Source: Atopobiaceae bacterium (GTDB taxonomy: Bacteria; Actinomycetota; Coriobacteriia; Coriobacteriales; Atopobiaceae). Taken from it: a stretch of DNA of 64,000 nucleotides. Every line of letters begins with the position of its first letter. Within the stretch, counting starts at the first letter, position 1. The notes beneath the pieces were generated by a model that was not told the DNA's origin, searched no databases, and was given only the letters and a program-made list of their open reading frames with translations. Positions 1-64,000 of the stretch are shown here, piece by piece. The DNA lies in the NCBI GenBank assembly GCA_017510785.1, contig JAFWMH010000032.1:9763-73762 (forward strand), in the 5' to 3' direction. The position numbers and the translations under genes are program-made.

Positions 1-604
1 AGTCGAATGGTGCTTGGTTGCCCATAACGTCGGTTTCGTCGATGCCAAACGTGCCGGTGAATGCCTGCGCCCAGTCGAGCACGGAGCGATGTGAAGCCAC
101 GAAGCCCTTGGGCGTGCCCGTGCTGCCGCTGGTGAAGTTCGCGTAAAGGGGGTCGCAATCGGTGGCTTGGGTGCGTATGGCTTGCAAAACCGCATTGTCC
201 GCCTCTCCGCAGATAATATCTTCCACAAGCGCGATGGGGCATCCCAATCCATCGAACAGCTCGTGGGCACGCGCGAAGTTTGCGGCATCGGTGAGCACGG
301 CGGCGGGCTCAAGCACGGCCGTCATGCTGCGCACGCGCCCCTCGGGCTGACGCACATCAATCACCGAATAAAACCCGCCAGCATACACGGCACCAAGCAT
401 GGCCGCCCATGCGGGAACGCTCTTTTCCAAGTAGAATGCAACGGCGTTTCGCGGACGTACCCCATGGCGCGCCAGCCACGTGCCGGCCGCCTGCGCGCCA
501 TCGCACAGCTCCGTAAATGTGAGCGAACGTTCGGGGTCGGCGACGGCACACTTCGTGGGTACGCGCTCGGCAGTCGCCTCGAGCATCTGCAAAACGTTAT
601 ACAT
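1..604 (-). CDS. DltA-like adenylation enzyme (AMP-binding superfamily). Only the N-terminal ~201 aa are present; the gene continues past the left edge.
   Basis: Edge ORF, not in the track. Minus-strand ATG at 604 reads MYNVLQMLEATAERVPTKCAVADPERSLTFTELCDG...CDPLYANFTSGSTGTPKGFVASHRSVLDW...MGNQAPFD. This holds the AMP-binding core motif SGSTGxPKG and the NQAPF-FD motif typical of D-alanine--carrier protein ligases. The start overlaps the stop of the upstream gene (ATGTATAA, 8 nt). Confidence 0.8.
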   Translation of the reverse strand, partial: MYNVLQMLEATAERVPTKCAVADPERSLTFTELCDGAQAAGTWLARHGVRPRNAVAFYLEKSVPAWAAMLGAVYAGGFYSVIDVRQPEGRVRSMTAVLEPAAVLTDAANFARAHELFDGLGCPIALVEDIICGEADNAVLQAIRTQATDCDPLYANFTSGSTGTPKGFVASHRSVLDWAQAFTGTFGIDETDVMGNQAPFD

Positions 605-2207
605 CTTCCCTCGATTCCAAGTTGATGAAGTACGCCCATGCATCCTCGGGCGCCTCGCTATTGGCGGCCCGGGCGACGGCGCGAACCGTGACGTCTTGTT
701 CAGGCTTTGGCATCGTGAACTTGGGGCTTGCCGTGTAGTCGCGAACGGTAACGAAGTCCTCGGTGCCAGCCGGCGCCACGTCGAATCGATACTGAGCCTT
801 AATGTCTGGCCGCGTGATGGCGGTCGTTTTAAACCTAACCTCGTCGCCTTTCATCGTGGTTTCGCAGTAGCAAAACGCGACCTTCTCGTACGAGGCGAGG
901 TACTCGTCCCACTGGTCGTACGAATAGAGCAACTCATCGGTGTTCTCGCCAGCTTCCTTCATGGCAATCATCTTGCCAAGGGCCTGTGAGAAGCGCTCCG
1001 AGCCTCCAATGTTGAGATGCTGCGAATCGCCAAAGTCCACGTCATCCGGGCGATAAAACTCCGGCTTGGTGAGATTGAAGTCCATGTAGGTGGCGCCGTG
1101 CTTCGTTACGAGTTCCTGAAGGGACTTCATTAGCTTGTGGTACTTGTCGTTTTGATGTGACAAGTTCACGTAGCTGGGACGTGGTGCTACCACGACGTAC
1201 GCCTCGATGCCAGCTTGGGCGCATGTGTCGAGCAGCGTTTCAAGCTCGCCGGTGTTTTTGGGCAGGAATTTCGTATCGACGTCGACGGCAAGCGTGTCCT
1301 CGGTGAGGGTGTTGTAGTCAAGATAGCTGTCGTACGCGCAGTATCCTTTACCCAAATAACGCCATTGTTCGTCGTGTGTGGGTAAAATCTCAATGGGGTT
1401 GCTCGTCGTCAGGCGGTTGTGCACATTTGTGAGAATGGCATCAACGTTAAGGTCCACCATGTCGTAGCGCCATGGGAACATCCACGTGAGCGACTTGGAC
1501 TTGGGGAAGTTATCGGCGTCCAAAGCTACTCTGCCCACGTTTTGCAGCACCTCGGGAAGTGGCTCGCCAAGGGACTTGGCTTGCATAAAGGTAACCTGAC
1601 GGTCGTACTGGGGCACCGATTGCAGCGAGCTCGGACCAATGCACAGAATCACGCGCCGCACGTTGTGATCCTTGCGTGCCGTGTTGATGCATGCAAGGGA
1701 GTTCGGCAGGGTTTGTGCCATGGTCGAGAGGTTGTAGGTGTTCGACCCGAGGGCTTCGTCGAGTGCGGCGGGATTCACGCCAAACGACGCGAATGACGAT
1801 CCCACCACCAAGGTATCGATGGTTCCTTGTGGCGTGCGACGGTAGTCGTACCACGTTACTTCGTGCGTCATGCCGTAGTTCTCGAGCGCAAAGGTGAGCG
1901 CGACGTCCACAAGGACGGCGATGGCCACAAAGAAGAGGACAGCCCCTGCGCGACGAGCCCACACGGCCTTGCGCGATGGTGCGTCCGGTGGCGTTGCGGC
2001 CTCCGGGGGAGCAGCGTGCCGAGCGGTCGTGTCCTGCGGTGCGTCCGGTGGCGTTGCGGCCTTGCGCGATGGTGCGTCCGGTGGCGTTGCGGCCTTCCCG
2101 GAGGAGGTGCGAGACGCCGACGTCGCGTCCGTGGGCCCGTCCGCATCCTGCCCCCGCGCCTGCCCGCGTTCGAGGGGTTTATCACAGAATTCCTTAGAAG
2201 TTGGCAT
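597..2207 (-). CDS. Single-pass membrane protein, DltD-like/SGNH-like partner of the MBOAT (function inferred), with a Pro-rich repetitive cytoplasmic N-terminus
   Basis: 536-aa track ORF. The N-terminal ~80 aa carry KAATPPDAP(S/Q)R-type repeats. One TM follows (AGAVLFFVAIAVLVDVALTFAL), then a large ectodomain with an early VVGSSFASFG serine motif reminiscent of DltD/SGNH acyl-transfer proteins (similarity judged by eye only). The start overlaps the MBOAT stop by 14 nt and the stop overlaps the dltA-like start by 8 nt. Confidence 0.7.
   Translation of the reverse strand: MPTSKEFCDKPLERGQARGQDADGPTDATSASRTSSGKAATPPDAPSRKAATPPDAPQDTTARHAAPPEAATPPDAPSRKAVWARRAGAVLFFVAIAVLVDVALTFALENYGMTHEVTWYDYRRTPQGTIDTLVVGSSFASFGVNPAALDEALGSNTYNLSTMAQTLPNSLACINTARKDHNVRRVILCIGPSSLQSVPQYDRQVTFMQAKSLGEPLPEVLQNVGRVALDADNFPKSKSLTWMFPWRYDMVDLNVDAILTNVHNRLTTSNPIEILPTHDEQWRYLGKGYCAYDSYLDYNTLTEDTLAVDVDTKFLPKNTGELETLLDTCAQAGIEAYVVVAPRPSYVNLSHQNDKYHKLMKSLQELVTKHGATYMDFNLTKPEFYRPDDVDFGDSQHLNIGGSERFSQALGKMIAMKEAGENTDELLYSYDQWDEYLASYEKVAFCYCETTMKGDEVRFKTTAITRPDIKAQYRFDVAPAGTEDFVTVRDYTASPKFTMPKPEQDVTVRAVARAANSEAPEDAWAYFINLESREDV
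1966..2095 (-). repeat. In-frame coding repeat (25-37-nt unit, 3 copies) encoding the Pro-rich KAATPPDAP motif
   Basis: GGTGCGTCCGGTGGCGTTGCGGCCT occurs at 1978-2002, 2038-2062 and 2071-2095. Two copies extend to an identical 37-mer (1966-2002 and 2059-2095). Confidence 0.85.
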
Positions 2208-3804
2208 ACATGAACGCCTCCTCCTGTCCGAGGCTAAAGCTCAACGAGAATGCAAACAGGATCCCGCACGCAAGGTAAACCGCCATGCGAACGGGGAGGC
2301 GCAGGCCAAGTATTTCGGCGCGCACGTCGTGGCCTCGCTCGTAGCGCAAACTAATCACGAACACGACGGCCAAGGCAACAAGCGCGACCCACTCAAAGCC
2401 AAACGTTTGAGGCGAGGTAACGCCAAGTGCTTCGAGGTCGGGCCGAATGTCGCGCAGCGTGAGGTTGCACACGGTTGCCTTGAGGCACGCAAGCCCGACG
2501 GCCACGCTGGTAATGCAGTCGAAGTAGCGTCCAACGGCCACGACGGCGAACGTGCGAGCTGTGGCGAAGATGCGATACCCGAGCGTTTCGCGCTTTATGC
2601 GCAGGGCAATAGCGAGCCGGTTGAAGGAAGGAGCGAGCAAATCGGCGAGCGCAATAATAAAACCGTTATATAAACCCCATGCAATAAAGTGCAGTTCTGC
2701 GCCATGCCAAAGGCCCACGACGAAAAATACCACGATGTTTGCCACGCAAGCCGAGACGGTACGGCCAATTTGCTTGTCGAGCATCTTCGTCGCCTGTTTG
2801 TTCAACTTGCGCATGGGTGCCGAGACCGCCAGTGGATAAAACACATAGTTCTTCATCCAGTGGCCAAGCGACATGTGCCAACGACGCCAAAAGTCGGCCA
2901 GCGACGTAGAGAAGTACGGCTGTCGGAAGTTCTGCGCCATCTCGACGCCGAACAGCTCCGAAACACCTTCTACCATGTCGATGCCGCCCGAAAAGTCAGC
3001 GTACATTTGAAACGAATACAGCAGAATGCCCGTTACCACGACGGGCGATGGCGTGCTCCCGTTTGCGACGCCCATAATGGCGTTGTAGTTGCCCACGAGC
3101 ACGTTGGCAATGGCGTACTTCTTGAAGAGACCGTACGCCAGACGCAAACAACCACGACGCATGCCCACCCACGAGGGGCGACGTGTGGCGAACAGCTGAC
3201 CTGAAATCTCGGCGTATCGGTTGATGGGGCCTTGAATCACCTGCGGGAACCACGAAACAAAGAGGAAGAATCGCACGAAACTCGGCTCGGGGTCGTACTT
3301 CTCGTTGTACACCTCAAGCACGTAGCCAAGAGAGGCGAACATGTAAAACGAAATGCCCAACGGAAGAACGATGCCCAAGCTCGTGGTGGACTTCGCCAGT
3401 CCGAAGTTGAACAGAATCGTGTTCCAATACTTGAGGTATCCTAGCATGCCGAGGCACACCGCAAAGGTAGCGACAGCTACGATTCGCCGCTTCCGTAGGA
3501 ACTGCGCCTTTACGGCCTTCTTGGCGTCGCGTCCCTTCGCCTCCTTTCGCGCCAGCTTGGCCTCGCCCGAAAGGCGCGCGAGCTTTTGGGATCCCAGCCA
3601 CGTGGCCAGTGCCGTAATTATCATAAAAGACAAAAGCGGCCACGTGCCCACGACGCCATAGAACACGATGCTGCCTACGAGCAGCACGACCCATTGAAAA
3701 CGTGGCGCAAATTTGCCCGTTGCATAATACGCGACGAGCATGATGGCAACAAAGCATGCGAACTGCAGGGAGAGTATTTCCACGGTGCCCCTCACGAAAA
3801 ACAA
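2194..3804 (-). CDS. MBOAT family membrane-bound O-acyltransferase (DltB/AlgI-like)
   Basis: 536-aa polytopic ORF with the MBOAT catalytic-His region ...ADFWRRWHMSLGHWMKNYVFYPL.... The longest ORF starts at TTG 3804. GTG 3783, just after GAGGGG, is an alternative start. First gene of a translationally coupled trio. Confidence 0.9.
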   Translation of the reverse strand: MFFVRGTVEILSLQFACFVAIMLVAYYATGKFAPRFQWVVLLVGSIVFYGVVGTWPLLSFMIITALATWLGSQKLARLSGEAKLARKEAKGRDAKKAVKAQFLRKRRIVAVATFAVCLGMLGYLKYWNTILFNFGLAKSTTSLGIVLPLGISFYMFASLGYVLEVYNEKYDPEPSFVRFFLFVSWFPQVIQGPINRYAEISGQLFATRRPSWVGMRRGCLRLAYGLFKKYAIANVLVGNYNAIMGVANGSTPSPVVVTGILLYSFQMYADFSGGIDMVEGVSELFGVEMAQNFRQPYFSTSLADFWRRWHMSLGHWMKNYVFYPLAVSAPMRKLNKQATKMLDKQIGRTVSACVANIVVFFVVGLWHGAELHFIAWGLYNGFIIALADLLAPSFNRLAIALRIKRETLGYRIFATARTFAVVAVGRYFDCITSVAVGLACLKATVCNLTLRDIRPDLEALGVTSPQTFGFEWVALVALAVVFVISLRYERGHDVRAEILGLRLPVRMAVYLACGILFAFSLSFSLGQEEAFMYANF

Positions 3805-4044
3805 AGAATGCTGCGCGGCTCATTATAAAGCAACAGGGCGTGCCCCATCGGGGCCCCGCGCTTTTCACACAAGGGAAGTGTGCGTGCCGTGCCGTGGCAA
3901 GCAGCCGTGGCGAACGGCCGTGGCAAGCGTGCCGCGGTGAACACCGATTCCTTTTCGACGGCCGTTGCCCGAGTGCTGCGGGGTGTTCGCCTAACTTGGC
4001 GGTATAGTGTACCTGTATTGTGTTTCGTTCGCAAAGGAGCGACC

Positions 4045-5712
4045 ATGTCCGATTCCATTCGCAAGGTCAACGTCATCGGCCACCTCAACCCCGATACCGA
4101 TAGCATTTGCGCCGCCATCAGTTATGCCTACCTCAAGAACCAGCTCGATCAGAGCACGATTTACGAGGCGCGTCGTGCGGGCGCCGTCAACCGCGAGACT
4201 GGTTACGCACTCAAGCACTTCGGGTTTGAGGAGCCGCGTCTCATCACAAGCGTCCGCCCGCAGCTCAAGGACCTCGACCTCAAGGAGCAGGCTGGCATCG
4301 ATCCCGAGACGAGCCTCTACGTAGCGTGGAACCTCATGGCCGAGGTCGGCGCAAGCACGTTGGCCATTACCGACGCCAAGCGCAAGCTTCAGGGCGTCAT
4401 CGCCGTGCAGGACGTGGCAAGGGCGAACATGGACATCTTGGATCGCAGCTCGCTTGCCACCGCAAAAACGAACTACGTCAACATTCTCGACACGCTGGAG
4501 GCCAACATCGTGGTGGGCGATCCCAAGGGTGCCATCACGTCGGGCGAGGTGTGCGTGGGAACGACCCCGGAGGCCATGGAGGGCGTCGTGAAGCCTGGCG
4601 ACACCGTGCTCGTTACCGATCGCGTTGAGTCGCAGCGCTTCGCCCTCGAGGCGGGGGCCGCATGCCTCATCGTGTGCTGCGAGGCCGCAGTATCCGACGA
4701 AATCAAGCGTCTTGCAGCCAGCAAGGGCGCAACGATTATCGCGACGGAGTACGATACCTACGCCACGGCACGCCTCATCTCCATGTCCATCCCCGTGCGC
4801 GCCAAGATGCTCCCCACCGAGAAGGTCGAGTCGTTCTCGCTCAACACGGCCGTCGAGGAGGCTACGCGCACGATGACGCGCACCGGCCATCGCCTGTTCC
4901 CAGTTACGGACGAGGAGGGCAACTACTTTGCGCTCGTGAGCGGCACCGACATGGTCAATCCGCAAAAGAAGCGCGTCATTCTCGTCGACCATGCCGAGGT
5001 TTCGCAAATGGTCGATGGCATGGACGAAGCCGAGATTCTCGAGGTCATCGACCACCACCGTGTGGGCACGCTCGAGACGCCTGGCCCCATTTTCTATCGT
5101 CTCCAGCCGGTTGGCTGCACGTGCACCATCGTGTACGAGATGTTCCAAGAGAATGGCATCGAGATTCCGTCCAACATTGCCGGCCTCATGATGAGCGCCA
5201 TCCTTTCCGATACGCTGTGCTTCCGTTCGCCCACCTGCACACCGCGCGACGTTTACGTGGGCAAGGAACTTGCCAAGATTTGTGGCGAGGATCCCGATGT
5301 GTACAGCGATGCCATGTTCGACGCCGGCGCCGACCTTGAGGGTCGTACGGCGGAAGAGGTCTTCAACTCCGACTTCAAGGTGTTCAGCCGCGGCAACGTG
5401 AGCTTCGGCGTGGGCCAGGGCTCGTACATGACGGAGAACAGCCGCAAAGCCGGCGAGGAACTCCTCGCGCCGTACTTTGCCGATGCGGCGAAGGTCAAGG
5501 ACGTCCCGATGATCTTCTACATGTTCACAGACATCAAGAGCCAAACCACCGAGATGCTCTACTGGGGCAACGGTGCCGAGCGCCTGTGCGCCCGCGCGTT
5601 TAACTGCGAGGCGAAGGACGGCATGGCCGTGCTGCCTGGCGTCGTGAGCCGCAAGAAGCAGGTTATTCCTGCCATGATGAACACCCTCGCCAAGCTCGAG
5701 ATTGAGGAGTAA
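4045..5712 (+). CDS. CBS-domain-containing family II (DHH/DHHA2) inorganic pyrophosphatase, paralog 1
   Basis: Track ORF 3880..5712 trimmed to ATG 4045 (AAAGGAG upstream). Reads MSDSIRKVNVIGHLNPDTDSICAAISYAYL (DHH motifs I-II), a central CBS pair plus a DRTGG-like insert (GDTVLVTDRVESQRFALEAGAACLIV), VIDHHRVG (motif III), and a DHHA2-type C-terminus (SAILSDTLCFRSPTCT...FGVGQ). Confidence 0.9.
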   Translation: MSDSIRKVNVIGHLNPDTDSICAAISYAYLKNQLDQSTIYEARRAGAVNRETGYALKHFGFEEPRLITSVRPQLKDLDLKEQAGIDPETSLYVAWNLMAEVGASTLAITDAKRKLQGVIAVQDVARANMDILDRSSLATAKTNYVNILDTLEANIVVGDPKGAITSGEVCVGTTPEAMEGVVKPGDTVLVTDRVESQRFALEAGAACLIVCCEAAVSDEIKRLAASKGATIIATEYDTYATARLISMSIPVRAKMLPTEKVESFSLNTAVEEATRTMTRTGHRLFPVTDEEGNYFALVSGTDMVNPQKKRVILVDHAEVSQMVDGMDEAEILEVIDHHRVGTLETPGPIFYRLQPVGCTCTIVYEMFQENGIEIPSNIAGLMMSAILSDTLCFRSPTCTPRDVYVGKELAKICGEDPDVYSDAMFDAGADLEGRTAEEVFNSDFKVFSRGNVSFGVGQGSYMTENSRKAGEELLAPYFADAAKVKDVPMIFYMFTDIKSQTTEMLYWGNGAERLCARAFNCEAKDGMAVLPGVVSRKKQVIPAMMNTLAKLEIEE

Positions 5713-5746
5713 CGGCTCGCACGAAATGTGCCACGAAGGGCAGCTT

Positions 5747-5866
5747 CTAAAGAAGCGTCAAATCAGAAAGCGGCCCGGAGAAGCGCCGCGCGCAGTTCCG
5801 CAGGAACGAGGACTGCAAGAGCCGCCGCTCTCCGGGCCACTTACGGGACATTTGACTAATCTTTAG
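5747..5866 (-). repeat. Element A, copy 1: ~120-nt palindromic MITE/REP-like intergenic repeat, inverted relative to copy 2
   Basis: The reverse complement of 5747-5866 aligns along its full length (~80% identity by eye) with 11619-11740. Terminal inverted repeats are CTAAAGAnnnGTCAAAT. There is an inner stem GTGGCCCGGAG/CTCCGGGCCAC and an apical GTTCC-TGC-GGAAC hairpin. It lies between convergent genes. Confidence 0.75.
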
Positions 5867-5891
5867 TGGCGGGACTTTGCGGGGAGGCGTG

Positions 5892-6243
5892 CTAGAAGTC
5901 CCATTCATCCTCCGTGCTCTCGGATTCCTCGAATACGAACTCCTGGAAGATAAGATCGTAATGGGGCAGGGCGAACCGTAAAACACCTCGTTCCGCAACC
6001 TTAATAATCTGTGTGTTGAGTGCCGCAGAGCGTACGGGTGGGAGTTCTTGGGCGGTTTTATCTAACGCTTTATTGATGTAGAAGAGATGTTTTGCCGCTT
6101 CCGCGCGTCCCGGTAAGGAAGAAGAATCGATACGCAGAGTTAGGCGTATCGACTGCCCTCTCATAGCGTTCGATGTAACTACTGCGTCCAAAAAACGAGC
6201 TGGGTGGAGTCGCAAAGGAAGGCGAAAACGGATTGGGACTCAT
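5892..6243 (-). pseudogene. Remnant of an AAA/ATPase_2-type ATP-binding protein gene (frameshifted and 3'-truncated)
   Basis: ATG 6243 (GAAGGAG RBS) gives MSPNPFSPSFATPPSSFFGRSSYIERYERAVDTPNSAYRFFFLTGTRGSGKTSLLHQ* with a Walker A (GTRGSGKT) and stops at 6070. The overlapping 107-aa track ORF (5892..6215) continues in another frame for only ~60 more aa. Intact relatives are several hundred aa long. Confidence 0.4.
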
Positions 6244-6419
6244 GTGCACTCCTTCGTCGGTTGTAACGAAAGCGACCGCTCAAGTATATCGTTACGGTCC
6301 AAGTATACGGTTATAAAAAAGTATATCGGTGCGTCGGCGCCCTCCTAACACCCTCCGTTGAGGACGGACCGTCACTGCCGTACAATCATACTGTGATAAA
6401 ACCGAATTAGGAGGCGCAC

Positions 6420-8072
6420 ATGGCAAACCTAAACGACCTCGCGTGGTGGCAAAAGACAATAGCCTACGAGGTGTATCCCAAAAGCTTCAAGGACACACAC
6501 GGCCAGGGAACGGGCACAATAGCTGGCATTACGGAAAAGCTGGACTACTTGGCGAAGCTTGGCGTGGGTGCTCTTTGGATAACTCCGTGCTACAAGAGCC
6601 CCATGGTAGATAATGGCTACGACGTGGCCGACTACTACGCTATCGACCCCTCGTTTGGCACCATGGCCGAAATGGACGAGCTCATCGCCCGCGGTCGCGA
6701 GCGCGGCATCCGCGTGGTAATGGATTTGGTGTTTAACCACACGTCCAACCAATGCCCGTGGTTCGTCGAGTCGAGCTCCTCGCGTACGAACCCGAAGGCC
6801 GATTGGTACATCTGGCGCGACGCCAAGCCCGACGGCTCCGCACCCACTAATTGGCGCTCTATCTTTGGGGGCAGTGCGTGGGCATGGTGCGAAGAGCGCG
6901 GTCAATACTATCTGCACACCTTTGCGTCCGAGCAGCCCGACCTCAATTGGGAGAATCCCGACGTCCGGCAGGCGCTTTTCGACGTGGCGAACTTCTGGGC
7001 GAACAAGGGCGCAGGCGGGTTCCGCATCGACGCGATTACCTACATAAAAAAGCCCGCAGAGTTCGTGGATGGTCCGGTCGACGGCGCCGACGGCATGAGT
7101 GCGGTACACGCGGCGACGGCGAACACGCCGGGCATCCTCGCCTTCCTGCGCGAGTTTAAGGCAGCGGTGCGCGATGGTCGCGACATCTTTATGGTGGGGG
7201 AGGCCAATGGCGTTGCTGCCGAGGAGCTGGGCGACTGGGTGGGCGAGCAGGGCGTGTTCGACATGCTCTTCGAGTTTAATCACATGCTCATCCCCATGCA
7301 CAAGTCGGAGGTGTGGTGCCGCAAGGTGGAGTGGACGCTTACCGACCTCAAGCGCGTGCTCGCGGCGAGCCAGCGGGCTACGGCTCTAAACGGCTGGTAT
7401 CCGATGTTCTGGGAGAACCATGACCAACCGCGATCCACGGTGAACTTCCTTCAGTGCGAGGGCGCGTTGGCCAAAAAGGCCAAGGCACTTGGAACGGTGC
7501 TGCTTACCATGCGTGGCACGCCGTTTATGTATCAGGGCGAGGAGCTGGGCTACGGCAACGCGTCGTGGGACTCCATCGACGAGTTCGACGACCTTTCGAC
7601 GCGCAACCAGTATGAGTTTGCCCTGCGCGAGGGCCTCGATGAGGTGGGTGCGCTTGCTGCGTGCGTGCGCTACAGCCGCGACAACGCGCGTACGCCGATG
7701 CAATGGGACGCGAGCGAGTACGCGGGGTTCTCTACGGCTAAGCCGTGGTTGCCCGTGCACGACGACTACGCAACCTGTAATGTGGCAGTCCAGGAGGCCG
7801 ACCCCGACTCGCCGCTTTCGTGGTATCGCACGCTGGCGACGCTGCGCTCAGAGCATCCTGTACTCGTGGCGGGCGACTGGACCGAGCTCATGGCCGACGA
7901 CGAGCAGGTGCTCGCCTTCGAGCGCACCTGGGGCAACGAGCGCGCCGTAACATTTGCGAACTTATCAGATAAACCCGCGGCATACGACCCTGCCCTCGTC
8001 GAAGGCCTTACACCAATCGTTGCGACGACGCTCGGCACGCTTGCCCCGCTTGAGTCCGTCGTGTTTGTTTGA
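6420..8072 (+). CDS. GH13 alpha-glucosidase / oligo-1,6-glucosidase
   Basis: 550 aa with an AGGAGG RBS. GH13 conserved regions are present: DLVFNHTS, GGFRIDAITYIKK, FMVGEANG, FWENHDQPR. The N-terminus WWQKTIAYEVYPKSFKD is typical of the oligo-1,6-glucosidase subfamily. Confidence 0.92.
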   Translation: MANLNDLAWWQKTIAYEVYPKSFKDTHGQGTGTIAGITEKLDYLAKLGVGALWITPCYKSPMVDNGYDVADYYAIDPSFGTMAEMDELIARGRERGIRVVMDLVFNHTSNQCPWFVESSSSRTNPKADWYIWRDAKPDGSAPTNWRSIFGGSAWAWCEERGQYYLHTFASEQPDLNWENPDVRQALFDVANFWANKGAGGFRIDAITYIKKPAEFVDGPVDGADGMSAVHAATANTPGILAFLREFKAAVRDGRDIFMVGEANGVAAEELGDWVGEQGVFDMLFEFNHMLIPMHKSEVWCRKVEWTLTDLKRVLAASQRATALNGWYPMFWENHDQPRSTVNFLQCEGALAKKAKALGTVLLTMRGTPFMYQGEELGYGNASWDSIDEFDDLSTRNQYEFALREGLDEVGALAACVRYSRDNARTPMQWDASEYAGFSTAKPWLPVHDDYATCNVAVQEADPDSPLSWYRTLATLRSEHPVLVAGDWTELMADDEQVLAFERTWGNERAVTFANLSDKPAAYDPALVEGLTPIVATTLGTLAPLESVVFV

Positions 8073-8099
8073 GTTTGACGGGAGCGGGAGGACGAGTTC

Positions 8100-8261
8100 A
8101 TGGCAGTGCATCAAAAGTATAAGGAGTTTATGAATTTCGTTGACTCGCTTCCACCCGCTCCGAAATGGGCGGTCGATCTTACCGACGAAGAGCTGCGAAA
8201 CATGATGGTTGACGACATGCTGGAACAATGGGAGCACTTCGAATGGGAGAATAGGGTATAG
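8100..8261 (+). CDS. Small hypothetical protein (53 aa)
   Basis: Below the track size cut-off. ATG 8100 is preceded by GGGAGG. Reads MAVHQKYKEFMNFVDSLPPAPKWAVDLTDEELRNMMVDDMLEQWEHFEWENRV*. No recognisable family. Confidence 0.35.
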   Translation: MAVHQKYKEFMNFVDSLPPAPKWAVDLTDEELRNMMVDDMLEQWEHFEWENRV

Positions 8262-8353
8262 GTCGCCCGTTCATCGATGCGAATGCACTTTTCGATACGC
8301 TAATTTCCGAGCGACCCGGCGTGCGTGACGTACGCGAAATCCCCTGAGCTAGT

Positions 8354-8384
8354 GTGGCGCTCCGCAGATTTGCGGAGCGTCGCC
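8354..8384. terminator. Hairpin between convergent genes (possible bidirectional terminator, no U-tract)
   Basis: CGCTCCGCA (8358-8366) pairs with TGCGGAGCG (8371-8379) around a GATT loop, and flanking G-C/G-U pairs extend the stem. It sits between the 53-aa ORF (+) and the maa-like gene (-). Confidence 0.3.
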
Positions 8385-8391
8385 TTGGTAC

Positions 8392-8970
8392 CTATATGCT
8401 GCGCAACACCTTGCACGGGTTCCCTACGGCAACGACGCCGGAGGGTATGTCGCGCGTCACCACACTTCCAGCGCCGATTACCACGTTGCTGCCTATGGTG
8501 ACGCCAGGGCATACCGAAACGTTCATACCAAACCACACGTTATCGCCTACGGTAATGGGGAGGGCGTATTCCAAGCCGGCGTTGCGTCGTTCGGTATCGA
8601 TTGGATGCCCTGCCGTCGAAAACACGCAGTTGGGGGCAATGTACACGTCGTGCCCGAAGCGAACGGGTGCCGCGTCAAGGACGATGAGCCCGTGGTTGGC
8701 ATAGAAGTTCTCGCCGAGGTGGATGTTCTTGCCGTAGTCGCACCAAAATGGCGGCTGAACGTGGGCCCGCTCGCCCGTGCTCCCCACAATAGTTCGGAGG
8801 GCTTTAAAAAGGCCCTCGCGGTTGCTCGGGCGTATGAGGTTGTAGTCGTAGCACAGGTCCTTGCACTCGTCGACTGCCGCCAACACGCGAGGGTCGAAGT
8901 TCGCGTCGTATAGCTCACCGGCTGTCGCCGCCGTCATTGCGGCCACCTCTGTGCGTACTTCTTGCTTCAT
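8392..8970 (-). CDS. Maltose/galactoside O-acetyltransferase (Maa/LacA family, left-handed beta-helix)
   Basis: N-terminal Mac domain (GELYDANFDPRVLAAVDECKDLCYDYN) and hexapeptide repeats (VGDNVWFGMNVSVCPGVTIGSNVVIGAGSVVTRDIPSGVVAVGNPCKV). ATG 8937 (GAGGTGG RBS) is an alternative start. Confidence 0.88.
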   Translation of the reverse strand: MKQEVRTEVAAMTAATAGELYDANFDPRVLAAVDECKDLCYDYNLIRPSNREGLFKALRTIVGSTGERAHVQPPFWCDYGKNIHLGENFYANHGLIVLDAAPVRFGHDVYIAPNCVFSTAGHPIDTERRNAGLEYALPITVGDNVWFGMNVSVCPGVTIGSNVVIGAGSVVTRDIPSGVVAVGNPCKVLRSI

Positions 8971-9035
8971 ACATCTCTCCTTGCGTTAGTGCGACCCACA
9001 AACCGAGCGGCCCACAAACCGAACCCTACTGCTCG

Positions 9036-10709
9036 CTACTGCTCGTCCTGGAACGTTTGGATGGCGCTCATGATGGCGGGAATCACCTGCTTTTTGCGGC
9101 TAACCACACCGGGCAAAATGGCCTTGCCATCTTGGGCCCTCACGTTGAAGGCGCGCTGCAAAAGATTCTCGGCCCTCGAACCCCAGTAGAGCATCTCGGT
9201 GGTTTGCGTGCGAATATCGGTGAACATGTAGAAGAGCGTGGGGAGGTGCTTCTCTTGCGCGGCCGTAGCGAAAAACGGGGCGAGTAGCTTTTCGGCCGCC
9301 ATGCGGCTGCGCTTCGTCATAAAGCTGCTTTGCCCAACGCCAAAGTTAAAGTCGCCGCGCGAGAAAATCTTGAAGTCGGAGTTGAAGAGTTCGTCGGCAG
9401 TGCGGCCGGTGAGGTCGGCGCCTGCGTCGAACATGGCATCGCTGTAGGCCTCGGGATCCTCGCCGCACAGATGGGCAAGCGCACGACCGGCCTCGATATC
9501 GGCAGAGGTGCACGTGGGGGACCGGAAGCACAGCGTGTCGGAGAGAATCGCGCTCATCATGAGGCCGGCGATGTTGGCAGGAATCTCGATGCCGTATTCC
9601 TGGAACATCTCGTAAATTATAGTGCACGTGCATCCCACGGGCTCGCAGCGGTAATAAATCGGTCCGGGAGTCTCGACGGTGCCCACGCGATGGTGGTCGA
9701 TTATCTCCATTATTTCGGCTTCGGCTATGCCGTCGACGGTTTGCGAAAGCTCGGCGTGGTCAACAAGAATGACGTGCTTCTTGTGGTAGCTCAGCATGTT
9801 TGCCGAACCAACGACGCCCACGTAGTCGCAGTTGTCGTCAATTACCGGGAAGAAGCGATGCTGCGTGCGTGCCATGACGCGCTGCGCTTCCTCTATGGAG
9901 GTGTTCACCGAGAAAAACTTGATTTTTTCCTCGGGAATCATCTTGGCGCGGACGGGAATGGACATGGTGATGAGACGCGATGCGGCGTACGTGTCGTACG
10001 GGGTCGTAATAATGGTGCAGCCGCGTTCCTCGGCGAGGTTGCGAATAACTCCCGTTATGTTGGCGCCACAGCAAATCACGAGGCAGCCGGCACCCGCTTC
10101 GAGGGCGAAACGCTGCGTTTCGTAGCGGTTGGTGACGAGCACTGTATCGCCGGGAACGATGAGGCCGTCCATCATTTCGGGCGTGGTGCCAATGAGGAGC
10201 TTCCCGCGCTCAATGATGCTGTTGGGATCGCCTACGATGATTTTTGCGTTGAGGGTGTCGAGGATGTTGCGGAAGCCGGTGCGAGCCTTGGAGAGCACGA
10301 ACGTATCCAAAATGTCCATGTTGGCGTTCGCAATGTCCTTAACGGCAATGAGCCCGATGAGGTTGTCGTCTTGGTCGGTAACGCAAAGCGTGCCGTGCAC
10401 GGTATCGCGCATGAGATTCCACGCCACGTTAAGGCTCGTCTCGCAGCTAATGCCCTGCAAGGGGGTTATCTCAAGGTCCTTGATTTGCGGCGCGACGCTC
10501 GTAATGAGCCTCGGCTCCGTAAAGCCAAAGTGGCGCAGCGCGTAGGCGGTTTCGCGATTGATGGCCCCGGCGCGACGAGCCTCGTAGGAGGTCTCAATAT
10601 CGGCGATTTGATTCTTAAGATACGCATAGCTAATTGCGGCGCAGATGCTATCGGTATCGGGGTTGAGGTGTCCAATAACGTTAATCTTGCGGATGGCGTC
10701 TGGCTTCAT
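9036..10709 (-). CDS. CBS-domain-containing family II inorganic pyrophosphatase, paralog 2
   Basis: 557 aa with an AAGGAG RBS. Reads MKPDAIRKINVIGHLNPDTDSICAAISYAYLKNQ..., IIDHHRVG, SAILSDTLCFRSPTCT. It is collinear with paralog 1 at roughly two-thirds identity by eye. Confidence 0.9.
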   Translation of the reverse strand: MKPDAIRKINVIGHLNPDTDSICAAISYAYLKNQIADIETSYEARRAGAINRETAYALRHFGFTEPRLITSVAPQIKDLEITPLQGISCETSLNVAWNLMRDTVHGTLCVTDQDDNLIGLIAVKDIANANMDILDTFVLSKARTGFRNILDTLNAKIIVGDPNSIIERGKLLIGTTPEMMDGLIVPGDTVLVTNRYETQRFALEAGAGCLVICCGANITGVIRNLAEERGCTIITTPYDTYAASRLITMSIPVRAKMIPEEKIKFFSVNTSIEEAQRVMARTQHRFFPVIDDNCDYVGVVGSANMLSYHKKHVILVDHAELSQTVDGIAEAEIMEIIDHHRVGTVETPGPIYYRCEPVGCTCTIIYEMFQEYGIEIPANIAGLMMSAILSDTLCFRSPTCTSADIEAGRALAHLCGEDPEAYSDAMFDAGADLTGRTADELFNSDFKIFSRGDFNFGVGQSSFMTKRSRMAAEKLLAPFFATAAQEKHLPTLFYMFTDIRTQTTEMLYWGSRAENLLQRAFNVRAQDGKAILPGVVSRKKQVIPAIMSAIQTFQDEQ

Positions 10710-10848
10710 GTCGCGGCGCTCCTTAGTTGGTATGGGATACTACAGTGTACGTAGTCCTCGAAGAAGTGCGCGCGATTTTTCGGTGGATGGAGTCGAGTCG
10801 CCGGGTTTGTAGTATCGTATGGGCAAACGATGACGAACGGAGCGTGGC

Positions 10849-11580
10849 GTGAACAAACCGGTATTGGGCATTTTGGGTGGCGTGGGGCCGCTCGCAACGG
10901 CGCTTCTCATTCGCATGGTAGTAGAGAAAACCCCAGCACGCGTCGACCAGGAACACATTCCTATGATCGTGTTCAACGATCCGCAAATTCCCGACCGTAC
11001 GGCACACATCCTCGACCGCAGCCAACCCGACCCATTGCCCGAGATGGCCAAGGTCGCCCGCTGGCTTCAGGACGCTGGTGCCGACTACATTGCCATTGCG
11101 TGCAACACAGCGCACTTCTACTACGACGGGATTACGGCGGCTGCTTCGATTCCGGTCCTCAACATTATGCATGAGACGGTGCGCGCGGTGTGCGATGCGG
11201 CTCCCGATGTATCGCTTGTGGGACTTATGGCGACGAGGGGTACGGTTGCCTCGGGCGTTTTCGAAACGTGCTTCAAGGAGCGCGGCGTTCGGTTGGCCGT
11301 GCCCGACGAGGCCGACCAGCAACTGCTCGATGCGCTTATCTACGAACAGGTGAAGGCGAACAAACCGTACGATGCCCAGGCGTTTTTGGCGGTTGCCCGA
11401 CATTTGCACGAGCGGGGTTGCGACGCCGTTGTGGTTGGCTGCACGGAGCTTTCCGTCGTTTACGAGGAGCTGGGGGAAAAGCCCGATTACCTGTACGACT
11501 CGCTCGACGTGCTTGCCGAGCGCTGCGTTGGCTGGTACTGCGCGTATCGCGAAATCGTATCCCAGCCCGCCGCGATTTAG
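10849..11580 (+). CDS. Aspartate racemase family protein (Asp/Glu racemase superfamily)
   Basis: GTG start after GGAG. Reads MNKPVLGILGGVGPLATALL, with the two catalytic-Cys regions YIAIACNTAHFY and AVVVGCTELSVV. Confidence 0.85.
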   Translation: MNKPVLGILGGVGPLATALLIRMVVEKTPARVDQEHIPMIVFNDPQIPDRTAHILDRSQPDPLPEMAKVARWLQDAGADYIAIACNTAHFYYDGITAAASIPVLNIMHETVRAVCDAAPDVSLVGLMATRGTVASGVFETCFKERGVRLAVPDEADQQLLDALIYEQVKANKPYDAQAFLAVARHLHERGCDAVVVGCTELSVVYEELGEKPDYLYDSLDVLAERCVGWYCAYREIVSQPAAI

Positions 11581-11618
11581 CAGAGAAAATCGAAGGAGCA
11601 CGTCTCTGGTGCCTGCCC

Positions 11619-11740
11619 CTAAAGAATGGTCAACTGCCCCGTCCGTGGCCCGGAGGGGGCCGTGCTCAAACAGTCCTCGTTCCTGCGGAACTGCGTGCGG
11701 CCGCGCCTCCGGGCCACTTTCCGATTTGACGTTTCGTTAG
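11619..11740 (+). repeat. Element A, copy 2: ~122-nt palindromic MITE/REP-like intergenic repeat
   Basis: CTAAAGAATGGTCAACTG...GTGGCCCGGAG...GTTCCTGCGGAAC...CTCCGGGCCAC...GATTTGACGTTTCGTTAG. It aligns with the reverse complement of 5747-5866 and again lies between convergent genes (racemase + / fruA -). Confidence 0.75.
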
Positions 11741-11789
11741 GAGCACACCTCTGGTGGAGACACCGTTCCGATGGAAAGCGCTGCCCCAC

Positions 11790-11821
11790 AAAAAAGGCCC
11801 GGAGGCGGATGCCTCCAGGCC
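11790..11821 (-). terminator. Rho-independent terminator of the fru operon
   Basis: The minus strand reads GGCCTGGAGGC-ATCC-GCCTCCGGGCC followed by TTTTTT, 29 nt downstream of the fruA stop. Confidence 0.7.
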
Positions 11822-11849
11822 AAGGGAAAGGATGTCCTACGCGTGCGTA

Positions 11850-13811
11850 CTACTCCTCAACGGGCTTCTTCCAGAAGGAGAGGAGCAGAGCGCCCACGAC
11901 GGAGCCAGCGAGAATGGCAACGAGCCACATGATGGGGTTGCCAATAACGGCGATAACCCAAGCGCCGCCGTGCGGTGCGGGGCTGTAGCACCCAAACGCT
12001 GCGGACATGCCACCGGCAATGGCGGAGCCAATAACGCAGGTGGGGATAACGTGGCCGGGGTCGGCAGCTGCGAAGGGGATGGCGCCCTCGGAGATGAACG
12101 AGAGACCCATGATGTAGTTGACGAGACCAGCGTCGCGGTCGGCCTTGCTCCACTTGTTCTTGAAGAAGGTAGTGGAAAGGGCGATCACCAGCGGGGGAAC
12201 CATGCCGCCAGCCATGCACGCGGCCATAACCTGCTGACCAGCGCCACCGAGGGTAGCGTCGGCGAGGAGGCCGGTGGAGAACACGTAGGAGGCCTTGTTG
12301 AAGGGGCCGCCGAAGTCGATGGACATCATGCCGCCCACGATGGCGCCGAGCAGGATGATGTTGGCACCCTGCATGCCACCGAGGAAGTCGTTAATGGCCG
12401 TGTTGATGGCACCGAAGATCGGGTTGAGGAGGTACATAACCGCACCGATGGCGAGGATGCCGAGCAGCGGGTACAGAAGGATGGGCTTGATGCCCTCAAG
12501 TGCCTCGGGCAGCTTGTCGCAGGCCTTCTCGATGTAGAGGGTGATGTAGCCTGCCAGGAAGCCGGCTGCAAGCGCGGCCAGGAAGCCGCCGGAGACGCAT
12601 ACGCTGGAGTCGAACTCAGGGGCGGTGGCGAGAAATGCCATGTTGATGCCGCTCTTGGCCATGAGGCCGCCAACAACACCGGGGGCGAGGCCAGGACGGT
12701 CGGCGATGGACATCGCGATGTAGCCGGCGAGGATGGGCAGCATCATGCCGAAGGCCTCTTCGCCAATCTTCTTGAAGAAGGCGGCGATCATGGTGGAGGA
12801 GCCGTAGGCACCGGTGCCGGCGGCACCCATGTCGACGAGGAAGGCGAGAGCGGTAATGATGCCGCCGCCGATGACGAACGGAAGCATGTGGCTAACGCCG
12901 TTCATGAGGTGCTTGTAGATTTGCGAGCCAAGGGACTCGTTTGAGCCGGCGGCTGCGTCGGCGGAAACGACGGTGCCTTCCTGGACGGGAGCCTCGTGGT
13001 TAAGAATAATGTTGATGAGCTTCTCGGGCTCGTTGATGCCGGCGCTTACGTTGGTGGAATACACCTGCTTGCCCGCAAAGCGCGCGCGGTCGACGTTTTT
13101 ATCTGCGGCAATAATGATGCCCTCGCAGTTGGCGATTTCCTCGGCCGTGAGGATGTTCTTGGCGCCTGCGGAGCCCTGGGTTTCGGCCTTGAGCACGAAG
13201 CCCATCTCGGCGGCCTTCTTCTCGAGGTTCTCGGCGGCCATGTAGGTGTGGGCGATGCCGGTGGGGCAGGCGGTGATGGCCAAAATCTTGGGATAGTTGC
13301 CGGAGCTGGCGGCTGCTGCCTGCTCGGCGGCCTTGGCGGCAGACTCGGCGTCGCGAGCGGCCTCGGCGTCGTCAATAACCTTGAGGAACTCTTGCGGCGT
13401 CTTGGCGGCGCGCAAAGCGTTGGCGAACTCCTCGTGCATGAGCATTGCCGAGAGGTTGGCGAGCATCTCGAGGTGCGTGTTGGCCTCTCCGTCGGGTGCG
13501 GCAATCATAAAGATGAGGTCAACGGGCGCTCCGTCGGGGGCGTTCCAATCCACACCGCCGGGTACCGTCATGGCGGCGAGGCCGGGCTGCTTTACGGCAG
13601 CAACCTTGGCATGCGGAATGGCGATGCCGTCGCCTACTGCGGTGGAGAACTCCTCCTCGCGGGCGAGAATGCCCTTCTTGTAACCCGCCTTGTCGGAGAT
13701 GTTGCCGGACGCATCCTGAAGTGCGACCAGCTGGTCGATGGCATCCATTTGGCTGGAGACCTTCGCCCCCACCTTGATGCCTTGCTGTTTGAGCAAGTCG
13801 GTAATCTTCAC
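11850..13811 (-). CDS. fruA: PTS fructose-specific transporter, fused IIA-IIB-IIC
   Basis: 653 aa. IIA region (GDGIAIPHAK), IIB region (KILAITACPTGIAHTYMAAE), polytopic IIC C-terminal half. GTG start after AAGGAG. Confidence 0.93.
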   Translation of the reverse strand: MKITDLLKQQGIKVGAKVSSQMDAIDQLVALQDASGNISDKAGYKKGILAREEEFSTAVGDGIAIPHAKVAAVKQPGLAAMTVPGGVDWNAPDGAPVDLIFMIAAPDGEANTHLEMLANLSAMLMHEEFANALRAAKTPQEFLKVIDDAEAARDAESAAKAAEQAAAASSGNYPKILAITACPTGIAHTYMAAENLEKKAAEMGFVLKAETQGSAGAKNILTAEEIANCEGIIIAADKNVDRARFAGKQVYSTNVSAGINEPEKLINIILNHEAPVQEGTVVSADAAAGSNESLGSQIYKHLMNGVSHMLPFVIGGGIITALAFLVDMGAAGTGAYGSSTMIAAFFKKIGEEAFGMMLPILAGYIAMSIADRPGLAPGVVGGLMAKSGINMAFLATAPEFDSSVCVSGGFLAALAAGFLAGYITLYIEKACDKLPEALEGIKPILLYPLLGILAIGAVMYLLNPIFGAINTAINDFLGGMQGANIILLGAIVGGMMSIDFGGPFNKASYVFSTGLLADATLGGAGQQVMAACMAGGMVPPLVIALSTTFFKNKWSKADRDAGLVNYIMGLSFISEGAIPFAAADPGHVIPTCVIGSAIAGGMSAAFGCYSPAPHGGAWVIAVIGNPIMWLVAILAGSVVGALLLSFWKKPVEE

Positions 13812-13916
13812 GTGCTACTCCTTCCTTTCCTTTCCTTTTCCTTCCAACTTTTCGTACTATGACCAGACCGGCGAGCCGGTCGTAAGTCCATATGGCCGAG
13901 CGGTTCCGCGGGAGCC

Positions 13917-14819
13917 TTACAGCGTGGCAAGAAGTGCCTCGACTTCGGGACGTGTGGCCAGGTCCTCCGAGAACGCGCTGGCAGAGCCGGTGCAAAGGCC
14001 CATGCGGAACGCCTGCGCATAGTCGCCCGTCTCGATGGTACCGGCAACGAAGCCTGCCACCATGGAGTCGCCCGCGCCTACGGAGTTGACGAGCTTGCCC
14101 TTGGGGGCTTCGCTCATCACTACTTCGCCTTTCTCACTCACGAACACGGCGCCTTCGCCGGCCATGGAAATGAGTACGTTGCGCGCGCCCTGCTCCTGGA
14201 GCTTCTTTGCGTAAGGAACGACCTCGTCCTTCTTGGCAAGCTTGACGCCAAAGATGTCGCCGAGCTCGTGGTTGTTGGGCTTAATTACGAACGGGTGATA
14301 CTTGAGGACGCGGGTGAGCAGGTCGCGCTCGGCGTCGACGGCAATGTTGATGCCGCGGCCGTCGAGGCGGCTCATGATGCGCTCGTACATGTCGCCCGGG
14401 AGCGTCGAGGGAACGCTGCCAGCAATTACGAGGTAGTCGCCTTCCTTGAGCTCGTCGAGCTTTGCGAACAACGCGTCGATGTCGGCCTCGGTAATGTTGG
14501 GGCCAAGACCGTTGACCTCGGTCTCCTCGTTGGATTTCATCTTAACATTGATGCGGCTCATGCCTTCGGCAACGTTGATGAAGTCGCACGTAACACCGTA
14601 CTTCTGCATGCTGTCCTCAATCTCGCGGCCCGTGAAGCCAGCCGTGAAGCCGAGCGCGGTGTTGTCGTGCCCGAGGTTCTTGAGGACGATGGACACGTTA
14701 ATGCCCTTGCCGCCGGGAAGGATGTTCTCGTAATTAACGCGATTGACCTCGCCCAGTTTGAGGTCATCCACCCGGACGATGTAGTCCAAGGACGGATTGA
14801 ATGTAACGGTGTAAATCAT
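13917..14819 (-). CDS. fruK: 1-phosphofructokinase (PfkB/ribokinase family)
   Basis: 300 aa. Reads MIYTVTFNPSLDY..., with a C-terminal VGAGDSMVAGF motif. Sits between the DeoR regulator and fruA. Confidence 0.92.
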   Translation of the reverse strand: MIYTVTFNPSLDYIVRVDDLKLGEVNRVNYENILPGGKGINVSIVLKNLGHDNTALGFTAGFTGREIEDSMQKYGVTCDFINVAEGMSRINVKMKSNEETEVNGLGPNITEADIDALFAKLDELKEGDYLVIAGSVPSTLPGDMYERIMSRLDGRGINIAVDAERDLLTRVLKYHPFVIKPNNHELGDIFGVKLAKKDEVVPYAKKLQEQGARNVLISMAGEGAVFVSEKGEVVMSEAPKGKLVNSVGAGDSMVAGFVAGTIETGDYAQAFRMGLCTGSASAFSEDLATRPEVEALLATL

Positions 14820-15574
14820 TGCTCCTCCACTTCCATAACGTTTCCTGCACTTCTATATGCACCCTCGCCTTCGGGCAGGCGGTCGGTGATGACCGTCGCG
14901 TCGTTGAAATCGGCGAAGGTGATAAGCGATATTTTAGAGAACTTGCTCGAGTCGCACAGGACGTAACGCCTAACGGTATGTTCGAGTGCGATTTGTTTTA
15001 CGGCGGCTTCGCTGAACTCCGGCGTCGTAAAGCCAGGTTCGAGACTTGCGCCATTGGTTCCCCAAAAGCCGAGCGTAAAGTGATAGCGCCGAATTGCATT
15101 AACGGTTTCGGCACCCACGAGGACCTCGGTGATGGGTTTTATCTCGCCGCCCGGAAGCAGCGTGTGGCATCCTTTGGCCAGCAGGTGCTGGGCGTGGGGG
15201 AGCGAGTTGGTGAGGTACGTTGCACGCGTTTCCGTAATGGCGTCGACAAGGCACTCGGTTGTAGTGCCGCCGTCAACAAACACGAAATCGTTTGGGCGGA
15301 TGAGCGTTGCCGCGTAAGCCGCGATGGCCCGCTTTGCCTCCATGTGGAGTTCCTGACGACCGGCGAAGGGCAAATCAGACAAAACGTAGTCCGAATTCGC
15401 GCGCGTAGCGCCGCCGTGTACCTTTTTTACCCTACCGAGTTTATGAAGTTTGCGCAAGTCACGACGGATGGTGGATTCGGAGGCATCGAGTGCATTCATG
15501 AGCTGCAATACCGAAACGGCGCCCTGTTCGTCAACCATGTTCGTTATGCGAGTTAGACGCTCTTCGGCCAGCAT
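14816..15574 (-). CDS. DeoR family transcriptional repressor (FruR-like)
   Basis: 252 aa. N-terminal wHTH (VSVLQLMNALDASESTIRRDLRKL) and a DeoR C-terminal sensor domain. 4-nt ATGA overlap with fruK. Confidence 0.9.
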   Translation of the reverse strand: MLAEERLTRITNMVDEQGAVSVLQLMNALDASESTIRRDLRKLHKLGRVKKVHGGATRANSDYVLSDLPFAGRQELHMEAKRAIAAYAATLIRPNDFVFVDGGTTTECLVDAITETRATYLTNSLPHAQHLLAKGCHTLLPGGEIKPITEVLVGAETVNAIRRYHFTLGFWGTNGASLEPGFTTPEFSEAAVKQIALEHTVRRYVLCDSSKFSKISLITFADFNDATVITDRLPEGEGAYRSAGNVMEVEEQ

Positions 15575-15598
15575 CGCATCCCCCCCTCTCCTTTATCT

Positions 15599-15627
15599 AT
15601 AATACTCCAAGTCATGTGCGTGTACAA
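15599..15627 (-). promoter_or_regulatory. Candidate sigma-70-type promoter of the fruR-fruK-fruA operon
   Basis: On the minus strand: TTGTAC (15627-15622), 17 nt, TATTAT (15604-15599), about 25 nt upstream of ATG 15574. Confidence 0.35.
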
Positions 15628-15865
15628 CCAAAAGCGGCCAAAACCGGCCATATCTTTTACGCTATGAGCTAGTATTAGTCTTAACCGGCAGTAACCTCAG
15701 TAACCTAATTGCCCGAAACATAACGGTTGTGGATACAATACTTGTTTTGCGTGGTCCGACATGCCCGACGCGGCTGCGTGACATTTTTGTTACCTGCTCT
15801 CCTTGGGGCCGTGCGAGGGGGGTTTGCGCTATGATGTGTCGCGAACCTATGGAGAAGGAGTCCGG

Positions 15866-17344
15866 ATGCTTGTTTACAACAGCCAAACCCATCGCAAGCA
15901 GGAGCTAGAACCCATTGAGCCTGGCAAAATCCGCATGTATGTGTGCGGGCCTACGGTGTACGACCAAATCCACATCGGCAACGGCCGGACGTTCCTCTCG
16001 TTCGATGTAATCCGTCGGTACCTCATGTACAAAGGGTATGTGGTGACGTTTGCCCAAAACCTTACCGACGTAGATGACAAAATCATCAATCGTGCCAACG
16101 AGCAAGGTCGCACCGCCGCCGAGGTTGCCGAGGAGTTTAGCAACAAGTTTATTGAGCAGATGCATCGCTTCGGCATTCTCGACCCCGATATTCGCCCGCG
16201 TGCCACGCGCGAGATCGAGGCCATGCAGGAGATGATTTCGCTGCTCATCGAGAAGGGCAATGCGTACCCTGTGCCCTCGGGCGACGTGTACTTCTCGGTT
16301 CGCTCCGACGCGGCTTATGGCGTGCTTTCGGGGCGCGACCTCGACCAGCTGCGTGCGGGCGAGCGTGTGGAGGTTAACGATGAGAAGCGCGACCCGTTCG
16401 ACTTCGCGCTTTGGAAGGCTGCCAAGCCCGGCGAGCCGAGCTGGCCGAGCCCGTGGGGCGACGGTCGCCCGGGCTGGCACACGGAGTGCTGTGCCATGAT
16501 TCATCGCTACCTTGGAACGCCTATCGACATTCACGGTGGTGGGTCCGACCTTATCTTCCCGCACCACGAGAATGAGACGGCCCAAGCCATGTGTGCGTGG
16601 AGTGCCCCGCTCGCCAACGTGTGGATGCATACGGGTATGCTGCAAATCAACGAAGAGAAGATGTCGAAGAGTCTTGGCAACTTCTACACGCTCAAGGAGG
16701 TGCTCGATCGGTATCCGGCAAACGCCGTACGGCTCCTCATGCTGCAAACGCATTATCGTGCGCCGCTGGACTTTTCGTTTGGGCGCCTAGATGGAGCGGT
16801 GAGCTCGCTCGAGCGTCTTGTTGGGTGCGTCAAGAACCTGCGATGGGCTGCGCATGCCGCACCGCAGGATGGCCATCTTACCGATGTGGACCATGCCTTT
16901 GGTACGGCGATTGACGAGGCGGTGCGTGAGTTCGAAACGTCGATGGACGACGACTTCAACACGGCGGGTGGTCTTGCGGCCATTTTTGGTCTTGTTACGA
17001 AGGCGAACAAGTACCTCGCCGAGGCAGCTGGTTCCATAGAGACGTCCGTAACGCTGCGTGCGGCCGATACCCTCGTGGAGCTGTGCAACGTGTTGGGTAT
17101 CGATATTGCGCGCGACACGCCGAAGAGCGATTTGCCGGCTGAGTTGGTTGGGCTTGCGGCGGAGTGGGCGGAGTACGCTGGCGACAATCCCGACGAGGCC
17201 GCCAAGGCACTGCTTGCGGCGCGTCAGGAGGCTCGCGCCGCTCGTGACTGGACGCGTGCCGACGCAATTCGCGACGGCATCGCAGCCCTTGGCCTTGTTG
17301 TGGAAGATACCGCTGCCGGCGCGCGTCTGCGCCAAAAGGACTAA
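15866..17344 (+). CDS. cysS: Cysteine--tRNA ligase
   Basis: Track ORF 15803..17344 trimmed to ATG 15866 (GGAGAAGGAG RBS). Class I signatures HIGN (VYDQIHIGNGRT) and KMSKS (EEKMSKSLGN) are present. Confidence 0.95.
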   Translation: MLVYNSQTHRKQELEPIEPGKIRMYVCGPTVYDQIHIGNGRTFLSFDVIRRYLMYKGYVVTFAQNLTDVDDKIINRANEQGRTAAEVAEEFSNKFIEQMHRFGILDPDIRPRATREIEAMQEMISLLIEKGNAYPVPSGDVYFSVRSDAAYGVLSGRDLDQLRAGERVEVNDEKRDPFDFALWKAAKPGEPSWPSPWGDGRPGWHTECCAMIHRYLGTPIDIHGGGSDLIFPHHENETAQAMCAWSAPLANVWMHTGMLQINEEKMSKSLGNFYTLKEVLDRYPANAVRLLMLQTHYRAPLDFSFGRLDGAVSSLERLVGCVKNLRWAAHAAPQDGHLTDVDHAFGTAIDEAVREFETSMDDDFNTAGGLAAIFGLVTKANKYLAEAAGSIETSVTLRAADTLVELCNVLGIDIARDTPKSDLPAELVGLAAEWAEYAGDNPDEAAKALLAARQEARAARDWTRADAIRDGIAALGLVVEDTAAGARLRQKD

Positions 17345-17450
17345 TAACGTAACTATGGGTTGTGGGGGATACTTGCCTGATGCACGAGGACTGTGGTGCA
17401 TGAGGGAAGTGTCCTCCAAGGCTCTTCTTGAACGAAAGGAACGAGGCCAC

Positions 17451-19415
17451 ATGGCTAAGCACCAAGCGCAACGACCGGGCCGCGACGTACGCGGCGGCAA
17501 TGGCAAACGTTGGCGTGAACAAACGCCTACAGCCGGAAAATCGGGAGAGGAATACCGGAAGGGGCAGAAGCGGTATGGCGCTTCGTCGCAAGATCGCCAG
17601 CAAGGGCATGGCGCCGATGGCGGGGCCGGCCGCGGGTCTGGCCGCAGGGGCGGCTACGGGTCCGATCGCGGCCCTAACCGTGGGGATGGCTACGCGAGCG
17701 ATCGTGGTGGCAATCGTGGATTCAACCGCGGGGGCGGCTACGGACCCAACCGCGGAGGCGACCACAGGTCTGGCCGCGGGGGCGGCTACGGGTCCGACCG
17801 CGGAGGCGACCACAGGTCTGGCCGCGGGGGCGGCTACGCGAGCGACCATGGACCCAGCCGCGGGACTGGCTACGGTTCCGACCGTGGATCCAGCCGCGGG
17901 AGCGGCTATGCGAGCGACCGCGCGTCCGACCGTGGAGCAAACCGTGGAGGCGGCTACGGGTCCAATCGCGGAAGTGATCGCGGTCCCAGCCGCGAGGGTG
18001 GCTACAGGTCCGACCGTGGACCCAACCATGGGCCTAACCGTGGCGGCGGCTATAAGGCCGACCGCGGGTCGGGGCGCGGATCCTACCATGGCGGTGGCTA
18101 CGGTTCCAACCAGAAGTCCGGTCGCAAGAGCAATCGTGGGAACGACCGTGGATTCGATCGCAAGCCTGGCCGCAAGCCCGACCGCACCTTCGATCGCAAG
18201 TCCAATCGCAAGCGGGGAGGCAGTGAGTTCATAGAGGGTCGTCGTGCCTGCGCAGAGGCGCTTGACGCTCGGGTGCCTTTGCGTCGTGCGCTGGTGGCCA
18301 CGGGAGTAGGCGATCGCGACCGCGCGCTCGAGGAGCTTATCATTCGTCTTGAAGAAGCGAATGTGCCTGTGGAATACGTCGCCCGCGACCGCCTCGATGG
18401 CCGCTCGTCCCACGGGGCGCATCAGGGCATTATGCTTGAGGTCGAGCCGTTTGAATACGCTACGGTCGATGACATCATTGAAGCGGCGGGCGAGGGCGAC
18501 GCTCTTGTGTTGCTGCTCGATCATGTTACCGACGAGGGAAACTTCGGCGCCATTGTACGAACGGCCGAGGTAGTTGGTGCTGCCGGTGTGGTGGTTGCCA
18601 ACGCCCGTGCGGCGCATGTGGGAACCGCCGCGTACAAGACGTCAGCTGGTGCCGTTCTGCACCTGCCCATCGCTCAGGTTTCCAACCTGGCGTCGGCGGC
18701 AGAGCAGCTTAAGGAGGCGGGATTCTGGCTGGGAGCTGCGACCGAGCACGCGCACGACGACGTGTGGCATGCGCCGCTTGAAGGGCGCATTTGCTTGGTG
18801 ATGGGCTCGGAAGGGTCTGGCATCTCGGCGCTCATGCGCAAGCGATGCGACTTTGAGTGCAAGTTGCCGCAGCGCGGACGTGTGGAGTCGCTCAACGTGG
18901 CGCAGGCAACCACGGCGCTTGCGTACGAGTGGCTGCGCCGTACGATGGAAAAAGAGACGCCCGAAGGTGCGTCTAGCAGTATTGCGGATGACGGAGCCTC
19001 CGGTGAGCTCGATGTTTTCGACGAGGTCGTCGAGTTTAGCGATTCTAGCGACTCCGACGCGTTGGCCCTCTCTGATGGGCTCGACGGGTCTGAAGTCTTG
19101 GACGGACTTGATGCCGTTGATAACTCCGACGTGGCGACTCTCTTCGACGGGTCCGATGGACTCGAAGCCTTCGACGACTCCGAAGCAGCGACAGTCCTTG
19201 ATGTCTCTGACGCCCTCGACGATGCCAGCGTCGCGACTCTTTCCGAAGGGGCCGAGGCTCTCGCGGCCTTCGACGCCCCCGATGTTCCACCCCTCATCGA
19301 CGGGGCCGACGGTTCCGCCGAGCTAACGCTCTCCGAAGGGGCCGAAGGATCTGCTATTCTCGATGATTTTGTCACCTTGGACGGGTCCGACACTCCCGGC
19401 GATTCCTTGGTATGA
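17451..19415 (+). CDS. rlmB: TrmH/SpoU-family 23S rRNA 2'-O-methyltransferase (RlmB-like) with an RGG-rich basic N-terminal tail and an acidic C-terminal tail
   Basis: Track ORF 17058..19415 trimmed to ATG 17451. The SpoU core is present (LLLDHVTDEGNFGAIVRTAE...LVMGSEGSGIS...GRVESLNVAQATTALAYEW). aa 1-~257 are R/G/Y/S/D low complexity. The last ~155 aa are D/S/E/A/L repeats. Confidence 0.85.
   Translation: MAKHQAQRPGRDVRGGNGKRWREQTPTAGKSGEEYRKGQKRYGASSQDRQQGHGADGGAGRGSGRRGGYGSDRGPNRGDGYASDRGGNRGFNRGGGYGPNRGGDHRSGRGGGYGSDRGGDHRSGRGGGYASDHGPSRGTGYGSDRGSSRGSGYASDRASDRGANRGGGYGSNRGSDRGPSREGGYRSDRGPNHGPNRGGGYKADRGSGRGSYHGGGYGSNQKSGRKSNRGNDRGFDRKPGRKPDRTFDRKSNRKRGGSEFIEGRRACAEALDARVPLRRALVATGVGDRDRALEELIIRLEEANVPVEYVARDRLDGRSSHGAHQGIMLEVEPFEYATVDDIIEAAGEGDALVLLLDHVTDEGNFGAIVRTAEVVGAAGVVVANARAAHVGTAAYKTSAGAVLHLPIAQVSNLASAAEQLKEAGFWLGAATEHAHDDVWHAPLEGRICLVMGSEGSGISALMRKRCDFECKLPQRGRVESLNVAQATTALAYEWLRRTMEKETPEGASSSIADDGASGELDVFDEVVEFSDSSDSDALALSDGLDGSEVLDGLDAVDNSDVATLFDGSDGLEAFDDSEAATVLDVSDALDDASVATLSEGAEALAAFDAPDVPPLIDGADGSAELTLSEGAEGSAILDDFVTLDGSDTPGDSLV
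17751..17846 (+). repeat. Perfect or near-perfect 48-nt tandem duplication within the RGG-coding region
   Basis: It encodes RGGDHRSGRGGGY(G/A)SD twice. The sequence CGCGGAGGCGACCACAGGTCTGGCCGCGGGGGCGGCTACG is repeated head to tail. Confidence 0.8.
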
Positions 19416-19993
19416 GACGCTCCTCTTTGCCACTTCTCGTGGTTGACGGCTACAACGTAATTGGCGCCACCCCGCGCTACTCGTCGCTTGTTGACGAGCA
19501 TGCGGGGGCTGGTGCCTTGGCGGATGTTGCTTCTCTTTCGCGCGACCCGTACGGACACGATCCGTTCGAGTCGGCGCGTTTTGTTCTTATGAATGATGTG
19601 GCGACGTATGCGCAGGGGCGCTACGATGCCGTGGTTGTGTTCGATGCAGCCGAGAACCTTTCCGACGACCGTCCGACGTTTCGGCCGGGAGGCGTACGCA
19701 TGATGTTTTCTCGCACGGGCGAGTCGGCCGATACGGTTATAGAGCGATTGGTCGTTCGTGCACGCGAGCAAAATCGCGAGGTTACGCTCGTTACTTCCGA
19801 TAACACCATTCGGGCTACGGTTGGCGGCATTCCCGTTACCACAATTTCGAGCCAGCTGCTCGCACACGATATGAAGACGACGAACGACGAGGTTGTTGTC
19901 GCCCACGATGACCGTTCGCACATGCGCATGACGGTGGAAGATCGTCTCGATCCTGCATCGCGCGAAAAGCTTTGGAAACTACTTGGGCGTTAG
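19412..19993 (+). CDS. NYN/PIN-like domain protein (YacP/Rae1-like ribonuclease family)
   Basis: 193 aa. Reads LLVVDGYNVIGATPRY...VVVFDAAE...VTSDNTIRATV. 4-nt ATGA overlap with rlmB. The rlmB-yacP neighbourhood is conserved in Gram-positives. Confidence 0.85.
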   Translation: MRRSSLPLLVVDGYNVIGATPRYSSLVDEHAGAGALADVASLSRDPYGHDPFESARFVLMNDVATYAQGRYDAVVVFDAAENLSDDRPTFRPGGVRMMFSRTGESADTVIERLVVRAREQNREVTLVTSDNTIRATVGGIPVTTISSQLLAHDMKTTNDEVVVAHDDRSHMRMTVEDRLDPASREKLWKLLGR

Positions 19994-20031
19994 AGCTAGG
20001 GGTAGCGCGCGGTGTGGGACTCTGGCGTTGG

Positions 20032-20190
20032 GGCTTGGCTGGTGATGCGTCGGCTGGGGCGAGGAACTTGCCCGCAGTGCGCACTTGGCTTGGCTGGTGA
20101 TGCGTCGGCTGGGGCGAGGGCCTGCCCGGGGATGCTCCCGGCTTGCTTGACGCTGTTTCGGCTGGGGCGAGGGGATTGCCTGCGGGATGC
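20032..20190. repeat. GC-rich degenerate tandem repeat (~54-nt unit, 2 full copies plus 1 partial), noncoding
   Basis: GGCTTGGCTGGTGATGCGTCGGCTGGGGCGAGG occurs at 20032-20064 and 20087-20119. A third TCGGCTGGGGCGAGGGG is near 20158. Each is followed by a (C)TGCC(C/T)G-type segment. Confidence 0.6.
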
Positions 20191-20297
20191 CTTTAGCGCG
20201 GTTGGCATGAGTGGTCTGTGCGTTTGGTACTGTTCGCCCCATGGTGTGCTTTTGTCGTATGCTTTGCGTGGACGAGTTCCTAATGGATTAAGGTACA

Positions 20298-20453
20298 TTA
20301 AGTGCGAAAAAATGTTGATAGCATAGTTGATGTATGTGACAAGAGAGTGACAAAAGCGCAGGTCAGAGCACCGTACGAAGAATGATATCGCATTACAAAT
20401 CAATATTTTTTCGCACTTAAGAATTGCTCATTAAGTGCGAAAAAATATTGATA
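20298..20453 (+). repeat. Element B, copy 1: 23-nt motif, 79-nt core, inverted motif, 10-nt loop, motif
   Basis: TTAAGTGCGAAAAAATGTTGATA at 20298-20320. Core at 20321-20399. Inverted copy TCAATATTTTTTCGCACTTAA at 20400-20420. Loop GAATTGCTCA. TTAAGTGCGAAAAAATATTGATA at 20431-20453. About 97% identical to 22276-22431. Confidence 0.85.
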
Positions 20454-20610
20454 TTACGTTGTATGCATGCGGAGTCTGTTGCTCTGGCTGGCTCCTGGCC
20501 GTGGCGCCGTGGCCCGACCAAGCTGACGAGCGTGTGCCCATGTCGCATGCTTGCAGGCCGGCGGACGTCGCCGAGAGGTTTGCGAAGCTCCCAAGCCATA
20601 AGGCGCGAGC

Positions 20611-21642
20611 TTAACACCCTTGTCTACTGAATCGCCGAACGTTCCAGTCGCGCCCCTCCCTGCTTGCGAAATTCGAAAACGCCAACAACGTGTTGGGATG
20701 CGACGCGATGTTGCGTAAGCGAGTTTGGAATGCGGCCCGTCTAGCCCATTCTTTGTTGGATACCTCGGGGAGCCTTATGTTTAGCCAAGCGGCTACAAGG
20801 TTGGCTATACGCTCGATTTCGTGTGCGCTGCGCATATGCTCGGTGGTGACAGTGATGACGCGATATCCCATTTCAAAGAGCACATCTCTGCGGACGGCGT
20901 CGCGGGCGATGCGCGATGATGCTGTGTGAAATGCATCACTGTCGTACTCAATGGCTAGACGAGCGTCGTTCCAAAGCAAGTCCGGAGTGATGTGGTCGTC
21001 GGTCCAAATTTCCCGAGCTTTACCTTTAACTTCGAGTGCGTGGTTGAGCTCCGGGGCCGGCAGGCCGAAGCCCCCACGCTCGAGGGGTTCGTGAAGAATA
21101 AGGGAGAGTGCGGCTTCCATAGGCGAACACGCGCCTTCGAGCACGTGCGGTAGCACTCTGGCCGCACGTTTTCGGCCCCGTACCCGCCGAAGATCGTCTA
21201 TGCCTCGGGCAAGATCCTTTGAGGAACAGCCTTGTTGCCTTTCGAAGAGCTCACCGTCTGGATGAATGCCATAGCGCCCGCAAAGTTCCATGCCCAAAAG
21301 GAGAAGTTCCTCGTCGTCGAGAAGGTTGGCCATCTGGACAAACACGTATTCGGGGCCACAGCAAAAGATTCCGCGACCTAAGCGTATAGCTGGGTATTTG
21401 CCCGTAGGGGTTATGAATAGGTGACAAAGTGTCTCGGATGAAGGCCGCCTGTCCTCGCGACTTGAGGTGATGAGGTGTAGTGGTCGTGTAAGATGTTTTG
21501 TCTCTTCCACATGGCGCTGCAAACGCGTTCGGCTTGCCTCAATGCCAAGCTCCGGAATGGCGTATCTTTGCTTGAGCAGCTCGATGTTCTCGTTCTGTCG
21601 CAGCCACTCCGCAGCGGTGCCGTACCCAAGGATGAAAGCCAT
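20611..21642 (-). CDS. DUF559 / Vsr-like (PD-(D/E)xK) endonuclease-domain protein with an uncharacterised N-terminal region
   Basis: 343 aa. The C-terminal block LLWNDARLAIEYDSDAFHTASSRIARDAVRRDVLFEMGYRVITVT matches the (I/L)xxEYDGxxH...DxxRxxxLxxxGWxVxR pattern of DUF559 proteins. It is the only CDS in the ~3-kb repeat-rich island. Confidence 0.8.
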   Translation of the reverse strand: MAFILGYGTAAEWLRQNENIELLKQRYAIPELGIEASRTRLQRHVEETKHLTRPLHLITSSREDRRPSSETLCHLFITPTGKYPAIRLGRGIFCCGPEYVFVQMANLLDDEELLLLGMELCGRYGIHPDGELFERQQGCSSKDLARGIDDLRRVRGRKRAARVLPHVLEGACSPMEAALSLILHEPLERGGFGLPAPELNHALEVKGKAREIWTDDHITPDLLWNDARLAIEYDSDAFHTASSRIARDAVRRDVLFEMGYRVITVTTEHMRSAHEIERIANLVAAWLNIRLPEVSNKEWARRAAFQTRLRNIASHPNTLLAFSNFASREGRDWNVRRFSRQGC

Positions 21643-21712
21643 TCTTTCTCCTGTAACGTCTCTTACAATGCGAAGGGGATTTTACGATTATGCTTTATGA
21701 AAGACAACCCTT

Positions 21713-21741
21713 TGTATAGAACATGGAAATATTGTTGACAA
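21713..21741 (-). promoter_or_regulatory. Candidate promoter for the DUF559 gene
   Basis: On the minus strand: TTGTCA (21741-21736), 17 nt, TATACA (21718-21713), about 70 nt upstream of ATG 21642. Confidence 0.3.
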
Positions 21742-21785
21742 AAACATGCTACGCGTAGGTGTTGACTGGAGGATTGGTGCCGCTC

Positions 21786-21890
21786 GGGGACGGATGACGG
21801 CTCGTGCGCAGGCGACGGCGCGCGGGCGACGGGTCGGGGACGGGTGTCGGCTCGTGCGCGGGCGACGGGCCGGGGACGGGTGACGGCTGG
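21786..21890. repeat. GC-rich tandem repeat (~36-nt unit, about 3 copies), noncoding
   Basis: GGGGACGG(A/G)TG(A/T)CGGCTCGTGCGC(A/G)GGCGACGGG... is repeated. The antisense translation shows an iterated TRPRPVARA. Confidence 0.6.
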
Positions 21891-22248
21891 AGGAAGGGGG
21901 CTATGATTTGACGATAGAAAGCGGATTCGGTATCTGGGCTTCTGGAGAAGGAGACAGTAATCCAAAGCAAATCGCAAAGATATACCATGGCGTCGGCGTT
22001 CGGCGTAGGCTCGAGGCCTGCGAGTTTCGTTCAAGCGTTCCAGCCGTCAGAGGCAATAATAGACAGCATTCGTAAATGGTTATGCACAAGCCATGGAGGC
22101 GGTTTTGCTAAAACCGGCCGCGCGCAAGCAATTGTCTAGTAATACGCTTGAAACTAGACGCTTGAAACCGGGCTCGTGTTCCGAATCGGCCGAGAGGTTG
22201 GCTTCGAGTGTGCATGCTCTTGAGACTAACACCTACAAGGAATAAAAG

Positions 22249-22431
22249 AATTTTTTCGCACTTAACAGCGAATCCTTAAGTGCGAAAAAATGTTGATAGA
22301 ATAGTTGATGTATGTGACAAGAGCGTGACAAAAGCGCAGGTCAGAGCGCCGTACGAAGAATGATATCGAATTACAAATCAATATTTTTTCGCACTTAACG
22401 AGCAATTCTTAAGTGCGAAAAAATGTTGATA
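22249..22431 (+). repeat. Element B, copy 2: hairpin, 79-nt core, hairpin
   Basis: AATTTTTTCGCACTTAA at 22249-22265. Loop CAGCGAATCC. TTAAGTGCGAAAAAATGTTGATA at 22276-22298. Core at 22299-22377, with 4 mismatches to copy 1. TCAATATTTTTTCGCACTTAA at 22378-22398. Loop CGAGCAATTC. TTAAGTGCGAAAAAATGTTGATA at 22409-22431. Confidence 0.85.
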
Positions 22432-22703
22432 CGGACATTGTTCCACTACATAAGTGGTCTGGCAAAGCCCTGGCAAATGACTTAGAAAGGCGCTCGGAAT
22501 GCGCCTGCGCCCGGAATGCGCCTGTGCCCGGAACGCGCCTTGGAAGAAACTCAAGAAGACGGGTGGCGGAAACCGAGAGGGCGGGGAGCAATCGCCCAGA
22601 AGGGGTGCCACGATTTACCTCGGCATGTCGATGATGAATCGTAACATCGCATAGTATTGACGAAAAAAGCAGACCAGACAATACGTCTGGTCTGCGAATA
22701 CTC

Positions 22704-22778
22704 TGGCTGGGACACTAGGATTCGAACCTAGGTTGGCGGCACCAAAAACCGCAGTCCTAACCCCTGGACGATGTCCCA
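22704..22778 (-). tRNA. tRNA-Gln (anticodon UUG)
   Basis: The 75-nt reverse complement is TGGGACA TC GTCC AGGGGTTA GGAC T GCGGT TTTTGGT GCCGC CAAC CTAGG TTCGAAT CCTAG TGTCCCA G CCA. It folds as a full cloverleaf with a U1-A72 pair (typical of bacterial tRNA-Gln), a TTCGAAT T-loop and an encoded CCA. Confidence 0.93.
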
Positions 22779-23083
22779 GTGCAATCACTGCGCTGGTTAC
22801 CAGCCACAGAGCTATTGCAGTATAACACAGGGAAGCGCGAAATGCACGAAGTTTTTTGCCGCCAAGTACGTACGCCAAGCTTGGCCACCGAGCTTGGCCA
22901 CCGGCCCGGTCGTCGGTTCGGTCGCCAAGCCAAGCCCCTTTGCCGCCGCCGAACCTGCCAGAATGCCAAGCCTTCGTGCGCGCAAAGCTCGCCTTCCTCC
23001 ACGGCTACCCTCTGTGCCGTCGCGTTCGAAGGACGCCCAGCGCTCTGTGCATGCCGTCGCGCCGTGTTGGCTCGCGGAATACC

Positions 23084-24049
23084 CTAGCCATCGAATCCGT
23101 CGAACGCCCCTTCAAAAACGTCGTCGGTAAAGGCGTCGTCGTCAAACGCAGCACAAATCGCGTCGAGCAGCATAACGGCGTACGCCTGGGCATCGCCAAC
23201 GGTAAACGTACCGTTGTAATTGGGTCCGCCAAGGGAGAGTTCTACATGTACCGTAGGCACCTCTTCGTCCGAGCTTAACGTTGCCGTGCGAATGCGCAAA
23301 GCCAGCGTCGCGGGGTCGTCGAGCACCACGTTTGGCATGGACGAGTCCTCGGGCAGGGGAGCGATGCCCAGCACCAGCAAAGCGCGGTCGCCGGGTCGCT
23401 TGTGGTCGGGCGATTCCAAAATGTCGAGTCCGCTGTGGTCGTTCGTGGCGGTGGCGAGATTCCAAATGCGTCCTGCCACGTTGCGTGAAATGGGGTCTTC
23501 CGCCGCAATCGAAATATGAACGCTCTCGAGCACATTTGCGGCGCGTGCGAAGCTCATGGCGCCCATGGGATGGGGACCCGATGCGGATTTGCCTGCCCAC
23601 ACGTGATGCAACCGCTCAATCGCATCAAACGTATCGGGAAACATCATGCCGTCTTGCAACACGCCGATGCTCTCTTGGAACTGTTTCACGGCGGCTTCGG
23701 TATACGGGCCGTAGTATCCGTCAACCTCTCCCGCAGAGAATCCCAAGATGTTCAAACACCGCTGGAGTTGCCGTACGTCCGCCCCGTGGAAATTTGGCAG
23801 CCTCAAATACAACGTACGATCACCCATCTTGTACGTTTCGTCAACGAGCGTTGCCCATGTGCGGGCATCAACTTCCTGACCAAGGGGCAATCCGTGGTCG
23901 AGCCTAAAATGCGCCACGGCCGTTGCCGTCGACGGCCCGAACTCCTGCCGTGCACGCTCACCTTCGTCGATGGCGTACGAAATCGAGCGCAAACGCTCCT
24001 GAATGTCTTCGACCGCCGCTCCGGTCGCTCCTTGTGTGATGGGTTCCAT
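23084..24049 (-). CDS. Peptidoglycan-binding (PG_binding_1-like) domain protein
   Basis: 321 aa. Two PGB-like repeats: GATGAAVEDIQERLRSISY...AVAHFRLDHGLPLGQEVDARTW and GADVRQLQRCLNILGF...YTEAAVKQFQESIGVLQDGMMFPDTF. The C-terminal ~170 aa are uncharacterised. No obvious signal peptide. Confidence 0.85.
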   Translation of the reverse strand: MEPITQGATGAAVEDIQERLRSISYAIDEGERARQEFGPSTATAVAHFRLDHGLPLGQEVDARTWATLVDETYKMGDRTLYLRLPNFHGADVRQLQRCLNILGFSAGEVDGYYGPYTEAAVKQFQESIGVLQDGMMFPDTFDAIERLHHVWAGKSASGPHPMGAMSFARAANVLESVHISIAAEDPISRNVAGRIWNLATATNDHSGLDILESPDHKRPGDRALLVLGIAPLPEDSSMPNVVLDDPATLALRIRTATLSSDEEVPTVHVELSLGGPNYNGTFTVGDAQAYAVMLLDAICAAFDDDAFTDDVFEGAFDGFDG

Positions 24050-24059
24050 CGCGTGCCCC

Positions 24060-25265
24060 TTACGCCTCTCTGCTCACAAAATAGTTTGCCATGGATACAA
24101 GCACGCTGCGTGCCTCGCTTGAAATCTGCGCAATGTCGAGCTGTGCCTCAGCATCCTGAACAAGCCCCTGCGCGTAGGCACGCGCGTAGTCCACGGCGCC
24201 TGCCTCCGTTGCCAGCTCAACTGCACGCGCCAGTGCGTCTTTTTCCGTCGTGTGCGCCGAGAGTATGGCGCGCAGCTCGTTGGCGTCGCTCGGTTCAAGA
24301 TGCTGTAATGCACGCACCATTACGAGGGTGCGCTTGCCTTCGGTAACGTCGCTCCTAAAGTCCTTGCCCTGCGCGGCGGCGTCGCCCACCAAGTTAAGAA
24401 TGTCGTCCTGGATTTGGAAGGCGAGTCCCGCGGCGAGGCCAAAGTCGTGCAACGCCTTTGCCAACAGGGGGTTGCCGTCGGCGCATCGAACTCCAAAAGC
24501 GAGTGGGCTTGCGGCGGAATAATACGCCGTTTTGAGCGTGGCCATGTTCAAATAGTCCTGCTCCGTGAGGTCCCAGCGACCATCGCGTACCCAGCCCAAA
24601 TCGAGCGCCTGACCCTCAAGCGTGTAGCGCTGCATGTCGTAAAGCATGCGTGCCAGCTCCACGCGCGCAAGGGGGCTAAACTCACCCTCGAACAACACTT
24701 GAGACAAAACATGCACAATGGCAACATCCCCCGCGTTAATCGCGATGCCGGTGCCATCAGTAATATGTATGCACGGCATGCCGCGGCGAAGCTCGCTTTT
24801 GTCTGCGATGTCGTCGTGGATGAGCGCTGCCGCCTGAAAGAGCTCTACGGCACATGCGGCAGGCAGCGCGCAATCCTCAATCGCACCAGCCGCCGTAGCC
24901 CCCAGCAGGCAGAGTGCGGGCCGGATGCGTTTGCCTCCTGCAAAAACCATACGACGCAAAGGTTCGTATAAGTAGCGCTCAAGGTCGGCCGACTGGCTTG
25001 TTTCGAGCGGCGTAGGTATGCATTCGCGAAGCGCATCTTCAATTTTGGGCAACACGCGCTTGACGAACTCCAAAAAAGGCGTGGGCGAAGTGGCCGAAGT
25101 GGCCGCAGCGGCGCTTTGTGCACTGGCGTTGTCGTTGCTCGCCTGCGTCGCGTCGGCCTCGGGGCGGATGCCCGTCGTGGCCGCAGTAGCCGCAGCGGTA
25201 CCTTGTGTGCTCACGTTAGCCCTCGTAACCGTTGGGATTTGTGGACTGCCAGTTCCAACTGTCAC
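24060..25265 (-). CDS. Polyprenyl diphosphate synthase (trans-isoprenyl diphosphate synthase family)
   Basis: First Asp-rich motif LIHDDIADKSELRRG and second motif FQIQDDILNLVGD. The longest ORF starts at GTG 25265 and overlaps galE by 50 nt. GTG 25214, immediately after the galE stop and preceded by GAGGG, is an alternative start. The N-terminal ~70 aa are A/T/S-rich low complexity. Confidence 0.85.
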   Translation of the reverse strand: MTVGTGSPQIPTVTRANVSTQGTAAATAATTGIRPEADATQASNDNASAQSAAAATSATSPTPFLEFVKRVLPKIEDALRECIPTPLETSQSADLERYLYEPLRRMVFAGGKRIRPALCLLGATAAGAIEDCALPAACAVELFQAAALIHDDIADKSELRRGMPCIHITDGTGIAINAGDVAIVHVLSQVLFEGEFSPLARVELARMLYDMQRYTLEGQALDLGWVRDGRWDLTEQDYLNMATLKTAYYSAASPLAFGVRCADGNPLLAKALHDFGLAAGLAFQIQDDILNLVGDAAAQGKDFRSDVTEGKRTLVMVRALQHLEPSDANELRAILSAHTTEKDALARAVELATEAGAVDYARAYAQGLVQDAEAQLDIAQISSEARSVLVSMANYFVSREA

Positions 25266-26271
25266 GACACATATCGGCTATGTTGTAGCGTGCCTCCCAG
25301 CCGAGCTGTTCGCGTGCCTTGGTGCAGTCGGCATAGTTGGCCGTAACGTCGCCAGCGCGACGCGGCTCAATAACGTAGGGCAAGTCGCGCCCGCACGCAG
25401 CCGAGAAGGCCTTTACGATTTCGAGCACAGATGTGCCTTGGCCGGTGCCGAGGTTAAACACTTCGCAACCGGTGCGTCCCGCCATCCACGTAAGCGCTGC
25501 GGCATGTCCCTCCGCCAAATCCATTACGTGTATGTAGTCGCGCACGCCGGTGCCATCGGGCGTGTCGTAGTCGTTGCCAAACACGTGTACTGCATCGCGA
25601 CGTCCCACGGCCACCTGCGCCACGTAGGGCAAGAGGTTGTTGGGGATGCCTTTGGGGTCCTCGCCCATAAGGCCCGACGGATGCGCGCCAATGGGGTTAA
25701 AGTAGCGCAGCAGCACTACGTTCCACTCGGGGTCGGCTACCACAAGAGAGCCAAGAATCTCCTCAATCATCCACTTGGTCCAGCCGTAAGGGTTGGTAGC
25801 AGGCTTCTTGGGGCTGGCTTCCGTGAGGGGGAGCTCGTCCGGATCGCCATAAACGGTGGCGGAGCTGCTAAAGATAATCGATTTGCAACCGTGGGCACGC
25901 ATGGCGTCTACGAGCGTGAGCGTGTTACCAATATTGTTGGAGTAATACTCGATGGGCTTTTGTACGCTTTCGCCTACGGCCTTAAAGCCCGCGAAGTGGA
26001 TAACGGCGTCGATGGTGTGCGCGTCGAACACGGCGTCGAGTGCCTCGCGGTCATTAACGTCAGCTTGGTAAAAGGTGAGCTTTTCGGCCGCGTCGGCACC
26101 AACGATTTGGTCGATGCGATCGAGGACCTTCTCGGAAGAGTTCGAAAGGTCATCGACGATGACGACCTCAACGCCCTGCTGGAGCAACACAACTACGGTG
26201 TGGCTACCAATGAATCCGCAGCCGCCGGTGACGAGCACACAGGTGTTTGAGGGCTGTGTTGTAATGCGCAT
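25216..26271 (-). CDS. galE: UDP-glucose 4-epimerase
   Basis: 351 aa with an AGGAG RBS. Rossmann motif VTGGCGFIGSH and catalytic YxxxK (NPYGWTKWMIE). Full-length collinearity with GalE proteins as recognised by eye. Confidence 0.93.
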   Translation of the reverse strand: MRITTQPSNTCVLVTGGCGFIGSHTVVVLLQQGVEVVIVDDLSNSSEKVLDRIDQIVGADAAEKLTFYQADVNDREALDAVFDAHTIDAVIHFAGFKAVGESVQKPIEYYSNNIGNTLTLVDAMRAHGCKSIIFSSSATVYGDPDELPLTEASPKKPATNPYGWTKWMIEEILGSLVVADPEWNVVLLRYFNPIGAHPSGLMGEDPKGIPNNLLPYVAQVAVGRRDAVHVFGNDYDTPDGTGVRDYIHVMDLAEGHAAALTWMAGRTGCEVFNLGTGQGTSVLEIVKAFSAACGRDLPYVIEPRRAGDVTANYADCTKAREQLGWEARYNIADMCRDSWNWQSTNPNGYEG

Positions 26272-26322
26272 ACGTGCTCCTAACTGTGATAACGGAAGAA
26301 CGAGTACGGGCCAAAAGAGCTG

Positions 26323-26595
26323 CTATTGCGCGCTGTCCCCGTCGTCCCTGCGTATAATTTTATAAACAATCCGCGCGAAGGCGAAGCCTGTTATGGCGAG
26401 AACAATGCATCGTATAATGGCGAGTGCGTAGTAGGGTGCCGCGCCGATGTTGGCGACAATGGCGGCCGAGCGCTCAGGTGACATCATTTCCAGTATGCTG
26501 TCGACGGCGTAGTACACGCAAAAGAACACGCAGATGCTGTACATCGCAATCTGCACGGACTTGCTTTGGACAAACGAATTCCAATCGCTGTGCAT
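26323..26595 (-). CDS. Small hypothetical membrane protein (90 aa, 2-3 TM)
   Basis: ATG 26595 preceded by GGAGAG. Hydrophobic segments IAMYSICVFFCVYYAV and APYYALAIIRCIVLAITGFAFA. Lies in the minus-strand string between DegV and galE. Confidence 0.5.
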   Translation of the reverse strand: MHSDWNSFVQSKSVQIAMYSICVFFCVYYAVDSILEMMSPERSAAIVANIGAAPYYALAIIRCIVLAITGFAFARIVYKIIRRDDGDSAQ

Positions 26596-26614
26596 GGGTA
26601 GTCTCTCCGTCTCA

Positions 26615-27502
26615 CTAATCTACGCGCTTGTCGCCCCAGAAGAACAGAGCGATGGTGCCGGGACCGGTATGGCTTCCAATTGTGGTGCCAATATCGTAAA
26701 TTTGCACGGACCCGTTGAGCTTGGGGAACGTGCTTTCGATCATGGCTGCAAGCTCCTCGGCGTCGGCCCGACATGCAGATTGGGAAATGTACACTTTGCC
26801 GGCGTAGTCGGTGCCCGTGTCGGCATGCTCTACCATCTTGGCAAGCGCTGCCTTTGCCGCGCGCTTCTTGGTGCGAATCTTTTCACGCGGAATGAGGCGA
26901 CCAAAGCGATCGACATTAAGCAGCGGACAAATCTTCAGCGCCGTTCCAAAGAATCCGGAAACCTTCGATACGCGGCCACCCTTAATGAAGAAGGTGAGGT
27001 CCGTGGAATAGAACCAGTGATGTACGTGCAAGCGGTTGGCGAGTGCCCAGCTATTGAGTTCCTCGAGCGGCATACCTGCGTCGCGAAGGTCGGCGAGCTT
27101 GTCCATGAGCAAACCATAACCCGACGAGGCGGCCAAGGAGTCCACTACATATATTAGTGCGCCTGGGTGCTCCTTCATCACTTCGCTCGCCGCAATCTCT
27201 GCCGATTGGATTACGCCCGAGATGCCCGACGAGAGCGTTACGTGCAGAATGTTCTTTCCCTCTGCGAGTATCTTTTCAAAATGATCCTTGAACTCCTGAA
27301 CGTTGATTTGCGACGTTTTGGTATCGGCACCCGCCGCCATGGCGTCGTAGAACGTCTGCGCGTCCATGGTTTGGTACAAATCGTCAAGATGCTGCACGCC
27401 ATCGAGCTCGTAATGGAAGGGCACCCACCGAATGTCGCGTCGGTTGAAGTGGTCTAAAGTGAGGTCTGCCGTCGAGCAGCACGAAAGTGCGTAATCAGCC
27501 AT
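26615..27502 (-). CDS. DegV family fatty-acid-binding protein
   Basis: Track ORF 26615..27571 trimmed to ATG 27502 (GGGAGA RBS). Starts MADYALSCCSTADLT... The overall DegV pattern is present (HVTLSSGISGVIQSAE..., YISQSACRADAEEL...). Confidence 0.9.
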   Translation of the reverse strand: MADYALSCCSTADLTLDHFNRRDIRWVPFHYELDGVQHLDDLYQTMDAQTFYDAMAAGADTKTSQINVQEFKDHFEKILAEGKNILHVTLSSGISGVIQSAEIAASEVMKEHPGALIYVVDSLAASSGYGLLMDKLADLRDAGMPLEELNSWALANRLHVHHWFYSTDLTFFIKGGRVSKVSGFFGTALKICPLLNVDRFGRLIPREKIRTKKRAAKAALAKMVEHADTGTDYAGKVYISQSACRADAEELAAMIESTFPKLNGSVQIYDIGTTIGSHTGPGTIALFFWGDKRVD

Positions 27503-27618
27503 GTTTTCTCCCGTCGAATGTCTCATTAGCTGTATGGTAGCACGTTGCGCGCGACGTTTACAAAAACACACGGTGGCATTGGCCTAATGTGGGTATGATT
27601 ATGCCCGGGAGGTAGTGC

Positions 27619-29979
27619 ATGAGCAATCACATCGGTTTAACGTCTGCGGAAGCGGCCGAACTCGTTCGCCAAGGCAAGGCGAACGTCATGCCCGGCAAAT
27701 CCAGCGAGAGCGCCGCCGCAATCGTTGCGTCCAACGTATTCACCTACTTCAACGCCATTTTTGCGGTGTTGGCCGTATTACTCATTATTGGAAGGTCGTA
27801 TAAGGACCTAACGTTTTTGCCGGTCGTCATCATTAACATGGTTATTGGCATCGTGCAGCAGTTGCGCTCCAAAAAAGTGCTCGACAAGTTGGCGTTGCTC
27901 GATGTGAACGAGTACATAGCCATTCGCGACGGTGCCGAAACGACGCTTGCCTCGGATGCGCTCGTGCTCGGCGATGTTGTGCGGCTCGAAAGCGGTCAGC
28001 AAATTCCGGCCGATGGCGTGGTTGTTGAGGGGGAGGGAAGCGCCAACGAGGCGTTGCTCACGGGCGAGGCCGATGAGGTGGCCAAGCGCGCGGGCGACGA
28101 GCTCATGTCGGGCAGCTTCCTTGTTTCGGGCTCGATGCTTGCGCGTCTTACTCATGTGGGCGCCGACTCCTACGCGGCCAAGCTTACGGCCGAGGCGAAG
28201 AAGTCGAAGGAAAAGAAGTCCGAGATGGTGGCCGATATCGAGCTCATCATTCTTTTGGCGGGCATCCTCATTCTTCCGGTTGGCGGCCTGTTGCTTTGGC
28301 AGGGCATGGTGGTTAACGGCATGAGTTATGCCGACTCCGTCACTTCCATGGTGGCGGCCGTTACGGGCATGATTCCCGAAGGCTTGTATTTGCTCGTTAC
28401 CGTGGCACTCGCCCTCAGTGCCATGCGCCTGGCACGGAGCAAGGTGTTGCTGCACGACATGCGCAGCATCGAGACGCTTGCGCGCGTGGATGTGTTGTGC
28501 GTAGACAAAACCGGTACGATTACCAGTGAGGACATGGGCGTTCAGGAGGTGTTCGCTGCCGTTGGCGAGGCGGACGACGAGCTAGCAAAAGCCACGGAAT
28601 TGCTGGCGTCCTACATACGAACCGTCCCCGATAACAACATCACTATGCAGGCGTTACGCACGCACTTTGGCGAGGCTGGGCCGCTCGACGCCACCGAGGT
28701 AGCCGGGTTCTCGTCGAAGCTCAAGTATTCGCAAGTCGTTACGCCCGAATGCGTGTATAGGTTCGGCGCGCCAGAGTATTTGCTCGGCACGGAGCGGATG
28801 GCGCAAAATCGCGCGCTCATCGAGGAGCGTACGGGCGCGGGGATGCGCGTGCTTGTGTTGGTCTCTGGCTGCCTTGCGCCCTCGGAGGAGGAGACGCTGG
28901 CATCGGCGACCATGCCCGATGCCAAGCCGCTCCTGTTCGTGGCGCTGCGAAACGAGGTGCGTCCCGATGCGCGCGAGACGTTTGCCTACTTTGCTGAGCA
29001 AGGCGTGCGCACTGTGGTTATTTCGGGCGATAACCCCCTTACCGTTTCGAAGGTTGCCTTGGACGCCGGCATCGAGGGTGCCGAGCTCTATGTGGACGCC
29101 ACTTCCCTCGAGACGCCCGACGACATGCGCCATGCAGTGCGCACCTACACCGTGTTTGGTCGCGTGAAGCCCGAGCAAAAGCGCGCGTTGGTAAACGCCT
29201 TCAAGGACGAGGGGCTTAAGGTTGCCATGACGGGTGACGGCGTCAACGACATTCTTGCCATGAAGGAGGCCGACTGTTCCATCGCCATGGGTGGCGGCTC
29301 CGACGCGGCACGTCAGGCGGCTCAGGTCGTGCTGCTCGACTCGGACTTTTCTCATATGAAGGAAATCGTGGGCGAAGGTCGGCGCGACATTAACAACATC
29401 ACGCGTTCGGCCACGCTGTTTCTCTACAAGAACATCTTTTCCCTCGCGCTTTCGCTGTTCTCGATTTTCGGCGCATTCGTGTACCCGTTGCAACCCAACT
29501 CGGTATCGCTCATCTCAATGTTCAACATTGGCGTGCCGGCGTTCTTCCTCGCGTTTGAGCCCAACGAAAAAAAGCAGGAGGGACGTTTTTTCGTGGAGGT
29601 GCTCTACCGCTCCCTGCCAGCGGCGCTCACTTCGTTTGTGGCGATTGCGTGTATGGTGGTTTTTGCCGACCTGTTCGAAATCTCCTATACCGACGTAAGC
29701 ACGGCAAGCGCGTATCTGCTTTCGGTGGTGGGCTTCCTAATCCTCATCGCGCTCATCACGCCGCTTAACAAATATCGCCTTATGGTGCTGTTCCTGTGCG
29801 TTGCGGGTCTCATCGTTGGCTGTGGCTTCTTCTACAAGCTGTTCGACATCCACGACCTTTCCACGCGCGCGCTGGTCCTGTGCGTGGTGTTCGCCTTTGC
29901 CGAGGGCGGTGTAATTCGCATTTTCGAGTTCGTCGTGTGGTGGACCCGCCGTCGGCTTCGTGCTCACAAGCCGCTATAA
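27619..29979 (+). CDS. Cation-translocating P-type ATPase (HAD-IC, P2-like)
   Basis: 786 aa. Phosphorylation motif CVDKTGTIT, actuator LTGEADEV, hinge MTGDGVNDILAMKEADCSIAMG, multiple TM helices. GGGAGG RBS. Confidence 0.93.
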   Translation: MSNHIGLTSAEAAELVRQGKANVMPGKSSESAAAIVASNVFTYFNAIFAVLAVLLIIGRSYKDLTFLPVVIINMVIGIVQQLRSKKVLDKLALLDVNEYIAIRDGAETTLASDALVLGDVVRLESGQQIPADGVVVEGEGSANEALLTGEADEVAKRAGDELMSGSFLVSGSMLARLTHVGADSYAAKLTAEAKKSKEKKSEMVADIELIILLAGILILPVGGLLLWQGMVVNGMSYADSVTSMVAAVTGMIPEGLYLLVTVALALSAMRLARSKVLLHDMRSIETLARVDVLCVDKTGTITSEDMGVQEVFAAVGEADDELAKATELLASYIRTVPDNNITMQALRTHFGEAGPLDATEVAGFSSKLKYSQVVTPECVYRFGAPEYLLGTERMAQNRALIEERTGAGMRVLVLVSGCLAPSEEETLASATMPDAKPLLFVALRNEVRPDARETFAYFAEQGVRTVVISGDNPLTVSKVALDAGIEGAELYVDATSLETPDDMRHAVRTYTVFGRVKPEQKRALVNAFKDEGLKVAMTGDGVNDILAMKEADCSIAMGGGSDAARQAAQVVLLDSDFSHMKEIVGEGRRDINNITRSATLFLYKNIFSLALSLFSIFGAFVYPLQPNSVSLISMFNIGVPAFFLAFEPNEKKQEGRFFVEVLYRSLPAALTSFVAIACMVVFADLFEISYTDVSTASAYLLSVVGFLILIALITPLNKYRLMVLFLCVAGLIVGCGFFYKLFDIHDLSTRALVLCVVFAFAEGGVIRIFEFVVWWTRRRLRAHKPL

Positions 29980-30096
29980 CGTGAGGCGCATCCTCTGAGG
30001 TTCGTCTTCAGAAGTTTGTCGTGTGTTTAGTTGGCAAAAGGCACAAATTGCGCTAAGATGCAAGATGTTCATCGGCAAACGACAGGAGTCCATACG

Positions 30097-30669
30097 ATGA
30101 GGTTGATGGAAGAGAAGATCCTTCGCGAAGGCGAAGTGCTTCCAGGAGATATCCTTAAGGTTGGCAGCTTTCTTAACCAAAACATCGATACCGAATTTCT
30201 GGGCCAGATGGCCGAGGAAATCGCGCGTCTGTTTGCAGATAAGGGCGTCACCAAAATACTCACAATAGAGGCGAGTGGAATAGCCATTGCGGCTGCGGCG
30301 GGCATGTCGATGGGCGTGCCCGTATTGTTTGCGAAAAAGCACCGTACGTCTAACGTCGATGGCAGCGTGTATTCGTCGGTGGTTCACTCGTTCACGCATA
30401 ACGAGGATTACAACGTTGTGGTGAGCCGCGATTACCTCAATGCTGACGATCGCGTACTGCTCGTCGACGACTTCTTGGCGAGCGGTAATGCATTGCGTGG
30501 TCTTATCGACTTGTGCAATCAAGCGGGGGCAACGCTGGTGGGCGTGGCCGTTGCCGTGGAGAAGTGCTTCTCCGGCGCGGGCGACGTTTTTCGTGCGCAG
30601 GGTATTCAGGTTGAGTCCCTCGCGGCAATTGAGTCTATGTCGGAAGACGAAATCGTCTTTCGTGCATAA
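30097..30669 (+). CDS. xpt: Xanthine phosphoribosyltransferase
   Basis: Track ORF 30031..30669 trimmed to ATG 30097 (AGGAG 8 nt upstream). Reads MRLMEEKILREGEVLPGDILKVGSFLNQNID...ILTIEASGIAIAAAAG...VLLVDDFLASGNA, closely collinear with Bacillus Xpt. Confidence 0.92.
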   Translation: MRLMEEKILREGEVLPGDILKVGSFLNQNIDTEFLGQMAEEIARLFADKGVTKILTIEASGIAIAAAAGMSMGVPVLFAKKHRTSNVDGSVYSSVVHSFTHNEDYNVVVSRDYLNADDRVLLVDDFLASGNALRGLIDLCNQAGATLVGVAVAVEKCFSGAGDVFRAQGIQVESLAAIESMSEDEIVFRA

Positions 30670-30712
30670 GTTAAGCAAGGGAACGAGCTTGTTCCAAAGA
30701 GAAGGGGAGAAC

Positions 30713-31981
30713 ATGAAGGTATTCGACAAGATGGTTATGAGTCGTCGTTCGGTTGTTACGCTTGGCTTGGCCGGCGGCGCGGCTCTCTCGCTTGCGGCAT
30801 GCGGTGGCTCCTCCACCAGCGCCGAAAGCTCCGATGCGGCAGCGACTGCCGATTCGAGTGAGGGTGCAACCATCGAAGGCATTAAGGCCGGTCTGATCTG
30901 CCTACATGACGAGCAGTCCACGTACGACAAGAACTTCATTGATGCCTTTAAGAGCGCGTGCGAGAACCTGGGCATCGAGAGCGAGATAAAAACCAACATT
31001 CCCGAGGGCCAAGAGTGCTACGATGCAGCGTGCGAGCTCGTAGACGATGGCTGCAACATCATTTTTGCCGACTCCTTTGGCCACGAGGACTTCATGATTT
31101 CCGCGGCCGAGGAAAACCCCGAAGTGCAGTTCTGCCATGCGACGGGCGTGAAGGCACACACCAGCAACCTTCCTAACTTCCACAACGCATTTGCCTCCAT
31201 CTACGAGGGCCGCTACCTCGCAGGTATCGCAGCTGGCATGAAGATTAAGGAAATGATCGAGGCTGGCGACATCAAGGAAAACGAAGCCAAGATGGGCTAC
31301 GTCGGCGCGTATCCGTACGCCGAGGTGAAGAGCGGCTACACCTCCTTCTACCTGGGCGCCAAGTCCGTTGTCCCCAGCGTTACCATGGACGTTACCTTCA
31401 CCAACTCTTGGTACGACGAGACGGCCGAGAAGGAGGGCGCCAACAAGCTCATCGACGACAAGTGCGTTCTCATTAGCCAGCATGCCGACTCCATGGGCGC
31501 TCCCACGGCCTGCGAAAACGCCAACATCCCCAATGTGAGCTACAACGGCTCCACGGTTGCAGCCTGCCCCAAGACGTTCATCGTTTCCAGCCGCATCGAC
31601 TGGGCTCCTTACTATGAGTACGCAGTGGGTTGCGTGCAAAACGGCGAGGCAATCGACGTCGACTGGGTTGGTACCCTTTCCACCGGTTCCGTGCTTCTTA
31701 CCGAGCTCAACGATGCTGCGGCCGCCAAGGGAACCGCTGAGGCCATCGAGACGGCCAAGTCGCAGCTCGAGGACGGCACCCTGCATGTGTTCGACACCTC
31801 GACCTTCACGGTGAAGAAGAAGGAGCTCACGAGCTACAAGGCCGACGTGGACTTCGACGAGAAGTACGAGCCCGATACCGAGGTTATCTCCGATGGCTAC
31901 TTCCACGAGTCCGAGAACCGCTCCGCGCCGTACTTCGATATTGATATTGATGGCATCACCATTCTTGGCCAGAAGAAGTAG
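30713..31981 (+). CDS. BMP-family (PnrA/NupN-like) nucleoside-binding lipoprotein of an ABC transporter
   Basis: Track ORF 30440..31981 trimmed to ATG 30713 (GAAGGGGAGA RBS). Signal peptide with an RR-like n-region (MSRRSVV) and lipobox LSLAAC. BMP-type body (GLICLHDEQSTYDKNFIDAF...). Confidence 0.9.
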   Translation: MKVFDKMVMSRRSVVTLGLAGGAALSLAACGGSSTSAESSDAAATADSSEGATIEGIKAGLICLHDEQSTYDKNFIDAFKSACENLGIESEIKTNIPEGQECYDAACELVDDGCNIIFADSFGHEDFMISAAEENPEVQFCHATGVKAHTSNLPNFHNAFASIYEGRYLAGIAAGMKIKEMIEAGDIKENEAKMGYVGAYPYAEVKSGYTSFYLGAKSVVPSVTMDVTFTNSWYDETAEKEGANKLIDDKCVLISQHADSMGAPTACENANIPNVSYNGSTVAACPKTFIVSSRIDWAPYYEYAVGCVQNGEAIDVDWVGTLSTGSVLLTELNDAAAAKGTAEAIETAKSQLEDGTLHVFDTSTFTVKKKELTSYKADVDFDEKYEPDTEVISDGYFHESENRSAPYFDIDIDGITILGQKK

Positions 31982-32134
31982 TTTGAGTACACACTCATGA
32001 ATCATTAGCGTCAAAGAGGGGGTATCCCCAATGCCGGAAGGTTCGAGGGTTTCGCAAACCCTTAATGCACGGCTTGGGGGTGCCCCTTTTGGATTTCGTT
32101 TTTCCTGCAATATTGGTTCGACCGTTAGGAAGCC

Positions 32135-33676
32135 ATGGCACAACAGCAACCAGCAATACGCATGCGCAACATCTGCAAGTCGTTCGGGTCGGTCCAGGCA
32201 AACCACAACATGAACTTGGACGTGTATCGTGGCGAGATTCTGGCCCTTTTGGGCGAGAATGGCAGTGGCAAAACGACGCTTATGAACATGCTTTCGGGCA
32301 TCTATTATCCCGATAGCGGCACCATAGAAATCGACGGCAAGCGCGTTAACATTTCCTCACCCAAGGACTCCTTCGATTACGGCATTGGCATGATTCACCA
32401 GCACTTCAAGCTGGTTAACGTGTTCACAGCGGCCGAGAACATCGTACTCGGCGTCAAGGAAAAGGGGAAGTTCAACATCGACGCGGCCGTGGAACGTATA
32501 AAGGAGATATGCGACACCTACGGCTTCGACGTTGATCCTTATCAAAAAATATACGATATGTCCGTCTCGCAAAAGCAGACGGTGGAAATCGTGAAGCAAC
32601 TGTACCGTGGAGCCGAAATCCTCATTTTGGACGAGCCCACTGCCGTGCTTACGCCGCAGGAAACAGATAAACTCTTTGCGGTATTGCGCAACATGCGCGC
32701 CAACAACAAGGCGGTTGTTATTATTACCCACAAGCTCAACGAAGTGGAAAACATCAGCGACCGCGTGGTGGTGCTTCGCAAGGGCGAATACGTGGGCGAG
32801 ATGATAACCTCCGAAACCACGCAGCAAGAGATGACCAACATGATGGTGGGACGTCAGATCTCGCTCAACATTGAGCGGCCCGATCCCGAGATGAAGTACC
32901 GGATGAAGCGCATCGTGGTGAAAAACCTTACGGTTAAGAACCGCGAGGGAGTGACCAAGCTCGATGACGTGTCGTTTGATGCGTGGACGGGCGAGATTTT
33001 GGGCATCGCGGGCATTTCTGGTTCGGGGCAAAAGGAGCTGCTCGAGGCCATTGCCGGGCTGCAGCCCGTCGAGAGCGGCAGCATTGAGTACATGGTGGAC
33101 GTGGACGAACCCGTGCAGCTCATTGGCATGGACCCCGTAAAGATTGCCGACATGGGCGTGGCGCTCTCGTTCGTGCCAGAGGACCGCTTGGGCATGGGAC
33201 TTGTGGGCAGCATGGGTGTGACGGACAACATGATGCTGCGTTCGTTCCGCAATGGCCCCACTCCCTTTACCGATCGAAAGGACCCGAAGCACCTGGCGGA
33301 GGTTGTTGTAGACGAGCTCGAGGTCGATACGCCTGGTATTGCAACGCCTGTGCGCCGTCTTTCGGGCGGAAACGTGCAAAAGGTGCTCGTGGGACGCGAG
33401 ATTGCCTCGGCGCCAACCGTGCTGCTTTCGGCCTATGCCGTGCGTGGCCTCGACGTTAACTCGTCGTATCTTATTTACGATTTGCTCAACATGCAAAAGG
33501 GCAACGGTGTTGCCGTTGTGTACGTGGGCGAGGACCTAGACGTGCTCGTAGAGCTGTGCGACCGCATTCTTGTGTTGTGCGGCGGCAAGGTGAGCGGCAT
33601 TGTGGACGGACGCAAAACCGACAAGAACGAGGTGGGACTCATGATGACAAAGCTCGGGGGAGGTGAGGCCCAGTGA
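32135..33676 (+). CDS. ABC transporter ATP-binding protein, duplicated ATPase (sugar/nucleoside type)
   Basis: 513 aa. Two cassettes with Walker A GENGSGKTT and GISGSGQKE, and the signature LSGGNVQKV. Confidence 0.93.
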   Translation: MAQQQPAIRMRNICKSFGSVQANHNMNLDVYRGEILALLGENGSGKTTLMNMLSGIYYPDSGTIEIDGKRVNISSPKDSFDYGIGMIHQHFKLVNVFTAAENIVLGVKEKGKFNIDAAVERIKEICDTYGFDVDPYQKIYDMSVSQKQTVEIVKQLYRGAEILILDEPTAVLTPQETDKLFAVLRNMRANNKAVVIITHKLNEVENISDRVVVLRKGEYVGEMITSETTQQEMTNMMVGRQISLNIERPDPEMKYRMKRIVVKNLTVKNREGVTKLDDVSFDAWTGEILGIAGISGSGQKELLEAIAGLQPVESGSIEYMVDVDEPVQLIGMDPVKIADMGVALSFVPEDRLGMGLVGSMGVTDNMMLRSFRNGPTPFTDRKDPKHLAEVVVDELEVDTPGIATPVRRLSGGNVQKVLVGREIASAPTVLLSAYAVRGLDVNSSYLIYDLLNMQKGNGVAVVYVGEDLDVLVELCDRILVLCGGKVSGIVDGRKTDKNEVGLMMTKLGGGEAQ

Positions 33677-34755
33677 TGCACATTACCAAGCGCAAGGAGA
33701 TGCCCATTGGCCAGGCCATTGCCATTCGCTTAGGTGCGATTGTGGTGGCGCTCGTCGTGTGCGGCGTTCTTACGGCGTGCCTTACCGGCCTCAATCCGGT
33801 GGACGTGTATGCCGCCATGCTGAAGGGCGCCTTTGGCTCGCCCCGCAAGATTTGGGTGCTCCTGCAGGAAATTGCCATTTTGCTGTGCGTGTCGCTGGCC
33901 CTCACGCCGGCGTTTCGCATGAAGTTTTGGAACCTGGGCGGCGAAGGACAAGTACTTATGGGAGGCCTTGCCTCGGCGGCATGCATGCTGTTGCTGGGCG
34001 ACAAGCTCCCTGGCCCTGCGCTCATTGCGGTGATGTTTGTTACCTCGCTGGCGGCGGGCGCGGTGTGGGCGTTCATTCCGGCGATGTTCAAGGCAAGGTG
34101 GAACACCAACGAAACGCTGTTTACGCTCATGATGAACTACGTCGCCACGCAAATCGTCGCGTTCTACACCATTCGATGGGAGTCACCGAAGGGCTCGGGC
34201 AAGATTGGCGTAATAAATCAGGCATCGCATGCTGGTTGGTTGCCGCAGGTTGGTCCCTCCAAATACTTGCTCAACATCCTGCTCGTCGCCATCCTTACCG
34301 TGCTCGTGTACGTATACCTTAAGTACACCAAACAGGGATACGAGATTTCGGTCGTGGGCGAAAGCGTGAACACCGCCCGTTACGCCGGCATAAAGGTGGA
34401 GCGAGTCATCTTGCGCACCCTGTTGGTTTCGGGTGCGATTTGCGGGTTTGCGGGATTTCTCTTGGTGGGTGGAACCGACCACACCATTACGACGACCATA
34501 GCAGGTGGCCGTGGATTCACCGCCGTTATGGTTTCGTGGCTTGCCGGATTCAACCCTGCCGTTATGGTGTTTGGCAGCTTCCTTTTGGCGTTTATGGATG
34601 CCGGCGCGGGCGAGATTTCCACGGCGTTTATGCTCAACCACAGTTTTGGCGACATCCTCACCGGTATTATCTTGTTCTTCATCATTGGCTGTGAGTTCTT
34701 CGTAAACTATAAGGTGCGTTTCGAGAGCAAGAGGGAGGTGGCGGAAGGTGTTTAG
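33673..34755 (+). CDS. ABC transporter permease (BMP/nucleoside system)
   Basis: 360 aa, polytopic. The start overlaps the ATPase stop (GTGATG). Confidence 0.9.
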   Translation: MMHITKRKEMPIGQAIAIRLGAIVVALVVCGVLTACLTGLNPVDVYAAMLKGAFGSPRKIWVLLQEIAILLCVSLALTPAFRMKFWNLGGEGQVLMGGLASAACMLLLGDKLPGPALIAVMFVTSLAAGAVWAFIPAMFKARWNTNETLFTLMMNYVATQIVAFYTIRWESPKGSGKIGVINQASHAGWLPQVGPSKYLLNILLVAILTVLVYVYLKYTKQGYEISVVGESVNTARYAGIKVERVILRTLLVSGAICGFAGFLLVGGTDHTITTTIAGGRGFTAVMVSWLAGFNPAVMVFGSFLLAFMDAGAGEISTAFMLNHSFGDILTGIILFFIIGCEFFVNYKVRFESKREVAEGV

Positions 34756-35740
34756 TTTCCTCGTTTCCTTCATTCCCCGTGCGGTGGTGCAGAGCATTCC
34801 GCTCCTGTTTGGCAGTACGGGCGAGATAGTTTCCGAGAAGTCTGGCAACCTCAACCTTGGTATTCCGGGAGTTATGTATGTAGGTGGCATTTGTGGCGTA
34901 ATCGGTGCGTTCTTTTACGAGCACTCGGCGGGCGGCGAGCTTAACCCAGCGCTTGGCATTGGCATTCCGCTGCTGTGCTGCCTTGTCGGCTCGCTCCTCA
35001 TGGGGTTGCTGTATTGCTTCCTTACGGTTAACCTGCGCGCGAACCAAAACGTTACCGGCCTTGCCATGACGACGTTTGGCGTGGGTTTTGGCAACTTCTT
35101 TGGCGGATCGCTCATCAAGCTCGTCGGTGCGGAGATTCCCACCATTTCGCTTTCGGCCACGAGTCACTTGTACCGCACCAAGCTGCCGTTTGCGGAGGGC
35201 TTGGGCTGGTTCGGTCAAATCTTCTTTTCGTACGGATTCCTCGCGTATGTGGCCATAATTATTGCCGTTGCCGCTTCGTACATGCTTAACCACACGCGCG
35301 CTGGCTTGCAGTTGCGTGCAGTGGGTGAAGATCCTGCCACGGCAGACGCTGCGGGCATTGGCATTACGAGGTACAAGTATCTGGCCACGTGCTCCGGCTG
35401 CATGATTGCGGGCCTTGGCGGGCTGTACTACGTTATGGACTACGCCAACGGCATTTGGGCCAACGACGCCTTTGGCGACCGCGGTTGGTTGGCCATCGCA
35501 CTCGTCATCTTTACCATTTGGCGTCCCAACGTGAGCATTTTTGCATCGATTTTGTTCGGCGGGTTGTACATTCTGTACATATTTATACCGACGGGTACCG
35601 ACCTTGCCGTTAAGGAACTCTACAAGATGCTTCCGTACGTCGTTACCATCGTGGTGCTCGTTATTTCGAGCTTGCGCAACAAGCGAGAAAACCAGCCACC
35701 CGAACACCTGGGCTTACCGTATTTCCGCGAGGATCGCTAA
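34748..35740 (+). CDS. ABC transporter permease (BMP/nucleoside system)
   Basis: 330 aa, polytopic. 8-nt overlap with the preceding permease. Confidence 0.9.
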   Translation: MFSFLVSFIPRAVVQSIPLLFGSTGEIVSEKSGNLNLGIPGVMYVGGICGVIGAFFYEHSAGGELNPALGIGIPLLCCLVGSLLMGLLYCFLTVNLRANQNVTGLAMTTFGVGFGNFFGGSLIKLVGAEIPTISLSATSHLYRTKLPFAEGLGWFGQIFFSYGFLAYVAIIIAVAASYMLNHTRAGLQLRAVGEDPATADAAGIGITRYKYLATCSGCMIAGLGGLYYVMDYANGIWANDAFGDRGWLAIALVIFTIWRPNVSIFASILFGGLYILYIFIPTGTDLAVKELYKMLPYVVTIVVLVISSLRNKRENQPPEHLGLPYFREDR

Positions 35741-35805
35741 AGAACCGTTAGATCCTGTTGTGTGGCCGTTGGCGCTGTGAGCCCAGCGGCCTCTTTCTTA
35801 GCGTC

Positions 35806-35864
35806 GAAATTTAAAAATTGCAAAAGAATTTAAAAAACGCAAAAGAATTTAAAAATCGCAAAAA
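35806..35864 (+). repeat. AT-rich triple direct repeat (19-20-nt unit) upstream of the pilin-like operon; candidate regulator binding sites or curved DNA
   Basis: GAAATTTAAAAATTGCAAAA / GAATTTAAAAAACGCAAAA / GAATTTAAAAATCGCAAAA. About 85% A+T within a GC-rich genome. Confidence 0.7.
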
Positions 35865-35987
35865 TAATCAAGCACGCATTTCGAGAAGGTTTCGTGGCCT
35901 CTAACCCGTTCCGCGTGCCGTTCCGCTCCGTGAGCAGTCCATAACCCTTAATACTTGCGGAAAAGTCGTTTAGTTCATCGTAAACAA

Positions 35988-35996
35988 TGGTATACT
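35988..35996 (+). promoter_or_regulatory. Candidate extended -10 promoter (TGgTATACT) for the pilin-like operon
   Basis: TGGTATACT at 35988-35996, about 38 nt upstream of GTG 36034. The -35 region is poor (TTTAGT). Confidence 0.35.
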
Positions 35997-36033
35997 TTTA
36001 GTATGTATATTTGTGCGTATTTGAGGTGAAACT

Positions 36034-36903
36034 GTGAAAGAGCGACTCGCAAAAAGGGTTTGGTCCGAGCGTGGCGCCTCCATGTCGATGGCGCTCATGC
36101 TGTTCCTTGTGGTAACGGTTGTTGCTTCCGTGGTGATTACGGCGGCAACTGCCGTATCGGGTCGTTACAGCCAATTGGCGGAGGCCGATCGTACCTACTA
36201 CAACGTAACGTCTGCTGCCGAGCTGTTTTGGGACAAGCTCAAGGAATCGGACGGAAGCGCGACTGTTGAGGTGGTCCGCGCGTGCGACGCCATGCTGGAA
36301 GACGACGTGTTCACGCCCATCGATTCCAGCTGGACCGTTTCTATAGACGACGCGTTTGGCCTCGGCGTTGCCCAAGATGGCAGCTCACTCACACCTAGAC
36401 TTAGCGCCGATACGGGTGCTTCGTTGTTCCAAATCGTGACTGCCGACCTCATCTTCAGCCCGGCGCCTGTTGGTTCGAGCGATACGCCTCGAAGCTATAC
36501 CTATGTGTTTGATGCGGATAACCCCGCTAGCGTGGGCAACACGATTGACTTTTCCGGCGGTGCGACCGAAGAGGACCCAGCACCCAAGGATCCGTCGTTT
36601 GCGGAGGCGAGTTACACTCCGTTTAGCATTACCTCGAGCAACGACGCGATTAAGCCCGTGTACGTAACGCTCAGGCGTGAGCCAAGCGAAACGTTTGAAT
36701 TCGTGTTCTCGGAGGCTTCGTGCGGAACGAAAAACAACTCGTTTAGGTGCACGCTCACAACGATGTCGGGCATTACCGACGAATCCATGCGCGACACGGA
36801 TCTTGGTAACGGGAAGCATCATCTTGAGTGGGTTACAACCGTTACGTGGGAGGCTGACGGACTGTCTGCGGGAGGTGGGAAGTATGAGCCGCAAAATCCT
36901 TAG
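36034..36903 (+). CDS. Pilin-like protein lacking Glu5 (PilX/GspK-type hydrophobic N-terminus)
   Basis: GTG start after GAGGTG. The N-terminus is ...WSERGASMSMALMLFLVVTVVASVVITAATAV, that is Gly followed by a ~22-aa hydrophobic helix with no Glu at +5, as in PilX_N/GspK-type minor pseudopilins. 289 aa. First gene of the cluster. Confidence 0.6.
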   Translation: MKERLAKRVWSERGASMSMALMLFLVVTVVASVVITAATAVSGRYSQLAEADRTYYNVTSAAELFWDKLKESDGSATVEVVRACDAMLEDDVFTPIDSSWTVSIDDAFGLGVAQDGSSLTPRLSADTGASLFQIVTADLIFSPAPVGSSDTPRSYTYVFDADNPASVGNTIDFSGGATEEDPAPKDPSFAEASYTPFSITSSNDAIKPVYVTLRREPSETFEFVFSEASCGTKNNSFRCTLTTMSGITDESMRDTDLGNGKHHLEWVTTVTWEADGLSAGGGKYEPQNP

Positions 36904-37204
36904 AGACTCTTCCGGCGAGACGATTGCGGAGACGCTCGTTTCGATACTCATCAGTGCGCTTGCTCTTACGCTGCTTGCCAGTGTGGTGGCAACCTCGGTA
37001 AACATCGTGACGAACAGCAGGGAGCATATGGACGAGTTCTACACAACCGAAGTTTCGATGGTGCGCAAGCCCGAATCCGAAGCTACGGATGCGCAGGTAA
37101 CGCTCGAGGTGCCGCTTGAGCCTGCCGATAAAATCGTAGACGTAAAGGTGTATTCGTCTGGCGAGAACAAGCCCATCGTGTACTACAAAACAAAGGAGGA
37201 ATAG
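36884..37204 (+). CDS. Small type IV pilin-like protein (106 aa) with a class III signal peptide
   Basis: Track ORF 36677..37204 trimmed to ATG 36884 (GGAGGTGGGA RBS). Reads MSRKILRDSSG|ETIAETLVSILISALALTLLA, with Gly at -1 and Glu at +5. Overlaps the previous gene by 20 nt. Confidence 0.75.
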   Translation: MSRKILRDSSGETIAETLVSILISALALTLLASVVATSVNIVTNSREHMDEFYTTEVSMVRKPESEATDAQVTLEVPLEPADKIVDVKVYSSGENKPIVYYKTKEE

Positions 37205-37206
37205 CC

Positions 37207-37806
37207 ATGGTATCCTCCGTATCGACGTCTCCTGCTGCCAATCGTAAAACGGGCGGCTTCTCGCTAACCGAGATGCTCGTGACGCTGCTCATTCTTGTAC
37301 TGGCCTCAACGCTCATGGCGACGGGGATTCCTGCGGCCATCGACGTGTACCACAAAATCGTAAAGACGTCCAACGCACAGCTTGCGCTTTCCACGACGCT
37401 TGCAGCAATGCGCGCCGAGATTGGCATGGCATCCGACGCTCGCGTGCTCACTGTTGACGAGAAAGATAAAATATACTACTACATACCCAATGAGGGTTGT
37501 TGGGCATCGATTCAAAACTCCGAAACGTATCGTGGGCTGGAAAAGCAGTACTACAAGGGCATGCCCACCGCGTCGGTATCGTTGGAAGACCTCACCCCAG
37601 ATGGTTCCAGCATGCCATTGATGAGTGACGAGGCCATAACCGAGAGCTTGGAAGTGAATCTTACGCCGATTCCCGCAACGAGTGACAAGGCGGGCGTGGA
37701 CCTTAGGCTTTCGGTAATCGACTCGATTAGTGCCGATAAAAACGTACTCGCGAGTGTTGGCGAGGGCGAAAATACGTTCCGCATCCTTACGAGATTCACG
37801 GAATAG
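37207..37806 (+). CDS. Type IV pilin-like protein (prepilin-type N-terminal cleavage/methylation motif)
   Basis: 199 aa. Reads ...NRKTGG|FSLTEMLVTLLILVLASTLMA, a canonical G|FxLxE motif plus hydrophobic helix. The start is 2 nt after the previous stop. Confidence 0.85.
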   Translation: MVSSVSTSPAANRKTGGFSLTEMLVTLLILVLASTLMATGIPAAIDVYHKIVKTSNAQLALSTTLAAMRAEIGMASDARVLTVDEKDKIYYYIPNEGCWASIQNSETYRGLEKQYYKGMPTASVSLEDLTPDGSSMPLMSDEAITESLEVNLTPIPATSDKAGVDLRLSVIDSISADKNVLASVGEGENTFRILTRFTE

Positions 37807-37822
37807 ATGCGAGGTGACGCAA

Positions 37823-40381
37823 ATGGATACCAAACGAATGATGCAACACAAACGCGCAACGGGCGGCTTCACCATGGTGGAGATGATTATTGCCATTGCT
37901 ATACTCGTTATCCTTATGGGCGTTGCGTTCGTTAACGTATTGGCCTACCAACGAAGCATGAAGCAACTCGAGCTCGACAAGACGGCTCAAGAAATCTTCG
38001 TCGCCGCGCAAAATCACCTTACCGTGGCTAAAAGCCAGGGCATTTTGGAAGATGTAGACAAGAACAGTACTGCGCTGGTGGGCGAAAAGGACGACGGGGA
38101 AAGTGTGTACCGCTATTGGTATGTGTCGAGTGGCGACGCGAGGCTTAAGAGTGCCAATACGAGCTTGCTCTACGAAATGCTGCCGTTCGCATCCATTGAC
38201 GACACGGTTCGTCTTGGTGGAAGCTACGTGATTGCGTACGACCCAAATACGGCTACTGTTGTGAGCGTGTTCTATTGCGATCAGTCTTCTTTGAGTACGT
38301 ACCAGTTCTCTCCGAGCGACTACAGCACACTCTTTCCTGCGCTCGAGGGTACCTCGGACGACGTGGTGGCTGCTCGTCGTGACGGCATTAACGGGGCGGT
38401 TGTTGGCTGGTACGGTGGGGAGGGCCTTATCGACCGCACGAAGAAGGAACTTGTTGCACCCGAGATTAAGCTGACAAACGCTGAGCGTCTTGAGGTGACG
38501 GTGAGCTTCTCTACGAGTGCCATGCAACAAAATCGCGAAGTGGAAGACGCCGTGATGCGCCTTGTATTGCGGGGGGACACGAGCAAGCACAGTAAGATAA
38601 TTGCTACCGAGCCGTTGCTTTCCATGGCGTCGGTGGGTGGCGAGTATCGTAAGACGTACGTGCTCGACGACATTACGACATCTGGCCAACACTTTAAAGA
38701 GCTGTGGTGTGGAGCGAGCCTTTCGCTGGCCGCTAATGCCGGGGAGAGCGGACCGCTCATTCCTGGTGAGAATATTTCCGTTTACGCGCAGGTGTACAGC
38801 ACGAGCGTACTCTCGAGCATTGCGAAGAGTGCGACCAAGCACACCAATAGCCTGTTCGCACGTATGATTTCGGAGAAGGTAGACACCGAGACGGAGCGCT
38901 ACGCGGCGATAAATAACATTCGTCATCTCGAGAATCTCGATGCGGCGATTTCGGGATACGACCTCGAAGCGCTCGGTGAGGATGGCGCGACGAAGGCAAG
39001 GCAAATCAGCGACCTTATGTGGATTTCCAATTCGTCGTCCAAGAAGATCCGTGCCTTCGCAAACCGAATTGCCGGTTCCGTGGATGGCGCGAAGAACGTA
39101 AAAGTGCGCTACCTCGATGGCACATCAACAAAGGCAGGCACGTTTGCCCCCGTGACCCCGCGGAGCACCAGTGCTACCAACGTGCTTCGTCAGTACGCGC
39201 TAACCTACGAGGCCGACAAGGGTAGCAAGAAAATCTCTAACGTTAAAGTTGAGCTGGAGTCTGCGTTCAACGCGCCGGCAGGCATCTTTGCAACCGTGGC
39301 GAGTGGCTCTTCGATTTCTGGCCTTGAACTCGTGGATTGCAGCATATCCACAAAGGGCGGTAGTGCGGGCACATTGCTCGGCGTTGCGATGGGCACGCTC
39401 GACCTTACTAATATATTAGTGCACGACACCAAGGGCACGGTAAAGTCTACGGTTTCGAGTACGGAAGCTGCGGGTGGCCTCGTTGGCTTGTTGCAACCTG
39501 CTTCGGGCACAACCGTCACCATTGATGGTTGCGGTGCCGCGACGTTGGTTGAGGCTAAGGGCCAAGGAACGGCGGCGGGCGGCCTTGTGGGGTATGCGGA
39601 TGGCAACGTTTCCATCGCAAACAGTTACGCTGGTGGACGGACCAAGGATGGTGCGTACGATGCGGAGAATGCCAACGTAAAGGCTGGTAGCATCGCGAGT
39701 GGCGGAGTTGTTGCTCCAACTCAAGGCGTTGCTGGAGGGCTTGTGGGCTACACGCGCGGTGCAAACATTACATACTGCTATGCCACGGCGTCAGTTTCGG
39801 GCGAGGGTGCCATGGGTGGCCTCGTTGGGTACGCAGATAAAACCACAATAGGGAATTGCTACGCAACGGGTCTCATCATTGGCAACAAGACGCATGCGGG
39901 TGCCTTTGCGGGCAATATGGACGACGCGACGTACAACGCTTCCGCGAAGAACGAATCTGCGAACAACTACTACTTCGAGATGGTCAACAGCAGTGTCTAC
40001 CCCATTTCAAATAGGAAACCAGTCGTAGATGCGAATGGAAACCCAATTCCGACGCAAGAGCCGGTAGAACTCGATGGTCTCAAGCCTGTCGACAAGAATA
40101 CGAAGACCTTCAACGACTTCTGCACGGGCGATGCCGAAGGCACAGATGCAGCGGGCGAACCGGTACTGCGCAAGAACAACGAGAAGGCAGCTCCCTACGA
40201 CGAGTCGCTTGGGAAGCTCTACGCCAGGGCTGACGAAAACGATGCCACCGGGCAGACGTACAACAGCATCTACAACCTACGCACCATTAAACTGCTCAAT
40301 AGCAAAGCCGAAGGTCCTTGGGTTTCGTCCCACTATGGTGATTGGCCGTCACCAGAGACGCTCTTTGTTAATACCAAGTGA
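37823..40381 (+). CDS. Large modular type IV pilin-like protein (852 aa) with a C-terminal GLUG-motif repeat module
   Basis: Track ORF 37730..40381 trimmed to ATG 37823 (GAGGTG RBS). Reads MDTKRMMQHKRATGG|FTMVEMIIAIAILVILMGVAF. The module at ~39290-39925 has AAGGLVGLL, AAGGLVGYADGNVSIANSYAGG, VAGGLVGYTRGANITYCYATASVSG and AMGGLVGYADKTTIGNCYATG, which fit the GLUG motif pattern. The protein ends ...SSHYGDWPSPETLFVNTK. Confidence 0.85.
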   Translation: MDTKRMMQHKRATGGFTMVEMIIAIAILVILMGVAFVNVLAYQRSMKQLELDKTAQEIFVAAQNHLTVAKSQGILEDVDKNSTALVGEKDDGESVYRYWYVSSGDARLKSANTSLLYEMLPFASIDDTVRLGGSYVIAYDPNTATVVSVFYCDQSSLSTYQFSPSDYSTLFPALEGTSDDVVAARRDGINGAVVGWYGGEGLIDRTKKELVAPEIKLTNAERLEVTVSFSTSAMQQNREVEDAVMRLVLRGDTSKHSKIIATEPLLSMASVGGEYRKTYVLDDITTSGQHFKELWCGASLSLAANAGESGPLIPGENISVYAQVYSTSVLSSIAKSATKHTNSLFARMISEKVDTETERYAAINNIRHLENLDAAISGYDLEALGEDGATKARQISDLMWISNSSSKKIRAFANRIAGSVDGAKNVKVRYLDGTSTKAGTFAPVTPRSTSATNVLRQYALTYEADKGSKKISNVKVELESAFNAPAGIFATVASGSSISGLELVDCSISTKGGSAGTLLGVAMGTLDLTNILVHDTKGTVKSTVSSTEAAGGLVGLLQPASGTTVTIDGCGAATLVEAKGQGTAAGGLVGYADGNVSIANSYAGGRTKDGAYDAENANVKAGSIASGGVVAPTQGVAGGLVGYTRGANITYCYATASVSGEGAMGGLVGYADKTTIGNCYATGLIIGNKTHAGAFAGNMDDATYNASAKNESANNYYFEMVNSSVYPISNRKPVVDANGNPIPTQEPVELDGLKPVDKNTKTFNDFCTGDAEGTDAAGEPVLRKNNEKAAPYDESLGKLYARADENDATGQTYNSIYNLRTIKLLNSKAEGPWVSSHYGDWPSPETLFVNTK

Positions 40382-40437
40382 TTGAGTTTGCGTATTCGAT
40401 ATTGTAAAGCTGGAATGATGTAAGGGAGGGAAGGCAT

Positions 40438-43400
40438 ATGCGCGACAACAAACACGCCTCACCACGACTGGGCAAGCCAGCGCTGCTTTCCATTGCAATA
40501 GCCCTTTCGATTGCAACCGTGGTGGCGCTTGTCCCAACACTATACGGCTGCAAGCAGGCGGGTTCCGCCACGCCAACCTTGACTGCTGGCAAACGCCCAA
40601 CGCAAAGATCAACTGTTGGGGTCGGAGCGTTCGCGCAGGGCAAAGGGTCGCCATCATTGCGCGTTATTCCAGCGGCGAGCCTGGACGGCGGAGTGGGTGT
40701 TGATGAGGGACCGCTTACTGTTAGCGATGCCAATCCATACGCCAGCTCTGGATATGACTCTGGTTCTAGCCCTAACGTAAGCTATGGTACCGTGCTCGAT
40801 TCAGAGGTTTCGGCGCCCGCCCAAGAGGACAGCACTTGGACGCAAACGCTCTCGCAAACCATCGAGCCAGCCGAAGGGGTGTTCTACACCGTTTCGGTTA
40901 CGTACGGGGATGATGCTGGCATCAGTCCGGATGCAACGCTGGTGGTGGAAGAGCTCGAGTCCAACGATGAACGTAGGAACGCACTGCATGCGCTTCTCAA
41001 CGTACGGGAAGACGAATGCGTCTTCCAAGACGTATTCCTCAAGATAGCGCTAAAAGTTGGCGAGGAAGAGGTCCAACCGAATGCTTCCGTCCGTGTTGCG
41101 GTGGAGACGAACCGCATTGCACCGCGCCAATCCGATGCCGTTGAGGCGTCGGTGATTGGTGGTAGTGGCGAAGGCAGGCTAACGGTGATCAATCGAACGG
41201 GTGCGGTTGATGGCGTCAATTCCGACGGTGGCGGCGAGACGGCCGATCCATCGGCAACTGCCCTCAGGTTCCAAGCCTCGGGACTTGGCGAGGTTGGCTT
41301 TGCTGTGGTGGCCACCCCCAAGCACCAAACGGACATTAACGGAGAAGTGGTAACGGTGCTCGGGCCTCGCACAAAGGGCATTGAGTGCGTGGAAAACGAG
41401 ATAAACGAACAAATCTCCGATGACCAAACGATCGTGCGAGCACTCGCGGTGGTGAGTGAGCCGGCGCACGCCTGGCCCACCACAGTGTGGATGAAGGTGG
41501 ACGACGCCCGCCCGGACGAAGAGCGCAATGGCCATCTCACCGTTTCGGCGTATGAGTCGGGCGAGATTCGCGAGGAGCTGTTTGGTCTTGGGTCCACGAA
41601 CAATCCGTTCTCAACCGACACGTCGCGTGAGCTTGCCCTCGTGTGGCATGGCAATCCCGATGCCGATGCGAGCGAGGATGCTGGTTGGGAATCTGGCGAC
41701 CAAGCTCCTTCGGAGGGTGCGGAATCCACGCATGAAGAGGAGAAGGCCCACGAGGAGAAAGTCCGCGCCGAAGAGAAAAGCCACGAGGCGGACGAGCATG
41801 CCAAGGATGCCAGCAAGGAAGTCAAAAAGGAAACCAAGGGCTCAGCCAAGACTGAAGAAAAGGCTGCAGATAAAACCGAGGCCGAGGCAATCGTCGTGGC
41901 TGAGGGAGGCCAACAGCTTCGGGCGACCGACGGTTCGACATATCACGTTACGGTGACCTATGGCGACTCCGCGGGAATTCCGCAAGGTGCTGAACTGCGC
42001 GTGCGGGAGATTACGAAGAACGACATGGATTATGTAGAGTACCTCGCACAGAGCGCGCGGGAGCTTGGGGTGGAGGCTACCGACACTTCCTTCGCGAAGG
42101 TGCTCGACATATCGTTCGTCGATCCCGTGACGGGTAATGAGTTCGAGCCCACGGGTGACGTTCACGTGCGCATCGAACTGGCGGGCGAGAGCTTGGTGTC
42201 GAGCGAGGAAGCCGGCGTTGTTCACTTTGGCGACAAGGTTGAGGCGCTTTCCTGCGATGTGAGCGACGAGCAAGTTGAGTTCACTGTTGACGGGTTCAGT
42301 ACGTTTGTAGTGATGGGGTACGGCACGTCCAACCCTGAGGCCAGCGAGAGCGCAGACGGGGACACGGACCCCGAGTATACTGTCCCGACGCCAGTGGAGG
42401 GTCTTGTCTACACAGGCGAAGCGCAAGAATTGGTAACTGCTGGAACCGTGACGGTCGGTACCATGAAGTACAGCCTGCAGGAGGATGGCGAGTACGACAC
42501 AGCAGTGCCCACTGGAACCAATGCCGGAACCTATACCGTTTACTACATGGTGGAAGGTGACGAGACGCACAACGACGTTGCCGTGAACAGTGTGGAAACT
42601 ACCATCGCACCTGCACCGGTTACTCTTACGGCTGTGAGTACCTACAGGAACTATACCGGTGAGGAGCAAGTGTTCTCCGGTTTTACCGCGAGCGTGGAGG
42701 GGCTCACGTTTGAAGGCGTCGTGGCATCGGGCAGCGGCACCGAAAAGGGAGCGTACGATGTGACGTTCACGGGCGTTGTACCCAACGAGACAACCGATAG
42801 TACGGGCAACTACATCGTTACGCAAACGACCAACGGTACCCTCACTATTCAAACGTTGCTAACCAAGAGACTTGCCAGCTTTAACGGAAACCTTGCGACT
42901 TACGAGCTTGTTGTTAACCCGGAAGGTTACCAGCTCAACGGTGGGCAGTCCTTCACCCTCAACGACAGGTTGATGGATAAGAAGAACGACTCATCGGTCG
43001 TAACCAACAACCAATCCATTAACTATAGCTCCGTCGGCATCGAGCCTGCGGATGCCGGCGTAGTATTCGACTACAGCGGTTATACGGGCACCTTCGTGAT
43101 TCCGGACGCCACGGCCGTAACCATAACGTACACGACACGTGTTGAGGGCAACGCGGGCGAGAACGTGTGGTTTGGCAACGTTTCGAGGCTCATGGCCGCA
43201 GGGGGTGATTCCCTTGGCGAGTTGGCGAACGTCAGCGCTGTTGAGACCGAAACCATCACCCCAACTGGTACCGACATTTCCGGTACGGGTGGCGTCTACA
43301 GCATCGAGCTCTATACCTATGCGGATGGCCACATGGAAACGGGTCTCGCGGGGGCAGAGTTCCGCCTTCTCGATGCCAATCAGCGTCCCATAACGTATAA

Positions 43401-46400
43401 GGCCGGCGAGAACGAAGGGAAAGAGGTTACCTTTGTTACCGAGTCGGATGGCTACGTCACCGTTCAGCTAACGGAAGAGCAAGACGGCCTGTACATTCAT
43501 AAGAACACTCCATATTATTTGGAGATGCTCAAGGCTCCGGTCACCGAAAATGGTGACGATACTTTCACGTATTACGAAAAGGACAACACGCTCTACGGAT
43601 TCCTTGTTACCGACGATCCCGACTATACGTACAAGGACGTATATAGCTACTTCAACGGCGACGTGCTAAAGGTTCGCTGCTATGAGGAGTCGGAAGGCAT
43701 TCACGTTACGAAGCGCTTCGCTGGTAACCAAACCATTTCCGACGAGCAGAAGAACGGGATTGTTTTTATCCTCGAGAAGGAGAACACGGCAACTGGCGGC
43801 TGGGACGAGGTTGAGCAGCACCCGTATAGTGAGTTTACGTGGGGCTCCATGGCCTTCAATACGGGCTCCAAAGGATGGAGCGCACACGACTATGGCGCAA
43901 CGTATCGTGTACGTGAGGAGAATGCCGAGGTAGAAGGCGTCGATCTTAACGATACCTGCTTTGTGAGTGTTGAGGGTAGGGGCAAGTCGACTACGGAAGA
44001 GAGCAACGAGTTCCTCGTCAATCCGGACGAAGAGGCATACAGCTTTAGCCTCGTGTTTACCAACGAGTACTTCAATCATCGGTTGGACATTACCGTTCTG
44101 GACGAGGAGCACGGCACCTTGCTTCCCGGAGCGGTTTTCGAGGTGCGCGCTGCTACAGGTGAGGAAGCGGCCCCGGTTGCGACGCTTACTACTAACGAAA
44201 GCGGAACGATTGAAATCACGCGGACTGCCGATTATCAGCCCGATACCCTGTATTATGCCGTGGAAACAACCGCGCCCGAAGGATACTTGCTTCCAGCTGA
44301 TGCCGAAAAGGCGTACTTCTACTTCTCCGAGAATAACACGAAGGTACCCGAGGGTCTTCCTGCGGGAGAATCGGCTCTCGACCTCACCAAGTCCTACAGC
44401 ACAATGATGGTGGCGAACAGTAAGCAAAAAATCCACTTCCCCGTAATCGTTGCATGGGGCCTCACCGGAATTGGCGAGTGGCCCGATTCGGTTTCCAATG
44501 TGGACGTGTCGCTCACGCAGTCCGTAAAGGATGGGGAAGAGACGCCTGTGGAAGGCAAAACGGTGCGGCTTACGTCCGCAAAGAACTTCGACAACAGCGT
44601 GTTCAGGGATTTGCCCGCTCGCGACGAAGATGGCAAGGACATTACGTATACCCTCGTGGAGACCATCCACGATGCAAACGGTAACGACATCACGAAGCAG
44701 TTTGCCGTGTCCCAAACGATAACGGGCACGGGTTGGCACTTGCTTCGCAACCAAGACGCGGTGAGCGTAACAATACAAAAGCAATGGTTCGCGCAGGATG
44801 GCTCCCCAGTTAGCGGTAATAACAAAGAAGCGGTGAAGTACGACCTGTACTGCACTACGGAGGAACTCGAGGGCCAAAGTGGCGCCATTGCGCGCGAGGA
44901 CTTGGAGAGTCACCTGAAGTCGGCCAAAAAGATTCGCGGCGAATTAACGCTCTCGAAGGAAAGCGAGTGGAAAGACACCGTATACTCGCTGCAAAAAACC
45001 GATGCTAGTGGCAATCCGTATTACTACTTCGCCTTGGAAGACGAAGGTTCCATGCCTCAGAACCATGAGGATACCTATACGATAGCTCCCGCAACGGAGA
45101 GCGCCAACAGAACCCTCACCATTCGGAACACGCAAACCGATATTACGGTTATTGTTAAGGCAAAGGATTGCGAAAAGACGTACGGAGGCGAAGACCCAGT
45201 CTTTGGTTTTGACGTGACCGTTCAGGACGCCCATACCACGGCCACGTGGGAAAAGGTCGCAGGCGAGGATAACAAATACAACGTCACAGTGACCGCGGAA
45301 GACAATAGCACGCATTCCTTCACCTTCACGCTAAATCGGGAAGAAGGGGAAAATGTTGGAACCTACACCCTGACGCCTGCCAAGGTGACGGACCTGCATG
45401 GTTACCGCGTGAGGTTTGATGAGGGAACCCTCACAATACACCGTGCTGAGGCTGTGGTGACTGCTGGTGCACAAAAGGTGTATGGCGACGAGGACCCCGC
45501 GCTCGTAACTATAACTGGATTGATGAATGGCGACGGCGAAACTGTAATTCGCCACGAGGAATACCGTGAGCCTGGCGAGGATGTGGGCGAGTATCCCATT
45601 ACCGTAAGCGGCGCAAGAAATCAAGGCAACTATAGGGTTACCTTCGTGCAGGGTTCTCTCTCAATAACTCCAGCTGCTGCGACTGTGAAGGCGAATAATT
45701 CGAGCAAGGAGTATGGCGAGGAGGAGCCCGAGCACACGGTTAAGATTACGGGACTGAAGGCTGGCGATGCTGAGGGCGTCATCGAGTACTCGCTCCTGCG
45801 CGAGCCAGGCAACAACGTAGGAACGTATGCCATCTCCGTGACGGGCGACGCAGCCCAAGGCAACTACAACGTTACATTCGTGAATGGCGAGTTCACCATT
45901 ACGCATGCGCCGGCTGTTGTGAAAGTTGAGAACGCGGAGAAAACATATGGCGTTGAGGATCCAGCGTGGGTTGTGACTATTGATGGATTGAAGGGCAATG
46001 ATCCAGAGAGCTTGATTGTCTACAACGTGAGCCGAGCAGCAGGCAATAACGTTGGTGATTATACTATTACCGCGACCGGAGAGGCGGAACAGGGCAACTA
46101 CTCGGTTACGTATGAAACCGGAACGCTGAGCATTCAGCCGGCGGAACTCACGGTGACGCCAGACGAAAAGTTCAGGTCCATAAACGACTCAGCGGATCCC
46201 GTGCTAACGGCCACCGTCACCGGTTGGCAGTATAACGACGACGAGGCTGTTCACAGCGTCGTGGAAGGCAAAGAAGTCTATACGCTCAACGGAACTACGA
46301 TTCTTACCTTTGCCTTGTCGCGCGAGGCTGGCAATGATCCTGGCGATTACGTGATTAGTGCAGCCGGTGAGTCGGCACAGGGCAATTACGTACTGAACTA

Positions 46401-49400
46401 CGAAACGGGTACGTTCACCATTCTCGCGGTTCACAACGTCGACGTTTTCCAGGAAACTTCCGACCTCGTGGACCCCAGCGCCAATCCTGCGTACAGCTAC
46501 GTGGCCCAGTTGGATTTGAGTGGTACGGGCCTGAGTAGCGCGGCGGGTTTTGACGAGAACAATCAGTGCGCTTTTGGACTGCCTGGCGAAGGTTCGAACC
46601 ACAATCAATTTAACATGCAGATTCCCTACGGTGCGAAGCTTACCGTTACGCAAACGAGCGCCAACAGCGACTACCTTACCACGTTGGCAGTGGACGGCGC
46701 CTCCTACGATGACGGTGGTTCAGCCAGCTGCGTTATTGATGAGGTAAACGACTACTATGCCATCACCTTTACGCACACGCGCATCAGCCTTCCCGTACAG
46801 GCTATGGCTGGTATCGATCAAACGGAAGAAGGTGCTGCGACGGTTGGGCATGTGTGCCATCTGGGCATTCCGGGAGGCGACGCACACGAGCAGCTCTTCA
46901 ATAACGATACGGAACCATACTTGCAGGAAACCCTTGGTTACACGTTGCCGACGGATAAATACTACGAATTCGATCACGCGAGCCTCTTTGCCGAGAATGG
47001 TACGAGCATTGCTACTGGCGTTACGGCGGTAACGTATGATCAGGCGAGCGGCAATTGGAAGTACAAGACCGATGGCGACTATGCGGACCTTCCCGATGGT
47101 GCCGTGGTTCGTATGTACTACTATCCCAAGTACATTTGCAAGGTTGGCGAGGAAAAGTTCTACACCCTGAATGCGGCTTTGGATTATGTGCAGGAGACTG
47201 CCGCAAGCCAAGGCGGCGAGGAGCCTGCGGAGGCCCAGTCGAAAACAGCTACAATCGAGATGCTGCTCGGTGAGTATCGTATGCCCGCAACCGATAGGCT
47301 CACCATTCCTGCCGGATACGATATTACGATTACGACGGCGACCGAGGGATACACGGGAGCCTCTACTCCTGCGGTCATTAAGAGGAGGAACGGCTTCTCC
47401 GGCAATTTGTTCGTCAACAACGGCAAGTTGACGTTTAAAACAATAACGTTGGATGGTAACGGCGAAAGCGTTACCGGCGCGGACGCATTGGTGTTGAACA
47501 ACGAACATTCCGAGCTGCTGGTAGACGGCGATGCAATCGTTCGGAACACGAACGGTGTTAATGGCAGCGCGCTCTACATGGCTGGTGGCACGGCAACGAT
47601 TAATGGTGCGTTGCAAGGTTACTATGCCACGCATGGCGGAGCCGTGTACGTAGCTGGCGGCATGCTGAACATCGCCGGCTCAGTTAGTACCACTAATGGT
47701 GCGGTAACCGCTACAAGTGGTGGCGCGGTCTTCATGACAGGTGGCACGGTGAATGTTCAGGCCGGTGCGACTATGAATGGCAATACAGCCGTGAACGGCG
47801 GCGTATTCTATGTTGAGGGCGGCACCGTTAACATCGGTGCCGGCACCCTGAACAACAATAAGGCAACCAATGCTGGTGGCATGCTCTACGCCACGGGTGG
47901 AGACGTTAATATAACTGGTGGCACCATCAAGACGAATCAGGCCGTGAATGGCGACGGAGGAGCCATCTTCTATAATGCTCCGGGTGCACTCAAGGTTTCG
48001 GGTGGCACGCTCCAAGGCAATAAGGCGACGAATGGTAACGGTGGCTTCATTTATCAGTCGTCTGGTGAAGCTACGCTTTCGAGTACGATTAACGAGACTA
48101 ACACTGCCAAGAACGGTGCGGCGATTTACGTGCACGCCGGCATTGCGAACTTCAATGGAGTGAACATTACTGGGAACAAAGCCACTGAAGGCGGTGCCGT
48201 GGGCGTAGACGAAACGGCGAGACTCTACTTCTATGGCAATGCGAAGGTTACAGGCAATACTAATAGCAGTCTCTCCACGAGCAAAAAGGACTGCAACGTT
48301 TACTTGGACGAAGACTCCGACGAGATCATCAATGTTCCTACGGCAGAAATGGGCGGCAGCGCTAACATTGGCGTATACGTGGCCGATAGCGTTCGTGCTA
48401 CGCGTGGTGAGGTGTGCTGCAGCTTCGGTGCATATGTGAGCACGAAAAATTTGGCCAAGTTTAAGGATGATCGCGGCTTCTACAATGTGTACAATGCGGG
48501 CAACAAGCTCTACTGGGGCAAACCGATAAAGTATACGGTTCTGTACAAACAATCGGGCCTGTTACCCACATCTTCGGGAACCACGCAGCTTCAAGCGGCA
48601 AAAGAGTACTACCCGCGGAAGACGGAAAATGCCATCTACGACCTTGTAACGACGCTTTATAACGAACAATACAAAGACAAGATTCAGTCGGGCTACGTGT
48701 ATGCGTATTCGTATGTGAAGAACGCGACCGCGTTCGAGAAGTACATCACGAACATCGATTGGGATGCAACGAGTCGGAAGTGGGTCTTCAAACAACATGA
48801 CGGCACGTCAACGAACGCAACAAATGAGTTTACGATTTACTATTCTGATGCGGCGTATATTTCGGTTGTGAACAACAGTGGTTACGATCTCACCATCAAT
48901 CCTCTCACAGTGATGGGGAAGGATGTTGTATCGGACGGATATGGTTACACCATTGCAGTCAATAACGTAACGAAGTCAACACTGGTACCGATTACCAGTG
49001 ACGAGCTGACGATTCCGCATGAGGGCTCGGTCAAGCTGTTGTTCCCGGGCGCCACGAGTTCGAGCTGGTCTACCGACGGCGTGTTTGCGGGGGCTACAGC
49101 AGCGAATGCCATTTCCTATACGCTGGATAGTGCCCATGGTGGACAGCCACAGCAACTAGCGACGACTGATGTCGAAGGGGGCGCAGGGTTCAACAACCTT
49201 TCCGGCACCCTGTTGAGCGATGCTGGCGTTGTTTACGAGATTCTCTTTGGCGACCCAACCCCCATTTGCAAGGTGGGCAACGTGCCCTTCACGAAGCTGA
49301 CTGATGCTATGTCGTACATCACGACCAATGGCATGACTACGGCGACGATTGAAATGCTGGTGGATTACCAACAGCCTGCGGACGATATCCTCGAAATACC

Positions 49401-52400
49401 TGAGGGCTATAACATTACTCTAACGACTGCCGAACGAAAGAGCGCCTCAAATCCGCTCGGGTATGTTGGCGAGGATTCCACACGGGCAGCTATCAGTCGT
49501 AGCTCGGGCGATATGGGTTCCGCAGTAAAGGCACTTATACGAGACGATAACACTACGGTTCTCACGACAGACGAACAATGCACAACGTCAATTACGCTAA
49601 GCAACATAATCTTCGATGGTAAGGCCCTTGGCCAAGGTGGGCAAGGTGGTGCCATTAGTACGGTAAACACGAAGGTCAGCGTCGATGGCTGCGAGTTTAA
49701 GGGTTATACTGCGGCTCGCGGTGGCGCGGTATATACGAGATGGGGTCAGCTGGAGGTGAAGAATTCAAACTTCACAAAATGTCTTACGCTTTCTACCGCT
49801 GATAAAACAGGTGGTGGTGGCATTTGGACTACTGCGCATTCTCTATTGGTGGAGAACTGCGTGTTCAATGAGTGCTCTTGCCCCAACGTATCGAATGGTA
49901 GGGCGCAGGCGGGTGCCGTATTCCACAATATTCGAAATGACGGGGCGGTGGTCTATCCCAACGATCCTCAAAAGTTCCCAAAGGGTTTCTCGAAGGGATC
50001 GCAGACCGATATTATTGATTGCAAGTTCTATGACTGCTATGCTGCGAATGGCTCCGGCGGAACGGTGGAGTCTGACGCTTGGGTAATCAATATTGAGGGT
50101 TGCGAGTTCTATCGAAGCGAAACCCGTAAGGCTGGTGGCAACGGTGGAGCAGTCAATATTTATTCGAACGATAACACGAGCATTTCCAAAGATAGTATCC
50201 TGACTGTCGAGGACTGTTATTTCGAAGACTGCTCGGCGCCGAACGGAAATACAAATGGTGGCTGTGTACGTACAAATACATATGCTGCAGTTGTGAGGAA
50301 TAGCGTCTTTAGAAACGCGCGCTCCAACAATACGGGTGGCGCTTTATCGATGACGTATGGGACTGCTGGTAGACTGGAAATTGATGGATGCGCGTTTGAA
50401 AACTGCAGCTCGGGTACCAAGTGTGGCGCTGTTTATGCGCAGGCGCTCGTCCTCACAATTAAAGATTCGTTCTTTACGAACTGCACCTCACCATCGTATG
50501 GTGCGGTTTATCAGGATAAAGATTCTACAGTTGCATCGGTTACTGTGAGCAATAGCAGTTTCGAAAACTGCTCCGCTACGAACAGCGGTGGCGGCGCACT
50601 CTATGCTACGGCCAGAAACCTAAGCATTAGTGGTATGTTTGGCGGGAAAAGCTATACTACGAGCAGCGGAGAGTACGGGTATGCCTGTGGAGACGAATCG
50701 TTCACGTTCGACAATTGCACTGCAACTCGTGAGGGCGGCGCAGTGTACCATACGACTGCTGGTACCGAAACACTTTCTGATGTTGTGTTCACGAGTTGCT
50801 TGTCGGGAGTGAGTGGTGGCGGTGCATATCTCGGCAATTCGAAGCTTGCCGCTTCGAATGCAGTATTCAACAACTGCAAGGCAGCGAACAGCGGTGGAGG
50901 TCTCTACATCTCGCCAAGTACGAATGGAGCTACCTTTAGTGATGACTGCTCGTTCTCAGGCAACTGGGTTACCGCTTCGGATGGCAAGGGCGGATCGCTC
51001 TACATTAATCAGGGCACCGTTACGATTAACGGGGGTTCCTTTGCGGACTCGAAGGCAGCTTACGGTGGCGGTATTTATCAAAAAGGAACGCTCACGCTAA
51101 ATGATACGAGTATTGCAGGATGCTACGCAGCAATGGCGGGTGGCGGTCTCTACCACGAAGGCACAACCACAGCTTCTGGTTCCATTGCCGACTGCTATGC
51201 CGCACGCGGTGGCGGCGTGTATTCATCGGGAGCGCTTACGATGGGCAGCGCCCCCGGCGCCATGAGCATTAGCGGTTGCTACGCGAAGGGCGTCACCATT
51301 AGCGAGGATGGAACGGCAACAGTTGCCGCATCGTTCACGCCCGATAACTTGGGCGGTGGCGTGTACAACAATGCAGGCAACGTGTCTAGTGCTGCGACAA
51401 TCGAAAACTGCAACGCCTATGATGGCGGAGGTATCTACCAAGCCAATGCCACCTTTACCACGTCTGGTGGCAGCATCGAAGGTAATGATGCTACCCACTT
51501 TGGCGGCGGCGTGTATTACGCAGGCGGCACGTTTAAGATGTCGAGTGGCGTGAGTGACGTTTTGGTTACAGGCAACACTGCCAACAAGGGCGCCGGCGTG
51601 TTCGTGGCCGATGGCAAGACGATGGATGCTAACGTCTGGGGCGGCTATCATTGTGAGATTTCTGGCAACCATGCCCGTAGCGAGGGGGGAGGCATCGCCG
51701 TAGGCGGCCCGAACGCAATACTGAAGTTTAAAGACTACATTATTGTGAAAGATAACACGCAGGTTGACGAAGACACCGCGTGCAATATCTACTTGGATCA
51801 GAACAGCAATACGGTGATTCAAACGAGCGGCACGCTTGATACAAAGTCATACATCGGCGTTTATGCTTCAAATGCTCAAGAAGCGGCACACGGAGTTCCT
51901 GCCATGCCCTTTGGCACTAGGGCAAACGATAACAACCTCAATCGCTTCTTTAACGACCGCATACCGTATCTCTATGGCTATAAGGGTGCAAACAAACTAA
52001 TAGTGTGGTCGGATTTTGTCTGCAGAATTACTGATGGCGAGGGGAACTTGCTCTACAAGGACGCGGAGTGCACTATGCCTGCGGTGTATCCGGTGCTTGA
52101 GAACGATGGCACAGAAAGCGCATTCGGTGCTTTGGCGGCTGCAAACTACAAGCTGTACAACCACGAGCGGGAGTACGGCAAGCAAAGTGGTGATGCGTAT
52201 CAGGTCCAGATGTTGGTGCAGGATTATGCCGCAACAAAACCAATGAAGCTTGAAACTGGCAAAACGGTGACACTGACTACCGCTACCGAGAAGGATGAGT
52301 GTGGATTCCAGTACAACGGCGATCCCAAGCATCCGTATGCAACAATAACAAGGGCGGCAAATGACTTCAGCATGATATCGAACACGGGCGGGAACTTGAC

Positions 52401-55400
52401 CCTTGCCAAAGTCGTTGTTGACGGTGGTTCCGAAGCCGGGCGTTCGACCAATACCAATGGCGGTTTGATCATGATTACGTCGGGCGGCACGGTAACCCTC
52501 GACGATGGGTCAACGCTACGAAATTCGCTCCGCTCCGGCAATACTGGCTCAGGAGCAATTCGCATGGAGTCAGGTACAAATAACATGCTCGTCATGAAGG
52601 ACGGAGCGCTCATTACGAATTGCAGTGGCTCCGAATACGGTGGAGCGATAAGCGTGAAGCAGGGAACATTTAGCATGGAGGGTGGCAGCATCACCAACTG
52701 CTCCTCCAAAAGCGGTGGTGCGGCACGCATAGATACGAATATGTATATGTCGGGTGGCGTCATCAGTGGAAATAACGCCACAGTTGACGGTGGTGGCATC
52801 TCAATTGGTGGCACAGGGTCACGGCTGTACTTCTCGGGCAATGCGGTTGTTCAGGACAACACGTTGAATGGCAGTACGACCTGTAATGTCCAGCTGTCGC
52901 AATATACCCATGGGGTTATCAATACCTATGGTGACGGCTTGGGTGCCGAGGCCAAGATTGGCGTATACACAGCGGGTACCGAGAGCAACACCAGTTCGCT
53001 GTACTACAAGCACGGAATGGCGACCAAACCCTTCGGTACGTGGGCGAGTGACGCCAACTTGTACTGCTTCGTTAACGACCGCAACGGTTTGACCGGCGGA
53101 AAGAAGGACCTGACGAGCGCCACGGATAAAACAATCTACTGGGTGGGCAAGCCGGTGCTCGCCATTATGAAGGTGGTCGAAAGCGATTGGTCCGCAGACA
53201 AGAACACGGCGTTCAGCTTCACCGTTACGCTCGATATGGAGATGCCTGCGGGTGGCATGGCCGCGTATGGCTTCGTCGCGGGCGAGGACGGCAAACCGAC
53301 ACGCACCTTCACCCAAAAGGATGGGGAAGACGCGTACCAAATCGACCTGCCGGAGAAGCTGCGTGGCACGCCCTATACCGTGACGGAGAACCTTACGAGC
53401 GACCAAGAGAGTGACTTCAACACTCAGATCCACAAAGTGGCAAGCGATCTTGAGGAGTCCATTGGCGGCCGTAGCATTGCGGGTATCCTCGGCGAGCACG
53501 GTACCACCACCTCCGACCTGACGTTTACCAACACTCGCGTGACGGGCGAGCTCAGCGTTTCCAAGACGATGCAGAGCAAGGACGAGGCAGACTTTAATAA
53601 GGCCTTCGACTTTACGGTGACCTTGGACGATGCAACCATCACCAAGGTGTATCCTACCGTCGTGACGCGCGTGAATGAGGGTGGCGAGAAAACCGAGACG
53701 GACGAAGAGATTTCGTTCGTGGAAGGTGTCGCCAACCTCCAGCTCAAGCACGACGAGAGCGTGACGATTAAGGATCTTCCCACAGATGTGCCGTACACAG
53801 TTTCCGAGGTGGTTCCCGAGACGGATCAGGATGCGTACCGCACGCGTGTGAGCAAGGACGGCGCGACTTCTCATGCGGGGACGTCGCAAGCGGGCACCGT
53901 TGGCGAGGTCGTTAAGGAAGGTGTTTACACGTCCAGCGTTGACTTCATCAACAATCGCTTGGAAATTGTCTGCAAGATTACCAACGCGAACAGAGAGCTC
54001 TTGTACTACAAGGACAACGGGGAACTGACGCCGGCCATTTACTTCCGGTTGGAGGATGCGTTTGTGCAAATCAACAACGGTGGGTTGCGAACCAGCAGCG
54101 ATGGCTCCGCCTCGGGCGCGTTGCACATCGAGATGGTCGTGACTGATTACACCATGGAAGAGCCGGCCATCTTGAACAAGGGCAAAACCGTAACGCTTAC
54201 GACGGCCCGCACGACTGACGAACGGTATCCCTATAACTATGGTAAGGATGACGAGAACGGCAACACCTCCGTCGTCTTGCGTGGATACAACGGCGACAGC
54301 ATGATTGTTGATAGCGGAACCCTTACCGTGGATAACATCACGCTGGATGGCAATGCCGAGAACAACTACGTTTCCACGGGAAGTGGTGGCATCATCAAGA
54401 CGAACGGCAACGTGCGTCTTACGGTGAGTGCGGCTGCAACCCTACGCGATTCCACGGTGAGCGAGGAGAACGGCGGAGCCATCTGGATGGACGAGAACGC
54501 GCAGCTCACGATGAACGGAACGATTGACAACTGCAAGGCTTACGCAGGCGGCGGAATCTATGCGACCCCGAACTTTAGGTCCGTTACTGTGGGTGGCACC
54601 ATATCCAACTCCGAGGCAACTACCGGAAACGGCGGCGCGGTTTGCGCAGGAACGGGCGGCACTGTAACGATTAACAACAATGCAATGCTTGAGGCGAACA
54701 AGGCCCATACGTATGGCGGTGCGATTTACGCCGAGAGTGCAGTTACCGTAAAGGGCACAATTAGGAACAACACTGCTCACGATGGTGGTGGCGTGTACGT
54801 TGGCGAGGGGGCCGCGTTTACCATGTCCGCCGGATCGGTTGCTGGCAACGAGGCCCTTGGCGGCAATGGCGGAGGCATTTGGGTGGACGGAACCACACGC
54901 ATCACTGGTGGCAGCTTTGCGGAAAACAAGGCGCTCGATGTACTTGATTCCGGTAATGGCAAGGGTGGTGCGATTTACACGACCACTAGCGCAGTCGTTT
55001 CCATCTCTGGCGCGAACACGACGTTCGCGGGTAACCAGGCCAAGCAGGGTGGTGCGATTTACGACCAGTGCCTTGTAACCATGGCGGGAGGCAGCATGAC
55101 GGCCAACACCGCGACCGAAACGGGTGGCGCGGTTTACGTGGATGCCGAGCACCTGTTTACGATGTCGGGTGGAAACATAAGCGGCAACAGTTCTCCTGAG
55201 GGTGCCATTTCCACGGGCGAGCACGTCGTGCTCACATTCTCGGGCAATTCAGTGGTGAGTGGCAATACCTCGAGCGATGACGCGACCGTGCCCATGAATG
55301 TGTACCTGGGGTACGACACTAACGCCATCATTACAACCTCTGGCCTCGGGAGGAACGCCAACATTGGCGTGTACGCTGCTGACGGGGAAAACGAGGACAT

Positions 55401-57972
55401 TTACTACGAGCACGGCATTGCGGCAAGGAACTTTGGCACCTACACGGGCACCGGACCCGGTTCCGCGAACCTGAACAAGTTCGTGAACGATAGGGACACC
55501 ACGCTGAGGGGCATGGCGGGCGCCAAGCAAGGGACGGAAGAAGATGGCTCGTACCTCGTGATGTGGCCCGGCAAGGATGTGTACCTGCAGATTTCCCAGT
55601 TCGACGTCCAGATGGGCGAGGACGGGAAGCCCATCATGACAGACGACGACAAGTACATTCCGGTGACGAGTCCCTTGGCGGTGAAGGACGCTCAGTTCAT
55701 CCTTACCAACACAAACGGGAACGAAGATGCTGCCGACGACGTAGTGGTGTGGACTGGTGCGAGTGATGCGGCCGGCCACATTACCATCCCTTGGACTACT
55801 GAGGAGTCGGAGAACGCAATGGGCGCCTCGTTTGCCCCGGGTAGCACCTACGAGCTTAAGCAACAGGTAGCGGGCAAAACGTACGTATTCTCTGCAGGCG
55901 CGTGGATTCAAACGTGCGTGTTGCCGGCAGGCTCTTGGACGCTTGCGGTTGCACGGAACAATGCCATTGCGTGGCAAACAGTTTCGCCCGAGAGCGAACA
56001 GGTCAATCGTACTCTCGACGTTCAGGCGCCAAGTGATGAGGCTGGACTCGGAGATACCTTCACCGTCTTCAACGATCGCATGCCGAGAATTACCTTCGAC
56101 GCCAATGGTGGCAAGCTCTATGGCAACCGGAAGTCGGGCGAGGAAGAGACCAAGACGGAAGTGGTCGAGTTCGAGAATACCGACGTCTCTGCCGACTACA
56201 GCATCGAGGAGAAGAACCCCACTTGGAACACGCTGTTCCTCAACTGGAACACCGAGCAGGAACCGGATGACGAACATAGTGGCACCGAGTACAACAAGGA
56301 CGATAAGATTACCTTCTATCGTCGGACCGACTACGACGACTTGACGCTTTATGCTCAGTGGATTCCGGTGGTGTGCAAGATTACCAACCGCGAAAACGAG
56401 CTGCTATACGTTGACGGCAGTCCAGCGATTTACAGCACGTTGCAGGATGGCTTCGAGGACTTCAACACCAAGAAGTTCACCCTGGCGAATGGCAAGTCGG
56501 CCACCCCGCGAAAGATCAAGATGCTAGTGAGCAGCTACAACCTCACCGTGCCCCTCACGCTGGAGCGCGGCAAGACGGCAATTCTCACAACGGCCTCGAA
56601 GGACGACAAGGACGGATATCCGTATCGTCCGACGAACGACGAAATGGTGTGCACCATCAAGCGTGCGTTCGAGTATCCCGAAGACGGCACGAAGAGCATG
56701 ATTACGAACAAGTTCAACCTCACGTTTACCGATATCACACTTGACGGAGCAAAGGATACGTACAAGCAGGAGCTTGAAGACGGCACGATTAGGAATACCG
56801 TGCGTGTCGATGGCGGCATCGTAAACGTGACCGGCGACTATGCGCAGCTTACGGTTACCACTGGCGCCACGCTGCGCAACTCCGCCGTGGGCGACGACGA
56901 GGAGCCGCACAACGGTGGTGCGATTTACGCACACGAGAATACGACGGTGACCATTGCCGGTGGCGCAGTTGTGGGCAACGAAGCGAATGGCTACAACGAG
57001 ACGACCGAAGCGATTGCCAAGGGCGGAGCGTTGTTCGCGAGCACCGAAAGCGAAGTCTACATAACGGGTGGAGTAATCAATGGGAACTCCGCGGTGTTGG
57101 GTGCGGGCGTGTATCTCCCCGTGGATAGTACCTTGCATCTCTCGGGCAAGCCGAGCTTTGGTGGTACCGACCTCAAGGGCGGCGACGGCGAAGACAAGGA
57201 CGACCTCAAGGGCGAGGAAGGCAACTTCGTCGCAGGTCCGGAGCTGGAGGACGCGAAGAATGGCGGCAAGGACTACGTGAGGCCGCGGCAAGACATCTAC
57301 CTCGAAGGCACAGGCGACCCGCTTGGATCCATCGCAATCTCGGGCGGACTCAACATCGATCCGGGCTCCATATGGGTTTGGGCCGAGGATGCGGACGAAG
57401 AGAACGACATCAATCATTACCAAACGCTCAGGCAGTTCGCGGTGTTCGAGACCGAGGCCACGCGCACCCGTATGTCGAGCGAGTTGCTTAACAAGACGCT
57501 GCTTGCATTCCGGAACGCGCGTCCCGACGATGTATCCGCCAACGAGACGAGCACGTTCTTGTCTGGAGACTTGGACATCCAAGACGGGGATCATCCAACC
57601 TACGTGTATTGGACGGGCGTTAAGGGTAGCCGCAAAGTCATCCTTCGCAAGTTCGACAAGAACACCGGCGAGTCCTTGGCGGGTGGTAAGTTCAAGATTC
57701 ATCGCGGAAGTGCCGACGGCTCCGTCTTTACGGGGACGGACATTGCCGGCAACGACAGCGCCGAGGAATTCGAGAGCGGCGAGAGCGGTGTGTTCTACGT
57801 TGGAACTCTTAGCTACGGAACGTACTACGTGGAGGAAACGCAGGCACCGAGCGGTTATGGCAAACCCGCGGACGGGGAGCGTTTCGTCGTTACCGTGAGT
57901 GAGGATGGTGTGGGATACCAGTACGAGGAGGCGGGAGAGACGCTCTACAATCGCGAGGTAGAGGCCAAGTAG
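40438..57972 (+). CDS. Giant (5,844 aa) N-terminally lipidated surface protein / putative adhesin: MBG repeats, Cna-B/SpaA-like domains, a Listeria-Bacteroides repeat, five capped parallel beta-helix (PMP/PbH1-like) modules
   Basis: One uninterrupted 17,535-nt ORF with a GGGAGGG RBS. The signal peptide has a lipobox (ALVPTLYG-C38). GGA(I/V/L)Y and FxNC repeats are typical of right-handed beta-helices. (K/E)xYG(E/D)EDP...GxY...GxL(T/S)I units match the MBG pattern. GAEFRL.../GAVFEVR.../GGKFKIH...YYVEETQAPSGY match the SpaA/Cna-B pattern. There is no C-terminal LPXTG or TM segment. Confidence 0.9.
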   Translation: MRDNKHASPRLGKPALLSIAIALSIATVVALVPTLYGCKQAGSATPTLTAGKRPTQRSTVGVGAFAQGKGSPSLRVIPAASLDGGVGVDEGPLTVSDANPYASSGYDSGSSPNVSYGTVLDSEVSAPAQEDSTWTQTLSQTIEPAEGVFYTVSVTYGDDAGISPDATLVVEELESNDERRNALHALLNVREDECVFQDVFLKIALKVGEEEVQPNASVRVAVETNRIAPRQSDAVEASVIGGSGEGRLTVINRTGAVDGVNSDGGGETADPSATALRFQASGLGEVGFAVVATPKHQTDINGEVVTVLGPRTKGIECVENEINEQISDDQTIVRALAVVSEPAHAWPTTVWMKVDDARPDEERNGHLTVSAYESGEIREELFGLGSTNNPFSTDTSRELALVWHGNPDADASEDAGWESGDQAPSEGAESTHEEEKAHEEKVRAEEKSHEADEHAKDASKEVKKETKGSAKTEEKAADKTEAEAIVVAEGGQQLRATDGSTYHVTVTYGDSAGIPQGAELRVREITKNDMDYVEYLAQSARELGVEATDTSFAKVLDISFVDPVTGNEFEPTGDVHVRIELAGESLVSSEEAGVVHFGDKVEALSCDVSDEQVEFTVDGFSTFVVMGYGTSNPEASESADGDTDPEYTVPTPVEGLVYTGEAQELVTAGTVTVGTMKYSLQEDGEYDTAVPTGTNAGTYTVYYMVEGDETHNDVAVNSVETTIAPAPVTLTAVSTYRNYTGEEQVFSGFTASVEGLTFEGVVASGSGTEKGAYDVTFTGVVPNETTDSTGNYIVTQTTNGTLTIQTLLTKRLASFNGNLATYELVVNPEGYQLNGGQSFTLNDRLMDKKNDSSVVTNNQSINYSSVGIEPADAGVVFDYSGYTGTFVIPDATAVTITYTTRVEGNAGENVWFGNVSRLMAAGGDSLGELANVSAVETETITPTGTDISGTGGVYSIELYTYADGHMETGLAGAEFRLLDANQRPITYKAGENEGKEVTFVTESDGYVTVQLTEEQDGLYIHKNTPYYLEMLKAPVTENGDDTFTYYEKDNTLYGFLVTDDPDYTYKDVYSYFNGDVLKVRCYEESEGIHVTKRFAGNQTISDEQKNGIVFILEKENTATGGWDEVEQHPYSEFTWGSMAFNTGSKGWSAHDYGATYRVREENAEVEGVDLNDTCFVSVEGRGKSTTEESNEFLVNPDEEAYSFSLVFTNEYFNHRLDITVLDEEHGTLLPGAVFEVRAATGEEAAPVATLTTNESGTIEITRTADYQPDTLYYAVETTAPEGYLLPADAEKAYFYFSENNTKVPEGLPAGESALDLTKSYSTMMVANSKQKIHFPVIVAWGLTGIGEWPDSVSNVDVSLTQSVKDGEETPVEGKTVRLTSAKNFDNSVFRDLPARDEDGKDITYTLVETIHDANGNDITKQFAVSQTITGTGWHLLRNQDAVSVTIQKQWFAQDGSPVSGNNKEAVKYDLYCTTEELEGQSGAIAREDLESHLKSAKKIRGELTLSKESEWKDTVYSLQKTDASGNPYYYFALEDEGSMPQNHEDTYTIAPATESANRTLTIRNTQTDITVIVKAKDCEKTYGGEDPVFGFDVTVQDAHTTATWEKVAGEDNKYNVTVTAEDNSTHSFTFTLNREEGENVGTYTLTPAKVTDLHGYRVRFDEGTLTIHRAEAVVTAGAQKVYGDEDPALVTITGLMNGDGETVIRHEEYREPGEDVGEYPITVSGARNQGNYRVTFVQGSLSITPAAATVKANNSSKEYGEEEPEHTVKITGLKAGDAEGVIEYSLLREPGNNVGTYAISVTGDAAQGNYNVTFVNGEFTITHAPAVVKVENAEKTYGVEDPAWVVTIDGLKGNDPESLIVYNVSRAAGNNVGDYTITATGEAEQGNYSVTYETGTLSIQPAELTVTPDEKFRSINDSADPVLTATVTGWQYNDDEAVHSVVEGKEVYTLNGTTILTFALSREAGNDPGDYVISAAGESAQGNYVLNYETGTFTILAVHNVDVFQETSDLVDPSANPAYSYVAQLDLSGTGLSSAAGFDENNQCAFGLPGEGSNHNQFNMQIPYGAKLTVTQTSANSDYLTTLAVDGASYDDGGSASCVIDEVNDYYAITFTHTRISLPVQAMAGIDQTEEGAATVGHVCHLGIPGGDAHEQLFNNDTEPYLQETLGYTLPTDKYYEFDHASLFAENGTSIATGVTAVTYDQASGNWKYKTDGDYADLPDGAVVRMYYYPKYICKVGEEKFYTLNAALDYVQETAASQGGEEPAEAQSKTATIEMLLGEYRMPATDRLTIPAGYDITITTATEGYTGASTPAVIKRRNGFSGNLFVNNGKLTFKTITLDGNGESVTGADALVLNNEHSELLVDGDAIVRNTNGVNGSALYMAGGTATINGALQGYYATHGGAVYVAGGMLNIAGSVSTTNGAVTATSGGAVFMTGGTVNVQAGATMNGNTAVNGGVFYVEGGTVNIGAGTLNNNKATNAGGMLYATGGDVNITGGTIKTNQAVNGDGGAIFYNAPGALKVSGGTLQGNKATNGNGGFIYQSSGEATLSSTINETNTAKNGAAIYVHAGIANFNGVNITGNKATEGGAVGVDETARLYFYGNAKVTGNTNSSLSTSKKDCNVYLDEDSDEIINVPTAEMGGSANIGVYVADSVRATRGEVCCSFGAYVSTKNLAKFKDDRGFYNVYNAGNKLYWGKPIKYTVLYKQSGLLPTSSGTTQLQAAKEYYPRKTENAIYDLVTTLYNEQYKDKIQSGYVYAYSYVKNATAFEKYITNIDWDATSRKWVFKQHDGTSTNATNEFTIYYSDAAYISVVNNSGYDLTINPLTVMGKDVVSDGYGYTIAVNNVTKSTLVPITSDELTIPHEGSVKLLFPGATSSSWSTDGVFAGATAANAISYTLDSAHGGQPQQLATTDVEGGAGFNNLSGTLLSDAGVVYEILFGDPTPICKVGNVPFTKLTDAMSYITTNGMTTATIEMLVDYQQPADDILEIPEGYNITLTTAERKSASNPLGYVGEDSTRAAISRSSGDMGSAVKALIRDDNTTVLTTDEQCTTSITLSNIIFDGKALGQGGQGGAISTVNTKVSVDGCEFKGYTAARGGAVYTRWGQLEVKNSNFTKCLTLSTADKTGGGGIWTTAHSLLVENCVFNECSCPNVSNGRAQAGAVFHNIRNDGAVVYPNDPQKFPKGFSKGSQTDIIDCKFYDCYAANGSGGTVESDAWVINIEGCEFYRSETRKAGGNGGAVNIYSNDNTSISKDSILTVEDCYFEDCSAPNGNTNGGCVRTNTYAAVVRNSVFRNARSNNTGGALSMTYGTAGRLEIDGCAFENCSSGTKCGAVYAQALVLTIKDSFFTNCTSPSYGAVYQDKDSTVASVTVSNSSFENCSATNSGGGALYATARNLSISGMFGGKSYTTSSGEYGYACGDESFTFDNCTATREGGAVYHTTAGTETLSDVVFTSCLSGVSGGGAYLGNSKLAASNAVFNNCKAANSGGGLYISPSTNGATFSDDCSFSGNWVTASDGKGGSLYINQGTVTINGGSFADSKAAYGGGIYQKGTLTLNDTSIAGCYAAMAGGGLYHEGTTTASGSIADCYAARGGGVYSSGALTMGSAPGAMSISGCYAKGVTISEDGTATVAASFTPDNLGGGVYNNAGNVSSAATIENCNAYDGGGIYQANATFTTSGGSIEGNDATHFGGGVYYAGGTFKMSSGVSDVLVTGNTANKGAGVFVADGKTMDANVWGGYHCEISGNHARSEGGGIAVGGPNAILKFKDYIIVKDNTQVDEDTACNIYLDQNSNTVIQTSGTLDTKSYIGVYASNAQEAAHGVPAMPFGTRANDNNLNRFFNDRIPYLYGYKGANKLIVWSDFVCRITDGEGNLLYKDAECTMPAVYPVLENDGTESAFGALAAANYKLYNHEREYGKQSGDAYQVQMLVQDYAATKPMKLETGKTVTLTTATEKDECGFQYNGDPKHPYATITRAANDFSMISNTGGNLTLAKVVVDGGSEAGRSTNTNGGLIMITSGGTVTLDDGSTLRNSLRSGNTGSGAIRMESGTNNMLVMKDGALITNCSGSEYGGAISVKQGTFSMEGGSITNCSSKSGGAARIDTNMYMSGGVISGNNATVDGGGISIGGTGSRLYFSGNAVVQDNTLNGSTTCNVQLSQYTHGVINTYGDGLGAEAKIGVYTAGTESNTSSLYYKHGMATKPFGTWASDANLYCFVNDRNGLTGGKKDLTSATDKTIYWVGKPVLAIMKVVESDWSADKNTAFSFTVTLDMEMPAGGMAAYGFVAGEDGKPTRTFTQKDGEDAYQIDLPEKLRGTPYTVTENLTSDQESDFNTQIHKVASDLEESIGGRSIAGILGEHGTTTSDLTFTNTRVTGELSVSKTMQSKDEADFNKAFDFTVTLDDATITKVYPTVVTRVNEGGEKTETDEEISFVEGVANLQLKHDESVTIKDLPTDVPYTVSEVVPETDQDAYRTRVSKDGATSHAGTSQAGTVGEVVKEGVYTSSVDFINNRLEIVCKITNANRELLYYKDNGELTPAIYFRLEDAFVQINNGGLRTSSDGSASGALHIEMVVTDYTMEEPAILNKGKTVTLTTARTTDERYPYNYGKDDENGNTSVVLRGYNGDSMIVDSGTLTVDNITLDGNAENNYVSTGSGGIIKTNGNVRLTVSAAATLRDSTVSEENGGAIWMDENAQLTMNGTIDNCKAYAGGGIYATPNFRSVTVGGTISNSEATTGNGGAVCAGTGGTVTINNNAMLEANKAHTYGGAIYAESAVTVKGTIRNNTAHDGGGVYVGEGAAFTMSAGSVAGNEALGGNGGGIWVDGTTRITGGSFAENKALDVLDSGNGKGGAIYTTTSAVVSISGANTTFAGNQAKQGGAIYDQCLVTMAGGSMTANTATETGGAVYVDAEHLFTMSGGNISGNSSPEGAISTGEHVVLTFSGNSVVSGNTSSDDATVPMNVYLGYDTNAIITTSGLGRNANIGVYAADGENEDIYYEHGIAARNFGTYTGTGPGSANLNKFVNDRDTTLRGMAGAKQGTEEDGSYLVMWPGKDVYLQISQFDVQMGEDGKPIMTDDDKYIPVTSPLAVKDAQFILTNTNGNEDAADDVVVWTGASDAAGHITIPWTTEESENAMGASFAPGSTYELKQQVAGKTYVFSAGAWIQTCVLPAGSWTLAVARNNAIAWQTVSPESEQVNRTLDVQAPSDEAGLGDTFTVFNDRMPRITFDANGGKLYGNRKSGEEETKTEVVEFENTDVSADYSIEEKNPTWNTLFLNWNTEQEPDDEHSGTEYNKDDKITFYRRTDYDDLTLYAQWIPVVCKITNRENELLYVDGSPAIYSTLQDGFEDFNTKKFTLANGKSATPRKIKMLVSSYNLTVPLTLERGKTAILTTASKDDKDGYPYRPTNDEMVCTIKRAFEYPEDGTKSMITNKFNLTFTDITLDGAKDTYKQELEDGTIRNTVRVDGGIVNVTGDYAQLTVTTGATLRNSAVGDDEEPHNGGAIYAHENTTVTIAGGAVVGNEANGYNETTEAIAKGGALFASTESEVYITGGVINGNSAVLGAGVYLPVDSTLHLSGKPSFGGTDLKGGDGEDKDDLKGEEGNFVAGPELEDAKNGGKDYVRPRQDIYLEGTGDPLGSIAISGGLNIDPGSIWVWAEDADEENDINHYQTLRQFAVFETEATRTRMSSELLNKTLLAFRNARPDDVSANETSTFLSGDLDIQDGDHPTYVYWTGVKGSRKVILRKFDKNTGESLAGGKFKIHRGSADGSVFTGTDIAGNDSAEEFESGESGVFYVGTLSYGTYYVEETQAPSGYGKPADGERFVVTVSEDGVGYQYEEAGETLYNREVEAK
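45141..46430 (+). other. Array of five MBG-like repeats inside the giant gene
   Basis: Units start CEKTYGGEDPVF, AQKVYGDEDPAL, SSKEYGEEEPEH, AEKTYGVEDPAW and EKFRSINDSADPVL. Each ends GNY.VT(F/Y)..G.(L/F)(S/T)I. Confidence 0.7.
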
Positions 57973-58002
57973 CTCGCTGAAAGGTTCTAAAGCTGCACAG
58001 GC

Positions 58003-58035
58003 TTGCCGCCTGGTCCGTCATGGGCTGGGCGGCAA
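58003..58035 (+). terminator. Weak hairpin downstream of the giant gene (possible terminator)
   Basis: TTGCCGCC (58003-58010) pairs with GGCGGCAA (58028-58035) around a 17-nt loop. No clear U-tract. Confidence 0.25.
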
Positions 58036-58211
58036 AGTCGTTTAGATTAGCCGGTACGAGCTATATGACAAGGGAATCCGGTCTGCAAATTCAGGAATCG
58101 TGATGCGACCATGCAGAATCGATGGTATGTTTGTTGATATTGCAAGTCTCGTGCGCTTGTCTTTTCCATTCCTATAAAAAGAAAGCTCATGTGACGAACG
58201 GAAGGTCAGGA

Positions 58212-59867
58212 ATGCGTCAAAAGCTCTCGTGGGTGTGGATTGTGCTTTGCGGGCTCGTGTCGTTGGCGAGCCTTGCCATAAACGCTCATGCCCCCATGTA
58301 CTTCGACTCCGACGCGGCAAGTGAGTTGATTCTTGCAAAAACGCTCTTGGAGTCGCACCACCTCATTGCTACGCCCGCTTTTATCTACTCCACCGAGCTG
58401 CAGTTCTTCTCGTCGCAGCTGTTTATGGAAGCGGGCCTTTTGGTTTGCGGCGGCAACTGGTTGGTGGCGCGCATCGTGGGGACGGCGCTCCTCATGGTCG
58501 CGTTGGTCGCAAGCTATAGGTATATGGCAAAGCAGATTGGCATTTGGGAGCGCGGCTCTTGGGTGGCCGGCGTGTTGCTGTTGCCGTTTGGCGACTACTA
58601 TGTGAGGTTTTTTCTGTTCGGAACGTATTACGTGCCCGAGCTGTGTGCGGAATTCTTGGCGATTGGGGCTTGCCTGCACGCTATGAAGCAAGGCAAGGCC
58701 AGCAAGCTGTTGCTTGTTCTTACGGGCGTTTTGGGATTTGGCTTTGGTGCAAACGGGTACCGAACGACGTTGTTGTGTTGCATTCCCGCGGTTCTGGCCA
58801 TTTGTTTGTGCAAGTTCGGCGAGTCTTCGGGCAAAACGGTTGGGGAGCGGCTGCGCAATGCCGTTGCGAACGCGCGCGCGGAGCTGGTGTGTCCTGCGGT
58901 GCTTGGCGCATCGTCGGTGCTGGGCACGTTGTTTAACATGGCGGTTTTCAGTAAGCTCTTTGAGTATTTGCGCTACGGATCGCTCGAACTGATTCCGTTC
59001 AACTTTTCCGATTTCCTGAATTTGCTGGTTAACGGGTTCGTGGAGTCGTGGGGCTATATGGGTGCCCCAGATATCGCGCAGCTCGAAGGCATCGGAGCGC
59101 TTTGCTCGCTAGTCTTGACCTGTACGGTGTTCGCGGCTACGTGCATATGCATTGCACGGAGGCGCATGCTGGATGCACGCCAGTGGTGTGTTCTTGTGTA
59201 TTTGTGGCTGGTGTTGGGCTTGAGCACGTGCATGTACTACCTGGGCGATCGCGGAACAACGCGGTATCTTACGCTTGCCGTGGTGCCGTTCATTGTTGCC
59301 GTTCCGATGGCGCAGCGTACGTTTGAGGGAGATGTTTGGCTACGACGTTGTACGTCGGGACTCGTGGTGATCCTAATGGTCGTGCAGAGTTGTGGCGTGT
59401 GGTTTGGCCCTGCGCTGGGGCACGCGACGTCGAACAAGCCGTACCCCAAAGAGCAGCTGGTGGAGTGGCTTGGTGAGCACGGCTACACTCAAGGATACGC
59501 GACGTATTGGAATGCGAACGACATCGTTGAGATTAGCAACGGCTCGATTGATGTGTGGGCGTTGCAGAGCAGCTCGTATTCGGGAGACGAGCCTTCGTGG
59601 GAATGGCTCGAAGTGCCATCGAATTATAGGTGGCTGGAAGAGACGCGCCATGCGCAGGAGAAGCCGCAAGGGAAGGTCTTCCTTGTTTTGCGTGCGTTCG
59701 AGCTGGAGCAGTTGCACGAGCTGAGCAGGGTGACGGGTGAGCCCCTCGTCACATTTGCCGGAGAGAAAACCATTCGGCTCTCGGGCAACAATTACGGTGC
59801 GGAGGACTACGCGGTGTACGAGTTCGAGTCGGCCGATGCGCTGTTGGCTGCGCTTTCGCCGGCTTAG
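58212..59867 (+). CDS. Polytopic membrane protein with a C-terminal soluble domain; GT-C-like (ArnT/PMT-like) putative glycosyltransferase (function inferred)
   Basis: Track ORF 58122..59867 trimmed to ATG 58212. About 10-12 predicted TM helices. An acidic motif sits right after TM1 (PMYFDSDAASE), as in the first extracytoplasmic loop of GT-C enzymes. The last ~150 aa are soluble. Confidence 0.7.
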   Translation: MRQKLSWVWIVLCGLVSLASLAINAHAPMYFDSDAASELILAKTLLESHHLIATPAFIYSTELQFFSSQLFMEAGLLVCGGNWLVARIVGTALLMVALVASYRYMAKQIGIWERGSWVAGVLLLPFGDYYVRFFLFGTYYVPELCAEFLAIGACLHAMKQGKASKLLLVLTGVLGFGFGANGYRTTLLCCIPAVLAICLCKFGESSGKTVGERLRNAVANARAELVCPAVLGASSVLGTLFNMAVFSKLFEYLRYGSLELIPFNFSDFLNLLVNGFVESWGYMGAPDIAQLEGIGALCSLVLTCTVFAATCICIARRRMLDARQWCVLVYLWLVLGLSTCMYYLGDRGTTRYLTLAVVPFIVAVPMAQRTFEGDVWLRRCTSGLVVILMVVQSCGVWFGPALGHATSNKPYPKEQLVEWLGEHGYTQGYATYWNANDIVEISNGSIDVWALQSSSYSGDEPSWEWLEVPSNYRWLEETRHAQEKPQGKVFLVLRAFELEQLHELSRVTGEPLVTFAGEKTIRLSGNNYGAEDYAVYEFESADALLAALSPA

Positions 59868-59982
59868 GAACCGCCGAAGAGCAACTTAGTCGTGTGGCGG
59901 GCCTCTTGGGGCGCCCATATAATTTGCGTATTTATCCTCGGCGGTTTCCCCACTCAGTGAGATTGCGGGGCTTGTGCAAGGG

Positions 59983-60738
59983 CTAGAGGTCCAGCAGTTC
60001 CGCGAACGTGTCGTCGAGCGTGGACCATGCGACCTTGGCTGGAGCCTTTATGCCGGCAACGTTGCGTTCCAGCGCAGTGAGGTTCTCTTCGAGCCATGCA
60101 TCGAGCTCGGGGATTTGCCCAAAGGAGTCGGCCTCGTGCGAGCTACTCTTCGCTTCGAGCAGCTCGTTAACGAGAGGCATCAATTCGGGTTCGAGCAAGG
60201 CTTCCCGAAGCTTGTCAAACGGAATAGGGATGGGCGATTGCCTTTGGATGGACCATTTGCATGCAAGCGTCGCTCGCATGGCGTACAAATAGCGCTTGAG
60301 TGTGGGCCGGCCGCTTGAGATGTGGCGAAAGCTGTGCTTGCGAGCCATGCCAAGGTAGTGATGGGCACATGCGACGGGATTGAAGCATGAGTGGGCGACG
60401 CTTCTTACGGATGCGAAGCATGGGTCCTCACGGTAGACGATTGGCGAGCCGAGCCATTCGTACACGGTGGGATTTGAGCTTCGCATGAGTTGCAGGAACT
60501 TGGTTATGTCCCAGCCGACGATGTCGAGCTCGTCGTCGAGCCGCCATTCAATGGTGTCGCGCGTCTTTTCGAGTCGCAGATACTCGCGCATGGGGCGTAT
60601 GTACACGTAGCGTACGTCGTAGTCGGAGTCCTCGCTTGCGAAGCCCCAGCTGCGACTGCCCGACTCAATCGAGAGCAACACACGCACGTTCTTCGCGTCT
60701 TCCATGGCCGAAAGTTCGTTGAGTATTGTTTGCTGCAT
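59983..60738 (-). CDS. Nucleotidyltransferase-domain protein (Pol-beta superfamily, YcgL/PF10127-like)
   Basis: Track ORF 59983..60795 trimmed to ATG 60738 (AAGGAG RBS). NTase motif LLSIESGSRSWGFASEDSDYDVRYVY. Confidence 0.85.
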   Translation of the reverse strand: MQQTILNELSAMEDAKNVRVLLSIESGSRSWGFASEDSDYDVRYVYIRPMREYLRLEKTRDTIEWRLDDELDIVGWDITKFLQLMRSSNPTVYEWLGSPIVYREDPCFASVRSVAHSCFNPVACAHHYLGMARKHSFRHISSGRPTLKRYLYAMRATLACKWSIQRQSPIPIPFDKLREALLEPELMPLVNELLEAKSSSHEADSFGQIPELDAWLEENLTALERNVAGIKAPAKVAWSTLDDTFAELLDL

Positions 60739-60769
60739 GGTCTTCTCCTTCGGGGCTGGGGTTTTGAGT

Positions 60770-61858
60770 TTACGAAGTGCGCTTGCGTTTATCAACCCAC
60801 CTTATGCCGTCTTGCGAGGGGCGCCGATTCCCGTCGGTGGGGATTTGCCCGCTGGGTGTTCGTCCGGGTTGATGCATTCCGATGCGATTCCACCAGCACA
60901 CCATGTGTGAGACGCGGTCGGTGCCAAGGCGGACGCACGTGCCGATGGTTACGACGGCGCAAAACAGCAGTTGGAGCGCCTCGTTTGGCAAAAGCGATAG
61001 GTGCAGGAGCATCAAAAGGTGAATAACCCACGGATGCAGAAGATAAATGCTCATGGTGTTGCGTCCCACTTCCGAAACTACCGCGAGCTCTTGGGAAGGC
61101 GTAATGACGAGCAGGAGCGCGCACCATGCGCAGGCGGCGAGTTGCAGGAGCGTGCGCGCCACGAAGTCCCAAGCGCTCGAGTAGGGAAGGCTCCGATGCA
61201 GCACGACGGCAGGTGCAGCACCGTGGGCAAAGTGCAATGCCATGAGTACGGCGACGGCGGCAAGGCTTGCGAGCCGTGCCTGCCAGAGCTGTGGGCGGCT
61301 AAGCGAGGAAATTATCTGCGACGCGCGCAGTTTGCCCGCGTAGAAGCCCGCGCAGAAGAAGGGATAAAACGCGAAAACGCGCGAGAGGCTGAGGGTTTTG
61401 CCAATCCAGGGGATGCAGCCCGCCAAGATGGACGCCACGAAGGCGATGCCAACCACCTTAAGGCGATCCTGCTGCGTGCGAGCCCGCTCGAGGAGAGGAC
61501 ACGTTGCGTACCACAGCATGCAAGCGAGCAGGTACCACAGCGTCCACTCGGGAACGAGTAGCGTGAAGTTCGAAAGCGGCTCGCGGCCAGCCAAAAGGTC
61601 GTTGTATGCCACGGCGAGCAGCTGGAACTGTACATAGGGAATTAGCAGGTTGCGAACCACCTTCGCCGGCCGCCAACGCGCGAAGTAGCCGGAAACGAAC
61701 ACGAACGTCGGCATATGGAACACGTAGATGACTTGGTACAGCGTGCCCGTAACCGGACCCCAGGCGAATCGCACCATGAGGTGGCAAAACACCACCAGAA
61801 CGATGAGCACGCAGCGTAGGTTGTCCATTCTGTAGTCGCGTAAGGCCATGGGTAGCAT
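60770..61858 (-). CDS. Acyltransferase family 3 (membrane O-acyl/acetyltransferase)
   Basis: Polytopic. The N-terminus RMDNLRCVLIVLVVFCHLM...VFHMPTFVFVSGYF is typical of Acyl_transf_3. ATG 61849 has better RBS spacing (AAGGGGG) than 61858. Confidence 0.88.
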   Translation of the reverse strand: MLPMALRDYRMDNLRCVLIVLVVFCHLMVRFAWGPVTGTLYQVIYVFHMPTFVFVSGYFARWRPAKVVRNLLIPYVQFQLLAVAYNDLLAGREPLSNFTLLVPEWTLWYLLACMLWYATCPLLERARTQQDRLKVVGIAFVASILAGCIPWIGKTLSLSRVFAFYPFFCAGFYAGKLRASQIISSLSRPQLWQARLASLAAVAVLMALHFAHGAAPAVVLHRSLPYSSAWDFVARTLLQLAACAWCALLLVITPSQELAVVSEVGRNTMSIYLLHPWVIHLLMLLHLSLLPNEALQLLFCAVVTIGTCVRLGTDRVSHMVCWWNRIGMHQPGRTPSGQIPTDGNRRPSQDGIRWVDKRKRTS

Positions 61859-62065
61859 CCCCCTTCGGTACCAGCATAGCGCATTGGGCTTGAGTGAGAC
61901 GCCTTCCCGAGGAGTTTGTTGTGTACCGCGATTGGGACGTGCGAACGAGACGGTCGCGCGGACTTCGTTCGTATGTCTTGTGCGGCGAGTAACGATGTGT
62001 CCGCAGTGCGGCCCAATGGCGTATACTCTTGCATTTGCTACAGGCTATGCGCAAAAGGAGAAGCC

Positions 62066-63331
62066 ATGAAGGACGAAACCAAGTGCCTGCACGCGGGCTA
62101 TACACCGAAGAACACCGAGCCGCGCGTGGTGCCCATCGTGCAGAGCACGACCTACGTGTACGACAACACCGAGGAGGTTGCGGCGGTATTCGACGACCCC
62201 ACCAAGTCGCTCATCTACTCGCGATTCGCCAACCCCACCGTAATGGCCGTGGAAGATAAAATCGCGGCGCTCGAGGGCGGCATCGGGGCCATGTGCACCA
62301 CGTCGGGCCAGGCGGCCTCGCTCCTCTCGGTGCTCAACATCGCGCAAGCGGGCGACAGCATTATCAGCACGGCGGAGATTTACGGCGGTACCGTGAACCT
62401 CTTCGCCTTTACCTTTAAGAAGCTCGGTATCGAGACCATTTGGGTCGACAAGAACTCGACCGACGAGGAGATCGAGGCAGCCTTCAAGCCTAACACCAAG
62501 GCCGTGTTTGGCGAGACCATCGCCAACCCGGCGCTTACCGTGTTCGACATCGAGCGCTTCGCGAACATCGCGCACCGCAACAACGTGCCGCTCATCATAG
62601 ACAATACCTTTGCCACTCCCATCCTGTGCAAGCCCATTGAGTTTGGCGCCGACATCGTGATTCACTCCACTACGAAGTACATGGACGGCCATGCGGTGCA
62701 GGTTGGCGGCGTCATCGTGGATAGCGGCAAGTTCGACTGGGCAGCGAGCGGCAAGTTCCCCGAGCTCGTCGAGCCCGACGAGAGCTATCACGGCATTTCC
62801 TACACCGAGACGTACGGCAAGGCGGCCTACATCATTAAGGCTCGCATGCAGCTGATGCGCGACTTCGGCGTGTACCCTGCGGCGCACTCTGCGTTCCTGC
62901 TCAACCTCGGACTCGAGACGCTTGCCGTGCGCATGAAGCAGTACTGCGAAAACGCGCAGACCGTGGCCGAGTACCTGCAGAAGTCGCCGCACGTCGAGCG
63001 CGTGATTTACCCTGGTCTCGAGGGCGACGAGAGCCACGAGCTGGCCAAGAAGTACCTCAAGGGCTGCAGCGGCGTCATTTCGTTCGTGATCAAGGGCGGT
63101 CGCGAGGGCGCCATGAAGTGGATGAACTCGCTCGAGCTCGCCTCCAACGAGGTGCACGTTGCCGATATCCGCACTTGCGTGCTGCATCCGGCCAGCGAGA
63201 CGCATCGCCAGCTCACCGACGAGCAGCTCGTTGCCGCCGGCATCGAGGCCGGTATGGTGCGCCTCTCCGTCGGTCTCGAGAACGTCGACGACATCCTCGC
63301 CGACCTCGAGCGCGGTTTCGCCCAGCTGTAG
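62066..63331 (+). CDS. metY: O-acetylhomoserine aminocarboxypropyltransferase (sulfhydrylase), PLP-dependent
   Basis: Track ORF 61916..63331 trimmed to ATG 62066 (AAAGGAG RBS). Starts MKDETKCLHAGYTPKNTEPRVVPIVQSTTYVYD. PLP-Lys region VIHSTTKYMDGH. Confidence 0.93.
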   Translation: MKDETKCLHAGYTPKNTEPRVVPIVQSTTYVYDNTEEVAAVFDDPTKSLIYSRFANPTVMAVEDKIAALEGGIGAMCTTSGQAASLLSVLNIAQAGDSIISTAEIYGGTVNLFAFTFKKLGIETIWVDKNSTDEEIEAAFKPNTKAVFGETIANPALTVFDIERFANIAHRNNVPLIIDNTFATPILCKPIEFGADIVIHSTTKYMDGHAVQVGGVIVDSGKFDWAASGKFPELVEPDESYHGISYTETYGKAAYIIKARMQLMRDFGVYPAAHSAFLLNLGLETLAVRMKQYCENAQTVAEYLQKSPHVERVIYPGLEGDESHELAKKYLKGCSGVISFVIKGGREGAMKWMNSLELASNEVHVADIRTCVLHPASETHRQLTDEQLVAAGIEAGMVRLSVGLENVDDILADLERGFAQL

Positions 63332-63335
63332 GGTG

Positions 63336-63394
63336 CCGCTAGGGGGTAGCCCCCTGAGTGTACGCTGTACACTCAGGGGGCTACCCCCTAGCGG
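63336..63394. repeat. Perfect 28-bp-stem inverted repeat with a 3-nt loop; possible U-tract-less terminator or protein-binding palindrome
   Basis: CCGCTAGGGGGTAGCCCCCTGAGTGTAC (63336-63363), GCT, GTACACTCAGGGGGCTACCCCCTAGCGG (63367-63394). Each arm holds its own GGGGG-TAG-CCCCC sub-palindrome. Starts 5 nt after the metY stop. Confidence 0.85.
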
Positions 63395-63445
63395 TACATG
63401 GTATGCTGTAGGAGTCATTATCATCTTGAGACGAAGGAGCGTACC

Positions 63446-64000
63446 ATGGCATTTCCTGAGGGCTTTTTGTGGGGCGGAGCAGTAGCGGCAAATCAGTGGG
63501 AAGGCGGCTGGAACGAGGGTGGTCGTGGCATGGCCATGACGGACGTCACCACGGGCGGCACCGTGAGCGAGCCGCGCTACGTTACCTACATCGACAAGGA
63601 CGGCAAGGGCGGCAAGATGAAGAACGGCGACCCGCTGCCCGAGGGTGCGCACTATGCCGTGCTGCCGGAGTATCATTATCCGAACCACAACGCCGTGGAC
63701 GGATATCACCATTACAAGGAGGATATTGCGCTGCTCGGCGAGATGGGCTTCAAGCAGTTCCGCATGTCCATTAGCTGGAGTCGCCTGTTCCCCAAGGGTA
63801 CGGAGAAGTATCCCAACCCCGAGGGCGTTGCCTTTTACAAGGACATGTTCGAGACCATGCACGAGTACGGCATCGAGCCGCTCGTAACCATCTGGCACTT
63901 CGACACGCCGCTCTACCTCGAGGAGTACTGCGGTGGTTGGGAGAATCGCGAGACGATTGACCACTTCGTGCGCTACGCGACGGCGTGCTTTACCGAGTTC
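63446..64000 (+). CDS. GH1 6-phospho-beta-glucosidase / beta-glucosidase. Only the N-terminal 185 aa are present; the gene continues past the right edge.
   Basis: ATG 63446 after GAAGGAG. Reads MAFPEGFLWGGAVAANQWEGG...YHHYKEDIALLGEMGFKQFRMSISWSRLFP...IEPLVTIWHFDTPLYL, which are GH1 N-terminal signatures. Confidence 0.92.
   Translation, partial: MAFPEGFLWGGAVAANQWEGGWNEGGRGMAMTDVTTGGTVSEPRYVTYIDKDGKGGKMKNGDPLPEGAHYAVLPEYHYPNHNAVDGYHHYKEDIALLGEMGFKQFRMSISWSRLFPKGTEKYPNPEGVAFYKDMFETMHEYGIEPLVTIWHFDTPLYLEEYCGGWENRETIDHFVRYATACFTEF

What the first reader, a model, noticed from the sequence alone, without database searches (positions are those of the whole stretch)
37823..40381. 852-aa modular pilin: a class III signal and pilin helix fused to a GLUG-repeat module
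Typical pilins are 100-200 aa. This one has a canonical G|FTMVE N-terminus followed by ~800 aa. That region includes at least four (A/M)GGLVGY-type GLUG units spaced ~30-45 aa apart (about 39290-39925), each followed by N(S/C)YA(T/G)G-like strands, plus a conserved-looking HYGDWP C-terminal end. GLUG motifs are known from IgA1-protease-type and other surface proteins. Modular pilins with grafted adhesive modules have been described in Streptococcus sanguinis, with different modules. A GLUG beta-solenoid grafted onto a pilin would put an adhesive or enzymatic module on a filament.
Basis: partly seen in the sequence, partly recalled or inferred. Interest (0 to 1): 0.65.

Follow-up and report, generated by a model that had tools for sequence, protein, structure and literature searches.

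The report
Pilus subunit carrying a GLUG β-helix
This 852-residue protein is a real type IV pilus subunit carrying a large non-enzymatic β-helix module, and it belongs to a widespread, unstudied rumen-bacterial family that sits beside, or is fused to, giant adhesins of up to about 5,000 residues.

Summary
ORF 37823-40381 (+) encodes 852 aa. It passes the Pfam cut-offs for N_methyl (25.4 bits, cut-off 21.2) and Glug (30.8, cut-off 20.5). It ends in an invariant HYGDWP motif. The AlphaFold2 model (pLDDT 83) shows a 54-residue α1 helix with a small β-sheet head, then a β-sandwich, then a β-helix. The best structural matches are the non-catalytic N-terminal domain of M26 IgA1 proteases and PDB 3n6z. 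There is no HExxH, so it is not a protease.

It is not a one-off:
- 701 clusters (50% identity) match at E≤1e-30.
- 221 species genomes carry a relative, mostly rumen Coriobacteriia and Bacillota.
- It is the last gene of a conserved four-gene pilin cassette (g1-g4; g1 lacks Glu5).
- In 25 of 80 related loci, type IV pilus machinery (PilB, PilT, PilC, PilD, PilM/N/O) lies within 10 kb.
- A giant surface protein is adjacent in most loci. Here that is the 5,844-aa ORF 40438-57972.
- Twelve of the 221 retrieved family proteins are N-terminal-pilin proteins of 2,803-5,095 aa. In the four whose sequence I read in full, the pilin is fused in-frame to a giant of this kind.

The N_methyl-GLUG architecture was already listed, uncharacterised, in a 2021 survey. 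The cassette, the link to giant adhesins and the multi-thousand-residue pilins turned up nowhere in my literature searches.

The parts
36034..36903 (+). g1: 289-aa pilin-like protein without Glu5 (SERG|ASMSMALMLFLVV...). Candidate PilK/GspK/ComGG-type cap subunit.
   Evidence: Found directly upstream of the g4 homologue in 76 of 80 related loci. The N-terminal motif G|AS[LI]x[FM]ALLLFLV is conserved and position +5 is never Glu. Family hits are only weak: ComGG_2 12.8 bits and PilX_N in 1 of 29 members.
36884..37204 (+). g2: 106-aa small pilin (SSG|ETIAETLVSILISALA). Glu5 is present.
   Evidence: Present in 65 of 80 loci in the same position. Glu16 is invariant and Gly11 nearly so. N_methyl is detected in 16 of 30 family members.
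37207..37806 (+). g3: 199-aa pilin (KTGG|FSLTEMLVTLLIL).
   Evidence: N_methyl scores 20.6 bits, just under the 21.2 cut-off, and TIGR02532 scores 17.5 bits, above the 16.3 cut-off. Present in 73 of 80 loci. The family profile matches the N-termini of solved pilins at E=3e-4.
37823..40381 (+). g4: the 852-aa modular pilin of the finding.
37823..37867 (+). g4 leader peptide (residues 1-15, basic, ending in Gly15). Predicted prepilin-peptidase cleavage site G|F.
   Evidence: N_methyl/TIGR02532 matches. G15 is invariant in 50 sequences.
37868..38035 (+). g4 α1 helix of the pilin module (residues 16-71), with the invariant Glu20 (= Glu5 of the mature protein) and the invariant AAQNHL motif.
   Evidence: AlphaFold2 places a helix at 18-71 in both models. 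The family profile matches the α1 of solved pilins, 9egp at E=1.2e-6 and 8tj2 PilA at E=6.5e-5.
38036..38437 (+). g4 globular head of the pilin module (residues 72-205): four β-strands plus short helices.
   Evidence: The model of residues 1-215 has pLDDT 92.5 and pTM 0.82. Foldseek found no significant match to solved pilin heads.
38450..38917 (+). g4 β-sandwich (Ig/FN3-like) domain, about residues 210-365.
   Evidence: Strand pattern in the model. Secondary Foldseek matches are to FN3, cytokine-receptor and GH2 Ig-like domains.
39140..39922 (+). g4 GLUG β-helix, about residues 440-700 (four clear GLUG units plus one degenerate).
   Evidence: Pfam Glug. The family profile matches 3n6z at E=1.7e-4. 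Foldseek matches: 7uvk 1.5e-5, 3n6z 5.5e-5 (TM-score normalised to target 0.57), 6xja 1.4e-4. No HExxH.
40331..40348 (+). HYGDWP motif (residues 837-842). It marks the C-terminal end of the sandwich + β-helix unit.
   Evidence: Invariant in the alignment. In proteins with 2-3 tandem units, most copies end in [HQY][YFC]GDW. In fusion proteins the giant part follows it.
40438..57972 (+). g5: 5,844-aa surface protein. It has a lipobox-type signal (TLYG|C), repeated β-helix modules, MBG_2 ×5, SpaA ×2 and Cna_B, and no LPXTG. It is the partner of the cassette.
   Evidence: Homologous giants are adjacent to the cassette in 32 of 42 loci with full flanks. The retrieved family proteins include 12 N-terminal-pilin proteins of 2,803-5,095 aa; in the four read in full, g4 is fused in-frame to a g5-like giant.

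Best explanation
g4 is a large 'modular' minor type IV pilin.

Shown by computation:
- A class III signal with invariant Gly-1 and Glu+5.
- A 54-residue α1 helix with a small β-sheet head.
- Then a self-contained unit of β-sandwich + GLUG β-helix + HYGDW tail.
- The β-helix is homologous to the non-catalytic, ligand-binding N-terminal domain of M26 IgA1 proteases. It has no metalloprotease motif.
- g4 is the fourth gene of a conserved cassette of four pilin-like genes. One of them (g1) lacks Glu5.
- In many relatives this cassette is part of a retractile type IVa pilus gene cluster (PilB, PilT, PilC, PilD, PilM/N/O).

Inferred:
- A prepilin peptidase, encoded elsewhere in this genome, removes the 15-residue leader.
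- g1-g4 assemble into the tip (priming) complex from which the pilus grows. The module of roughly 650 residues is therefore exposed at the pilus tip as a binding or presentation device, not an enzyme.

Inferred more weakly:
- The module works together with the adjacent giant adhesin g5. [quoted passage not shown] In this genome the giant is a separate, probably lipid-anchored protein. It either docks on the tip complex or acts alongside the pilus.
For: HMM thresholds are passed. N_methyl is found in 29 of 36 and Glug in 24 of 36 homologues. G15 and E20 are invariant.

Structure. The AlphaFold2 model has pLDDT 83.3 and pTM 0.78, with α1, head, sandwich and β-helix. Foldseek top hits are IgA1 proteases and 3n6z. 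The family profile also matches 3n6z by sequence. In the pneumococcal enzyme this β-helix is the Fab-binding, gating, non-catalytic domain (PMC7695701). g4 has no HExxH.

Cassette. g1, g2 and g3 lie upstream in 76, 65 and 73 of 80 loci, each with pilin-type N-termini.

Machinery. It lies within 10 kb in 25 of 80 loci. T2SSE, T2SSF, peptidase A24 and PilM pass the Pfam cut-offs; the PilN- and PilO-like proteins gave only sub-threshold hits to PF05137 and PF04612. PilT TIGR01420 scores 417 bits against a 319 cut-off.

Giant neighbour. One is adjacent in 32 of 42 loci with full flanks. In-frame fusions were seen in four MAGs from two phyla. Twelve of 221 retrieved family proteins are N-terminal-pilin proteins of 2,803-5,095 aa; the four read in full carry a g5-like giant after the HYGDW motif.

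Framework from the literature. Minor pilins form a tip-located complex capped by a subunit lacking Glu5 (PMC10191384). [quoted passage not shown]
Against: No pilus machinery or prepilin peptidase is visible in the 64-kb window.

The head domain, although confidently modelled, has no significant Foldseek match to any solved pilin (best E=0.22).

g1 is not recognised by any pilin model at threshold.

g5 has its own lipobox-type signal, conserved in Coriobacteriia, so in this organism it may simply be membrane-anchored and never ride on the pilus.

No conserved docking peptide was found at the extreme C-terminus of the giants.

Cleavage, methylation, filament incorporation and any ligand are all untested.
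Confidence: 0.65

Rival explanations
1. The four pilin-like proteins build a short pseudopilus, like type II secretion or Com systems, rather than an adhesive pilus. Its job would be to push or thread the giant protein g5 through the thick cell wall. On this view g4's β-helix is a cargo-binding adaptor, as in type IVb systems where a tip minor pilin recruits a secreted cargo.
For: A four-minor-pilin set with one Glu5-less member is also the type II secretion layout (PMC10191384). Giants lacking any wall anchor are encoded next to the cassette. No major pilin or machinery is seen in the window.
Against: Where machinery is linked, it includes a PilT-family retraction ATPase that scores above its cut-off, plus PilM and PilN/PilO-like genes. 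That is the type IVa pilus layout. In fusion proteins the 'cargo' is covalently part of the pilin, which fits display better than release.
Confidence: 0.15
2. The N-terminal motif is not processed. g4 would then be a type II (signal-anchor) membrane protein holding a β-helix on the cell surface, and the pilin-like neighbours would be similar membrane proteins.
For: Processing was not tested. The head domain has no significant structural match to solved pilins. No peptidase gene lies in the window.
Against: Invariant Gly-1 and Glu+5 have no role in a plain membrane anchor. The α1 sequence matches solved pilins. A24 prepilin peptidase and assembly ATPases lie next to the cassette in many relatives.
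Confidence: 0.1
3. g4 and g5 are functionally linked but never physically joined in this organism. The pilus (with g4 at its tip) makes first contact and retracts. The lipid-anchored giant g5 then locks the cell to the substrate.
For: g5 has a lipobox of the PROSITE type (TLYG|C), conserved in Coriobacteriia homologues. No conserved terminal docking peptide was found.
Against: Recurrent in-frame fusions of the pilin to the giant, in two phyla, argue that physical linkage is at least compatible with function. This rival shares the first steps with the best explanation and differs only in the last one.
Confidence: 0.3
4. The GLUG module is a peptidase of family M26 displayed on a pilus. This was suggested for the IPR012902-IPR011493 architecture in PMC8179133.
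For: The GLUG motif and the Peptidase_M26_N region are typical of IgA1 metalloproteases. There are weak Peptidase_M26_N hits in 3 of 36 members.
Against: g4 has no HExxH or H..EH. No Pfam hit to the catalytic regions was found. In the solved enzymes the catalytic residues lie in the middle and C-terminal domains, not in the β-helix (PMC7695701).
Confidence: 0.02

Closest known systems
Modular minor pilins PilB (vWA module) and PilC (lectin module) of Streptococcus sanguinis type IVa pili (PMC8179133, PMC9934059)
   Same: A class III signal plus a small pilin module followed by a bulky module not specific to pilus biology. Both are minor pilins of a monoderm type IVa pilus and are thought to sit at the tip.
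   Different: The module here is a β-sandwich + GLUG β-helix + HYGDW unit that can be repeated 2-3 times. The companion set is four pilin-like genes, including one without Glu5, rather than PilA/B/C. There is tight linkage or fusion to multi-thousand-residue adhesins. The sizes (852 to 5,095 aa) exceed the 860-aa extreme noted in that survey.
InterPro architecture IPR012902-IPR011493 listed in Dataset S1 of PMC8179133 (6 proteins)
   Same: The same two signatures. That IPR011493 is the GLUG entry is my own knowledge; it is consistent with the paper calling it an M26-related module.
   Different: It was only catalogued, and was read as a predicted peptidase. Here the module lacks the catalytic motif, and the family is far larger (701 clusters at E≤1e-30).
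N-terminal β-helix domain of M26 IgA1 metalloproteases (S. pneumoniae 6xja, G. haemolysans 7uvk) and BACOVA_03286 (3n6z)
   Same: A GLUG-containing β-helix fold, supported by both structure and profile matches. In the enzyme this domain binds the substrate's Fab.
   Different: No middle or C-terminal catalytic domains, no HExxH, no G5 domain and no LPXTG. The module is attached to a pilin instead.
PilHIJK minor-pilin tip complex with the PilC/PilY1 adhesin of diderm type IVa pili (PMC10191384; PMC13533445)
   Same: Four minor pilins, one lacking Glu5, plus a very large adhesin encoded alongside.
   Different: g5 has no PilY1-type β-propeller (no such Pfam hit) and no conserved C-terminal plug was seen. 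In some species the adhesin is fused to a pilin rather than docked. The hosts are monoderms.
CofB/TcpB of type IVb pili and GspK of type II secretion (large minor pilins with extra structural domains)
   Same: An oversized minor pilin at the filament tip that can recruit another protein.
   Different: No sequence or fold relationship was detected. The machinery type is different (PilT, PilM/N/O present).

Membership tests
Type IV pilin (class III signal peptide protein) | Short basic leader ending in Gly, then a hydrophobic segment with Glu at mature position 5 | tested here: met
   N_methyl 25.4 bits (cut-off 21.2) and TIGR02532 20.0 bits (cut-off 16.3). G15 and E20 are invariant in 50 homologues.
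Type IV pilin (class III signal peptide protein) | Long N-terminal α1 helix packed on a β-sheet head, resembling solved pilins | tested here: inconclusive
   AlphaFold2 gives a helix at 18-71 plus four strands at pLDDT 92.5. The α1 sequence matches solved pilins. Foldseek with the 1-215 model found no significant pilin match (best E=0.22).
Type IV pilin (class III signal peptide protein) | Genetic linkage to type IV filament machinery (assembly ATPase, platform protein, prepilin peptidase) | tested here: met
   Met for the family: 25 of 80 related loci. Not met inside this 64-kb window.
Type IV pilin (class III signal peptide protein) | Cleavage and N-methylation by prepilin peptidase; incorporation into filaments | not testable with these tools
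   Needs mass spectrometry of the mature protein and of sheared pili.
Modular pilin (sensu Raynaud et al. 2021, PMC8179133) | Pilin module followed by a domain not specific to pilus biology | tested here: met
   Glug PF07581 30.8 bits (cut-off 20.5). Fold matches to the IgA1 protease N-terminal domain and 3n6z. The unit is repeated as a block in 19 of 221 family proteins.
Peptidase family M26 (IgA1 metalloprotease) | HExxH zinc-binding motif and catalytic middle/C-terminal domains | tested here: not met
   No HExxH. No Pfam hit to the catalytic (middle/C-terminal) M26 regions.
Peptidase family M26 (IgA1 metalloprotease) | GLUG-containing N-terminal β-helix | tested here: met
Core minor-pilin set (PilHIJK / GspHIJK / ComGD-GG type) | Four co-encoded pilin-like proteins, one lacking Glu5 | tested here: met
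   g1 has no Glu5. g2-g4 have it. The order is conserved in 65-76 of 80 loci.
Core minor-pilin set (PilHIJK / GspHIJK / ComGD-GG type) | Sequence membership in the H, I, J or K families | tested here: inconclusive
   Only sub-threshold NCBIfam hits (ComGE, ComGF, ComGG_2, GspH). Profile searches of g1 and g2 against solved structures found nothing.
PilC/PilY1 tip adhesin (considered for g5) | C-terminal β-propeller domain ending in a conserved plug peptide | tested here: not met
   The Pfam scan of g5 shows MBG_2, SpaA, Cna_B and DUF7601 only. The extreme C-termini of 23 giants are not conserved.

The most novel reading that the evidence does not exclude
Rumen monoderms, both Coriobacteriia and Bacillota, may use a retractile type IV pilus whose tip complex carries a multi-thousand-residue β-helix/Ig-repeat adhesin. 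The adhesin is either a separate partner (as here, 852 + 5,844 aa) or part of one polypeptide with a class III signal peptide of up to 5,095 aa. To my knowledge that would be by far the largest pilin described. It would also be a monoderm counterpart of PilY1 display that uses covalent fusion or a GLUG-module adaptor instead of a C-terminal plug.
Probability: 0.4. Interest if true: 0.8.

Novelty: new variant of a known kind. Interest (0 to 1): 0.6.

Why it matters
Modular pilins are the current explanation for how Gram-positive type IV pili gain adhesive functions, but only two have been studied, both in one streptococcus. This family offers three things:
- A third, structurally different module.
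- A complete four-pilin tip set in monoderms.
- Natural split and fused versions linking a pilin to giant adhesins. These form a ready-made test of how very large proteins are presented on a retractile filament.

The family is concentrated in ruminant gut bacteria, where attachment to plant fibre, other microbes or host surfaces governs digestion. At least two carriers, going by their genome record names (NK2B42, NK3B98), appear to be cultured isolates, so the predictions look testable.

Tried and rejected
- Foldseek with the N-terminal 215-residue model against the PDB gave no significant hit. Fold-level membership of the head domain therefore stays open.
- phmmer of the C-terminal 513 residues alone against PDB sequences found nothing. 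Only the family profile reaches 3n6z.
- Profiles of g1 and g2 against PDB sequences found nothing meaningful. Pfam on g1 homologues gave one weak PilX_N hit in 29.
- The peptidase reading was rejected because HExxH is absent.
- A sortase-anchored reading of g5 was rejected because there is no LPXTG-like motif.
- I looked for a PilY1-like conserved terminal 'plug' in the giants. The extreme C-termini are variable, and the last conserved element is a SpaA-like domain.
- I looked for a c-di-GMP riboswitch or other known RNA upstream of g1 and found none.
- Promoter and terminator scans were no better than shuffled controls, apart from a hairpin after the upstream ABC-transporter genes.
- The 64-kb window holds no pilus machinery.
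- Literature searches for GLUG with pilin, and for 'giant pilin' phrases, found no description of this family.
Full report
**The observation.** ORF 37823-40381 (+) encodes 852 aa. The ATG start follows a GAGGTG ribosome-binding site. Homologues align from it, and an independent gene call on a 99%-identical public contig uses it. The N-terminus (basic 15-residue leader, G|FTMVEM, hydrophobic stretch) passes Pfam N_methyl (25.4 bits, cut-off 21.2) and TIGR02532. Pfam Glug scores 30.8 bits (cut-off 20.5), E=3e-7, with 3 stretches. By pattern there are four clear units starting at residues 550, 585, 637 and 664, and one degenerate unit at 626. HYGDWP at 837-842 is invariant in 36 homologues. Only the quoted spacing (really 27-52 aa) is loose.

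**Structure.** With a 36-sequence alignment, AlphaFold2 gives pLDDT 83.3 and pTM 0.78. The model has these parts:
- one continuous helix at 18-71;
- a small four-stranded head to about residue 200;
- a β-sandwich at about 210-365;
- a helical connector;
- a β-helix at about 440-700;
- a less confident tail ending in HYGDWP.

Foldseek against the PDB puts three matches first: Gemella haemolysans IgA1 protease (7uvk, 1.5e-5), Bacteroides ovatus BACOVA_03286 (3n6z, 5.5e-5, TM-score normalised to target 0.57) and pneumococcal IgA1 protease (6xja, 1.4e-4). The family profile also reaches 3n6z by sequence (E=1.7e-4). In the pneumococcal enzyme this β-helix is the N-terminal domain. It binds the Fab of the substrate and gates the active site, and the catalytic residues lie elsewhere (PMC7695701). 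g4 has no HExxH and no hit to the catalytic M26 regions. The module is therefore a binding-type β-helix, not a protease.

The N-terminal 215 residues modelled alone are very confident (pLDDT 92.5) but have no significant Foldseek match to solved pilins. The pilin assignment therefore rests on the signal and α1 sequence (matches to solved pilin N-termini), the overall topology and the genomic context.

**Family.** A word-indexed search found 695 or more mostly full-length homologues. The exhaustive search of 1.84 billion cluster representatives found 7,993 hits at E≤1e-3 and 701 at E≤1e-30. In one-genome-per-species GTDB contigs, 221 stretches encode a relative. Of the 80 best loci, at least 59 carry names that mark them as ruminant gut genomes (RUG, RGIG, ruminal and similar). 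They span Coriobacteriaceae, Atopobiaceae and Eggerthellaceae (Actinomycetota) and Lachnospiraceae, Oscillospiraceae, Erysipelotrichaceae, Mogibacterium, Oribacterium and Butyrivibrio (Bacillota). The only source-given name seen was the generic 'prepilin-type N-terminal cleavage/methylation domain-containing protein'.

**Context.** g4 is the last of four co-oriented, tightly spaced or overlapping genes.
- g1, 36034-36903: G|ASMSMALMLFLV, no Glu5.
- g2, 36884-37204: G|ETIAETLV.
- g3, 37207-37806: G|FSLTEML.
- g4: the finding.

The same three genes precede the g4 homologue, in the same order, in 76, 65 and 73 of 80 loci, with conserved pilin-type N-termini. N_methyl is detected in 16 of 30 g2 homologues, and the g3 profile matches solved pilins. 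The window itself holds no pilus machinery. However, 25 of 80 related loci have it within 10 kb, often as one array: [giant] g1 g2 g3 g4 pilB pilT pilC … pilD pilM pilN pilO. Pfam thresholds are passed by T2SSE, T2SSF, peptidase A24 and PilM; the PilN- and PilO-like assignments rest on sub-threshold hits. A PilT-family ATPase scores 417 bits against a cut-off of 319, and PilB carries an MshE-type c-di-GMP-binding domain. A set of four minor pilins with one Glu5-less member is the recognised make-up of the tip or priming complex of type IV filaments (PMC10191384).

**The giant neighbour.** ORF 40438-57972 lies 57 bases downstream of g4 and encodes 5,844 aa. It has a lipobox-type signal, MBG_2 ×5, SpaA ×2, Cna_B and DUF7601. 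By my reading of the translation it also has repeated GGAxY-type β-helix modules. It has no LPXTG. Homologous giants (tblastn hits in 60 of 80 loci) lie directly after g4 or directly before g1 in 32 of 42 loci with at least 5 kb on both sides. They share three features: a first domain of the form 'YxVTVxYdxxAxIPxxAxL', a last SpaA-like domain 'GVFxIGxLPYGTYY', and the lack of a wall anchor.

In four metagenome-assembled genomes from two phyla (L004, L076, L034, L016), the pilin continues in-frame past HYGDWPxxE…N through a low-complexity linker into the giant, which has lost its own signal peptide. Twelve of the 221 retrieved family proteins are N-terminal-pilin proteins of 2,803-5,095 aa. In the four of these whose sequence I read in full (P0122, P0162, P0163, P0197), the part after HYGDW is a g5-like giant. 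Two others (P0121, P0135) instead carry tandem copies of the unit followed by other domains. Another 19 proteins carry two or three copies of the sandwich + GLUG unit, most copies ending in [HQY][YFC]GDW. That shows the unit is a self-contained, transferable module.

**Interpretation.** I add that it is a minor pilin of a four-member tip set of a retractile type IVa pilus, and that it is non-enzymatic. It is also evolutionarily coupled to giant adhesins. Physical display of g5 on the pilus in this organism is an inference. g5's conserved lipobox allows the alternative that it stays membrane-anchored and merely cooperates with the pilus. No PilY1-like terminal plug (PMC13533445; bioRxiv 10.64898/2026.09.18.752573) is evident.

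**Novelty.** The two-signature architecture IPR012902-IPR011493 is already listed for 6 proteins, and was read as a possible M26 peptidase, in the 2021 survey of modular pilins. That IPR011493 is the GLUG entry is my own knowledge. I found no paper describing this family, its cassette or pilin-giant fusions. The 2021 survey cited an 860-residue protein as its extreme case. I therefore rate it a new variant of a known kind, of moderate to high interest to pilus specialists.

Noticed in passing
window 40438-57972 (+): A 5,844-aa ORF lies directly after the pilin gene. It has a lipobox-type signal (TLYG|C), repeated β-helix modules, MBG_2 ×5, SpaA ×2 and Cna_B, and no LPXTG. Public gene calls on the 99%-identical contig L081 do not report it as a single gene (small minus-strand ORFs plus one truncated + call), although it is open for at least 3,314 codons.
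   Followed up: partly
window 35773-35863: A terminator-like hairpin (35773-35788) follows the ABC-transporter genes. It is followed by a 19-bp ×2.9 tandem repeat AATTTAAAAATCGCAAAAG (35808-35863), about 170 bp upstream of g1. This may be a regulatory site. No Rfam family matches.
   Followed up: partly
L012 4726-7592; also L019, L038, L015: In related loci the pilus assembly ATPase carries an MshE-type c-di-GMP-binding N-terminal domain. Response-regulator-like genes recur beside the cassette. Together these hint at c-di-GMP control of the pili.
   Followed up: partly
proteins P0121, P0135, P0130, P0024 and others; loci L044, L052: The β-sandwich + GLUG β-helix + HYGDW unit is duplicated or triplicated in tandem in 19 of 221 family proteins.
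   Followed up: yes
L013 6853-7581, L019 9105-9818 and 8 other loci: A conserved ~240-aa protein with an N-terminal hydrophobic segment sits between pilC and pilD in the machinery clusters. It has no Pfam or NCBIfam match. It may be an unrecognised pilin-like or assembly component.
   Followed up: no
window 22707-22778 (-): A single tRNA gene, the only Rfam match in the window.
   Followed up: no
window 30440-35740 (+): A BMP-family lipoprotein plus ABC ATPase plus two permeases lie immediately upstream, forming an ABC transporter. Synteny is shared with contig L081 but not with the pilin cassette elsewhere, so it is unrelated to the finding.
   Followed up: partly

What the first reader, a model, noticed from the sequence alone, without database searches (positions are those of the whole stretch)
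47131..57625. Five-fold iteration of a capped beta-helix super-module with conserved N- and C-cap signatures
Five units start at about 47131, 49261, 52015, 53965 and 56368. Each opens with x(I/V)C(K/R)(V/I) (YICKVG, PICKVG, FVCRIT, IVCKIT, VVCKIT). Each then has (I/V)(E/Q/K)M(L/V)V..Y......(L/I)..G(K/Y).(V/I)T(L/I)TTA and a later I(T/V/F)(L/V/F)DG. A run of GGA(I/V/L)(Y/F) beta-helix rungs follows. Each closes with CN(V/I)YL...(I)GVY...FG...NL.(K/R)F.NDR...(L/I/V)(Y/V)W.GK, at about 48520, 52010, 53150, 55585 and 57625. The fifth unit is the most diverged. Unit lengths range from ~380 to ~920 aa and DNA identity between units is low, so the duplications are old and selectively maintained. A conserved Cys at the start, plus another in the C-cap of units 1-3, could form a clasp. 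I do not recognise this cap architecture as a named family.
Basis: seen in the sequence. Interest (0 to 1): 0.7.

Follow-up and report, generated by a model that had tools for sequence, protein, structure and literature searches.

The report
Giant pilus-linked beta-helix surface protein
The region encodes the back two-thirds of a 5,844-residue secreted protein of a gut actinobacterium, built from five separately capped beta-helix modules; the same giant protein family sits beside, and is sometimes fused to, a set of four type IV minor-pilin genes, so it is probably an adhesin carried by a pilus.

Summary
Window 40438-57972 (+) is one 5,844-aa ORF. Its C-terminal 3,600 aa hold five right-handed beta-helix modules (468, 916, 381, 540 and 419 aa). 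The modules find each other by BLASTP (E 1e-10 to 1e-32, about 30% identity) but share no DNA similarity.

Each module has a positional ortholog (38-55% identity) in giant proteins of Oscillospiraceae, Atopobiaceae and Ruminococcaceae MAGs, so the iteration is ancient. No Pfam, NCBIfam or PDB entry covers the caps. More than 100 representatives of 50%-identity clusters carry complete modules, usually 3-5 per protein.

The proposed Cys clasp is not supported. The N-cap Cys is 95% conserved, the C-cap Cys only 36%.

The main new result concerns context. Four pilin-like genes lie immediately upstream (36082-40381). The same four genes, in the same order, flank homologous giants in about a dozen other loci, often next to PilB/PilT/PilC/PilD/PilM genes. 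In two protein clusters the large pilin is fused to the giant.

Best reading: a pilus-presented adhesin, functionally like PilC/PilY1 or a modular pilin but not a member of either family. This is a new variant of a known kind.

The parts
36082..36903 (+). Minor-pilin-like gene 1 (273 aa as called; ORF from 36034). It has a charged leader ending in Gly, then a hydrophobic helix with no Glu5 (RG|ASMSMALMLFLVV). This resembles the GspK/PilK/ComGG tip-most type.
   Evidence: Sequence. Gene call. Homologs occupy the same position next to giant genes in L001, L003, L008, L009, L012, L013, L018 and L082-L087. No Pfam hit.
36884..37204 (+). Minor-pilin-like gene 2 (106 aa). Class III-like signal SG|ETIAETLVSILI, with Glu at +5.
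   Evidence: Sequence. Gene call. Counterparts with 'SGE(S/T)(I/L)xETLVALL' lie in L001, L003 and L013.
37207..37806 (+). Minor-pilin-like gene 3 (199 aa). Canonical prepilin signal GG|FSLTEMLV.
   Evidence: Pfam N_methyl E 3.1e-4, 20.6 bits against a cutoff of 21.2, so borderline. Motif read. Homologs at 31-54% identity in L001, L003, L008, L013, L018, L082-L087 and L089.
37823..40381 (+). Large modular minor pilin (852 aa). Prepilin signal GG|FTMVEM followed by a bulky C-terminal module with a GLUG motif.
   Evidence: Pfam N_methyl 25.3 bits (cutoff 21.2) and Glug 30.5 bits. 695 homologs at E<=1e-5 among the 8,000 candidates scored. The only names that sources give them are 'prepilin-type N-terminal cleavage/methylation domain-containing protein'. 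The full-length homolog is fused to a giant beta-helix protein in P0120 and P0027.
40438..57972 (+). Giant surface protein, 5,844 aa. N-terminal Sec or lipoprotein-like signal (…VPTLYGC). Stalk of SpaA, Cna_B and five MBG_2 domains. Five capped beta-helix modules separated by Ig-like spacers. C-terminal SpaA-type domain. No LPXTG.
   Evidence: The identical protein is on two independent assemblies. No LPXTG or C-terminal anchor.
47134..48537 (+). Beta-helix module U1 (aa 2233-2700). N-cap 47128-47469, C-cap 48208-48531.
   Evidence: Positional ortholog in L001 at 55% identity over 481 aa.
49264..52011 (+). Beta-helix module U2 (aa 2943-3858, the longest). N-cap 49258-49629, C-cap 51709-52011. 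The central rungs are of the Cys-rich 'xFxxCxA' type.
   Evidence: Ortholog in L001 at 52% identity over 969 aa. It abuts U3 directly, as in L001, L002 and L010.
52018..53160 (+). Beta-helix module U3 (aa 3861-4241, the most compact). N-cap 52012-52437, C-cap 52813-53160.
   Evidence: AF2 model with a 20-sequence ortholog alignment: pLDDT 92.6, pTM 0.92, all-beta solenoid. Foldseek finds only generic right-handed beta-helices, with TM <= 0.38.
53545..53898 (+). Ig-like spacer between U3 and U4 (DUF7601, best of two matched stretches).
   Evidence: Pfam DUF7601 E 5e-21, two stretches.
53968..55587 (+). Beta-helix module U4 (aa 4511-5050). N-cap 53962-54363, C-cap 55216-55584. It lacks the C-cap Cys (MNVYL).
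   Evidence: Chlam_PMP 29.2 bits (cutoff 20.6) and TIGR01376 POMP_repeat 33.7 bits.
56371..57627 (+). Beta-helix module U5 (aa 5312-5730). N-cap 56365-56760. Diverged C-cap 57121-57618 with a large insertion.
   Evidence: Ortholog in L010 at 39% and L001 at 38% identity.
57634..57912 (+). C-terminal SpaA-type (prealbumin-like) domain, followed by a short tail and the stop codon.
   Evidence: Pfam SpaA E 2.2e-15. A SpaA-like GxYxxxE motif occurs in the last 110 aa of 76 of 103 long (>3,000 aa) family members.
58212..59867 (+). 551-aa polytopic membrane protein directly downstream. Whether it belongs to the system is uncertain.
   Evidence: No Pfam hit. No homolog found next to the giant genes of other loci.

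Best explanation
SHOWN. The finding lies inside one gene for a 5,844-aa exported, multi-domain surface protein of an Atopobiaceae gut bacterium. Its distal part is five autonomous right-handed parallel beta-helix modules with PMP-like GGAx(Y/F) rungs.
- Each module starts with its own N-terminal cap subdomain: (V/I)-C-K-I-T-D … LLY … PA … xMLV..Y … TLTTA … R … LDG.
- Each module ends with its own C-terminal cap: LxFSGN … NVxL … IGVY … HG..PFG … FxNDR … G … YW.
- The modules are separated by Ig-like stalk domains.
- The five modules are ancient paralogs conserved position-for-position in homologous giants of other gut monoderms.

INFERRED, caps. The caps seal the two open ends of each solenoid. 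Five similar helices on one chain can then fold independently after Sec export without pairing with one another. The roughly 30% inter-unit identity fits the same logic.

INFERRED, system. The protein works with a type IV pilus.
- The four adjacent pilin-like genes have the make-up of a tip or initiation complex: one without Glu5, two small canonical pilins, and one large modular GLUG pilin.
- They would present the giant protein on the filament, as minor pilins present PilC/PilY1.
- In some lineages the giant is fused directly to the large pilin, making an extreme modular pilin.
- The beta-helix modules would then be the long, rigid, ligand-binding reach of a retractable adhesive pilus.
- Which end of the giant docks on the pilins is not known.

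The confidence of 0.6 is for the whole statement. The anatomy alone would rate about 0.9 and the pilus link about 0.55-0.6.
For: Anatomy and statistics.

Fold: AF2 pLDDT 92.6 and pTM 0.92, an all-beta solenoid. All top Foldseek hits are right-handed beta-helices. PMP repeat models hit U4.

Antiquity: orthologous units score 160-800 bits against 60-130 bits for paralogous units. 128 of 159 retrieved proteins carry caps, mostly 3-5 per protein, giving 255 paired modules of 300-1,251 aa. Cap invariants are C 95%, K 94%, TTA 87-97%, R 95%, DG 94-97%, N 95% and W 100%.

Pilus link:
- The same four pilin-like genes, in the same order, lie next to the giant gene.
- They lie upstream in the window, L084, L089, L083 and L082, which has a 6.5-kb insertion.
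- They lie downstream in L001, L003, L008, L012, L013 and L018 and L085. L009 shows a homolog of the first pilin gene at the locus end.
- PilB, PilT, PilC, PilD or PilM genes are contiguous in L084, L085, L086 and L089. PilB- and PilT-like ORFs, judged by eye, follow the pilins in L013.
- All six sampled loci of 852-aa pilin homologs (five taken from the pilin search, one the P0120 fusion) have a giant gene beside them.
- Rosetta-stone fusions: P0120 (4,232 aa, on 5 contigs from different samples) and P0027 (7,092 aa) carry a full-length homolog of the 852-aa pilin (32-38% identity over about 775 aa) in front of cap-bearing modules.

Framework from the literature: modular pilins, and PilC/PilY1 presented by four minor pilins (PMC8179133). 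Tip complexes with large adhesins and beta-strand complementation (PMC12918778).
Against: - No experiment supports any of this. The link to the pilus rests on gene neighbourhood and fusions only.
- The window itself has no pilus motor, platform or peptidase genes.
- At least one family member (P0034, L088) has no pilin genes within 8 kb. For L002, L004, L005 and L007 only the downstream side could be inspected, and it is negative.
- The window protein has a Sec or lipoprotein-like N-terminus (…LYGC), not a prepilin signal. This could mean membrane anchoring independent of a pilus.
- It has no PilY1 beta-propeller domain.
- A ligand is unknown.
- The role of the caps is inferred from general beta-helix knowledge, not tested.
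Confidence: 0.6

Rival explanations
1. Stand-alone cell-surface fibril or adhesin. The giant is anchored by its own N-terminal lipid or signal-anchor and projects through the wall by itself, like other giant Gram-positive adhesins. The pilin genes are only co-located or co-regulated neighbours.
For: Sec or lipobox-like N-terminus LYGC, conserved in the L083 ortholog. SpaA, Cna_B, DUF7601 and MBG stalk domains typical of wall-associated adhesins. P0034 has no adjacent pilins. No pilus machinery in the window.
Against: Adjacency to the same four genes survives rearrangement (upstream or downstream) and spans Clostridia and Actinomycetota. Two independent in-frame fusions to the large pilin exist. 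There is no LPXTG, SLH or other wall-anchoring signal.
Confidence: 0.25
2. The beta-helix modules are carbohydrate-active enzymes (polysaccharide lyases or glycosidases). The protein is a giant multi-enzyme for plant or host glycan breakdown in the ruminant gut.
For: Best fold matches include PL6 alginate lyase, PL3 pectate lyase and GH28 polygalacturonases. The source is a ruminant-type metagenome, judged from the sample name and the ruminant hosts of related MAGs.
Against: All matches are weak (E >= 7e-3, TM <= 0.38) and reflect the shared fold. No lyase or hydrolase Pfam family hits. Conserved residues cluster in the caps and in Gly/Asn/Cys ladder positions, not in a groove. The rungs are of the PMP adhesin type.
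Confidence: 0.08
3. Cargo of a secretion pseudopilus. The four minor pilins form the tip of a type II secretion-like piston that pushes the giant protein through the thick cell wall and releases it.
For: The four-gene set resembles GspH/I/J/K, including one subunit without Glu5. The giant has its own Sec signal, like type II substrates.
Against: Related loci encode a PilT-type second ATPase and a small major pilin, which are features of retractile pili. Fusion of the cargo to a pilin is hard to reconcile with release.
Confidence: 0.07
4. The repeats are a compositional or low-complexity artefact of a Gly/Ala/Thr-rich protein and not real modules.
For: The rungs are Gly-rich, and simple motifs such as GGAxY recur by themselves.
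Against: Cap regions of 110-140 aa align between units. They are found 2-8 times in unrelated proteins at E down to 1e-47. Complete modules occur in more than 100 representatives of 50%-identity clusters. A confident fold is predicted.
Confidence: 0.01

Closest known systems
PilC/PilY1 tip adhesins of type IVa pili
   Same: A large Sec-exported non-pilin protein encoded beside a set of four minor pilins. In the known systems those pilins form the tip or initiation complex that presents the adhesin (PMC8179133, PMC12918778). In related loci the genes are contiguous with PilB/T/C/D/M genes.
   Different: No PilY1 beta-propeller domain. Four to seven times larger (my recollection of PilY1 sizes of roughly 1,000-1,500 aa, not checked here). 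Found in monoderm gut Clostridia and Atopobiaceae rather than in diderms. The docking mode is unknown.
Modular type IV pilins (e.g. Streptococcus sanguinis PilB and PilC)
   Same: The 852-aa neighbour is a pilin module with a bulky grafted module. In P0120 and P0027 the whole giant is grafted onto that pilin.
   Different: The window's giant has no prepilin signal and is a separate gene. The 2021 InterPro survey singled out an 860-residue, 12-domain protein as its most extreme multi-domain modular pilin (PMC8179133). The fusions here are 4,232 and 7,092 aa.
Chlamydial polymorphic membrane proteins and PMP-repeat beta-helix passengers (PF02415, TIGR01376)
   Same: GGA(I/L/V)-type rungs in a right-handed beta-helix. 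The repeat models hit unit 4.
   Different: No autotransporter barrel. The host is a monoderm. There are several separately capped helices per chain. The caps are not described by the PMP models.
Pectate-lyase-like right-handed beta-helices (PL3, PL6, GH28, phage tailspikes, rhombotarget A)
   Same: The overall solenoid fold, which accounts for all the top Foldseek hits.
   Different: TM-scores are at most 0.38 and identity is 8-17%. No catalytic family signature. The cap subdomains have no match.
Sortase-anchored isopeptide adhesins and pilins of Gram-positive bacteria (SpaA, Cna_B, DUF7601 domains)
   Same: The stalk and spacer domains are of these types.
   Different: No LPXTG sorting signal and no sortase gene nearby. 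The functional modules are beta-helices.

Membership tests
Right-handed parallel beta-helix (pectate-lyase-like) fold | Three-stranded solenoid of stacked about 22-25-residue rungs | tested here: met
   The AF2 model of U3 (pLDDT 92.6) is a continuous run of short strands. All best PDB and BFVD matches are right-handed beta-helices, although weak (E >= 7e-3).
Chlamydia PMP repeat proteins (PF02415 / TIGR01376) | Repeated GGA(I/L/V) and FxxN motifs scoring above the curated cutoff | tested here: met
   U4: Chlam_PMP 29.2 bits (cutoff 20.6) and POMP_repeat 33.7 bits (cutoff 15). There are 13 exact GGA[IVLM][YFW] sites. Other units do not reach the cutoff.
Chlamydia PMP repeat proteins (PF02415 / TIGR01376) | C-terminal autotransporter beta-barrel | tested here: not met
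   No autotransporter domain in any segment. The protein ends in a SpaA domain.
PilC/PilY1 pilus tip adhesins | C-terminal PilC/PilY1 beta-propeller domain (IPR008707) | tested here: not met
   The Pfam scan of all six segments shows no such domain.
PilC/PilY1 pilus tip adhesins | Encoded with a set of four minor pilins in a type IV pilus locus | tested here: met
   Four pilin-like genes lie directly upstream. The same arrangement recurs with PilB/T/C/D/M genes in L084, L085, L086 and L089.
PilC/PilY1 pilus tip adhesins | Physical location at the pilus tip and a role in piliation or adhesion | not testable with these tools
   Needs pilus purification, microscopy or genetics.
Modular type IV pilins | N-terminal class III (prepilin) signal: leader ending in Gly, hydrophobic helix, Glu5 | tested here: not met
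   The giant's N-terminus is MRDNKHASPRLGKPALLSIAIALSIATVVALVPTLYGC, with no Glu5 and no N_methyl hit. The feature is met by the neighbouring 852-aa and 199-aa proteins and by the fused homologs P0120 and P0027.
LPXTG sortase-anchored isopeptide adhesins | C-terminal LPXTG motif, hydrophobic segment and charged tail | tested here: not met
   The protein ends …GETLYNREVEAK. Only 1 of 103 long (>3,000 aa) family members has an LPXTG-like string.
Polysaccharide lyase / GH28 enzymes | Sequence membership in a lyase or hydrolase family, with catalytic residues in the groove | tested here: not met
   No lyase or hydrolase Pfam or NCBIfam hit for the units or for 20 orthologs.

The most novel reading that the evidence does not exclude
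Gut monoderm bacteria (Clostridia and Atopobiaceae) load a 4,000-7,700-residue chain of multiple beta-helix modules onto a retractile type IV pilus through a dedicated four-pilin tip complex, or by direct fusion to a pilin. If so, this is by far the largest pilus-presented adhesin known. The capped beta-helix module with its near-invariant Cys-Lys N-cap would be its uncharacterised functional unit. The cassette also appears to have moved between phyla.
Probability: 0.45. Interest if true: 0.75.

Novelty: new variant of a known kind. Interest (0 to 1): 0.6.

Why it matters
Type IV pili of monoderm gut commensals are little studied, and how a thin filament gains binding specificity is an open question. 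Here a widespread, unannotated protein family has a clear architecture and a conserved genetic partner set. More than 100 clusters at 50% identity carry complete modules, mostly from ruminant and other gut metagenomes. That turns 'hypothetical giant proteins' into a testable hypothesis: a pilus-borne adhesin. It extends the modular-pilin and PilY1 concept several-fold in size. It also defines two cap domains that could be added to domain databases to improve annotation of thousands of proteins.

Tried and rejected
- Cys clasp between N-cap and C-cap: rejected. C-cap Cys is 36% conserved against 95% for the N-cap Cys, U4 and U5 lack it, and the caps are at opposite ends of the solenoid. A conserved Gln partner for a thioester was looked for among the conserved columns and none was found. 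A Lys-Asn isopeptide between the N-cap K and the C-cap N was considered.
- Autoproteolytic processing at the Cys: no conserved residue precedes it.
- Named-family search: Pfam, NCBIfam, PDB sequence, PDB profile, Foldseek PDB twice, and Foldseek BFVD. Nothing covers the caps. A weak DUF7055 hit in the U3 N-cap is below cutoff at 18 bits against 27.6.
- Plasmid collection: no match.
- The first genome scan with the seven-sequence alignment failed for lack of conserved columns. It was redone with a three-sequence alignment.
- The first AF2 model from a shallow alignment left the caps unmodelled. It was replaced by a 20-sequence ortholog alignment.
- The downstream 551-aa membrane protein as a conserved partner: no homolog beside other giants.
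- Shared ABC-transporter synteny with L088: only 25-30% identity, so not orthologous.
- A conserved C-terminal 'GVGY' docking strand: present in only 13 of 103 proteins.
- Literature searches found no description of these giants in pilus loci.
Full report
**What is there**

The finding's coordinates lie inside a single open reading frame, window 40438-57972 on the + strand, 5,844 aa. The identical protein is recorded on two independent assemblies: an ENA metagenome scaffold, XIEF21-1_SAMN15830022, and a Logan assembly.

The cysteinyl-tRNA synthetase in the window is about 80% identical to those of Atopobiaceae, Olsenella and Paratractidigestivibacter. The host is therefore a Coriobacteriia gut bacterium, a monoderm.

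The rest of the window is ordinary chromosome. It holds cysS, an rRNA methylase, yacP, a nucleoside-type ABC transporter, a P-type ATPase, an amylase and others.

**Checking the observation**

- The motif [IV]C[KR][IV] occurs five times in the protein, exactly at the five proposed unit starts.
- F.(N/D)DR closes units 1-4, and unit 5 has a diverged version.
- All 13 exact GGA[IVLM][YFW] rungs lie within the units.
- BLASTP of each unit against the protein recovers the other units at E 1e-10 to 1e-32 and 26-33% identity.
- A MAFFT alignment shows conserved blocks at both ends and length variation in the middle.
- Unit limits are U1 47134-48537, U2 49264-52011, U3 52018-53160, U4 53968-55587 and U5 56371-57627.
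- There is no DNA-level similarity between units and no tandem repeat.

**Architecture of the whole protein**

- The N-terminus is a charged leader followed by a hydrophobic segment ending in LYGC. This is a Sec or possibly lipoprotein-type signal, not a prepilin signal.
- Next comes about 2,200 aa of stalk with SpaA, Cna_B and five MBG_2 domains.
- The five beta-helix modules follow. They are separated by a conserved 240-aa spacer after U1, two DUF7601 domains after U3, and a further spacer before U5 that, read by eye, looks like a Listeria-Bacteroides repeat. Pfam gave no hit there in the window, although the precomputed Pfam lists Flg_new for two homologs. U2 and U3 abut directly.
- The protein ends in a SpaA-type domain with no LPXTG.

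**Fold**

With a 20-sequence alignment of U3 orthologs, AlphaFold2 gives pLDDT 92.6 and pTM 0.92. The model is a continuous solenoid of short strands.
- The N-terminal subdomain (residues 1-62) has the first strand CRITD, several beta-bridges and a short helix.
- The C-terminal cap has extra strands and a short helix.

Foldseek against the PDB and BFVD returns only right-handed parallel beta-helices: PL6 and PL3 lyases, GH28, rhombotarget A and tailspikes. E-values are at least 7e-3 and TM-scores at most 0.38.

PDB sequence and profile searches find nothing. Pfam and NCBIfam hit only the PMP/POMP repeat in U4. In orthologs they give sub-threshold NosD and Beta_helix hits. The helix is therefore a known kind with PMP-like rungs, while the caps are not covered by any curated model.

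**Distribution and age**

An exhaustive profile search gave 3,055 representatives at E <= 1e-30. Well over 100 representatives of 50%-identity clusters, each 2,000-7,700 aa, match the complete module from profile position 2 to about 370.
- Of the 159 retrieved proteins, 128 carry caps, usually three to five N-caps.
- The 255 N-cap to C-cap pairs span 300-1,251 aa, with a median of 452.
- Among GTDB species representatives, full-module matches come from Oscillospiraceae, Lachnospiraceae, Ruminococcaceae, Eubacterium, Acutalibacteraceae and Atopobiaceae MAGs, mostly from ruminants.
- Each window unit matches its positional counterpart in L001, L002 and L010 at 38-55% identity (160-800 bits). It matches paralogous units at about 30% (60-130 bits).

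The five-fold iteration therefore predates the divergence of these proteins.

**Cap conservation and the clasp idea**

Over the 255 modules, the N-cap has V/I-C(95%)-K(94%)-I-T-D, LLY, PA, MLV..Y, T-T-A (87-97%), R (95%) and D-G (94-97%). The C-cap has F-x-N(95%)-D-R, G (91%) and an invariant W. The C-cap Cys is present in only 36% of modules, and U4 and U5 lack it.

The two caps are at opposite ends of the solenoid. An intramodule Cys clasp is therefore not supported. The near-invariant Cys-Lys pair at the first strand remains unexplained.

**Context, the main new result**

Immediately upstream lie four co-directional pilin-like genes.
- 36082-36903: leader ending in Gly, hydrophobic helix, no Glu5.
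- 36884-37204: SG|ETIAE.
- 37207-37806: GG|FSLTE.
- 37823-40381: 852 aa, GG|FTMVE plus a bulky GLUG-containing module. N_methyl and Glug score above cutoff.

Homologs of these four genes, in the same order, lie directly downstream of homologous giant genes in L001, L003, L008, L012, L013, L018 and L085. A homolog of the first gene also sits at the end of L009. They lie directly upstream in L083, L084 and L089. In L082 they lie upstream, separated from the giant by a 6.5-kb insertion.

Five homologs of the 852-aa pilin on long contigs were looked up, and all had a giant gene beside them. A sixth locus, the P0120 fusion, carries the pilin homolog within the giant itself. In L083 the giant had been missed by the gene caller but is an open frame of at least 3,315 aa.

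In L084, L085, L086 and L089 the cluster is contiguous with genes for PilB (MshEN+T2SSE), a PilT-like second ATPase, PilC (T2SSF), prepilin peptidase or PilM.

In two protein clusters a full-length homolog of the 852-aa pilin is fused in frame to the N-terminus of a cap-bearing giant. These are P0120 (4,232 aa, seen on five contigs from different samples) and P0027 (7,092 aa).

One family member, P0034, has no pilins within 8 kb. The window itself has no pilus machinery genes.

**Interpretation**

Conserved adjacency that survives gene-order permutation and phylum boundaries, together with the natural fusions, is the classic signature of proteins that act together.

The four-gene set has the composition of a type IV filament tip or initiation complex. 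Such complexes present the non-pilin adhesin PilC/PilY1 in diderms. Bulky modules grafted on minor pilins are known as modular pilins (PMC8179133; PMC12918778).

I therefore propose that the giant is a pilus-presented adhesin, and that the five beta-helix modules are its rigid, ligand-binding reach. The caps most likely let each solenoid fold and stay independent on a chain that carries five similar helices. This last point is inference from established knowledge of beta-helix capping and of sequence divergence between neighbouring domains.

The protein is not a member of the PilY1 family, because it has no beta-propeller. The window's protein is not a modular pilin either, because it has no prepilin signal. 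It works like them rather than being one of them.

**Rivals**

- A stand-alone lipid-anchored adhesin, confidence 0.25.
- A multi-enzyme, 0.08.
- Cargo of a secretion pseudopilus, 0.07.
- An artefact, refuted.

**Novelty**

No paper describing these giants in pilus loci was found in four searches. The 2021 InterPro survey singled out an 860-residue, 12-domain protein as its most extreme multi-domain modular pilin. I rate this a new variant of a known kind: PMP-like beta-helix adhesin modules with undescribed caps, in a PilY1-like or modular-pilin-like relationship to a monoderm type IV pilus.

Noticed in passing
window 40438-57972 versus L001 and L002: By CysS the host is Atopobiaceae. Yet the giant's units are closer to those of an Oscillospiraceae MAG (L001, 38-55%) than, for four of the five units, to those of an Atopobiaceae MAG (L002, 39-47%). 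This suggests transfer of the cassette between phyla. No phylogeny was made.
   Followed up: partly
N-cap first strand of every module, e.g. window 47134-47145, 52018-52029: The Cys-Lys pair in (V/I)-C-K-I-T-D is 95% and 94% conserved over 255 modules from many taxa. That is much higher than expected for a merely buried residue in proteins of strict anaerobes. Its role (structural, covalent chemistry or ligand) is unexplained.
   Followed up: partly
window 40438-42400 (giant aa about 130-650); also L003-L005, L014, L020, L083-L089: The giant's N-terminal region holds two copies of a domain, 'Y.V(S/T)VTYGD.AGI…'. The same domain follows the signal peptide in many homologs ('TASDG.TY.VTV.YD') at 36-48% identity. 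It is a candidate docking domain. In the pilin fusions it comes right after the pilin.
   Followed up: no
L083 12332-22277: The public gene calls for this contig miss an open frame of at least 3,315 aa for the giant and list short minus-strand genes instead. Giants of this family may be under-annotated in metagenome gene catalogues.
   Followed up: yes
L082 12987-18946: Between the pilin set and the giant gene lies a 6.5-kb block of AAA-ATPase_like, PDDEXK_9, NYN and STAND-type NTPase genes. It looks like an inserted mobile or defence island.
   Followed up: no
window 3880-5712 (+) and 9036-10709 (-): Two paralogous DHH-DRTGG-CBS-DHHA2 proteins (CBS-domain family II pyrophosphatase type) lie on opposite strands within 7 kb.
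   Followed up: no
window 58212-59867 (+): A 551-aa polytopic membrane protein with no Pfam match lies directly after the giant gene. The P0120 locus has an unrelated 503-aa gene in the same position.
   Followed up: partly
window 59983-60795 (-) and 60770-61858 (-): An RlaP (RNA-repair-associated polymerase-beta-fold) gene and an Acyl_transf_3 gene lie downstream on the opposite strand.
   Followed up: no
window 40884-57702, minus strand: Many long minus-strand ORFs (up to 435 aa) overlap the giant gene. They were not tested. I take them to be by-products of G+C-rich coding sequence. The public gene calls list none in this interval.
   Followed up: partly
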